Positions 1 to 30,653 of a stretch of 30,653 nt of DNA are shown here, piece by piece. The DNA lies in assembly GCA_041694835.1 (NCBI GenBank), contig JBGFRZ010000013.1, forward strand, positions 1 through 30,653, written 5' to 3'. The notes below the pieces were generated by a model. It saw only the letters and a program-made list of their open reading frames with translations. It did not search any database and was not told the DNA's origin. A program made the translations under genes and the position numbers. Each line of letters begins with the position of its first letter. The first letter of the stretch is position 1. The DNA comes from Ignavibacteria bacterium (lineage in GTDB: Bacteria; Elusimicrobiota; Endomicrobiia; PHAN01).

Positions 1-10
1 ACAGGATTAT

Positions 11-130
11 CGCAGATTAAAAACTTTACCGCGAAATCACGAAAATTAGAAATCACAAAATTCTTTACAAGTATTTTCGTGTTTTCGCGCTTTCGTGGTT
101 CAAATCTTTTTTCATCTGCGTTTATCTGCG
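11..130. repeat. Nested inverted repeats upstream of the surface-protein gene
   Basis: cgcgaaatcacgaaaat (30-46) pairs with attttcgtgttttcgcg (73-89) with 1 mismatch; cgcagat (11-17) pairs with atctgcg (114-120 and 124-130). Confidence 0.7.
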
Positions 131-208
131 TCCAAAAATAAAAAAGTGGTTAATGAGTTTTAGTGAAGTGTTAACAATCTCATAATAGGTATTGCAGGAA
201 AAAAATAA

Positions 209-3200
209 ATGAAGATAAAAATTAGAACCCTCCCCTTCTTCCCCTACTACATACTACATGCTATTTTCTTGCTTCTTGCCCTATCTACTATCTACTACCT
301 GCTACCTGCTAAATTACACGCCGACTGGTGGGTGGAAAATTCTACCGCTCATTTTTCCGACGGCTTTTTTTTCCGCACCACATCTACCGTTCAAACGCCT
401 GCTTTGTCCCTCAGAAGAGTTGACGACTGGTATCAAGTAGCTCAATCCACGTGGCTCAATCGCAAGCCAATCAAAATATCAAATCCTGGCGGCGCTTTGA
501 CGCAATATCAACTGCAACTAACCATAGACACTTCTGGCTACATTAGCGCCGGCAAAATGCGTTCGGACGGAGCGGATATAAGAATAACCGACGAGGACGG
601 CAAAACGTTGCTCCCTTATTGGATAGGGATTTCCACTACTTTGCTATCGACAAGCCAGACAACGCCTATATTGGTAAAAATCCCGAATATTGGCGCCACG
701 AGCGAAAAGTATATATACTTCTATTTCAACAATCTCAGCACGGGAACCTCTTTGTCTAACAGGGTTGCCGTCGATGATTTGTACGAGGACTGGGAAACAG
801 GAACGATAAATATGGCTAAATGGACGCTTGGCGGGGCAAGAGGTGCGTGGCCATACGACGCTGATTTGTTTAAGATAACCGTCTCTTCTAAGTATGAAGG
901 AAATTACGCCGTCAGGTCGGGAACGATAAATCACACCCAGAACACATTTATAGAGACGACATTGAATCTTGAGATGTCTGCAAGGGTCTCGTTTTGGTGG
1001 GCATGTTCAGTTGAACCTCTATACGACAATTTTATATTTACGATAAATGGGGCTCAACCCTCGGGTGGCGCGGCGATAAACGGCGAGGTGAGGTGGAAAT
1101 TAGAGACATTTGATTTACCACAGGGCGCCGTTACTTTAAGATGGCAGTATCAGAGGGACAGCGGTGGAGATGGCGGGTTAAATCTTACATGGCTGGATTT
1201 TATCAGTGTGCGGAAACATGCCGCATCCCCTCCAACGCTTGAATACAGACCAAACGAAGATTTCGTGGCAGGGGGAATACACACCTCTGGTTATTATCTC
1301 TCCGGTGTGTTTGATATGGGGGGAGAGAACTCCATTATTTACAGGGCGTCGTGGACGGCGACTACCCCGCCCGGAACGGGTGTGAGCATAGATTACAGGA
1401 GACACAATACATGGTTTCCCATACAAAGCGGGACGATAACATGGACCGCGAATCTGACAAATGGCGGGGTATTGAGCGGGCACTACGGAAGATTTATTCA
1501 ATACAGAGCAAACTTAACTGGGCCGGGGACAACAACGTCCGCTCTTGTTGAAATCTCTTTTGATTACAGCAAAGTTCCAATGCGGCCGTCGGGTTTTACG
1601 GGCGTTGCGGTTTCATCAACCGCCATAAGATGGGGGTGGACAGACAACTCGAATCCTCCGTTCAACGAGGAGAGCGGTTTCAGGATTTATTCCGGAACGC
1701 GAACCATACCAACATCCCCCGAGGGCTTTATCAATGACACGGCGGGATTGCTGTATGAGATACCGGCAAATGTTACCTCATACATAGAATACAATCTTTT
1801 GCCAAACACACTTTATAACCGATATGTGGTTGCATTCAACCCCAATGGGGGCAACGCTTCTTCGCGTCTTTCCGACGGCTTACTGCTTCCCGTAGGGGTA
1901 ACGACTTTTGCGCTTGTGCCCGTGGTAAACTCCGAAGTGGCTTTTTACGCCTCTGACGCCGACAAAACAGCCCGCATTGTCAGTTATATGTCTATCCCCG
2001 CAACGACACACCTTACACATTCCACTTTTAACTTTACAAGCAATATATATTCAACTGGTCCGGGTAAAGCCGCTTATTACAGAGTCGTATGGTCGACGCT
2101 CCCGACACACACATGGTTACATGCAGAAACATTATGGTTCGCGCCTACGAATTATTTGTGGAATGATTTTTATTCAGCATTTGACGAGGCAAAGCCGCAG
2201 ATTCCTATGTGGAGTCGTTTTAATTCTGAATCGTGGTATTTTCATATTATGTCATATAATAGCGGTGATGTTCCTTCCGCTTCAAGAACTTTAGGTCCTT
2301 ACTTTTTTAACGGCGCCCCCGCCCAAATTACAAACCTCGTCGCCGAACCGAACAACCTTCAGGAAGGAGCGGTAAATCTGTCATGGACGGCACCGACCGC
2401 CAACTCCACATTCACAAACATTACGGGGGGAAGATATGTCGTGAGATGGTCACCAAGTATTATAGTGACTGATGCCGCTTTTGACACATCGCCTGGTGTA
2501 ACACTATCCACGACTACTATTGCCTCAAGCAAAGAGTCGCTGCTCATTACGGGGCTAACTCCAGGCAACACATTCTGGTTTGCTATTAAAACCGCCGATA
2601 GCGAGAATAACTTTTCACCTATCTCGACAAATACAATAATTACAAATACGAGAACCACAGCGGCAAAAGTTGCAAGAATTACATTTATCACTCCGCCAAA
2701 AACTACAGAAGTTGGCGCTCCGACATCTATAATTACTTTAGAGGCGCAAAATGCCGCCGGCCAGCCGTTACGACTTTTTAATCCGCAGAATGTTAATTTA
2801 TACTCCACTTCCGGGCTCGGTGAGTTCTCTTTAGACGGAGTGAATTTCGGCATAAGTTTTGTCAACATTCCACAGGGACAAACACAAGCAAATTTTTACT
2901 ACAGAGATTTACAATCGGGCAGTCCTACGCTCACCACCGACGAATCTCCAGATGCAGGGTGGATTGCGGGAACTCAACAACAAACTATTTTGCCGGCTAA
3001 AGCAGTCAAATTTGTTTTGAATCACGATGGTGCCGGTTCCATAGGAATAGACGAAAATCTTATTATTAACGCCAACGACGGCATTAACGTAAATAACATT
3101 TCTACTGATTATCAGGGTGGTATTATTTCGCCGGCGACTCACCCGGGGATTTCGGTTGTTCCGTCCACACATATGTACACCACATCAGATGCCGGCACGA

Positions 3201-6200
3201 GGCAGTTTATAATGAGAAATAATTTGTTCTTCGCAGGTCCCGTGGTTGTTTCCGTAAGAGAAGTCATTGAGCAGAATTACAGGGCGGTGTTTTCAATAGG
3301 AAACAGGGCATGGGCTGTGGCAGATGAAGGTATAATTAAAAAAACAGTCGATAGCGGGGACCAGTGGTTTGCACAGAAATATTCTACAGGCGCTGCAAAC
3401 GGGCTCTTTGGCGTTCATACTCCTGACGGCGAAAACATTTTTGTTTCAGGCGTTGGGGGAATGATTCACATAAGCACAAATTCCGGGACATCCTGGTTTT
3501 CAAGAGCGACGGGTGTTAGCGAGCAATTAAACGACATATTCTTTGTGAACACATCGACGGGATATGCCGTCGGCAACTCGGGCAGGGTTGTAAAATCAAC
3601 TTCTTCCGGCGATACATGGACTAACCTTGGACAACGCACCGGCAATCCGCAATTAAACTCAGTTTATTTCTTGAACGCTTCAACCGGATTTGTGGCGGGC
3701 GCCGGGGGAAATATTTTCAAAACTGCCGACGGTGGCTCTTCTTGGAGCAGTATACCTGCTGGTGTCACTGATGAACTCCGAAAAATAATTTTTACCGATG
3801 CCAATAACGGACATATTGTAACAGGAGCGGGAAGAATTTTAAGAACAACCGACGGTGGCAACACATGGACATCGCAAACACCAACCGCTAACGCCCTGCA
3901 CTCTGTATCTTTTATCGATTCTTCAAGAGGCATTGTGGTCGGCGACAGAAACACTATTTTAAGAACCACCGATGGCGGGGCAACATGGATTTTTGTCAGT
4001 TCTCAACCAACGGGACAGTTTTACGGCGTAACTCATTTTTCTCCAAGCATTGCTGTCGCCGTGGGAGAAAGGGGTTCAATTCATAGAACTTCCGACGGGG
4101 GCTCGACATGGAACGAAGTTTTTATGTCGGGAATTTCCTCAGAGATGAGATGGAACGGCTTGGTTTCTACTATTACCCCGGTTGCCACAGAACTTGTGCA
4201 GGGGAAGGCAAACCAGCCGGTTTTCAGAATGGGGCTTTGGAACCTCTATGGGGGTTCATCTTGGATAAATAGGATGACCTTTTCAAGAACGGGTTCGGCG
4301 AGTAATGTCGATGTCTCGGCGGTGAGGGTTTATATAGACAGAAACGGGAACAGGGTTTTTGATACGGGTGACGAGCCTCATCTTGGTGATTCATGGTTCG
4401 ATAGTGCCAATGTCGCCAATGTTAACTTCGCCGAGCGGCTCATTACGGGGACAACCGTCCATTTCTTCGTAACCTATAGTTTGACTCCGACAGCTCCCAT
4501 AGGCCAGACACTCGGAGCGCGGCTCGATTTTGGATGTGTCTGGGCTTCTGCTGCGGGCATCGCTTTTTCAAGAAATAATCTTCCTTACGATTTTATACCG
4601 GTTGAAATTATCCCGAGTTCTTGCACCGTCAGAATGACGATTACCAATCTAACTCCCCCGACAGCAAAACAAGGGACAAAAGATGTTTTACTTTCATCTT
4701 TCAGTATGCTCACCGACATAGGCAGAACGCCGTTTCAACGGCTCAGAGTCGACAGAATCGGAATCAATACGACCGACGAATCCATAGAGAGAATCAATCT
4801 TTACAGAGACGAGATAATATCCGCGAATCTTGTTTCTTCCGCCGCTTTTTCAGGAGGCGTCGCACTTTTAAGTATTCCCCAGGACCCACTAAAGCGGTAT
4901 CCTTTTGTAGATATTGACAACCGGACCACCGCTTATTACTTTCTCACAGCGAACATATCTCCCACCTCACTGGTTTCAACTGATGTAGAAGATGTGACTT
5001 TCGGCATAACGACGCGACTTGCCACAACCTATTTCACGCTTGATTCGGAAGGCGCAAACGGGATAGTCGTAATCCCCTCAACACCGGCGTTCAATTCGGG
5101 ACTAATAAAACTGTTAGTCGCGTTTGATACGGTTTTAGTAAATCCGATTATCGCAAGTATTCCCGTCTTAAGACAGTCGGACAAAGTGGCGTTTCTTCCT
5201 CTTAGAATGTCGCTTGATGCCAACATCGCCAATTGGACGAAAATCAGGATTGACCGGCTTGGGACATCGCTTGATTCAGATATTGCAAATGTTCATATCG
5301 CCAGAGACATAAACGGCAATGGGCAGTTTGACGACGGCACCGATACAGTTGTCGGAAGTGGAAGATTTTCTAATGGAGTCTCCGACATTGTCTTTCCTAA
5401 CCCTGAGATACTTGACAGGGCACTCCCTGCTCACGCCACTTATTTTATCGTCTGTGAAATTTCAAAGAGAGCGACTGTGGGAGCCACTTTAGGTCTGCGA
5501 CTCGCAAACACTTCGTATATAACATTGGCGGGTGTTGATATCGTCTCGCCCGTCCAATTTCCAATTAATTCTGAAACCGCTACAATCGCCGACTATCCCG
5601 ATGTCGTAACGGCAAATATTAGAACAATTGCCCCTCGCGACGCTACCGTTATGGAAAAAAATGCGCCGCTCCTTTCCCTGGAACTTTTAGCATTTTGCGA
5701 TGCAACATTAAGGCGGGTCACTATTTCGCTAGAGGGCTCAGCTTCCCCGGAGAATGTTCTCGCTGCGAAAATTTATCTGGACGCAGACAACAACACTTTA
5801 TTCTCACCTGTTTCCGACACTCTTCTGGGCAGCGGGACATTTAGCGGCGATGGCAGAGCCACAATTGACCTGACTGTGCCACTGACGGTATTTGATACCA
5901 CGAGAAGAATATTTGTCGTCTATGACTTTAACGAACACGCCCCACCTGGTAGAACCGTTGGGGCAGGCATTGATTCTACAGGATTAGAATACAATGCGCC
6001 AAATACGAGCCATAATTTTGGATATGTCCGTTCGTCGATGCTCAATCTCCTTGACAAAAGAACCCCGACTCTTGCGAACGTGAAGTTCCACATAGATAAT
6101 CCGTCGGGCGCGGAAGTTGTTGCCGGCAGAAAGACATATTTTATAAATGTGAATTCAAGGATTGGTTTCAACTGGGAATCAGTGGCGCTTAACGGCGTAA

Positions 6201-7045
6201 GAGATATTGGATACGCCATAGCGACTTTTGATTTTGTCTCATCTACGCAGACACCAGATGTGAGCGGATGGAGGACGACGACCTCAAGGGAAGGAGCGTT
6301 CGACAATCTCAATTTAAGGCACAACAACAGATATTTTCTATGGTTCAGGGTAACAAGTACTGATAATTTTGAAAGGTTCAACACTTTTGAGGCGAGGGTT
6401 GACCTTACACCTCCCCCTCCGCCCGAAAAACCGACAACAACAGCGGGTGCAAGTTCTCCTTCAGTATCGGGACAAACAATTCCCGCCGGCTACTGGGTAT
6501 CGTGGCCGCCCGTAACGGACGGCGAATCCGGCATTCTTTATTACGAACTCTCTGAAAGGGTTGGGACGGGTATGTGGGTTGTCGTTGGAACCGCGACGGC
6601 GACGGAGTATTTTATAGATAGTGCCGCGCCGTCGGAGTTTTATTACTATCGCGTTCGCGCGAAAAACCTTGCCGGAACATGGAGCGCATATTCGTTGCCT
6701 TCTTTAGTCGCATTTCTTTCGCCACCCGCCAAACCCTTAGACAAACTTTCGACATATCCAAATCCGTTCGATTCAAGAAGGACTGAATGCAACATTGTAT
6801 ATATATTGAATCAAAACGCCAAAGTTGATTTGAGAATATACGACCTTTTCGGACATCCTGTGCGTCAGTGGAATTTTGATACCGGCGCGCATGGCGGCGC
6901 CATGGGTCTTAACGAACTTAAATGGGACGGCACCGACGAAAACAACAGGAAAGTCGCGATGGGGCTCTATATTTTGTCTGTTGAAATTACCACGCCCGAC
7001 GCTCAAAAGACAAGAAAGAGATGGAAAATCGGAGTAATACATTAG
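209..7045 (+). CDS. Giant secreted/surface protein: DUF2341-like domain, FN3 domains, BNR/Ycf48-like beta-propeller, repeated Ig-like domains and a C-terminal T9SS/FlgD-Ig-like sorting domain
   Basis: 2278-aa ORF. Signal peptide ends ...AKLHA. MRSDGADIRITDEDGKTLLPYWI is DUF2341-like. FN3-like segments include LSWTAP and YYYRVRAKN. Many [ST]xDGGxTW Asp-box repeats. C-terminus YPNPF...IYDLFGHPVR...WDGTDENNRKVAMGLY. Confidence 0.88.
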   Translation: MKIKIRTLPFFPYYILHAIFLLLALSTIYYLLPAKLHADWWVENSTAHFSDGFFFRTTSTVQTPALSLRRVDDWYQVAQSTWLNRKPIKISNPGGALTQYQLQLTIDTSGYISAGKMRSDGADIRITDEDGKTLLPYWIGISTTLLSTSQTTPILVKIPNIGATSEKYIYFYFNNLSTGTSLSNRVAVDDLYEDWETGTINMAKWTLGGARGAWPYDADLFKITVSSKYEGNYAVRSGTINHTQNTFIETTLNLEMSARVSFWWACSVEPLYDNFIFTINGAQPSGGAAINGEVRWKLETFDLPQGAVTLRWQYQRDSGGDGGLNLTWLDFISVRKHAASPPTLEYRPNEDFVAGGIHTSGYYLSGVFDMGGENSIIYRASWTATTPPGTGVSIDYRRHNTWFPIQSGTITWTANLTNGGVLSGHYGRFIQYRANLTGPGTTTSALVEISFDYSKVPMRPSGFTGVAVSSTAIRWGWTDNSNPPFNEESGFRIYSGTRTIPTSPEGFINDTAGLLYEIPANVTSYIEYNLLPNTLYNRYVVAFNPNGGNASSRLSDGLLLPVGVTTFALVPVVNSEVAFYASDADKTARIVSYMSIPATTHLTHSTFNFTSNIYSTGPGKAAYYRVVWSTLPTHTWLHAETLWFAPTNYLWNDFYSAFDEAKPQIPMWSRFNSESWYFHIMSYNSGDVPSASRTLGPYFFNGAPAQITNLVAEPNNLQEGAVNLSWTAPTANSTFTNITGGRYVVRWSPSIIVTDAAFDTSPGVTLSTTTIASSKESLLITGLTPGNTFWFAIKTADSENNFSPISTNTIITNTRTTAAKVARITFITPPKTTEVGAPTSIITLEAQNAAGQPLRLFNPQNVNLYSTSGLGEFSLDGVNFGISFVNIPQGQTQANFYYRDLQSGSPTLTTDESPDAGWIAGTQQQTILPAKAVKFVLNHDGAGSIGIDENLIINANDGINVNNISTDYQGGIISPATHPGISVVPSTHMYTTSDAGTRQFIMRNNLFFAGPVVVSVREVIEQNYRAVFSIGNRAWAVADEGIIKKTVDSGDQWFAQKYSTGAANGLFGVHTPDGENIFVSGVGGMIHISTNSGTSWFSRATGVSEQLNDIFFVNTSTGYAVGNSGRVVKSTSSGDTWTNLGQRTGNPQLNSVYFLNASTGFVAGAGGNIFKTADGGSSWSSIPAGVTDELRKIIFTDANNGHIVTGAGRILRTTDGGNTWTSQTPTANALHSVSFIDSSRGIVVGDRNTILRTTDGGATWIFVSSQPTGQFYGVTHFSPSIAVAVGERGSIHRTSDGGSTWNEVFMSGISSEMRWNGLVSTITPVATELVQGKANQPVFRMGLWNLYGGSSWINRMTFSRTGSASNVDVSAVRVYIDRNGNRVFDTGDEPHLGDSWFDSANVANVNFAERLITGTTVHFFVTYSLTPTAPIGQTLGARLDFGCVWASAAGIAFSRNNLPYDFIPVEIIPSSCTVRMTITNLTPPTAKQGTKDVLLSSFSMLTDIGRTPFQRLRVDRIGINTTDESIERINLYRDEIISANLVSSAAFSGGVALLSIPQDPLKRYPFVDIDNRTTAYYFLTANISPTSLVSTDVEDVTFGITTRLATTYFTLDSEGANGIVVIPSTPAFNSGLIKLLVAFDTVLVNPIIASIPVLRQSDKVAFLPLRMSLDANIANWTKIRIDRLGTSLDSDIANVHIARDINGNGQFDDGTDTVVGSGRFSNGVSDIVFPNPEILDRALPAHATYFIVCEISKRATVGATLGLRLANTSYITLAGVDIVSPVQFPINSETATIADYPDVVTANIRTIAPRDATVMEKNAPLLSLELLAFCDATLRRVTISLEGSASPENVLAAKIYLDADNNTLFSPVSDTLLGSGTFSGDGRATIDLTVPLTVFDTTRRIFVVYDFNEHAPPGRTVGAGIDSTGLEYNAPNTSHNFGYVRSSMLNLLDKRTPTLANVKFHIDNPSGAEVVAGRKTYFINVNSRIGFNWESVALNGVRDIGYAIATFDFVSSTQTPDVSGWRTTTSREGAFDNLNLRHNNRYFLWFRVTSTDNFERFNTFEARVDLTPPPPPEKPTTTAGASSPSVSGQTIPAGYWVSWPPVTDGESGILYYELSERVGTGMWVVVGTATATEYFIDSAAPSEFYYYRVRAKNLAGTWSAYSLPSLVAFLSPPAKPLDKLSTYPNPFDSRRTECNIVYILNQNAKVDLRIYDLFGHPVRQWNFDTGAHGGAMGLNELKWDGTDENNRKVAMGLYILSVEITTPDAQKTRKRWKIGVIH

Positions 7046-7077
7046 AGCACAAGAGCACAAGGCACAAGAGCACAAGG
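7044..7077 (+). repeat. AGAGCACA tandem array (left arm around four-helix-bundle gene 1)
   Basis: agagcaca agagcaca aggcaca agagcaca agg; the reverse-complement array is at 7458-7547. Confidence 0.9.
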
Positions 7078-7079
7078 TT

Positions 7080-7433
7080 ATGGAAGGGAAAGGGTATAGA
7101 AAATTACTTGTTTGGCAAAAGGCGGATGAGTTGGCAGTGGAAGTTTACATCATTACGAAAAAATTTCCGAGGGATGAAATATATGGCATAACATCGCAAT
7201 TGAGAAGAGCAACATTATCAATTCCCACAAACATTGTGGAAGGTTACGGTAGACAGAGTAGAAACGAGTTAAGACAGTTCATCAATATCGCCTTGGGTTC
7301 ATTAGCGGAGACGGAATATCTTTTGGATTTTTCTTTAAGATTAAAGTACCTTACGATTGGGGAACATGCTAAATTGTATAGTTTACATACGGAAGTCGGA
7401 AAAATATTATGGAAGTTCTACAAATCCTTATGA
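7080..7433 (+). CDS. Four-helix-bundle protein (23S rRNA-IVP / S23-like, Avd-related family)
   Basis: Motifs YRKLLVWQKA, FPRDEIYGITSQLRRATLSIPTNIVEG, FINIALGSLAETEY. Confidence 0.93.
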   Translation: MEGKGYRKLLVWQKADELAVEVYIITKKFPRDEIYGITSQLRRATLSIPTNIVEGYGRQSRNELRQFINIALGSLAETEYLLDFSLRLKYLTIGEHAKLYSLHTEVGKILWKFYKSL

Positions 7434-9076
7434 CTTATGCACTTAAGCACTTGCATTCTTGTGCTCTTGTGCTCTACCGCTCTACTGCTCTACTGCGATA
7501 CTGCTTTGCTGCTCTTGTGCTCTTGTGCTCTTGTGCTCTTGTGCTCTATGGTGGCGGGCGGCCCGGGGCTTTCCTCTCATGGGGTGCAGGCGCAAGACAT
7601 ATGGCGCTTGGCAACACCGCTGTGGGAATTACCGAAGACGCATTTTCTCCTTATTACAACTCCGCTTCGCTCGGATTCATAGAGCGCAAAGAGCTCGGCA
7701 CTTTCCATGCAATGCTCTGGGAAGATACTTCGTATAGTTATGTGGGCTATGTCCACCCGCTCCTTGATAAAGGCGCGCTTGGTTTCAACTTGATACGGCT
7801 CCATTCGGGAGCCGCTGTTATGACCGACGAAAACAATAGACAGGTCGGCGATTTTTCGTTTCAGCAGTTGGCTTTTGGCGCCGGTTACGGAAGAACCGTA
7901 TACAAAAATCTCTCGCTTGGCGCCATTGGCAGATTATTCAATACGAGTTTACACAATGCGTCAAACAACAACTTTACCGTCGACGCCGGTCTTACTTTGA
8001 AAGTAAACGATGTTTTGTCCATCGGTGCCAATTTTCAGAATATTTTCGCTCTGACCATGGGCGAGACATCCGACGAACTTCCCATTGTTTTCAGAATAGG
8101 AGGCGGATACAGAATTTTTGACGACCGGCTTAAACTCTCACTTGATGTAGGCAGAAACGGCGGCGAGCATCTCATCGATTATCATTCAATGGGACTTGAA
8201 AGCCGTCTGAACGAATTCTTCGCCCTGCGTCTCGGCAGAAATCCGCAGGAAATCACCGGCGGTTTCGGGCTAAGTTTCAAGAATTTCAATCTCGACTATG
8301 CTCTGGCATTGCACTATCTCGGCTTCTCGCACAGAGCGTCATTTAACTTTAGGTTCGGACGCCCGACGGCAGAGTTAAGAGAAATTTTGAAGAAGTCGGC
8401 CGCGGCCGTCAAACCGCTCGAAACCGGAGTTGTTCCGGGGGTTGAGGCGGCGGCGGAAGAACGGATGCAGTTGTTTCAGGAAAACTATCAAGGCGCCATA
8501 AATATGTATCGTCGAGGGCTCTTTATGATTGCCCTTGACAGATTCAAAAATGCTGCTGACATCGACCCGGATGATCCCGAGGTTCCGATATTTATAGAAC
8601 GACTCAATATGATTACCCCGATAGTGCCTCAGAACATGGCAACAGACAGAATCAGTGAACTTATGAGGCGGGGTATCGTCTATTTTATCGAAGGACACGG
8701 CCGAAGTGCGGCAATGACGCTTGCATACGCTTATTCGCTTGAGCCGGACAATTTTACGCTTATGCGTCTTCTGGGAAGAGTCGAGGAAAAAACCGGACAC
8801 AAAATCGACCGTTCACGCCCGGCGAGCGGACTTACCATCGTAGACCAGAAACACTATGAGAGTTTGATTGCCTTCAGAAAAAGGGATTATGCCCATACCA
8901 TCCGACTTTGCGAGGAGATTTTACTCCTTGAGCCCAACGACACTTTGGCGCTTAAACGACTCGGTTCCGCATTTTTTGCCATGGGCGAAAGAGACAAAGC
9001 AAAACGGATGTGGGAAAGAGCCCTTGAGATTGAACCAAATCCGAGGATAGAGAGGCTTATAAGGCAGATAAAATGA
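7430..9076 (+). CDS. PorV/PorQ-like (UPF0164/FadL-type) outer-membrane beta-barrel with C-terminal TPR domains
   Basis: GAFLSWGAGARHMALG...EDAFSPYYNSASL matches the family N-terminal motif. Alternating beta-strands end in DYA...LGFSHRASFNFRFG, followed by TPR-like helices (ALKRLGSAFFAMGERDKAKRMWERALEIEP). Start placed at the ATGA overlap at 7430; the ORF track starts at 7409. Confidence 0.82.
   Translation: MTYALKHLHSCALVLYRSTALLRYCFAALVLLCSCALVLYGGGRPGAFLSWGAGARHMALGNTAVGITEDAFSPYYNSASLGFIERKELGTFHAMLWEDTSYSYVGYVHPLLDKGALGFNLIRLHSGAAVMTDENNRQVGDFSFQQLAFGAGYGRTVYKNLSLGAIGRLFNTSLHNASNNNFTVDAGLTLKVNDVLSIGANFQNIFALTMGETSDELPIVFRIGGGYRIFDDRLKLSLDVGRNGGEHLIDYHSMGLESRLNEFFALRLGRNPQEITGGFGLSFKNFNLDYALALHYLGFSHRASFNFRFGRPTAELREILKKSAAAVKPLETGVVPGVEAAAEERMQLFQENYQGAINMYRRGLFMIALDRFKNAADIDPDDPEVPIFIERLNMITPIVPQNMATDRISELMRRGIVYFIEGHGRSAAMTLAYAYSLEPDNFTLMRLLGRVEEKTGHKIDRSRPASGLTIVDQKHYESLIAFRKRDYAHTIRLCEEILLLEPNDTLALKRLGSAFFAMGERDKAKRMWERALEIEPNPRIERLIRQIK
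7458..7547 (+). repeat. TGTGCTCT tandem array (right arm), lying inside the PorV-like signal peptide
   Basis: cttgtgctcttgtgctct at 7458-7475 and about four ctcttgtg units at 7510-7547; translates as SCALVLLCSCALVL. Confidence 0.9.
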
Positions 9077-9328
9077 CAGAGATGAGAGGTGAGAGATGAG
9101 AGAACAGAGCATAGAGCATAGAAGACAGAGCGCAAGAGCACAAGGGCACAAGTCAGAGGACAGAGAACAGGGGACAGGGGGGAGAGATGAGAGGACAGAG
9201 AAGATGGTGGCTCGTGGCTCGTGGCTCGTGGCTCGTTTCCGCCAGTCACCAGTCACCAGTCACCAGTCACTATTGCCTATTGCCTATTGCCTATTTTTTA
9301 CTATTGCCTATTGCCTATTGCCTACTGC
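9077..9328 (+). repeat. Mosaic of heptamer tandem repeats (GATGAGA, GAGCATA, GAGCACA, ACAGAGG, GTGGCTC x4, CACCAGT x4, TATTGCC x6)
   Basis: Read directly. A purine-rich half is followed by a pyrimidine-rich half that overlaps the 5' end of the FliF-FliG ORF. Confidence 0.9.
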
Positions 9329-10727
9329 CCGTCTTTACGCTCAGACATCTATAATGGAAGAAAAATTGCTCTTCGAGAAGTCCATACAGGATCGCGCGGA
9401 GAAAATCGTTGAGAAGATAACCGGCTCAAAAGAAATGATAGTTCTTACCACCGTGGAACTTGAATATGAGGAACAACCACAAGAAGAGAAGCCCGTTTTT
9501 CCCGGCGCTATGAGAGCCGAAGAGGACTATCTTCCCGGGATAACATATTCTTATGTTCCTTTCGACACTCACAGCATGGGCAGGCGGAACATAATCATAA
9601 GAAGAATAACGGTTCTGATAACTCTCCCGCTTGAAACCGCAGAAGCCGTCGTTGAAAGAATCAAAAAAGAAACCAATGAACTTTTAGGTTTAAATCCCTT
9701 GAGGGGGGATATTATAAACATCGCCAGAATAGCGTTTTCGAGGCCCGAAAGAAATCTCGCCACTTACTTTCAGGATTATTCGCAGCATATTTACTGGCTA
9801 TTTCTGGCGCTTCTTCTGACTTTGTTTTTGTTCGGCCCGCTCAGGCACTTTTTTAAGACGGTAGTAAAAGCTATGGAGTTGCGCATTGAAGCCGATACAA
9901 GGATAAGAAGCGCCGAAGCGTTAGGAGTGGGAGCGGGCGGTCCCGGAGTTCCTTTCGGAGGCGGACCAATCGAGTTGACGCTTGACAGAAAAAGACCGCA
10001 ACTGAAGGAAGGAGAACAAAATATCATGAAGAGATTTGGTTTTATCAACGATTCAAATTTGAAGAATTTGCTGTATCTTTTAAAGAAAGAGCCCCCCGAT
10101 ACGATTGCTGTCGTGATAAGTTATCTCCCGCCCCACATGGCCCCTCAAATTTTAGGTTCATTGCCGCCAACGATACAGGCGGATGTGGCGATGAATTTAG
10201 CATCCGTCAAGATACTCGATCCAGAGCAGGTCGACGCCATTGAAAAAGATATAAAAACAAAAATCGACTATCTGCTCGGCGGAGAGGAAAATCTCATGCA
10301 GCTTCTTGACAACGTGGACAGAGATGCTCAGGAAAACATACTTAAAACCCTTGAAATGGAAAACCCGGTTTTGGCGGCAAAATTGAAGAGCCATATGTTT
10401 TTCTTTGAGGATTTAGTCGTTCTTGAGAAGACATCTGTCCATAAGGTGCTCAGAGAATGCCAGAGAAGGCAGATTTCAATGGCTCTTGCCCTGAAAAACG
10501 CATCCGATGAGCTCAAAGTTAAAATTATGGACACGCTCACGGAGGGTGCAAAAGCCATGCTCGCCGAACAAATCGACCTTTTGGGAGAAGTGGCCGAAAA
10601 AAGGCTCATGGAAGAAAGAAAGCTCGTCGAAGCGGTGGTAAAAGAACTTGAGAAAAACGGCGATATTGTTATCGACAGAACGAAAAAACAAAAACGGGAT
10701 GATTTCGATTTAGTGACGAGAAAGTAA
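9204..10727 (+). CDS. FliF-like ring-building motif, TM helix and FliG middle/C-terminal domains in one fusion protein
   Basis: FEKSIQDRAEKIVEKITG..IVLTTVELEY and IRRITVLI...ELLGLNPLRGDIINIARIAF resemble FliF RBM3. TM segment IYWLFLALLLTLFLFG. EPPDTIAVVISYLPP is an EHPQ-like FliG_M motif; MFFFEDL (MFXF) and MALALKNAS mark FliG_C. Start uncertain: the ORF is open from 9096, with an in-frame ATG at 9204. Confidence 0.82.
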   Translation: MVARGSWLVARFRQSPVTSHQSLLPIAYCLFFTIAYCLLPTARLYAQTSIMEEKLLFEKSIQDRAEKIVEKITGSKEMIVLTTVELEYEEQPQEEKPVFPGAMRAEEDYLPGITYSYVPFDTHSMGRRNIIIRRITVLITLPLETAEAVVERIKKETNELLGLNPLRGDIINIARIAFSRPERNLATYFQDYSQHIYWLFLALLLTLFLFGPLRHFFKTVVKAMELRIEADTRIRSAEALGVGAGGPGVPFGGGPIELTLDRKRPQLKEGEQNIMKRFGFINDSNLKNLLYLLKKEPPDTIAVVISYLPPHMAPQILGSLPPTIQADVAMNLASVKILDPEQVDAIEKDIKTKIDYLLGGEENLMQLLDNVDRDAQENILKTLEMENPVLAAKLKSHMFFFEDLVVLEKTSVHKVLRECQRRQISMALALKNASDELKVKIMDTLTEGAKAMLAEQIDLLGEVAEKRLMEERKLVEAVVKELEKNGDIVIDRTKKQKRDDFDLVTRK

Positions 10728-10730
10728 TTT

Positions 10731-10756
10731 AGTGGCTTGTGGCTGGTGACTCGTGG
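10731..10756 (+). repeat. GTGGCTY heptamer array (left arm around four-helix-bundle gene 2)
   Basis: agtggcttgtggctggtgactcgtg matches the reverse complement of 11108-11132 at 22/25 positions. Confidence 0.85.
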
Positions 10757-10767
10757 ATAGAGGGAAA

Positions 10768-11136
10768 ATGATTAAGAGTTACAAAGAGCTTGAAGTGTGG
10801 CAGTTGGGGGTAAAGTTGGTTAGTGAGATATGCCGACTATCAGAAAAACTTCCGGCGAAAGAAATATATGGGCTGGTTTCACAGATAAGGAGAGCGAGCT
10901 TATCAATCCCCTCTAACATAGCGGAAGGTCAGCAGAGACATTATCGCAAGGAGTTTGTGCAGTTTTTATATCAGGCATTGGGTTCACTTGCAGAACTTGA
11001 GACGCAACTCATCTTGGTTGATGAAGTTTATGGGGTTAAACTGCCGAACAGTGAAATTGTGGATAAACTCGGCAAAAAACTAAGGTCTCTGATCAAATCC
11101 CTCGAATCACGAGCCACAAGCCACGAGCCACTTTAA
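10768..11136 (+). CDS. Four-helix-bundle protein (23S rRNA-IVP / S23-like, Avd-related family)
   Basis: IKSYKELEVWQLG, LPAKEIYGLVSQIRRASLSIPSNIAEG, FLYQALGSLAELETQL. ATG at 10768 follows agaggg. The C-terminal RATSHEPL is encoded by the repeat arm. Confidence 0.93.
   Translation: MIKSYKELEVWQLGVKLVSEICRLSEKLPAKEIYGLVSQIRRASLSIPSNIAEGQQRHYRKEFVQFLYQALGSLAELETQLILVDEVYGVKLPNSEIVDKLGKKLRSLIKSLESRATSHEPL
11108..11132 (+). repeat. RAGCCAC heptamer array (right arm)
   Basis: cacgagccacaagccacgagccact. Confidence 0.85.
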
Positions 11137-11153
11137 TAAAAAAAGGAGTTTTT

Positions 11154-11921
11154 ATGGATTTAATGACATTCGTTGGAATTATTCTCGGCGGAGCGGCGGT
11201 TTATTACACAATGCATGTCGGCGGTATTGCCGCTCTTCTTTGGAACCTGCCGGCCGCGGTTCTGGTATTCGGTGGAACGCTCGGCGCGACGTTTGTGACA
11301 TATCCTTTCAATCTCATAGTAAAAGTGCCCAAGGCCATGCTCATGCTTTTTTTCCCGCCGAAAAGAAACACGCCCCAATATACTATTAATTTACTTGTGC
11401 AGCTTGCCGAGAAAGCCAAAAAAACCGGCATCGATTCACTGCAAGACGAATTCGTCCGAATAAAAGATACGTTTCTGGAAGACGGACTTCAGATGGTATT
11501 AGACGGTATGGACCCTAATGTCGTCAGAGAAAACCTAGATAAAGAAATCGTTTTCTTAAGAAGAAGACACTCTCAGGTTACGGCTATATTTAAAAGCATG
11601 GGCGCTTACGCTCCCATCTTCGGACTCCTTGGGACTCTCATCGGAGTTGTTCAGGTGCTTCAGAATCTGACTGACCCTGCTTCATTGGGCGCATCGATGG
11701 CGGTGGCTGTCACAACGACATTCTATGGCATATTCGGAACGAATTTTCTGTTTTTGCCCGCCGCCGGGAAACTCTCCTCGCATACTGAGCAGGAGGTTCT
11801 TCTCAAAGAGGTGGCGATTGAAGGAATCCTCTCGATTCAGCAAGGAGATATCCCCTTGATAGTTTCAAGAAAACTTCATGCGTATCTTGCATATAAGACC
11901 AGAAAAGAGAAGAAAAAATGA
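11154..11921 (+). CDS. motA: MotA/PomA-family stator protein
   Basis: MDLMTFVGIILG start, VFGGTLGA, APIFGLLGTLIG, AVAVTTTFYG, FLPAAGKL, EGILSIQQG; RBS aaggag upstream. Confidence 0.95.
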   Translation: MDLMTFVGIILGGAAVYYTMHVGGIAALLWNLPAAVLVFGGTLGATFVTYPFNLIVKVPKAMLMLFFPPKRNTPQYTINLLVQLAEKAKKTGIDSLQDEFVRIKDTFLEDGLQMVLDGMDPNVVRENLDKEIVFLRRRHSQVTAIFKSMGAYAPIFGLLGTLIGVVQVLQNLTDPASLGASMAVAVTTTFYGIFGTNFLFLPAAGKLSSHTEQEVLLKEVAIEGILSIQQGDIPLIVSRKLHAYLAYKTRKEKKK

Positions 11922-12055
11922 GTAGAGCAGCAGAGGACAGAGGACAGAGAACAGAGGTCAGGGAAAAACCTCTCACCCCTCACCTCTCGCCTCTCATCTC
12001 TGACCTCTCACCTCTGTTTGCTATTCTCTATCTTTATCTCTACCTACTATCTATT
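11922..12055 (+). repeat. Gene-less purine/pyrimidine heptamer repeat cassette
   Basis: ACAGAGG units followed by CTCTCAC and CTATCTA units; the 33 bp at 11931-11963 are identical to 22566-22598. Confidence 0.85.
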
Positions 12056-12056
12056 T

Positions 12057-12163
12057 ACCCCGCACCACAGAAAGCACCGTCTGTAAAGACGGGGAATGAA
12101 GGGGAACGGTTTTCCCGCAGGGTTATTCCACAAAGCCACGCCTGTAAAGGCGTGGTGCGGGGT
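12057..12163. mobile_element. Miniature palindromic element (12-bp terminal inverted repeats, two GTAA-loop hairpins), possibly IS200/IS605-derived
   Basis: Termini accccgcaccac / gtggtgcggggt. Hairpins ccgtct-gtaa-agacgg (12077-12092) and ccacgcct-gtaa-aggcgtgg (12136-12155), each beginning at or just after an aaagc motif. Confidence 0.5.
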
Positions 12164-12174
12164 TTACTAAAAAT

Positions 12175-12825
12175 ATGGCATTGCTAAAATTTTTCAGAGA
12201 CAGACGTTCAAGAACCCGCGACGAAGATGGTGCCGGCAGCATGATATGGCTCACTGTTTATTCCGACATGATGACGAATCTGATGATGTTTTTTTTAATG
12301 CTTTTTGCACTTACGCGTATGTCGTCGTCCGTCAGAGAAGATGTTATGCACGCCTTGCAGGAACAATTTAGTGACAAAGAGGTTGAAAAAACTCAGGCGC
12401 AGGAAGACAGCAAAGAAAAGATGGAAGAGTTAAAGAAAATCGCATATGTGGAAGAAACCGAGTCAAGAATACAAATCACGCTTCCAGCCCCCGTGTTATT
12501 TGATATAGGCAAGGCGGACATTAAAGAAGGGACAAAACATGCGCTTTCCGACTTGGCGACCACTATCAAGGGGTCGAAGTATCCGATAATAATAGAAGGA
12601 CATACCGACAATGTGCCGATAACGGGCGGACAATTCAGGTCCAACTGGCAACTCTCGGCGGCGCGCGCGTTTGCCGTATTGAATTATTTTATAGAAATCG
12701 AAAAAATTTCTCCCGGGCGACTTTCTGCTCTCGGCTACGGAGAATATCGCCCGGTTGCATCCAACGAGACAGAGGATGGCCGCGCACAAAACAGACGCAT
12801 CGAAATAATACTAGTAAAAAAATAG
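12175..12825 (+). CDS. motB: MotB/PomB-family stator protein 1 (OmpA-like peptidoglycan-binding domain; Asp retained)
   Basis: TM WLTVYSDMMTNLMMFFLML (Asp31); LFDIGKA, IEGHTDNVP, NWQLSAARA, GYGEYRP, NRRIEI. Confidence 0.93.
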   Translation: MALLKFFRDRRSRTRDEDGAGSMIWLTVYSDMMTNLMMFFLMLFALTRMSSSVREDVMHALQEQFSDKEVEKTQAQEDSKEKMEELKKIAYVEETESRIQITLPAPVLFDIGKADIKEGTKHALSDLATTIKGSKYPIIIEGHTDNVPITGGQFRSNWQLSAARAFAVLNYFIEIEKISPGRLSALGYGEYRPVASNETEDGRAQNRRIEIILVKK

Positions 12826-12910
12826 TAGATAGTAGAGATAGAGTTGGGAGATAAGAGTTTAGAGTGTAGAAATGTCCGGTAGTGTCTCTAAACTCTAAAC
12901 TTATCAATTT

Positions 12911-13615
12911 ATGAAAAAAGAGAACCCCGAAATCCAAATTGGCTCCCACGGAAGATGGGGAAATGCCACCGTCGAATCCGATACTGAAAGCGAGTCGCTG
13001 TGGCTTGTGCCTTACGGCAATATGATGACGGTTTTGATGGTTTTATTTTTGATTCTTTACTCGTTTGCGTACTTGGGAGACACAAGCGGCTATGAAAAAA
13101 TAGTTACAAGACTCCAGAGCGAGTTCGCAAAGCTCGACAGAAGAAAAGCCGAAAAATTCGAGCCCAAACAGCAAGAAGCCCATGTCGCAGAAGAGATTGC
13201 GGATTACTTTTCGGAAAAGGGCCTGGACAAGATAGCGAATGTCGACATAAACGCACAGAGAATCAGAATTCAACTTGCAACCCCCGTTCTTTTCGGTTCG
13301 GGGGAAGCGGCGCTCAAAACCGATTCAGTCGCCATCCTTAACGAAATAGCAACTCTTATCAGGAAAGTGCCCAACAAAGTCATAATTGAAGGTCATACTG
13401 ACAACATACCTATAAAAACCGCAGAGTATAGTTCAAACTGGGAACTCTCCGTTGACAGAGCCATAAATGTCATAAACTATTTCGGCTCAATAGGTATTCT
13501 TCCTGAAAGATTTGCCGCCGCCGGCTACGGTGAATTTCAGCCCGTTTCTTCTAACGACACCCCCGAAGGTCGTTCCAAAAACAGACGAATCGAAATAATA
13601 ATCGTAAGAACATAG
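12911..13615 (+). CDS. motB: MotB/PomB-family stator protein 2 (conserved Asp replaced by Asn)
   Basis: TM WLVPYGNMMTVLMVLFLIL (Asn37); LFGSGEA, IEGHTDNIP, NWELSVDRA, GYGEFQP, NRRIEI. Confidence 0.9.
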   Translation: MKKENPEIQIGSHGRWGNATVESDTESESLWLVPYGNMMTVLMVLFLILYSFAYLGDTSGYEKIVTRLQSEFAKLDRRKAEKFEPKQQEAHVAEEIADYFSEKGLDKIANVDINAQRIRIQLATPVLFGSGEAALKTDSVAILNEIATLIRKVPNKVIIEGHTDNIPIKTAEYSSNWELSVDRAINVINYFGSIGILPERFAAAGYGEFQPVSSNDTPEGRSKNRRIEIIIVRT

Positions 13616-13694
13616 ATTAGTAGATAGTAGATAGGGGATAGGGAAAAAACGAGCGCAAGATGTCAGGGGATAGTCACTATTTGCCATTCCCTAT

Positions 13695-13768
13695 CTGACA
13701 ACGTTCAGGACATTACACCGCTAAACAGTTTCAGATATTCCAGTAAACGATGTCCTAAATGTTGTCAG
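13695..13768. repeat. 19-bp imperfect inverted repeat downstream of the motor cluster
   Basis: ctgacaacgttcaggacat (13695-13713) versus atgtcctaaatgttgtcag (13750-13768), 17/19 complementary. Confidence 0.7.
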
Positions 13769-13861
13769 CTATTACTTATGAGACAAAGCACTGGATGGCT
13801 CTTTGGTGAAAGTTTTTTATTTTTAGTGTAAGGTTGGTAAACCCAATTCGGAGAAGATATT

Positions 13862-16800
13862 TTGAGAAAAAAAATCTTTATAATCCACGGTTTTGGATTG
13901 AAAGACGGCACTGGATGGGAGGCGGGCGGCGATCTGGATACCGTTTCGTCAAATGTGTTTTATACTGTCTGGGCGGAGAATGAAATCGCAAAACAAAAAG
14001 GCGAGCCAGCCATCAGAGGTGTTGATTACGACTACGATTTTGTCAACTACTCCGAAGGACTTTCACACCTCGTGGTCCACTCCGGCTGCGACGTCTATAT
14101 TCCGGACTTCCCCATTGACGCCCTTTCGCCCCGTCTTGAATTATTGTATCTTCCGGATCCAGACGTAGCTCAACGGATAAATGAATTTAATAAAAAGTTG
14201 TTTGATTTAAAGATATGGATTGCTCAAAATTCAGCGCATATTGGAGATTACTTCAAAAAAATTTTCAACTCTGCGTATAAACAGAAAACCAAAGTAATTG
14301 AACATCCCGATGTGTTTTCGCTTAAGGCCTCCATCTGTATATTGACGATAATCAGGTCATGCGCCGAGTTGTCTTTGATTATGAAAAAAGGGGGGTTTAC
14401 TTCCATTGAAACGTATCTTAAATCGATTGCAGAAAATATCACGGGCAATCAACTTAAAGAGGCAAAAAACTACATTGTTGAATTGATGGGAGGTTATCTT
14501 AAGGAAGAGCAGATGGATATGCTTGACGATGAGGAAGCGATTCTGAAAATTGAGGAATCTAATGACAAGGATTTCTCCGCGAAGGGTCGTATAAACTATA
14601 CTGATGATATTTTGATTATAGCTTCCGAAAGCATGGCGTACGCTGTCAGAAATTATATCGCATCAAAATCTCTTGCCTTTAATAAACAGAATAGCGAAAA
14701 ATTGGCGGCGACCTCGCTTGAAATTGCGGCAACAATGTCGGCGCTATTCAAGAACATATCCAGAGCGTCCCTTGAATTTTTATCTAGCGATGCAACGGCG
14801 TCTGTTAAAGAAGTTGCTTCGCTTGCCGAGGCGGTTAAGAATGCATCCGAAAATATTGCTGAAATGGCAAATGAAATCAAATCCACCCCTGTGCCACCTG
14901 AGGGAATCAAACAGAAACTGACGGTAATACTTATGGAGCAATCTTCAGGAAAAACCATTTCGGGGATTAAAATAACTTTCCAAAAAATTCTCGGCAACGG
15001 CTTTTTCGAAGATGATAAAGGAAATAAAATAACGACTCCTGCCATAACGGTCGAAACCGATAAGGACGGCGTAGCATTTATACATTACCTTAAAACAACT
15101 TCAAATGAACAATTTCAAATATCGGCAACTTATGACGATGTAAAGTATTTAATGCTCCCCGAAGAAATTGTAAGTGCGGCGGATTCAAGTTTTGTCGAGG
15201 AGATTCTTGAAGAAGAGGATGAGGATTCGCAAATTGACAGGGCGATGGGCGTTTCTCTAAAAATTCTTGAGAAAGAACTCCGGGAGCTTGCTCGGAACGA
15301 TGTCAATATAGCGAGTTTGACCGATCATCATCCTTATACACAGGTTGTTTATGAGTTGTTGTCCAGATTGCACGACGAAGGCGTTATTAAGGAATTTAAC
15401 ATTCAAGCCTCCGCAAGAGGCGATGAACTGCCCATAGAAAAACAGGTCTGCGGAGCTAATATAGTTTATGGCCCCAGGATAGCCGGCAAAGAATGGGAGA
15501 ACGAGGGCTTGAAAGAATTGAATAACCTTGCTCGCCTTCAGGACCTTCATATACAGAAAATACCGCTTGCGATTTCGCTCTCAAAACTAATCGGTTCAAA
15601 GCATTCAAAAGTCGATATGGTGCAAAAATTGTCAAAAATTACCGACAAAAAATCACTCGATGAGATAATGACGACCACCGGTTGGGCTGACATAGTTGCT
15701 GATTATGAGGGACGGCTTTCCAATGTGCTTCCCCGCTCGGAAGAGACCGCAGCTTTGATAAAATTAAAAAAAAGGATTCACGGCATTAAAAAATATATAG
15801 ACGAACTGTTTAAGAAACTGGGCAAAAAAGACAAAAATGAAATAGAGATTCTATCGTGTTTATCGCCATTTTGCGACCCTCGAAAAAACGAGCCGCAGAT
15901 CAATGTCGCTTCAGCGATAGAACATATAATCAATAAGAAGCGCAAGAAAGCGGATTATTTTTTCTACTGCTACGGCGCTAATATTTTAACTCAGAGAAAA
16001 ATGGATAATAACGACGAAAGAATCAATCTGAGCACGCTTTCCCAATTTATAGGAACGAAAGCCGACGGAGGCCATTCGGGTGCCGCGACCTGCAAACCAA
16101 TGTCAAATCCGAACTTTCCGAAAAAACGTCTTTCGGCGGTTAGGGACAATAATTTTCTTGAGTACCTGTATTATCTCGGTGACAAAATGGCGAATTATAC
16201 GGGTTTTAATCTTGATACGATAGAAATACTCACTTTCGACGACGTGTCGCAGCAGGTAATGAAAAATCTTGAGAAAACGGAAAATTTAATGGCTGAAGTG
16301 ACGATAAAAAGTGGATGGAAGCGAAAAAAAATACTCATAGTAAAACTGCCTAAATTCGAAAGCATCACGAAAGATGATATTCCCTCGTTTTTCCAGATTG
16401 CCGGATATCTCACCAACAACTATAGATTCGATTATTTGTTTGCGATTCAAGGAGCACTCGGCAAAATAATTATGGCAAACATAAACGATATATATTCAGA
16501 GATAGACCTTGAAAAAATCGCCCAAGCGGTCGGATGGAAATATGATTTGGGTGATAGACGTTTTACAATCGCGTCCCCGAGAAGAAACAAGAAAATACCG
16601 AAAGAAATGCGTTTTTTCAAGGAAGACCAGTTTTATCAAGTGTGCGGATTTATTTCCCGATTGATAGAAACAACCATTTCATCCGACGAAGAAAAGTGGA
16701 AAATACACGCGATTCTGGCGCCGCGTCTGTTGAAAATATCAAAAGAAATTGATGAGGTCTCTTCAAAATTAAAACGCTCTATGTATGAAGCCAATCTTAT

Positions 16801-17209
16801 ATCTTCGGATAGAAAAAAAAGCGTTTCCATTTTAACGGTGGCAGAGCCGTATCTGGATGGAATTAAGTCCCCCACATTGACACAGTCAATCGGTTTGCTG
16901 AGACGTTTTGTGTATCTTGAACTTCATAAATATCTCTTGTATGTAAAGTATTCATCCGTTTATTTGATAAATCTCGGAGATGAAAATAGATCGCTGAATT
17001 GCCTGAAAGCGGCGGAATCTAACGATACGAACAATAATATCTTCAATTCCGAAATATTCTGCTCGGTAGATAAAAAGGCGTTGAAAATGCCGGTGGGTTT
17101 TGAGAAAATGACTAAAAGCAACTCTTTGGAATATATCAAACTTTTGATTGAGAAATTATCCAAACCGTCGGGGTATTCGGTCAATAAAGTCGAAAAAAAA
17201 CTCTCGTAA
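13862..17209 (+). CDS. Large DHH-family phosphoesterase-like protein with an inserted helical/Ig-like region and repeated DHHA1-like C-terminal modules
   Basis: TTG start after ggag. IFIIHG...DLDTVSS (motif I-like), VYIPDFP (motif II-like), TDHHP at about aa 488, CGANIVY, QDLH, and DGGHSGAA at about aa 735. Confidence 0.62.
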   Translation: MRKKIFIIHGFGLKDGTGWEAGGDLDTVSSNVFYTVWAENEIAKQKGEPAIRGVDYDYDFVNYSEGLSHLVVHSGCDVYIPDFPIDALSPRLELLYLPDPDVAQRINEFNKKLFDLKIWIAQNSAHIGDYFKKIFNSAYKQKTKVIEHPDVFSLKASICILTIIRSCAELSLIMKKGGFTSIETYLKSIAENITGNQLKEAKNYIVELMGGYLKEEQMDMLDDEEAILKIEESNDKDFSAKGRINYTDDILIIASESMAYAVRNYIASKSLAFNKQNSEKLAATSLEIAATMSALFKNISRASLEFLSSDATASVKEVASLAEAVKNASENIAEMANEIKSTPVPPEGIKQKLTVILMEQSSGKTISGIKITFQKILGNGFFEDDKGNKITTPAITVETDKDGVAFIHYLKTTSNEQFQISATYDDVKYLMLPEEIVSAADSSFVEEILEEEDEDSQIDRAMGVSLKILEKELRELARNDVNIASLTDHHPYTQVVYELLSRLHDEGVIKEFNIQASARGDELPIEKQVCGANIVYGPRIAGKEWENEGLKELNNLARLQDLHIQKIPLAISLSKLIGSKHSKVDMVQKLSKITDKKSLDEIMTTTGWADIVADYEGRLSNVLPRSEETAALIKLKKRIHGIKKYIDELFKKLGKKDKNEIEILSCLSPFCDPRKNEPQINVASAIEHIINKKRKKADYFFYCYGANILTQRKMDNNDERINLSTLSQFIGTKADGGHSGAATCKPMSNPNFPKKRLSAVRDNNFLEYLYYLGDKMANYTGFNLDTIEILTFDDVSQQVMKNLEKTENLMAEVTIKSGWKRKKILIVKLPKFESITKDDIPSFFQIAGYLTNNYRFDYLFAIQGALGKIIMANINDIYSEIDLEKIAQAVGWKYDLGDRRFTIASPRRNKKIPKEMRFFKEDQFYQVCGFISRLIETTISSDEEKWKIHAILAPRLLKISKEIDEVSSKLKRSMYEANLISSDRKKSVSILTVAEPYLDGIKSPTLTQSIGLLRRFVYLELHKYLLYVKYSSVYLINLGDENRSLNCLKAAESNDTNNNIFNSEIFCSVDKKALKMPVGFEKMTKSNSLEYIKLLIEKLSKPSGYSVNKVEKKLS

Positions 17210-17248
17210 ATTTGCTATAATCAAAGGTAGTGCTCTGTATTTGGAAAA

Positions 17249-17322
17249 GGGCGTGTAGCTCAGTTGGTTAGAGTACCACGTTGACATCGTGGGGGTCACA
17301 GGTTCGACTCCTGTCACGCCCA
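17249..17322 (+). tRNA. tRNA-Val(GAC)
   Basis: Acceptor gggcgtg/cacgccc, D arm agctcagttggttagag, anticodon arm ccacg-ttGACat-cgtgg, T loop ttcgact; CCA not encoded. Confidence 0.96.
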
Positions 17323-17392
17323 AATTTAACGGGACAAAATGTTGGTTAGAGGAGTGGATGTGATTAGAACGAATATCTTATGCCTGTTGATA

Positions 17393-17538
17393 CTGGAACA
17401 AGTATATAATGCAAACCGTCTCCATTCGTCGTTAGGTTATACAACGCCGAACGAGTATGAAGCCAACTTATGAAAACAATTACAACGCCTCGTCAGCATA
17501 ATACTAAATCATCCGTCCAACTATAGGGTCACACCCCA
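17393..17538 (+). mobile_element. IS3-family remnant (transposase C-terminus plus probable right end)
   Basis: 17393-17473 translates LEQVYNANRLHSSLGYTTPNEYEANL*, the IS3 YNxxRxHSxLGYxTP motif. It is followed by ccgtccaactatagggtcacacccca ending in CA. Confidence 0.72.
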
Positions 17539-17690
17539 CAATGCTAAAAATCCACTACCTGTAAAATATCAAGGACTAACCTTAACAGAACATCAATCTT
17601 AACCTTTTCTCAAGAGTGGTTTTTATTTTCAGTTTGAAAATTTGATATAATTTTCCAAAAACAGTAAAAGGTGAATAATGGATTAAAATT

Positions 17691-19418
17691 ATGGAAAATC
17701 GAGAGTTGGAGACACTTCGGCATTCGACTGCGCACATTATGGCGGCGGCGGTTGTAGAGTTGTTTCCCGAGACAAAAGTCGCAATAGGCCCATCCATAGA
17801 AGACGGGTTTTACTACGACTTTGACAGGACGACAACTTTTACGCCCGAAGACCTTGAAAAAATCGAAGAAAAAATGCGACAGTTGATAGAAAAAAATGAT
17901 GACTTCGTAAAAACCGAAAAAAGTAAGACCGAGGCGATTGAGTATTTTAAGTTGCGTGATGAGAAGTATAAAATCGAACTTCTCAACGAAATTGATGATG
18001 GAAAAGTGACATTTTATCAAACGGGAAATTTTGTTGATTTGTGCCGCGGTCCGCATATCGGGAAAACGGGACAAATCAAACACTTCAAACTTTTATCAGT
18101 TGCCGGTGCATACTGGCGGGGCGACGCTAACAGAGAGCAACTTCAAAGGATTTACGGGACGGCGTTTTTCACAAAAAAGGAATTAGACGAACATCTGCAA
18201 AAAATTGAGGAGGCAAAAAAACGTGACCACAGAAAACTCGGCCGCGAGTTAGAACTTTTTAGTTTGCACGAAGAAGTCGGCGGGGGGCTCGTTCACTGGC
18301 ATCCCAAAGGCGCCCTGGTCAAAAACATCGTCGAAAATTTCTGGCAAGAACTTCATCTGAAAAACGGATACCAACTCGTCTCCACTCCCCACATAGCGTC
18401 GGAAGATATATACAAAATTTCGGGGCATCTCGAAAATTACTCCGAACTTATGTATGCTCCGATGGATATCGAGGGAAGACCTTACCGCATCAAACCGATG
18501 AACTGCCCGGGACATATAATGATTTACAAGACGAATCTCCATTCTTACAGAGAACTGCCTCTGAGATATGCTGAACTCGGGACAGTTTACCGTTTCGAAA
18601 AAGGCGGAGTTTTACATGGTTTGTTGAGGGTCAGAGGTTTTTCAATCGACGACGCACACATAATGGTTTCTCCTGAAGAAGTTGTCGATGAAGTGAACAG
18701 AGTTTTGAATATGGCTCTCGATTTTTTAAGGACATTTGGTTTCAGCGAGTTTGCTCTTTATCTCTCAACCCGCCCGCTCGATAAGTTTGTTGGTTCGTTG
18801 GAAAATTGGAACATGGCGGAAAACTCTCTAAAAAATGCTCTCGAAAAAATTGGGCTGAAGTATGAAATTGACGACGGCGGCGGCGCATTTTACGGACCCA
18901 AAATAGATATCAAAGTTAAAGATTGCCTTAACAGACCGTGGCAGTGTTCGACCATCCAATTTGATTTCAATCTTCCCGAAAGATTCGACATAACTTACAT
19001 CGACAGCGAGGGTAAAAAGGCAAGACCGTTGATGGTACATCGCGCTCTTATGGGTTCGGTGGAAAGATTCATCGGAGTTTTGATAGAACACTATGCGGGG
19101 AAATTTCCTTTGTGGCTTGCCCCCGTTCAGGCGATTGTAATGAACATTTCCGAAAAACAAGAGGACTACGTTAAAAAAGTGGCGGATATTCTCAAAGGCG
19201 AGGGTTTCCGTGTCGAAATTGATTTGAGGAACGAAAAAATAGGATACAAAATAAGAGAAGCGACCCTCCAGAAAATACCTTACATAATCCTGGTCGGGGA
19301 TAAGGAAAAGCAAACGGGCACAATTTCAGCAAGGACACAGAGCGGCGAGAACCTGGGAACTACAACCATCGGAAAATTCATATCAGAGGTATTAAACCCA
19401 CGGAAGAACTGGAAATAG
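17691..19418 (+). CDS. thrS: Threonine--tRNA ligase (short form without N-terminal TGS domain)
   Basis: LRHSTAHIMA, DLCRGPH, RDHRKLG, KPMNCPGH, GLLRVRGF, AFYGPKID, QCSTIQFDF, HRALMGSVERF. Confidence 0.98.
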   Translation: MENRELETLRHSTAHIMAAAVVELFPETKVAIGPSIEDGFYYDFDRTTTFTPEDLEKIEEKMRQLIEKNDDFVKTEKSKTEAIEYFKLRDEKYKIELLNEIDDGKVTFYQTGNFVDLCRGPHIGKTGQIKHFKLLSVAGAYWRGDANREQLQRIYGTAFFTKKELDEHLQKIEEAKKRDHRKLGRELELFSLHEEVGGGLVHWHPKGALVKNIVENFWQELHLKNGYQLVSTPHIASEDIYKISGHLENYSELMYAPMDIEGRPYRIKPMNCPGHIMIYKTNLHSYRELPLRYAELGTVYRFEKGGVLHGLLRVRGFSIDDAHIMVSPEEVVDEVNRVLNMALDFLRTFGFSEFALYLSTRPLDKFVGSLENWNMAENSLKNALEKIGLKYEIDDGGGAFYGPKIDIKVKDCLNRPWQCSTIQFDFNLPERFDITYIDSEGKKARPLMVHRALMGSVERFIGVLIEHYAGKFPLWLAPVQAIVMNISEKQEDYVKKVADILKGEGFRVEIDLRNEKIGYKIREATLQKIPYIILVGDKEKQTGTISARTQSGENLGTTTIGKFISEVLNPRKNWK

Positions 19419-21400
19419 TGGAAGAGAAAAATAAAAATTCAAGACATTATCTTTGCGAAATTCTCCCCAAACACATGGAATCATACGAACAGAGAAATGA
19501 GCAGCTTTTGATGGCGCAAAAGATAGAGGATGTCCTCTCAAAATCGGGGCATCTTTTGATCGAGGCGGGCACCGGCACGGGGAAAAGCATGGCATATCTA
19601 ATTCCGACGATATTGCACGGCGCACGAAATAAAAAGAGAGTCATTATATCGACATATACGAAAATACTACAGTCGCAGCTTGTCGAAAAAGACATACCGT
19701 TCGTAAAACAAATGTTGCAAAAAGATAACATTAAATTTGAGTATGCCGTTTTTTTCGGAGGGGAAAACTATCTGTGCATGAGAAAGTGCGATAGGTACAT
19801 TTCTAATTTATTAATTCAAAGTCCTATTGTAGAAAAATTTATTAAATGGGCGAATAAAACCCCAACAGGTGTTTTGAACGAATTTGAGTTTGATGAAGAG
19901 TGGCATTTGAGAGCGGAAGTATCAAGAGAGTTCGATATTTGTCTTGGAAAAAAATGCGCTTTTCGCGGCAGATGTTTCTGGGAAAAGGCGCTAAAAAAAG
20001 CGTTCTCGTCGGATGTTTTAGTCATCAATCATCATCTTTTTTTTGCGAACATTTCGTCTGGCGGAAAAATACTTCCCAATTTCGATATTGCTGTCTGCGA
20101 CGAAGCACACAACCTTGAAGAGGTCGCGATGGAACTTCTGGGTCTTCAAATATCGAACTTCCAGATAAAGAAACTCCTCGACGATATATACAGTCCAAAA
20201 TACAAAAGAGGACTTCTCTACAAAGTAAAAAAAACACCGAAGCACTTGAAAAACGATGTCTTGGAGAATGTGCATATTTTGAAAGCGTCATCAGATGAAT
20301 TTTTTGCCGAGCTGTCAGCTGGAATGAAAGACGGAAAAGATACGATGAGATTCAGAACGCCGCCTTCTTTAAACAAAAACATCATTAATGACTTAAAGGC
20401 GCTATCCGTATCCATAAGCCGTCTCATTGATTCAGCCTCATCCGACGAGGAAATGGCGGAGATAAAGTCTAAAGCGCAGCGGGCATCGGTGTTTTCGGCA
20501 TCCGTTGACTCATGGCTGAACCACAAAACCGACGACAGTGTCTACTGGCTTGAGAAGGATATCCTCAAAAGGGGGCATAGGTTTACGCTTTGCATAACGC
20601 CGATAGATGTCTCTGGTATAATTTCAAAAAAATTCTTCGATGTGGTCGACACAGCCATTCTCACTTCCGCCACCATGTCGGTCGACAAAAATTTCAATTA
20701 CATAGAAAAGTCGCTCGGTGTAAGGGATGCTGAGCATATCATCCTTGAAAGTTCTTTTGATTACAAAAAAAATGTTATATTATATGCGCCCGTCGACATA
20801 CCCGATCCCAAAATGGAGACAGAATTATTCAGTTTCCGGGTAAAACAGGAGATAGAAACTATCATAGGTCTTACATCTGGTCGGGCTTTTGTTCTTTTTA
20901 CGAGTTACAAGATGCTCAATTTCGTTCATTTGGAACTTGAGTATCTCAAGGCTCATAACTTCTTTAAGCAGGGGGCATATTCTCAATATCACATAATAGA
21001 AAAATTCAAAACATCTGAAAACGCCGTTCTTTTCGGCACCGACTCTTTCTGGCAGGGTGTTGACATTCCGGGAGATGCCCTTATCTGCGTCATAATAACG
21101 CGCCTGCCCTTCGGCGTGCCGGATCATCCCGTCGTAGAGGCGAAGATAGAAAAAATTGTTGCCGACGGGAAAGATGCTTTCTCGGAATACACGCTTCCAA
21201 GAGCGATTTTGAAATTCCGACAGGGATGCGGGCGTCTTATGCGGTCTCAAAGTGACTGGGGAGTAATTGCGGTGTTGGACTCAAGAATTCATTCAAGGTA
21301 TTACGGCAAATATTTTCTTAACTCCGTGCCGCCCACGACAGTCACGGGGGATTTAGAAGCAGTCAAACAATTTATTGCAAAAAGGAGCGGCGCGGTATGA
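19418..21400 (+). CDS. DinG/YoaA-family ATP-dependent helicase
   Basis: Walker A EAGTGTGKS, Cys cluster (NYLC...C...C...C), NHHLFF, DEAH, TSAT, FWQGVDIPG, QGCGRLMR. Confidence 0.93.
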   Translation: MEEKNKNSRHYLCEILPKHMESYEQRNEQLLMAQKIEDVLSKSGHLLIEAGTGTGKSMAYLIPTILHGARNKKRVIISTYTKILQSQLVEKDIPFVKQMLQKDNIKFEYAVFFGGENYLCMRKCDRYISNLLIQSPIVEKFIKWANKTPTGVLNEFEFDEEWHLRAEVSREFDICLGKKCAFRGRCFWEKALKKAFSSDVLVINHHLFFANISSGGKILPNFDIAVCDEAHNLEEVAMELLGLQISNFQIKKLLDDIYSPKYKRGLLYKVKKTPKHLKNDVLENVHILKASSDEFFAELSAGMKDGKDTMRFRTPPSLNKNIINDLKALSVSISRLIDSASSDEEMAEIKSKAQRASVFSASVDSWLNHKTDDSVYWLEKDILKRGHRFTLCITPIDVSGIISKKFFDVVDTAILTSATMSVDKNFNYIEKSLGVRDAEHIILESSFDYKKNVILYAPVDIPDPKMETELFSFRVKQEIETIIGLTSGRAFVLFTSYKMLNFVHLELEYLKAHNFFKQGAYSQYHIIEKFKTSENAVLFGTDSFWQGVDIPGDALICVIITRLPFGVPDHPVVEAKIEKIVADGKDAFSEYTLPRAILKFRQGCGRLMRSQSDWGVIAVLDSRIHSRYYGKYFLNSVPPTTVTGDLEAVKQFIAKRSGAV

Positions 21401-22419
21401 TTTCAGCATCTTTTACTATTTTATTTAAATTTGCGATATGTGCGGCGATTATCTTTTATGCCGGCCGAAGGGTCGCCAAATATGGTGATATAATCGCAGA
21501 GAAAACCGGGCTCGGCGGATTATGGATAGGGTTTGTGCTAATTTCAATTACTACAAGTATTCCCGAGATTTTTACCGGCGTTGGAAGTTCGTTGTTTATC
21601 GGAAAACCCGACATCAGCATGGGAAATGTCTTCGGAGCAAACTCTTACAATTTGTTAAATGTAATACTTCTTGACGCTCTTAACAAAAATACGCCGCTCC
21701 TTAGCATTGTTTCAAAAGGTCAACTTATAATAGCGGTTTTAAGTATTCTGCCATTGAGCTTGGCGATTGCCGGTGTATTTTTTGCGTCGCACGGAGTTAC
21801 TTTTTCCATTATGAATGTTTCCGTGTGGAGCATATTGATTTTCTGTAGTTATTTAATGTGCGCCAAATTAATTTTTGATTATGAAACCGTCAATAAAACT
21901 TCAGATAAAAATGAAGAGGACACATCAAAATATCAAGACAGCGATTCAATGGGAAAAACTTTGTTGAATTTTATATTCTTCGCCGCTGTCATCGCTGCGG
22001 CAGGCATATGGCTTTCTTATATCGCCGATGAAATCTCGGCGGTTTACGGATTTAATCTTAGTTTTGTAGGGGGGCTCTTTCTGGGATTTGCCACGACATT
22101 GCCAGAGATTAGCGTTTCGATTGCCGCATTGAGGCTTGGTGCAAAAGAAATGGCGGTGGCGAATATGCTCGGTTCCAATTTATTTAATCTCAACATCATA
22201 TTCCTCAATGATATACTCTACAGAAAGGGAGACATTTTCACCATAATTTCCCCAAATGCTCAAGCGAGCGCCTTAACAGTTTTGATATTGACGAGCATTA
22301 TCGTTATATCTATAGTTTTCAAGCCGCAAAAAAAGTTAAACAAACTCTTAAGCATTTACTCAATACCGGTAATTGTCGTTTTCCTAATCGGCGCCTGGCT
22401 CAATTTCATTCTGAAATAG
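21397..22419 (+). CDS. Sodium:calcium (cation) antiporter, YrbG/CaCA family
   Basis: Alpha repeats TTSIPE...GNVFGAN and ATTLPE...ANMLGSN; about 10 hydrophobic segments. Confidence 0.92.
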   Translation: MISASFTILFKFAICAAIIFYAGRRVAKYGDIIAEKTGLGGLWIGFVLISITTSIPEIFTGVGSSLFIGKPDISMGNVFGANSYNLLNVILLDALNKNTPLLSIVSKGQLIIAVLSILPLSLAIAGVFFASHGVTFSIMNVSVWSILIFCSYLMCAKLIFDYETVNKTSDKNEEDTSKYQDSDSMGKTLLNFIFFAAVIAAAGIWLSYIADEISAVYGFNLSFVGGLFLGFATTLPEISVSIAALRLGAKEMAVANMLGSNLFNLNIIFLNDILYRKGDIFTIISPNAQASALTVLILTSIIVISIVFKPQKKLNKLLSIYSIPVIVVFLIGAWLNFILK

Positions 22420-22513
22420 ACATTTTTTGTATAATGAGACCGTTAATTCCGCTTTGGCGGGACTAAAATCTTACCAACAAGAATAAGGAAATTAGCGAAT
22501 TGGTTGTAACAAA

Positions 22514-22837
22514 GACGAGAGGAGAGAGGCGTGAGATGAGAGCACAAGAGCACAACGGCAGAAGTCAGAGGACAGAGGACAGAGAACAGAGGTCAGGGTT
22601 CAGAGGACAGAGGACAGAGAACAGAAAACGGGAAGCGGGAATAGAAGAACGCAAAGCGGAAAGCGTAAAGGGTGAAGGGTTTAAAACTCTTCCCGCTTCC
22701 CGCTTCCCGATTTACGCTTTCCGCTTTACGGCATTTTATTCTCTCATCTCTCATCTCTATCCTCTACTCACTATTTGTTATTCGCTGTCCTCCATTCTCT
22801 ATACGCTATTCTCTCACTTCTCACCTCTAATCTCTAG
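22514..22837 (+). repeat. Large gene-less heptamer repeat cassette, purine-rich half then pyrimidine-rich half, with exact inverted pairs
   Basis: cgggaagcgggaa (22629-22641) / ttcccgcttcccg (22690-22702); aaagcggaaagcgtaaa (22653-22669) / tttacgctttccgcttt (22711-22727); ACAGAGG and CTCTCAT arrays. Confidence 0.88.
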
Positions 22838-22890
22838 TTCACTCTTTTGTGTTAATTTGAGGCAAAAATTAAATTGAAGGGAGAAACACT

Positions 22891-24090
22891 ATGAAAATCG
22901 TAGTTGCTTATTCAGGTGGTCTTGATACTTCCGTAATTTTACGGTGGCTAAAAGAAAAATATAGAGCAAAAGTCGTCGCTGTTGCAGTTGATGTGGGACA
23001 GGGCGAAGAATTAAGGCCGCTCAAATCAAGAGCGCTTAAAACAGGAGCATCCAAGGCGTATATTGTAGATGCAAAAAATGAATTTGCAACCGATTATATC
23101 TTTGCAGCGCTAAAAGCGGGAGCAATTTACGAGGGAAAATATCTGCTCGCGACGGCTCTTGCGCGACCCTTGATTGCCAAAAAAGTGGTTGAGATTGCGA
23201 AGAAAGAAAGTGCCGATGCGGTTGCTCACGGCGCAACGGGAAAAGGAAACGACCAGGTTCGTTTTGAACTGACTTTTAAAGCGCTCGCTCCGTCGCTAAA
23301 AATAATCGCTCCCTGGCGAGAGTGGGAATTAAAAAGCCGCGAGGATGAAATCGCCTATGCAAAAAAACATAAAATTCCAATAACGGTCACAAAAACAAAA
23401 CCCTACTCTTCCGACGCAAACTTGTGGCACATTTCCTATGAGGGCGGAATTCTGGAGGACCCCGCAATCGAGCCGAAAGAAGATATGTTTCAAATGACGG
23501 CATCGCCTGAAAAAGCACCTAACAAACCGCGTTATATTGAGGTCGGATTTGAAAAAGGTGAACCCGTAAGCATTGACGGAAAAAAATACGAGCCGGTCGC
23601 ACTAATAAACATTTTGAACAAAATTGCCGGCGCCAACGGCGTCGGAAGAACGGACATGGTGGAGAATCGACTCGTTGGAATAAAATCCCGCGGCGTCTAT
23701 GAAAATCCTGCCGCGACAGTTCTATACGTAGCGCATCGCGAATTGGAATATCTAACGCTTGACAGAGAAACATTGCATTACAAAGACATCGTCTCCCTGA
23801 AATACTCCGAAATGATTTATTACGGTCAGTGGTTTACGCCGCTAAAATCCGCCGTAGATGCATTTATAAATGAGACGCAGAAAGTTGTAAGCGGAACAGT
23901 AAAACTAAAATTGTATAAGGGAAATGTCATTATTGCAGGTAGAAAATCGCCCAACTCTCTCTACTGGCAGAAACTCGCGACTTTTGAGAAAGAAGAGATT
24001 TACAACCAAAAAGATGCCGAAGGTTTCATAAACCTCTTCGGGCTTCCACTGAAAGTTCAAGCGATTTTGAGAAGTAAAAATAATTATTGA
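22891..24090 (+). CDS. argG: Argininosuccinate synthase
   Basis: [54 protein letters not shown]. Confidence 0.98.
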
Positions 24091-24111
24091 TAATTCCATC
24101 AAATTGAGATA

Positions 24112-24309
24112 GTGCCAGAAAGATATATTATTACCAGAGACGGAAAACCTTCCGCGGCGCTCCCGGGTTATGAAGAATTTAAAAATCTTATGGCGACATT
24201 GGAAGTTGTTCTTGATACTGAAATGTCGGAAGGAATAAAAGAAGGGCTTCGTGATAAAAAAGCGGGCAGGATTAAATCGTTTGAAGAAATATTCGGGGAA
24301 CCGCTTTAA
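24112..24309 (+). pseudogene. Phd/YefM-family antitoxin, apparently 5'-truncated
   Basis: ERYIITRDGKPSAAL...ATLEVVLD is the Phd core. An in-frame stop at 24091 leaves no room for the usual N-terminal segment. TAATG overlap with the toxin remnant. Confidence 0.65.
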
Positions 24310-24564
24310 TGTTGAAAGTTTTTCCTGCCCACCAGTCCGAAAAAGACATTAAACATTTTCATCAAAGAGAACGAGGAAAAATAAAAAACGCGCTGCGCAT
24401 ACTTTCAGAAGAACCTCTAAAGGGAGGGCGAGGCGCTGCCTGGAAAATATAAAGGACTTCGTAGATACAGAATAGGCAACTTTCGTATAGTTTATGAAGT
24501 GTGCACAAAGACAAAAAGCATCACCGTAATAAAAATTAGACACAGAAAAAAGGTTTACAGGTAA
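24309..24564 (+). pseudogene. relE: RelE/ParE-family toxin, frameshifted
   Basis: One frame reads MLKVFPAHQSEKDIK...LSEEPLK and a second reads GEALPGKYKGLRRYRIGNFRIVYEV...VIKIRHRKKVYR*. Removing one copy of AGGG at 24421-24428 joins them. Confidence 0.85.
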
Positions 24565-24641
24565 CAAGGTGCCCCAACTATATCGTCATTACTATCCTGT
24601 TTGCCAAGAATTTTCCAATCTTGACTTGGACGGATGTTTTT

Positions 24642-24872
24642 TCAATGACTGTGATGCAGAGTGTATCGGTCGAGCAATCTCCGTATCATTTTCTGATACT
24701 TGGTGCGTCTGTGTTTCGCCTCGCTCTTAAAGAAATTAACACTTTTCCTGCTTAACTCGATTGTGATTTTTACCTTCTCTTCCGACATAGCCAGTTCTTC
24801 AGGCGACGGCAAAAAATCCTTTATTCTTTTCAATCTACCAACAGGCATGTTCTCATCAATTTTTTTCTTCAT
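24642..24872 (-). CDS. BrnA/CopG-like antitoxin
   Basis: DFLPSPEEL...KITIELSRKSVNFFK...YQKMIRRLLD; overlaps the 3' end of brnT. Confidence 0.8.
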   Translation of the reverse strand: MKKKIDENMPVGRLKRIKDFLPSPEELAMSEEKVKITIELSRKSVNFFKSEAKHRRTKYQKMIRRLLDRYTLHHSH

Positions 24873-25140
24873 AATATTTTATCCTCTTACGACAGTGTCC
24901 GGCGCCAAAAATTCTAATTATATCACCTCTGTACGCAAATCGTACGGTTAAAATTTTCCCGGCCACCTTGCCTATACAAAACAGACGCTCTTCATCTTTA
25001 TTGTGCTTTGAATCAATGAATATCTTTCTCTTCGGATCTTTGAAAACCTCGGCTGCGGTATAGAAATCAACCTTATGTTTCCTAATGTTCGCCAATTCCT
25101 TATTTCTATCCCAGATGAAGTCGCCTGATTTTATATCCAT
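24856..25140 (-). CDS. brnT: BrnT-family toxin (DUF497)
   Basis: FIWDRNKELANIRKHKVDF...VFKDP...HNKDEERLFCIG...ILTVRF..R...IRIFGA. Confidence 0.88.
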   Translation of the reverse strand: MDIKSGDFIWDRNKELANIRKHKVDFYTAAEVFKDPKRKIFIDSKHNKDEERLFCIGKVAGKILTVRFAYRGDIIRIFGAGHCRKRIKYYEEKN

Positions 25141-25157
25141 ATCGTATTGACAATATT

Positions 25158-25186
25158 ATTATACATATTTTTGTATGGTATGTCAA
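25158..25186 (-). promoter_or_regulatory. Consensus sigma70 promoter of brnT-brnA
   Basis: Minus strand TTGACA (25186-25181), N17, TATAAT (25163-25158); small palindrome tattg-a-caata at 25145-25155. Confidence 0.85.
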
Positions 25187-25220
25187 GTCCTGCGACGAGG
25201 CGGTAGCAACTGACGGGAGC

Positions 25221-25752
25221 GTGGCAATCCAACACAACCCTGTATTCCTTTTCCGCGTCAAGCGCGGGACAAGCTTTGATAGAGGGGAATAAGAGATTGC
25301 TTCGCTTCCGGCTCACAATAACATTGCCGATAAATCGGCAACTACATTGCGAATTTACATCCCCGCTATATCGCCCCGATTTTACATCGGGGCAACTATC
25401 CCGCCAAGGCGGGATCAGATAGCTTCGTAACTATCCGTGAATTTCGGTTTTTTTATATCTTTTCTTGTCATATTCCTGGGGTCCCGACGCATAAGTAATA
25501 ACGCATTTTGGTTTGTCGGATTGTATCTTCCTACAATTGGCACCATAAGATGGCGCTGCTACATTGCACTGATACGACCAAAAAATCGCCCCCTGTCAAA
25601 ATATCAAATATTTCTGCGACAGAGCAATATTTCGAGCCGACTGTAAATTTCTTCTACCCCGGATGAGATTTTTTCTAGGGAAATTAGTGAGTAAAGCGAA
25701 CGATGTAGCCCCCGAATTCATTCGGGGCTGAGTCCCGCAACGCAGCGCGGGA
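25221..25752. repeat. Cluster of REP-like GC-rich hairpins
   Basis: ccgcg-tcaag-cgcgg; ttgccga-taaa-tcggcaa-CTAC; gccccgat-tttac-atcggggc; atcccgcc-aa-ggcgggat; GTAG-c-ccccgaa-ttca-ttcgggg; tcccgc...gcggga. Confidence 0.65.
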
Positions 25753-26023
25753 TAAACTCCGCGAATAGGTTTTTCTATTTTTATCGTCAGAACTTTGTCT
25801 TTGAGCATCAGGTTCGAGCCAAGTGCGCCTTCGGACATTTTGTTTTTTTTGTTGAAAAAATGTATAATCTTACTATAAAAAACGTCTGATAAATGTCTGA
25901 CATGAGAACGAAAACGTTCTTGTTTTTTGTGTTGTCAGCAGTTGTCAGGAATTTCCACAAAGAAAATTATTTTACATTATTTCCCTACGGAAACTCGGTT
26001 CTGATAGATTTTCAGACGCAAAT

Positions 26024-26096
26024 GGGCCTATAGCTCAGCTGGTAGAGCACCTGACTTTTAATCAGGGTGTCGAAGGTTCGAATCCTTCTAGGCTCA
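26024..26096 (+). tRNA. tRNA-Lys(TTT)
   Basis: Acceptor gggccta/taggctc, anticodon arm cctga-ctTTTaa-tcagg, T loop ttcgaat. Confidence 0.96.
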
Positions 26097-26101
26097 CTTT
26101 T

Positions 26102-26180
26102 AGTAGATAGTAGATGGCAGATAGGGAGCAGGAGAGAAATAGTTCTTTTCCTGACTACTATCTGCTAATGCCTATCTACT
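26102..26180. repeat. Inverted TAGATAG/CTATCTA repeat spacer between the two tRNAs
   Basis: agtagatag (26102-26110) / ctatctact (26172-26180); gcagatag (26117-26124) / ctatctgc (26158-26165). Confidence 0.75.
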
Positions 26181-26189
26181 GAATTTTTT

Positions 26190-26262
26190 GCCCCCATCGT
26201 CTAGAGGCCTAGGACACAGCCCTTTCAAGGCTGCGGCAGGGGTTCGAATCCCCTTGGGGGTA
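26190..26262 (+). tRNA. tRNA-Glu(TTC)
   Basis: Acceptor gccccca/tgggggt, D arm gtctagaggcctaggac, anticodon arm cagcc-ctTTCaa-ggctg, T loop ttcgaat. Confidence 0.95.
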
Positions 26263-26421
26263 ATTCTCACTCGATAATCTTCTATTAAAATCGCCGCAAA
26301 AATCTATCGACAAATATTCCAGCATTAGTTTATAATTTTTATATTTGCTCTCGCATCTTAACAGGATATGCCGGCACTCTTCTCAAAGTCGATATGTTAA
26401 GAGTTTTTGCATTTTTTTATT

Positions 26422-26488
26422 AGTCAAACGCTTGACTTAACCATTAAAAAATGCTATAATTTCAACAATCAGTGAACTAAACCGGTTA
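26422..26488 (+). promoter_or_regulatory. Sigma70 promoter of the LacI gene with two candidate LacI-type operators
   Basis: TTGACT (26432-26437), N17, TATAAT (26455-26460) with an extended TG. Near-palindrome agtcaaacgcttgact (26422-26437) overlaps the -35; taaaccggtta lies at 26478-26488. Confidence 0.7.
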
Positions 26489-26510
26489 TGCACTTTTTAA
26501 TGAGTGTAAT

Positions 26511-27548
26511 ATGTCGTCGCCGACAATAATAGATGTCGCAAATGCCTGCAAAGTTTCACCTTCCACAGTGTCGCTGACTCTCAACGACAATCCAAGAATC
26601 CCTCTCACCACAAAAGAAAAAATCAGAAAAAAAATCAGCGAGTTAAACTACAAACCAAATTTAATAGCCCGTTCTCTGGCAAAAGGCAAAACGCAAATCA
26701 TAGCCGTTTTGATTCCTCCCGTTGAAAATGTGTTTTCAGATCCTTTTTATTCTATGGCACTTGATGGTATATACACAATCGCAAAAAATAATGGATATAA
26801 AATTGTCCTTGAAGTCGTCGATAAAAGTTTTTGGCTTAAAAAAGAATACGAAAAATTATTCGCTGACAGGTTGATTGAAGGCGTAATATTCCTCGGCGGA
26901 ATTGCCCGGGAACATAGAGAGCTTCATAAATTATCCAATTCATACGGATATGTACTCGTCGGAGAAAGCAGTTATATAGTTTCTAAGTCAAACAAAGTCC
27001 CGGTTGTGACTGGCGACAACTTCAAGGGCGGTTATTTAGCCACAAAATATCTCTTATCTTTGGGTCATAGAAAAATTGCTCACATACACGGTGATATGAG
27101 GGTTTTTTCCGTTTTGGAGAGATACCGCGGTTTCAGCCGTGCGCTGAAAGAATTTGATATCGTCTTGCACAAAGGATGGATTGCCACCGGCAAATTCAGG
27201 GAGTGGGATTCGTACCTTCAGGCGAAAAAGATTTTTTACGGCGAAGAACGTCCGACGGCAATTTTTGCCGGAAATGATGTTATGGCCCTCGGCGCAATAA
27301 GGGCAGTGAATGAATGCGGACTGAAAGTCCCTGACGACATTTCTGTTATAGGCATGGATGATATTCCTCTGGCGGCGACATCTTCTCCGCCACTTACGAC
27401 GGTCAAATATCCTATTTATGCCATGGCTTCTTATGCTACCGATGCTCTAATAAAAAAAGTAGAAGGTTCAGACATGAGAAATATAAAAAAAATATTTGAT
27501 GTTGCTTTAGTTGAACGACAAACTACCGCCATTTTGTCTCGAAAATAA
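26511..27548 (+). CDS. LacI-family transcriptional regulator
   Basis: HTH TIIDVANACKVSPSTVS, YKPNLIARSL, DNFKGGYLAT.YLLSLGHRKIAHI, PTAIFAGNDVMALG, VPDDISVIGMDD, PPLTTV. Confidence 0.96.
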   Translation: MSSPTIIDVANACKVSPSTVSLTLNDNPRIPLTTKEKIRKKISELNYKPNLIARSLAKGKTQIIAVLIPPVENVFSDPFYSMALDGIYTIAKNNGYKIVLEVVDKSFWLKKEYEKLFADRLIEGVIFLGGIAREHRELHKLSNSYGYVLVGESSYIVSKSNKVPVVTGDNFKGGYLATKYLLSLGHRKIAHIHGDMRVFSVLERYRGFSRALKEFDIVLHKGWIATGKFREWDSYLQAKKIFYGEERPTAIFAGNDVMALGAIRAVNECGLKVPDDISVIGMDDIPLAATSSPPLTTVKYPIYAMASYATDALIKKVEGSDMRNIKKIFDVALVERQTTAILSRK

Positions 27549-27569
27549 GGGAACTTTTGGGAGGCAACT

Positions 27570-28457
27570 ATGACTAAATTTAAATCTGTTATTGGTTGTT
27601 GCTTGTTTTTTGCTACCGCCTATTACTTATTTCCTGTTGCCTGTTTTTCGCAGGATATGAGAATGCGACTCACATCCACCGACGGTTCAACGAGTTTTCA
27701 GGTTCAAAATGCCGCCGATGTGGGTGTTGCAACCATCACATCCAGGGGCGAAGCAATTTTTCTTGGTTCTGCAACAGTTCAAGGCGGCTCAATAAAATTG
27801 GGAACAGCGTCGCCTGCCGTGCTAATTTCCTCCACCCAGACGGGAACGCCGTCAAGCGGACTAAACATCTCAACACATACAAAGGTTGACGGACAACTTA
27901 TCGTCACCGGCTCTACCACGATTCAAGGGATAGATGGTTTGACAATTGGCACCGGGGGTCGTCGTATTACAGATGATTCAAGCCGTGGTGAGACTCGCTT
28001 TTCTTCCAGTGTTTATATTGTGGGAGATCTTTATGGAGGAGGGAATGTCAGGATGCCCGTAGTCGTCTCAAGCAGCGCCAGGGCAACTGATTGGGTGGAC
28101 TCAGCCGATAATACCACTGACACGGATGTGGAAGGAATGAGTGTTACGCTCAATGTGCCGTTTGCGCCTGCGCTGATTTTTGGACAGGCTGTTATAAGGC
28201 ACAATGGTGGTGGCGGCGGCGTTGAGATTCAAGTCACTCACTTGTTAAATATTGCTGGAAATGTTGTGAGTGAAGCTGGATATCATGGGCATACGGGCAC
28301 CAATGATGCAAAACACCATACTGCTTCTGTCTCTGGAGCTTGGCGCGTTACTTCTCCCGGGAATTATATTGTTAAAGCACAATATAGAGTTGGCGGTGGG
28401 ACTGGTTTTTGGAGCGGACCGAGAAACATTTTAGCCTATGCGCTACCAACTCAGTGA
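27570..28457 (+). CDS. Secreted fibre-like (phage tail-fibre/adhesin-like) protein
   Basis: Signal peptide ends ACFS; G/S/T-rich beta repeats; C-terminal beta-sandwich-like tip (TDVEGMSVTLNVP...GNYIVKAQYRV). N-terminal domain shared with the ORF at 29600. RBS ggagg. Confidence 0.6.
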   Translation: MTKFKSVIGCCLFFATAYYLFPVACFSQDMRMRLTSTDGSTSFQVQNAADVGVATITSRGEAIFLGSATVQGGSIKLGTASPAVLISSTQTGTPSSGLNISTHTKVDGQLIVTGSTTIQGIDGLTIGTGGRRITDDSSRGETRFSSSVYIVGDLYGGGNVRMPVVVSSSARATDWVDSADNTTDTDVEGMSVTLNVPFAPALIFGQAVIRHNGGGGGVEIQVTHLLNIAGNVVSEAGYHGHTGTNDAKHHTASVSGAWRVTSPGNYIVKAQYRVGGGTGFWSGPRNILAYALPTQ

Positions 28458-28549
28458 GCAAAATGCCATGCAATTAGATTCCCAGTGAGAATTGGGGACG
28501 GTCCTCAATTACTTGGAATTGGGGTTACTTCTAATTTCACACACCCCTG

Positions 28550-28573
28550 TATCCCCTCTTATTAGAGGGGATA
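28550..28573. repeat. Perfect REP-like hairpin
   Basis: tatcccctct-tatt-agaggggata. Confidence 0.7.
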
Positions 28574-28842
28574 AAAGCCATAGGAAAATGGGGATGGTTC
28601 CTGATAAAGCAGGTAGAAGGGTAGATGCAGGTAATCAGTAATCGGTTATCGGTAGCGGCGGGATTGGCATCCCGCAAAAAGCAAGAGCACAAGTGCATAA
28701 TGGCAGATGTAGTCGCAAGCGCTGATGTAAAATCAGCGATTACAGGGTTGAGAAAATCAGCCAGGCAAGATTGACAACTACAAAACTCGTTGTTGGTTAC
28801 TGATTAATTGTGGCGGGTAAAGTTAAAGGTTGGAAAGATGAA

Positions 28843-29109
28843 TTATTTTCTGAAAAAAACAAATAATGTTCCAACAATAGCCCAGAATTGCCCGAATATA
28901 AAAACAAACATCCACTTAATAATTCTGGCTTCACTCTCAGCAATTTTTGTTTCCATTTGGGTAATTCTTTTTTCAAATCGTTCCCCTGCGCGCTCAAGCA
29001 TTATTTCTTCTGATTTTGTCCCAGCTTTATCAAGTAATTCAACTAATGCTTACGCTCCTTCATCGCTAAGTTTTTCTCTGAGAATTTTTGGCAAAGCAAT
29101 GACAGTCAT
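28843..29109 (-). pseudogene. DUF1640/CCDC90-like coiled-coil membrane-anchored protein with a premature stop
   Basis: Minus strand MTVIALPKILREKLSDEGA*ALVELLDK...ERFEKRI...EARIIKWMFVFIFGQFWAIVGTLFVFFRK*. TAA at codon 20 (29052-29050); RBS aaggagg upstream. Confidence 0.75.
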
Positions 29110-29140
29110 AAATTATACCTCCTTTCTATTTCTGAAAATG

Positions 29141-29169
29141 ATTATAACAAAAAATATGGATTTTGTCAA
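29141..29169 (-). promoter_or_regulatory. Consensus sigma70 promoter of the DUF1640-like gene
   Basis: Minus strand TTGACA (29169-29164), N17, TATAAT (29146-29141) with a TGn extension. Confidence 0.85.
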
Positions 29170-29599
29170 TAAGAAAAACAGAGAATTAGTGAATTAGAGA
29201 TTAGAATTGCGACACTGTCTGAAAGGGAGAAGCAAAATTTCCCCTTTGTCCCACTTTTTCAAAGGGGAAAACTAATGTGTGTCCCATAAATCTCCTAACA
29301 TTTGATTGTTCGTCGGTAAAGATTGTTAAAAGCCCTTTTATCAGGGATTCAAATGTAAAGAACTGTCAGGGACACCACACTAAGGGGGATTTGAAATAGA
29401 GAAGATAGGGACAGCGATTATTTTTTTAGCGAATGACGGGAAGCGGTAGCTTTTCTTGTAAAATTTTTAAATTAGAGAAACCTGTACGGAAAAATATTGG
29501 AATATTGGAGCGGTTTCTATATTTTAACAGTACCTTAAAATTCTCTAAATCTTTGAAGCAGAATATAAAGCCGCCCCAATGCTTAATGGGAGGTTAAAT

Positions 29600-30653
29600 A
29601 TGTCTACTTCAAAGAACAAATTTTTGACAGGAGTAAAGTTATTGGTCATGGGCATGGCTTTCAGGAACATTCTCTATTCGTCGCCTGTGGATATGAGAGT
29701 AGAACTAATCTCATCCGACGGCTCTACACGATTTGAAGTGCAAGATTCTGCCCAAGCTCGAGTGATGTCAGTTGATTCCGACGGAAATGTAGTTGCTCTT
29801 GGCACTTTCACAGTTAGAGTAATTGGAAGCACAAGTAATGTAACTATTCTTTTGGATACTGATAACAATGAAGATGCGGAGTTTATAATAAATAACTCAG
29901 CAGGACTTGCATGTTTTGTTATTAGGGAAGATTTTAATTTTTGGCCAAGAGCATTCGAAAGGAGGTTTTACGACGATGCAGCGAACTTCACCCTTGGGAT
30001 AAGCACACATGCATATATAGCGGGTGACTTAGCGGTAGGCGCAGCATTCCCGAATAGATTAGAATTCTGGAGTGGCACAGGTGATATGCGTGTAGGTGGT
30101 GGAGATATCCAGATAGGTCCGAGCTGGGGAAGACGTATTTATGATGATGCGGCTAATTATACGCTTGGAGTAAGCACAAATTTATATGTAGCAGGTAGAG
30201 TCCATGCAGGTAGTTCATTTAGATTAGGCACAACTGCTACCGCAGGACAGGTACTTACGACTAATGCAGATGGTATAGGCACCTGGCAGGCAGCCGCAGG
30301 TGTAACATTGCCAATAGATGCAAGAGGCGATAGTGCAGTAATAGTCAGCACTGGTGATGTCCGTGTCAGGGTTGATAGTGATGGTAACGAGGACAAGGCA
30401 TTTGTAGTAGCGGATAGCGGGAACAATGCGATTTTTGCAGCGATAGAGCGAGCAGGTGTTAGTGGTTCTGGCGAGGTTCATTTAGGTAATTATTCACGCA
30501 GAATGTATGATGACCCGACAAATAGGCTATTAGGGATAAGCACACATGCATATATAGCGGGTGACTTAGCGGTAGGCGCAGCATTCCCGAATAGATTAGA
30601 ATTCTGGAGTGGCACAGGTGATATGCGTGTAGGTGGTGGAGATATCCAGATAG
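29600..30653 (+). CDS. Secreted fibre-like repeat protein, 3'-partial (not in the ORF track)
   Basis: ATG at 29600 after ggaggt; open to the window end. MSTSKNKF...DMRVELISSDGSTRFEVQD, three RRxYDD...LGxSTxxYxAG repeats, and GQVLTTNADGIGTW (a fibre-like motif). Confidence 0.8.
   Translation, partial: MSTSKNKFLTGVKLLVMGMAFRNILYSSPVDMRVELISSDGSTRFEVQDSAQARVMSVDSDGNVVALGTFTVRVIGSTSNVTILLDTDNNEDAEFIINNSAGLACFVIREDFNFWPRAFERRFYDDAANFTLGISTHAYIAGDLAVGAAFPNRLEFWSGTGDMRVGGGDIQIGPSWGRRIYDDAANYTLGVSTNLYVAGRVHAGSSFRLGTTATAGQVLTTNADGIGTWQAAAGVTLPIDARGDSAVIVSTGDVRVRVDSDGNEDKAFVVADSGNNAIFAAIERAGVSGSGEVHLGNYSRRMYDDPTNRLLGISTHAYIAGDLAVGAAFPNRLEFWSGTGDMRVGGGDIQI
29996..30653 (+). repeat. Exact 121-bp direct repeat inside the last ORF
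   Basis: 29996-30116 is identical to 30533-30653 (gggataagcacacat...atccagatag); the second copy reaches the window end. Confidence 0.93.

Follow-up and report, generated by a model that had tools for sequence, protein, structure and literature searches.

What do a flagellar rotor and its stator do in a bacterium without a flagellum? The question is raised by a gene cluster from the phylum Elusimicrobiota, in which a FliG-bearing rotor protein, MotA and two MotB proteins are encoded beside an outer-membrane barrel and a giant surface protein. To our knowledge, neither FliG nor the MS-ring has been described outside the flagellum. In the literature searched, neither the fusion nor the cluster is described, and there is only a passing mention of orphan motAB, flbD and fliG in the phylum; their role in flagellum-less Elusimicrobiota, including magnetotactic ones, is called unclear in preprint 10.1101/2022.07.08.499144. 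The window, that is, the whole stretch of DNA that was analysed, is 30,653 nucleotides long, and a second, paralogous cluster is found on another contig of the same genome. We infer the function of the cluster from sequence comparison. A working, non-flagellar use of the rotor-stator core is very probable in our judgement, and the region as a whole is best explained, a reading that we favour with some reserve, as one of two paralogous non-flagellar rotor-stator modules typical of Elusimicrobiota.

The preliminary description placed a CTD protein, a barrel, a FliF-FliG fusion, MotA and two MotBs between positions 209 and 13615, and all of these genes were found there, co-oriented on the plus strand (Table 1). 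It also held the window to lack FliM/N, export gate, rod, hook and flagellin genes and PorK/L/M/N, and no further flagellar or T9SS core gene was matched among the 19 ORFs scanned.

Table 1. Features of the rotor-stator cluster and its neighbours in the window
Feature	Position	Strand	Basis
Giant surface protein, 2278 aa	209..7045	+	DUF2341, fn3, BNR/Sortilin-type propellers, C-terminal sorting-type domain (Pfam, NCBIfam)
C-terminal domain of giant protein, last 109 aa	6716..7042	+	T9SS type-A CTD-like; 13-tail alignment, model
23S-rRNA-IVP-type four-helix-bundle gene, 117 aa, inserted	7080..7433	+	PF05635 125 bits, TIGR02436 115.9 bits
PorV/PorQ-family outer-membrane barrel with periplasmic helical/TPR tail	7409..9076	+	NF033709, TPR families
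FliF RBM3-like/FliG fusion (rotor protein), 543 aa	9096..10727	+	Pfam, PDB sequence match, fold matches
Second IVP-type four-helix-bundle gene, 127 aa, inserted	10753..11136	+	PF05635 109.8 bits
MotA, flagellar-type stator A subunit, 255 aa	11154..11921	+	MotA_ExbB + MotA_N
Word-repeat spacer with complementary arms	11918..12187	.	Sequence inspection; no family match
MotB1, stator B subunit	12175..12825	+	Plug + OmpA-like peptidoglycan-binding domain, YSDM
MotB2, paralogous B subunit	12911..13615	+	Plug + OmpA-like domain, YGNM

The cluster is interrupted by two IVP-type cassettes and a repeat spacer, which the earlier account had passed over, as it had the TPR tail of the barrel. The IVP-type genes were rejected as machine parts, since none stands between the giant-protein and barrel genes, or between those of FliF-FliG and MotA, in related loci; the sole match there to the 7080..7433 gene is a 70-aa piece upstream of the L019 barrel gene, and an identical copy of this gene lies on contig C52. 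An 89-aa ORF at 11918-12187 was rejected as a gene, being word-repeat DNA with no Pfam or NCBIfam match. The 1115-aa protein encoded after MotB2 was not counted as part of the system, having no Pfam, NCBIfam, PADLOC or Atlas match and no homologue in any related locus. At the Rfam gathering score, the window contains three tRNAs and no riboswitch ahead of the cluster, and a promoter and terminator scan, with counts near those of shuffles (28 vs 21.2; 24 vs 16.6), was not used as evidence. Word-repeat DNA additionally encodes the signal peptide of the giant protein, and repeats encode the N-terminal hydrophobic stretch of the barrel. Together with the two inserted cassettes, the repeat-derived signal peptides of the window's copy could reflect relaxed constraint in this genome.

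At the centre of the cluster, a single protein carries a FliF RBM3-type ring-building domain on the periplasmic side of one membrane helix and, on the cytoplasmic side, the middle and C-terminal domains of FliG. A repeat-encoded signal or first transmembrane stretch (to about aa 82) precedes the RBM3-like domain (aa 84-220) and the membrane helix (about aa 232-258), which are followed by a Gly-rich linker, FliG_M (324-391) and FliG_C (418-526). Both FliG domains are Pfam matches (PF14841, 57.3 bits, cut-off 25; PF01706, 86.8 bits, cut-off 23.3), and the PDB sequence search aligned the FliG part with T. maritima FliG-MC (1lkv) at 135.6 bits. FliG_N is missing. Its model, PF14842, reached 17.9 bits (cut-off 25) over the middle domain, and its place is taken, according to Pfam and the orthologue alignment, by the membrane helix and linker; the full-length FliG model TIGR00207 scored 123.3 bits against a cut-off of 226.7 (NCBIfam). 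The EHPQ motif reads EPPD.

The FliF side of the protein is recognised through its fold. In a model of aa 84-262 (pLDDT 78.5), the periplasmic domain is arranged as alpha-beta-(loop)-beta-alpha-beta and is predicted to adopt the RBM3 ring-building fold: of the PDB fold matches, 18 reach E<=0.001, each of them to a FliF entry, and 17 of these entries are solved MS-ring, S-ring or RBM3 structures (best 7cg7_A, 2e-5). The rmsd of these matches is high (13-17 A), owing to the low confidence of a collar-like insertion at model residues 42-82. YscJ_FliF (PF01514), the N-terminal part of FliF with RBM1 and RBM2, had no match genome-wide at E<=1, and YscJ_FliF_C (PF08345) had none in the window rotor and 23.6 bits in the paralogue (cut-off 23.8). 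Therefore, of the FliF-FliG fusion first described, the FliG_M and FliG_C domains are present, whereas the FliF portion is reduced to an RBM3-like domain, recognised by fold and without PF01514.

The host genome is 97.2% complete, and each flagellar family searched gave control matches in four flagellated genomes. In this 97.2%-complete genome, no match was obtained for the export gate proteins FlhA (PF00771) and FliP (PF00813), the rod and hook family Flg_bb_rod (PF00460), flagellin (Flagellin_N, PF00669) or the C-ring switch proteins FliM and FliN (FliMN_C, PF01052). With YscJ_FliF also unmatched, the expectation that no flagellum is encoded elsewhere held genome-wide. Because the export gate, rod, FliM/N and flagellin are absent, the genes of the cluster do not complete a flagellum. 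With FliG_N, FliM and FliN missing and the EPPD motif in place, the cytoplasmic ring would be unlike any known C-ring, which speaks against the reading that we favour.

The stator proteins have the domain set of a flagellar stator, which is MotA_ExbB with MotA_N and a MotB plug with an OmpA-like domain. MotA matches MotA_ExbB at 89.3 bits and MotA_N at 29.3 bits (Pfam), as well as the PDB MotA 9lu9 (1.5e-52); its scores of about 193-205 bits against the NCBIfam MotA/PomA/MotP models lie below the equivalog cut-offs (204.6 vs 237-340), and TolQ gives 18 bits. MotB1 and MotB2 each carry MotB_plug and OmpA (Pfam) and score 157.5 and 172.5 bits with the flagellar MotB/MotD models, the MotD cut-off of 283 being unreached (NCBIfam). 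The membrane helix of MotB1 bears the canonical channel Asp (YSDM). In MotB2, this conserved Asp is replaced by Asn, in the window (YGNM) and in 7 of 11 orthologues, with Asp retained in L010, L018, L019 and L029. In E. coli MotB, the change of the channel Asp to Asn reportedly abolishes function, another point against the favoured reading.

Residues at the presumed MotA-FliG interface were compared as well. Positions of FliG are given in what we take to be E. coli numbering, reached by way of a T. maritima alignment. Lys occupies the site of E. coli MotA R90 in 29/31 sequences, and Glu the site of FliG D288 in 36/36; both paralogue types retain this Glu in the FliG torque helix as well as the MotA Lys opposite it. 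In the second pair, both partners are neutral, with Gln at the site of MotA E98 (26/31) and never Arg or Lys at that of FliG R281. At R281, Gly, Asn or Glu is found, and at D289, Gln, Glu, Ile or Ser. These classical MotA-FliG charge pairs are named as in PMC12505986.

Such a stator might also be imagined at rest. Here the FliF-FliG ring would be a docking platform without rotation, and MotAB would act as force transducers or tethers joining the inner membrane, peptidoglycan and barrel, for envelope stability or sensing in a Tol-Pal-like manner. The OmpA-like peptidoglycan-binding domains kept in both MotBs agree with this, as do the loss of the channel Asp from MotB2 in many members and the histidine kinases or response regulators that often follow MotB2 in relatives (L011, L015, L016, L018); other 5:2 motors serve membrane stabilisation and import (PMC12204202). 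However, the Asp and plug of MotB1 are retained by all 12 sequences that span this part of the protein, among them that of the window, the MotA here is flagellar in type and has MotA_N, and the Glu-Lys pair conserved in both paralogue types is the torque interface. We regard the resting platform as unlikely.

A working rotor-stator module, which is the reading that we prefer, is joined in the window by the barrel and the giant protein. The barrel belongs to the PorV/PorQ family (NF033709, 118.1 bits, cut-off 90, aa 55-316; NCBIfam) and reaches none of the equivalogs (PorV 50.4, cut-off 250; PorQ 54.4, cut-off 220; PorV2 35.4, cut-off 325). Its tail, at about aa 345-555, is a conserved periplasmic helical/TPR region with invariant residues in an 18-sequence alignment. 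In this genome, the tail HMM finds only the window barrel and a paralogue on contig C84 (297 and 288 bits; next best 53 bits), and these two of the 14 PorV-family barrels both lie beside FliF-FliG genes. Full-length orthologues of the giant protein, at 34-40% identity, are encoded upstream of the barrel gene in five related loci (L010, L011, L016, L017, L018). In an alignment of 13 tails, its CTD has NYPNPFDSR near the start and KIGVIH at the end, at the very C-terminus, with scores of 24.8 bits for FlgD_ig (cut-off 27), 19.3 for TIGR04183 (cut-off 23) and 30.6 for the PorU tail. The model of this domain (pLDDT 94.6) has seven strands; its best fold match is a PorZ entry, PorU follows with a TMq of 0.70, and the FlgD Ig and generic Ig-like domains also match. 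As far as gene neighbourhoods and homology tell, the motor is associated with a single TPR-tailed barrel and the giant protein that belongs to it, and a functional coupling of the rotor-stator core to the two is probable, with considerable room for doubt.

The wider export machinery can be placed against this association. About 19 CTD-like tails are present in the genome, where the PorU model is matched through its C-terminal CTD part alone, in 19 places, with no PorU body. Barrel genes recurrently stand after a gene for a CTD protein, as do 8 of the 12 that tblastn found in this genome. A SprA-like protein of 1697 aa on contig C72 gives four collinear weak TIGR04189 matches (53.8, 46.8, 30.2 and 23.2 bits; cut-off 200), with no Pfam family and no PDB sequence match, and its gene adjoins lptF/lptG rather than the motor. 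The preliminary description proposed that this lineage may use the rotor and stator in place of GldLM to drive export or movement of CTD-tagged surface proteins. Read as a T9SS-like export pathway, FliF-FliG/MotAB would replace GldL/GldM (PorL/PorM) as the proton-driven engine exporting all CTD-tagged proteins. The CTD-like tails, the 14 PorV-family matches and the weakly SprA-matching protein would suit that role, and so would the position of the motor genes beside a CTD protein and a PorV-like barrel; the GldL (TIGR03513) and GldM (TIGR03517) models had no match in the genome, but they were silent in the control genomes too and lacked a positive control, so this is weak evidence. Against it stands the distribution of the parts. 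PorV-family barrels occur in 146/151 sampled genomes of the phylum and the SprA-like protein in 58/61, including family f2 (barrels 40/45, SprA-like 17/19, FliG_C 1/45) and family f18 (45/45, 18/19 and 0/45). Since barrels and the SprA-like protein are near-universal, also in two well-sampled but FliG-poor families, the motor does not appear to be a general export engine. Only the two TPR-tailed barrels are tied to it, and the SprA-like gene lies away from it. The proposal is thus not borne out, and we consider it quite improbable; a narrower role, that of moving or handling a single specific surface protein, stays compatible with these distributions.

How well is the module conserved? There are 32 full-length rotor homologues, and the seven with an organism name are all Elusimicrobia or Endomicrobia; a profile of the periplasmic domain matched 239 representatives at E<=1e-10, with FliG-MC also present in 123 of the best 150. 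Among 13 window-type loci, MotA adjoins the fusion gene in 11, and these have MotB1 in every case and MotB2 in all 10 that are not cut short; the single genome without an adjacent MotA has two window-type MotA genes elsewhere. The TPR-tailed barrel is encoded directly upstream in 7/13, and the giant-protein orthologue is present in all five window-type barrel loci with enough upstream DNA. Housekeeping genes (def, fmt, DUF116, radical SAM) replace the barrel upstream of the fusion gene in 5/13, so the barrel-motor linkage is loose; the five genomes with a non-adjacent barrel all encode a TPR-tailed barrel elsewhere. For the other type, no barrel match was obtained in 3 of 21 loci (L026, L028, L029). 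The synteny expected at the outset therefore holds phylum-wide for the rotor and stator genes, whereas the barrel and CTD protein are linked in some loci and co-occur elsewhere in others.

FliG_C is found in 56 of 151 sampled Elusimicrobiota genomes, with up to six matches per genome, and FlhA in four; 52 have FliG_C without FlhA. Two old paralogue types exist, each with its own stator type, and FlbD (PF06289, 91.6 bits) is encoded ahead of the sister stator on contig C54. Frames are intact, and orthologous loci, 13 of one type and 21 of the other, share invariant motifs at identities of 41-75% and below. A quick tree groups the 36 fused FliGs in a single clan (SH-aLRT 100) and separates them from 41 canonical FliGs as well as from three of flagellated Elusimicrobiota; the tree took in three of the four canonical Elusimicrobiota FliGs, with G102 left out, probably by the length filter. 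In this tree, the fused FliGs do not arise from the flagellar FliGs of the phylum, which, with the intact frames, the invariant motifs, the multiple FliG_C copies and the two paralogue types with their own stators, makes it very improbable that the cluster is a decaying remnant of a lost flagellum with no present function, even though the phylum does have a few flagellated members and repeat DNA and cassettes have invaded the window cluster. Least credible is a Zorya-like anti-phage system built on MotAB homologues, since both MotBs match ZorB models (up to 83.5 bits) but score higher with the flagellar MotB/MotD models, MotA has no ZorA match, the fusion protein and barrel have no PADLOC match, and we know of no FliG or FliF parts in Zorya.

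Under the preferred reading, that of a conserved non-flagellar rotor-stator module, the fusion protein would assemble into a small ring like the MS-ring, its inner face bearing FliG. Ion flow via MotA5B2-type stators, whose axle is perhaps a MotB1/MotB2 heterodimer, would turn or load this ring through the Lys(MotA)-Glu(FliG) pair. The periplasmic face of the ring would work on the TPR tail of the barrel holding the giant protein, and the membrane potential would be used to move, position or remodel this single surface protein. Such an output would be nearer to adhesin movement in gliding than to general secretion. We put forward surface-protein movement or gliding as the output only tentatively. 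It is likewise speculative that the whole is a hitherto unrecognised envelope-spanning rotary machine, in which a minimal RBM3/FliG ring in the inner membrane, spun by the stators, drives the giant adhesin via the TPR tail as a new form of gliding or surface-protein transport.

If the conserved module is real, the flagellar torque generator can serve another output. If the rotary-machine reading is true, this would be the first natural flagellar rotor-stator core working without a type III export apparatus, which bears on the evolutionary assembly of the flagellar motor. The module is a test case for whether rotor and stator came before the export apparatus or survived after it, and it might account for the as yet unexplained motility of Elusimicrobiota that lack flagella, magnetotactic members among them. 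It also offers a small one-protein rotor for structural and biophysical work. Two natural experiments on 5:2 stator-rotor coupling are provided by the MotB pair, in which one member lacks the Asp, and by the second charge pair, neutralised in both partners.

Three known systems invite comparison. The flagellar motor is resembled in the FliG middle and C-terminal domains with the torque helix, the RBM3-type fold, MotA with MotA_N, MotB1 with its plug, Asp and OmpA-like domain, and FlbD before the sister stator on C54. Engineered FliF-FliG fusions form rings in Vibrio (PMC10941966); here, the fusion is natural and runs through a single membrane helix. Unlike the flagellum, the present system has no export gate, rod, hook, filament, FliM/N, FliG_N or FliF RBM1/RBM2, one of its two classical charge pairs is neutral on both sides, one of its two MotB paralogues lacks the Asp, and its genes lie beside those for an outer-membrane barrel and a giant surface protein.

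The T9SS and gliding machinery of Bacteroidota comprises the GldLM/PorLM motor, the PorV shuttle, PorP/SprF-type anchors and SprB-type adhesins. With it, the module shares an ion-driven motor of the 5:2 type whose genes accompany those of a PorV/PorQ-family barrel and of a giant protein with a CTD-like tail. In that machinery, GldLM powers both secretion and adhesin movement, according to PMC8986121, and the recurrent pair of CTD gene and barrel gene resembles the type-B CTD cargo with PorP-like anchors described in PMC9143113. In contrast to the T9SS, the motor here would be MotAB on FliG instead of GldLM, no GldL, GldM or PorU body was found in the genome, and the barrel falls far below the PorV/PorQ equivalog cut-offs and bears a TPR tail. 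Elusimicrobiota also lie outside the groups with a described T9SS, and the motor is missing from many genomes that keep the barrels.

The third system is the AglRQS-Glt gliding motor of Myxococcus, whose AglRQS is counted among motility motors in PMC12204202. Unlike the present module, the Agl proteins belong to a TolQR-like group. The system has no FliG/FliF-like rotor, and its Glt partners are unrelated to PorV-like barrels. AglRQS itself is made up of a MotA/TolQ-type channel and two different B-type subunits. It is in this make-up, a channel with two B-type subunits driving a trans-envelope complex that travels along the cell surface, that the Elusimicrobiota module, if it works as we propose, would resemble it.

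The reading that fits this cluster best is that of a non-flagellar rotor-stator machine, tied to a single tailed outer-membrane barrel and to the giant surface protein that goes with it. An ORF listing combined with family scans recovers the co-oriented run on the plus strand that the preliminary description had reported, and that observation is confirmed; two four-helix-bundle cassettes, a spacer and a TPR tail on the barrel are additions to it. The accompanying interpretation, that a FliF-FliG rotor and MotAB stand in place of GldLM to drive the export or movement of CTD proteins, is supported in part only. The intergenic gaps are 17-34 bases, with the exception of the spacer (253), the motB1-motB2 interval (85) and a 25-base overlap between the first cassette gene and the annotated start of the barrel.

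Features of the motor cluster and the tRNA genes of the window
Feature	Position	Strand	Basis or domains
Giant protein, 2278 aa	209-7045	+	DUF2341, fn3, BNR/Sortilin-type propellers
23S-rRNA-IVP four-helix-bundle gene	7080-7433	+	family scan
PorV/PorQ-family barrel, TPR repeats after	7409-9076	+	NF033709, 118.1 bits (cut-off 90), aa 55-316
FliF-FliG fusion protein, 543 aa	9096-10727	+	FliG_M and FliG_C at aa 324-526
Second four-helix-bundle gene	10753-11136	+	family scan
MotA	11154-11921	+	family scan
MotB1	12175-12825	+	plug and OmpA-like domain (family scan)
MotB2	12911-13615	+	plug and OmpA-like domain (family scan)
Three tRNA genes	17249-17322, 26024-26096, 26190-26262		

The C-terminal half of the fusion is, by its sequence, unmistakably FliG, with 135.6 bits in an alignment to the crystallised T. 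maritima FliG-MC; for the N-terminal half, Pfam gave no match. The orthologues share a layout of a short signal peptide or first transmembrane helix, a conserved domain of about 140 aa, a membrane helix bearing a FLFGP motif that is invariant in the alignment, and a glycine-rich linker. A fold model of residues 84-262, built on 26 sequences (pLDDT 78.5), runs alpha-beta-(low-confidence loop)-beta-alpha-beta and then into the membrane helix. At E<=0.001 it has 18 PDB matches, every one a FliF entry: 17 are solved structures of the MS-ring, S-ring or RBM3, and one is an integrative FliF-YlxF model; the rmsd of the match is high because the low-confidence loop occupies the position of the FliF beta-collar. 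A paralogue on C84, another contig of the source genome, reaches 23.6 bits on YscJ_FliF_C, where the cut-off is 23.8. FliG_N is not present in the fusion, which, given the RBM3-like fold and FliG-MC, is therefore read as a cut-down RBM3 tied to FliG-MC through a single membrane helix.

The fusion is conserved across Elusimicrobiota. A search for homologues brought 32 full-length relatives, of which the seven with a named organism all belong to Elusimicrobia or Endomicrobia; after them come ordinary FliGs of 330-370 aa, with about half of the query covered. Among species-representative genomes, 34 loci were recovered, 33 of them under Elusimicrobiota-type titles. The remaining locus, titled Thermodesulfovibrio sp., lies on a 3.7-kb contig of 30% GC whose DNA is 90.6% identical to an Endomicrobia contig over 3044 bases, and is therefore judged to be probably misbinned; these data do not establish spread to Nitrospirota. 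Searched against 1.84 billion representatives, the periplasmic-domain profile matches 239 at E<=1e-10, with FliG-MC also present in 123 of the best 150 matches, the rest being mostly short fragments. FliG_C occurs in 56 of 151 phylum genomes (45 of 63 genera); the frames that hold it are mostly 440-860 aa long, and a single genome may have as many as six matches. FlhA is found in four of the 151, all with FliG_C as well, thus leaving 52 genomes that hold FliG_C without FlhA.

Synteny divides the 34 loci into a window type (n=13) and a C84 type (n=21). The linkage of motor to surface genes, whose conservation in relatives the preliminary description had proposed to test, is present but loose in the window type: MotA adjoins the fusion gene in 11 of 13 loci, the tailed barrel lies directly upstream of it in 7 of 13, and a full-length orthologue of the giant protein (34-40% identity) is present in all five loci with enough upstream DNA. 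MotB1 follows MotA in 11/11, and MotB2 follows MotB1 in each of the 10 loci not cut short, L012 ending inside MotB1. One window-type locus is cut by a contig end, L010 has its stator genes on the opposite strand, and L017 has none nearby, with two window-type MotA genes elsewhere in its genome. Five of the 13 loci carry def, fmt, DUF116 and a radical-SAM gene upstream (by Pfam on L015, by ORF pattern on the other four), and all five of these genomes encode a window-type tailed barrel elsewhere (47-51% identity).

The source genome (1.9 Mb, 89 contigs, 97.2% complete) yields no genome-wide match to FlhA, FliP, FliM/N, YscJ_FliF, rod/hook or flagellin, with four flagellated control genomes positive each time, so that the earlier suggestion of a motor lacking a flagellum stands as far as these families reach. 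Its FliG_C genes number two, in the window and on C84, and its MotA_ExbB genes five, namely the window gene, a C54 pair, an ExbB-ExbD-TonB set and two others. In the C84 cluster, a small CTD-only protein and a PorV-like barrel that shares the window barrel's tail are followed by a FliF-FliG fusion extended by a C-terminal TPR and by three coiled-coil proteins, then by an fn3 protein that bears a type-B CTD, and then by a PorP/SprF-LysM protein. Tailed barrel and FlbD are each present in 17 of the 21 C84-type loci, a C54-type MotA lies downstream of the coiled-coil gene in 17/21, and in 17 related genomes a FlbD-MotA-MotB trio comes after the coiled-coil gene in a rotor cluster of the C84 type. 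In the source genome, FlbD (PF06289, 91.6 bits) and then a MotA-MotB pair stand isolated beside pyruvate phosphate dikinase at C54:30504-32207 (L006:4605-6308 in the excised locus). Given the frequency of C54-type stator and FlbD in C84-type loci, this set is probably the stator of the C84 rotor, detached here.

A quick maximum-likelihood tree of FliG-MC (80 rows, SH-aLRT support, midpoint root for drawing only) separates, by a branch of support 100, 36 fused FliGs from 41 canonical FliGs, chosen by likeness to the query, and from three canonical FliGs that flagellated Elusimicrobiota contribute. Within the fused FliGs, the window type (support 99) and the C84 type (support 85) each form a single group; long branches in the tree are flagged. 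The one conclusion taken from this tree is a single origin of the fusion followed by an early duplication.

The barrel side of the machine resembles type IX secretion. The C-terminal 100 or so residues of the giant protein score 24.8 bits on FlgD_ig, 19.3 on TIGR04183 and 30.6 on the PorU-model tail, all under curated cut-offs. Its last 109 aa, aligned with 12 other tails, carry NYPNPFDSR near the start and KIGVIH at the extreme end, and are modelled with seven strands (pLDDT 94.6); among the best PDB matches are a PorZ entry (9.9e-6), a PorU entry (TMq 0.70) and FlgD Ig domains, with a weaker match to the RemA CTD, and unrelated Ig-like domains match too. The PorU-model tail is found at 19 places in the genome, and the PorU model finds no sortase body genome-wide. 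Eight of 12 PorV-like barrels (tblastn) have such a tail on the same strand no more than about 1.5 kb upstream, and the order of cargo gene then barrel gene is therefore a general rule in this genome; the barrel most likely holds the protein of the neighbouring gene. A tail HMM finds the conserved periplasmic tail only in the two fusion-adjacent barrels (297 and 288 bits), the next match, at 53 bits, being generic TPR.

The proposal of a general CTD export engine replacing GldLM is weakened by distribution. PorV-family barrels are present in 146/151 phylum genomes, and a SprA-like protein in 58/61, mostly as a single match; the heavily sampled families f2 and f18 have both, with FliG_C in 1/45 and 0/45. 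Barrels and putative translocon are thus kept in lineages without FliG, where another engine may operate. In the source genome the SprA-like protein (1697 aa, C72:16156-21249; L005:4157-9250) directly follows lptF and lptG, gives four collinear weak SprA matches and no PDB sequence match, and may serve either as a T9SS-like translocon or in outer-membrane biogenesis. GldL and GldM models, searched without a positive control, have no match in the genome.

The window copy carries repeats and inserted cassettes. Both 23S-IVP genes sit between operon genes and leave the neighbouring frames unbroken, and a protein-identical copy of the first occurs at C52:36807-37157. An 89-aa ORF at 11918-12187, in the motA/motB1 interval, was rejected as a gene, being word-repeat DNA with complementary purine-rich and pyrimidine-rich arms; with its two small hairpins, this spacer resembles a cassette site that lacks its four-helix-bundle gene. 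Repeats of the kind that borders the cassettes also encode N-terminal hydrophobic, signal-peptide-like stretches in the giant protein (209-330), barrel (7409-7560) and rotor (9096-9344), where orthologues have ordinary signal peptides; similar stretches are matched on C62, C41 and C14 and at the N-terminus of the C84 PorP/SprF-LysM protein.

Downstream of motB2, four relatives (L011, L015, L016, L018) carry a histidine kinase, hybrid kinase or response regulator, and the matching window position is held by an orphan 1115-aa ORF (13862-17209, TTG start), in a stretch of reduced G+C (about 0.40). Pfam, NCBIfam and PADLOC place it in no family, the Atlas has no match and none of the 34 related loci has a counterpart; the ORF may be foreign DNA inserted between the motor cluster and tRNA/thrS.

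Most free-living Elusimicrobiota have been described, in the accessible text of the preprint 10.1101/2022.07.08.499144, as lacking flagellar structural genes yet holding motAB, flbD and fliG homologues of unclear role. No description of the fusion, tailed barrel or cluster was found in the accessible literature, including the accessible text of PMC12204202, and the main text of PMC12505986, as far as available, does not mention Elusimicrobia. In the machine proposed here, the fusion would form a ring, the ring would rotate, and the barrel tail would contact it; the biological output we can only infer.

In E. coli, MotA R90 pairs with FliG D288/D289, and MotA E98 with FliG R281 (accessible text of PMC12505986 and PMC7564593). 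The positions were transferred through alignments to solved MotA and FliG. With the E. coli numbers as provisionally assigned to aligned positions, Lys stands at the R90 position in 29 of 31 stator sequences, both types included, and Glu at the D288 position in 36/36 fusions, while the E98 position is Gln in 26/31 and the R281 position never basic. One charge pair kept and the other neutral on both sides is the sequence pattern to be expected of an interface that works and co-evolves. The channel Asp is always present in MotB1; in MotB2 the window and 7 of 11 orthologues have Asn at this position, whereas the other four orthologues keep Asp. To our knowledge, all known MotB/PomB proteins have an ion-binding Asp at this site. 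That the two MotBs are conserved as a pair suggests that they form a mixed axle or that one of them has a regulatory role. On the rotor side, the covalent link in the fusion would stand in for the docking of the FliF tail onto FliG_N.

Follow-up and report, generated by a model that had tools for sequence, protein, structure and literature searches.

Does a stator need an ion-binding carboxylate on both of its B subunits? To our knowledge, the mid-membrane Asp of the B subunit is regarded as indispensable in all motors of the MotAB, PomAB, ExbBD and TolQR types. In the window (the whole stretch of DNA that was analysed, 30,653 nucleotides), a single motA gene is followed by two motB genes (Table 1), and the first-pass annotation had noted that the second of these carries Asn where the essential Asp belongs. 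Direct reading of the codons bears this out. The transmembrane (TM) string is WLTVYSD31MMT in MotB1 and WLVPYGN37MMT in MotB2; that is, the TM-helix Asp expected of a stator B subunit is present in MotB1 (Asp31) but missing from MotB2 (Asn37). When aligned by phmmer to the solved structure of MotB from Bacillus subtilis (6YSL), "wlvpygnmmt" falls opposite "WLVPYADILT", which places Asn37 exactly on the conserved MotB Asp. The Asn37 codon lies inside a match to our Asn-motif pattern (13010-13029).

Table 1. Features of the stator locus and its surroundings in the window
Feature	Position	Strand	Basis
Surface protein, 2278 aa (BNR/Sortilin-like, fn3, DUF2341, FlgD_ig-like C-terminus)	209-7045	+	Pfam
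PorV/PorQ-family outer-membrane barrel fused to TPR repeats	7409-9076	+	NCBIfam PorV_fam 5.9e-34, above cut-off
FliG-like protein (FliG_M + FliG_C), membrane-anchored	9096-10727	+	Pfam FliG_C 1.5e-24, FliG_M 1.8e-15
motA (255 aa), the operon's single A subunit, PomA/MotP-like flagellar type	11154-11921	+	ORF, Pfam
motA-motB1 spacer, 253 bp, purine-rich and pyrimidine-rich repeat elements	11922-12174	.	sequence, repeat search
motB1 (216 aa), keeps ion-binding Asp31	12175-12825	+	ORF, Pfam
GAC codon, MotB1 Asp31	12265-12267	+	read directly
motB2 (234 aa), B-subunit paralogue with Asn37 at the Asp position	12911-13615	+	ORF, Pfam
AAT codon, MotB2 Asn37; one transition from GAT (Asp)	13019-13021	+	read directly

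The reading frame of MotB2 is intact, and its TM signature, plug and OmpA-like domain are all kept. Pfam MotB_plug (PF13677, cut-off 24) matches MotB1 at 9e-13 (48.0 bits) and MotB2 at 7.5e-9 (35.5 bits). The OmpA family (PF00691, cut-off 27.2) matches them at 2.9e-21 (76.1 bits) and 5.5e-19 (68.8 bits), respectively, and these scores, above the curated cut-offs, support the earlier view that both OmpA-like domains are intact. Matches of MotB2 to solved MotB and PomB C-terminal domains reach 1.4e-36. Both proteins miss the NCBIfam equivalog cut-offs for MotB, MotD and MotS; the best model is MotD (NF006541, cut-off 283), with 157.5 bits for MotB1 and 172.5 bits for MotB2. The best-conserved part of MotB2 is the TM motif itself, in which conservation is complete or at least 90% at W31, P34, Y35, G36, N37, M39 and T40 (alignment A1). 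MotB1 has an Asn of its own, Asn35, one helical turn past Asp31 (motif D-M-M-T-N), and D31, T34 and N35 are invariant in 22/22 sequences of alignment A2.

MotA matches Pfam MotA_ExbB (2.2e-25) and MotA_N, and aligns over its full length with the NCBIfam MotA/MotP/PomA models at scores under the equivalog cut-offs. Its best solved relatives are Paenibacillus MotA1 (9LU9, 1.5e-52) and PomA (8BRI, 1.8e-43). The description of the locus as one MotA with two B subunits holds for the operon but not for the genome: a different contig (C54:30715-32207) encodes a second MotA/MotB(Asp) pair, of canonical type. The FliG-like protein, 543 aa long with no Pfam match in its N-terminal half (~320 aa ahead of the FliG domains), is presumably the partner of the stator. 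None of the 11 genomes with Asn (91-98% complete) gave a match to FHIPEP (FlhA), so the motor is non-flagellar, and Flagellin_N was not found in the window's own genome. The module thus resembles the flagellar stators MotA5:MotB2/PomA5:PomB2 (6YKM, 6YSL, 6YSF, 8BRI, 9LU9; the figures in these formulae are subunit counts) in its full-length flagellar-type MotA, in two B proteins with a MotB TM segment, plug and OmpA-like domain, and in the motA-then-motB order with a FliG_M/FliG_C protein encoded alongside. It differs from them in having two paralogous B genes per MotA, the second lacking the Asp, in a genome without FlhA or flagellin, and in the size of its FliG-like partner.

Asn is present in 14/14 of the closest MotB2 homologues with a readable TM segment, and in 14 of the best 150 cluster representatives (50% identity). 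For the 120 listed homologues an HMM of the TM segment was used in place of a regular expression, which had left 67 unmatched. The block FliG-like, MotA, MotB1(Asp), MotB2(Asn) recurs in 10/10 other genomes, which were found by the B2 Asn motif alone, and the FliG-like gene is directly upstream of MotA in 10/10 of these related Asn-type loci. The refuting outcome named by the first-pass annotation, orthologues with Asp (a strain-specific mutation or sequencing error), is thus not what these homologues show. Estimates of dN/dS are 0.07-0.19 for MotB2 and 0.09-0.14 for MotB1, rough values because dS is near saturation (1-2 or more); by this measure MotB2 is under purifying selection, like MotB1. 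When alignment A1 was used to search genome and metagenome contigs, nearly all of the 160 loci among the matches listed were ordinary MotB. The useful loci were L007, L016, L109, L127 and L169, of which L016 is on the same contig as L106 and L109 has a B2 identical to that of L103.

How widespread is the tandem, and how stable is the state of its second member? A census of HMM-confirmed loci only, with the phylum taken from named matches, gave 93 tandem loci in 82 genomes of Elusimicrobiota. B1 has Asp in 93/93; a further B1-type protein, P0113, carries Ala at that position. The B2 residue is Asp in 69/93 (14 families), Asn in 22/93 (21 genomes, 16 genera, 11 families), Ala in one (L193) and Ser in one (L263); Thr occurs in L007, besides the 93 census loci. 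Replacements of the B2 Asp are polar or small (N, T, S, A) and never large hydrophobic. The B1/B2 tandem is phylum-wide and usually Asp/Asp. Moreover, six genomes carry both an Asp/Asp and an Asp/Asn module, each with its own MotA and B1, so that matched comparisons of the two types are possible, sometimes within one genome. We count at least 7 changes of B2 state on the B2 tree and at least 8 on the MotA tree, with six independent pairs on well-supported branches; in a starred clade, P0017, which has Asp, branches from within a group of Asn forms. On the evidence of these trees, the B2 Asp is repeatedly lost or regained, with at least 6 to 8 switches, and the switching is restricted to B2.

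The predicted MotB1-MotB2 complex scores ipSAE 0.66 in three runs, vs 0.05 for the best of 3 controls; 116 of 157 solved complexes attain that mark, as do 2 of 215 mismatched pairs. At least 95% of the contacts are common to the runs, and partner pLDDT is 80-82. The predicted TM helices are parallel, with D31 and N35 of B1 and N37 of B2 outside the B-B contact list. The score covers the mixed pair only and cannot tell mixed from like pairs, and the model, which resembles solved MotB homodimers, may owe its score to memorised structures. Both the predicted complex and the asymmetric way in which the two genes have evolved are compatible with a mixed B1/B2 dimer. The heterodimeric A5:B1:B2 stator proposed by the first-pass annotation stands to this extent, as compatible with the model, although no result separates it from A5:B1(2) and A5:B2(2). 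The "ratchet" or "brake" behaviour suggested along with it may be inferred at most.

We tentatively favour, at a little under an even chance, a mixed stator MotA5:MotB1:MotB2 in which MotB1 would provide the sole carboxylate and the Asn of MotB2 would be a permanently neutral stand-in. MotB1 and MotB2 would be two different axle subunits of one stator unit, and the rotor that this unit drives in a bacterium lacking a flagellum would be the membrane-anchored FliG-like protein. The ion would be bound at Asp31 of MotB1, whose helix carries the clade-specific Asn35 on the same face, and the second central position would be occupied by the neutral, hydrogen-bonding Asn37. The ease with which B2 switches either way is what one would expect if its Asp is semi-redundant, and the polar or small replacements, together with the conserved TM motif, suit a helix still lodged in the MotA pore. 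That the module is a natural single-carboxylate stator, MotA5:MotB1(Asp):MotB2(Asn), which actually runs on one ion-carrying axle chain, seems to us possible but rather doubtful.

Passages of the preprint of Santiveri et al. (10.1101/2020.05.15.096610) call the MotB Asp universally conserved and treat Campylobacter jejuni MotB D22N as a mimic of protonation. The inchworm model set out there assumes that MotA rotates only round a neutralised Asp. Current models have the two Asp residues of the dimer take turns, and it is on this ground that Santiveri et al. favour 36-degree over 72-degree steps. Because on the inchworm model an Asn chain would never need an ion, only every second 36-degree step of the mixed stator would be ion-gated, at about one ion per 72 degrees instead of two. 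Both the mixed stoichiometry and this stepping consequence are what we infer. Asn37 would then be the natural counterpart of the Asp-to-Asn mutants that mimic the protonated state. The substitution and its position are those of the engineered C. jejuni protein, but here the change is natural and conserved, it affects one of two paralogues, and an Asp-bearing partner is always present.

Several observations stand against the mixed stator. B is homodimeric in every solved stator. A B1-type subunit can occur without a B2 beside it: the 5.3 kb examined around MotA and B1 of L260 (~2 kb of it past B1) holds no second B, and the relatives from Margulisbacteria carry just one MotB. Units of the form A5:B1(2) are therefore probably feasible. 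E. coli MotB with Asp changed to Asn is non-functional and dominant-negative, possibly a sign that mixed dimers fail to work. Vibrio PomB D24N is an engineered mutant of the same kind; like C. jejuni D22N and E. coli D32N, it has both chains changed and is non-functional. Finally, covariation of the MotA pore with the B2 state is not significant (see below).

An alternative reading has two stators that share MotA: A5:B1(2) would be the working, ion-driven unit, whereas A5:B2(2), lacking a carboxylate, would be unable to conduct and would act as a brake or placeholder, or as a static strut that ties the FliG-like ring to peptidoglycan. In its favour, all solved structures have a homodimeric B, B1-only modules exist, and B2 retains everything for binding MotA and peptidoglycan. 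However, under this arrangement a live stator must have turned into a dead one at least six times independently, with purifying selection acting on every product, and must have apparently reverted at least once. It also has to accommodate the six genomes with both module types: each module there comes with a MotA and a B1 of its own, which means that no inert unit is encoded without an active B1 next to it. Moreover, B1 and B2 are tightly linked, from a 4-bp overlap (L099 and L106) to 107 bp among the 10 related loci, which suggests equimolar synthesis. On balance we think the two-stator arrangement unlikely.

A further alternative keeps B2 in ion transfer without a carboxylate, for example by a site for Na+ or another cation built from the side-chain oxygen of Asn or Thr and the MotA threonines; both chains would then conduct. 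The fourth helix of MotA (AVTTTFYG) carries Thr188 and Thr189, which we take to correspond to T185 and T186 of the Na+-type stator subunit PomA; in the alignment to solved Paenibacillus MotA1, Thr189 falls on the conserved Thr. Thr189 occurs in 23 of 24 non-Asp modules; Ser is at that position in 53 of 68 Asp/Asp modules, and raw counts suggest strong covariation with the B2 state at positions 186, 188 and 189. Among the six independent pairs, however, the change at position 188 runs parallel to that of B2 in about four (median p 0.125), and the change at position 189 in one. The association is thus mostly shared ancestry and is not significant. Nor do the Ala of L193 and the Ser of L263 help this proposal, being poor ligands. 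No carboxylate-free working stator is known, and parts of the review PMC9389320 describe the conserved Asp in all types. We therefore regard conduction by both chains as improbable.

Could B2 instead lie outside the MotA pore, as a membrane-anchored peptidoglycan-binding accessory, such as a tether for the FliG-like ring or the PorV-like barrel, with its Asp dispensable? Its intact OmpA-like domain would suit such a role, and a PorV-like gene often follows B2. However, a buried Asp is found in B2 of 69 loci and 14 families, with polar N, T or S elsewhere, and the MotB TM signature (W..PYG.MMT) is nearly invariant, which a lone lipid-exposed helix would not conserve. We give this role a slim chance, slimmer than conduction by both chains. 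That the Asn arose by misassembly, by mutation in this strain or in a decaying duplicate might be suspected in a metagenome-assembled genome of 89 contigs, and given a frameshift in B1 of one relative (L102), but is refuted by the related Asn loci, by intact frames with dN/dS of ~0.1 and by the spread of Asn across the census.

The nearest parallel to the mixed stator is the AglR-AglQ-AglS gliding motor of Myxococcus xanthus, which is likewise non-flagellar, is linked to surface movement and has one A-type and two different B-type subunits encoded together. Structure modelling described in part of PMC11761067 predicts AglR5:AglQ:AglS with a mixed axle. According to sections of the review PMC9389320, AglQ and AglS resemble TolR and neither has lost the mid-membrane Asp, and whether they form mixed or like pairs is stated there as unknown. 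In contrast, the subunits here are MotB-like with OmpA domains, and one lacks the Asp. The tandem exbD1-exbD2 genes of TonB systems, by their description, also put two B-type genes after one A-type gene, but with a different periplasmic domain and output (TonB). Our literature searches on Elusimicrobia, MotB, FliG, MotA and paralogues of the conserved Asp, which covered titles and abstract openings, showed no MotB paralogue without the Asp among the papers listed, and we found no paper on MotB D32N heterodimers. The main text of a paper on MotAB evolution (PMC12505986) has no mention of Elusimicrobi-, aspartate, asparagine or D32.

An Asp-less, selected paralogue beside an Asp-bearing partner and one MotA amounts to a natural experiment on whether two sites are needed. 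It bears on the step size and ion-to-rotation ratio of stators, and on mixed B axles, which sections of PMC9389320 leave as an open question for AglRQS too. If the single-carboxylate stator is real, one Asp suffices for rotation and the ion cost per turn is halved, to one ion per 72 degrees. In that case, evolution would have toggled this "gear" at least six times, replacing Asp by Asn, Thr or Ser and restoring it, within a rotary machine of Elusimicrobiota that is not flagellar. The motifs D-x-x-T-N in B1 and P-Y-G-N in B2 are searchable markers for the phylum's flagellum-free FliG/MotAB machine, which is still uncharacterised.

A pattern search matched 90 of 332 genomes, a figure that overstates the true carriers, given chance matches and a reversed-pattern control that also gave ~30 scattered matches. 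The matches at L098 (G246), L191, L192, L253, L276 and L277 arose by chance, since none of these loci contains a MotB-like ORF. Upstream of the stator genes, the PorV/PorQ-TPR gene and homologues of the 2278-aa surface protein both recur in L099, L100 and L105, and a PorV-like gene lies up- or downstream of the B pair in many census loci. Three tRNAs are the sole Rfam matches in the window, with no riboswitch at the Rfam gathering score. The motA-motB1 distance in the 10 related Asn-type loci is ~6-145 bp, or the genes overlap; the longer spacer in the window holds repeat families D2, D4 and D8 and inverted repeats I1, I3 and I4.

The two MotB proteins encoded in tandem in the window, MotB1 (B1) and MotB2 (B2), differ at the residue that defines flagellar stators. 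The MotB1 transmembrane helix reads WLTVYSD31MMT and that of MotB2 WLVPYGN37MMT; phmmer aligns the latter residue for residue with WLVPYADILT of the solved B. subtilis MotB 6YSL, with Asn37 on the Asp. Because the codons were read, both proteins passed the Pfam cut-offs and Asn37 fell on the 6YSL Asp, the first-pass annotation was right in every detail in describing a MotB pair with Asp31, Asn37 and intact OmpA domains.

Features of the window; dN/dS ratios (Nei-Gojobori) are rough because dS is 1-2 or more, but are still clearly far below 1
Feature	Coordinates	Strand	Remarks	dN/dS
2278-aa surface protein gene	209-7045	+		
Small 23S_rRNA_IVP-family gene	7080-7433	+		
PorV/PorQ-family barrel fused to TPR repeats	7409-9076	+		
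FliG-like protein	9096-10727	+	543 aa; FliG_M and FliG_C	0.09-0.18
Second 23S_rRNA_IVP-family gene	10753-11136	+		
MotA	11154-11921	+		0.02-0.07
MotA fourth helix, residues 186-189	~11709-11720			
MotB1	12175-12825	+	MotB_plug and OmpA above Pfam cut-offs	0.09-0.14
MotB1 Asp31 codon	12265		GAC	
MotB1 Thr34-Asn35	12274-12279			
MotB2	12911-13615	+	MotB_plug and OmpA above Pfam cut-offs	0.07-0.19
MotB2 Asn37 codon	13019		AAT	
1115-aa ORF	13862-17209	+	no family match	
Open-ended ORF at window end	29579-30652			
Inverted-repeat arms	10732-10756 and 11100-11124			
Repeats	7430-7556, 9062-9235, 10732-10756, 11100-11131, 11930-12034, 22509-22790			
Exact 121-nt direct repeat	29996-30116 and 30533-30653		spacing 537 nt	

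Among the 120 B2 matches listed, the 14 closest whose helix could be read, reaching down to about 53% identity, all carry Asn; the first Asp form in that list is the database protein P0017, at 52%. The nearest named homologs among these matches belong to Elusimicrobia/Endomicrobiia metagenome-assembled genomes. In an exhaustive profile search, the best 150 representatives of 50%-identity clusters carried Asp (109), Asn (14), Ser (2) or Thr (2), with 21 devoid of such a helix and 2 unreadable. Searched with a back-translated P-Y-G-N-x-M-T pattern, a sample of 401 genomes of the phylum gave matches in 12 (reversed control, 1 match), one of the 12 by chance. All 10 other true-match genomes encode the FliG-like protein, MotA, B1 (VYSDMxTN) and B2 (PYGN) in the same order; B1 and B2 overlap by 4 bp at one extreme and lie 107 bp apart at the other. 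Both ortholog checks that the first-pass annotation had proposed, for Asn rather than Asp and for purifying selection on MotB2, came out in its favor. The Asn-bearing MotB2 is real, conserved and selected.

The main result is an asymmetry: the carboxylate is fixed in B1 and optional in B2. For a census of genomes at least 90% complete we used the B1 motif D-x-x-T-N-L-x-x-F-F as seed, which matched 90 of 332 genomes, a figure inflated because the reversed control also gave about 30 scattered matches; helix residues were then read by HMM on the fetched surroundings. This yielded 93 tandem B1-B2 loci in 82 genomes, with the order (FliG-like)-MotA-B1-B2 constant and a PorV-like gene often adjoining the block. 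B1 carries Asp in 93/93. At the same position of B2, 69 loci from 66 genomes and 14 families have Asp, 22 loci from 21 genomes, 16 genera and 11 families have Asn, and single loci have Ala (L193) or Ser (L263); Thr occurs in L007, from a named Elusimicrobia genome, and in two database proteins. The replacement is never a bulky hydrophobic residue, and six genomes hold both an Asp/Asp and an Asp/Asn module (B1/B2 residues). Three loci gave a single transmembrane match: L231 is truncated at a contig end, L202 has a second B-like ORF found by BLAST and missed by the HMM, and L260 has MotA and B1 only. In L102 (G089:C2, ~9770-9800 of the locus, minus strand) a frameshift in a T run, whether genuine or an assembly error, interrupts B1 just past its D-M-S-T-N-L-A-L-F-F segment and leaves the Asp readable.

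Quick IQ-TREE phylogenies, with SH-aLRT support only, place the operon B proteins in a clade that excludes both canonical flagellar MotB and the MotB on contig C54 of the window's genome (starred support, 98). A smaller tree splits the B1 and B2 groups (92 and 93); a larger one recovers the B1 group (83), with B2-type rows beside it in no resolved order. The single MotB of Margulisbacteria relatives forms an unresolved fork in the smaller tree and falls within the B1 group in the larger. With the trait column left out of its alignment, the B2 tree requires at least 7 changes between Asp and non-Asp, three of them inside starred clades: Ser/Asn forms nested among Asp forms of family f19 (100), Asp and Asn forms mixed in another clade (95), and Ala in an Asp clade of family f24 (99). 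The MotA tree gives 8 changes and 6 independent pairs on starred branches. Since the backbones are poorly resolved, these counts are minima without direction.

Flagellar MotAB/PomAB stators are the closest in sequence, but B2 lacks their defining Asp and the window's genome lacks their flagellar context. Neither an FHIPEP/FlhA nor a flagellin domain was found in this genome (1.9 Mb, 97% complete), so the stator does not drive a flagellum; FlhA was likewise found in 0/10 other genomes with a true match to the P-Y-G-N-x-M-T pattern. The window's genome has five MotA_ExbB-family genes (two MotA-type), three MotB_plug proteins and two FliG_C proteins. The third MotB_plug protein belongs to a canonical-type MotA/MotB(Asp) pair (C54:30715-32207) that groups with flagellar MotB despite the missing FlhA and flagellin. 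The second FliG_C protein lies beside a second PorV-TPR gene on contig C84 (65862-69322, minus strand), followed by 1616-aa and 1015-aa proteins, with no stator gene alongside. Outside the phylum, related arrangements occur in Candidatus Termititenax (Margulisbacteria; L008, 5754-17506), where MotA and a single MotB(Asp) accompany two FliG-like genes and a 2617-aa protein, and in a Marinamargulisbacteria locus (L019) with MotA, MotB and a PorV-like gene.

Judging from sequence, the MotA pore is very probably where B2 lies, since B2 conserves the whole MotB helix signature together with either a buried Asp (69 loci) or a polar Asn, Thr or Ser. The best reading, which we hold tentatively, is a mixed B1/B2 axle in one MotA stator with B1 Asp31 as the only ion-gated site. 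The Asn chain would always be neutral, and ion gating would be limited to steps depending on Asp31, or about one ion per 72 degrees. In the Santiveri et al. preprint, D22N serves as a mimic of protonated Asp, MotA is assumed to rotate only around a neutralized Asp, and 36-degree steps are preferred, as both Asp then carry ions alternately. A mixed axle would explain why B2 tolerates the Asp change, reversibly, and B1 never shows it, why the pair is always encoded together, and why both B genes are kept under selection.

The main rival, a like-pair stator of five MotA and two B2 acting as a non-conducting brake or strut, is rather unlikely: homodimeric B subunits have precedent and B1-only modules exist, but the repeated Asp/non-Asp switching tells against it. 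Complex prediction for B1 plus B2, with the MotB1-type and MotB2-type alignments, gave ipSAE values of 0.64, 0.67 and 0.66 in three runs (best control, 0.05), a mark attained by 116/157 solved complexes and 2/215 mismatched pairs; because solved MotB homodimers look alike, this pass indicates likeness only and does not discriminate between mixed and like pairs. The runs agreed on at least 95% of contacts, and partner pLDDT was 80-82. The predicted interface comprises parallel transmembrane helices (B1 23-48 with B2 29-54) and the OmpA domains; B1 D31, B1 N35 and B2 N37 are absent from the predicted B-B contacts, as expected if they face MotA. Carboxylate-free ion handling by B2 with MotA threonines is improbable. 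MotA residues 186-189 are V-T-T-T where the module is Asn-type and mostly M-T-A-S where it is Asp/Asp, but the shift at position 188 with B2 state, in the same direction in about 4/6 independent pairs, is not significant (median p 0.125), and the link is largely phylogenetic. An accessory anchor role for B2 outside MotA is very doubtful given its conserved helix signature, and an artefactual Asn is scarcely credible for a residue this conserved.

Compared with the mixed axle that we favor, the closest known architecture is Myxococcus AglR-AglQ-AglS, which likewise combines a single A subunit with two distinct B subunits. PMC11761067 gives a mixed axle predicted by modeling; according to PMC9389320, AglQ and AglS both keep Asp, unlike MotB2 with its Asn, and their pairing is not settled by experiment. 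Our literature search, with most subscription journals outside its coverage, found no description of a natural MotB paralog lacking the Asp, nor did a term search of the main text of the MotAB paper PMC12505986. The mechanism of an Asp/Asn stator is directly testable. The database protein P0113 (12-kb contig), in the B1 clade, has Ala for Asp (WLVVLSAIMTN); should an adjoining B2 keep Asp, that pair would be the reverse of the window's.

In MotB1-type subunits, as at Thr34-Asn35 of the window's MotB1, an Asn lies four residues past the Asp (motif D-x-x-T-N) and shares its helix face; canonical MotB has Leu or Gln there, and five canonical flagellar rows and the C54 MotB read T-L or T-Q. Invariance of T-N is circular in most census loci, because the B1 motif was the seed, and independent in the 11/11 seeded by the B2 motif. 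The Asn also occurs in some B2 of Asp/Asp modules (L226, L228, L264, L267, L270) and in the B2 of L193. In B1-type subunits it may serve as an additional polar ligand along the ion path.

For the 1115-aa ORF directly 3' of motB2, neither Pfam nor NCBIfam gave a match, nor did BLAST against any of the 10 related Asn-type loci. Both IVP-family genes (four-helix bundle) are placed between operon genes and flanked by inverted repeats and by purine-rich repeats of period 7-8 nt. These purine-rich repeats also turn up in several spacers, among them the 253-bp motA-motB1 gap, and the whole resembles a small cassette, mobile or structured, peppering the operon. The 121-nt direct repeat falls within the open-ended ORF at the window end.
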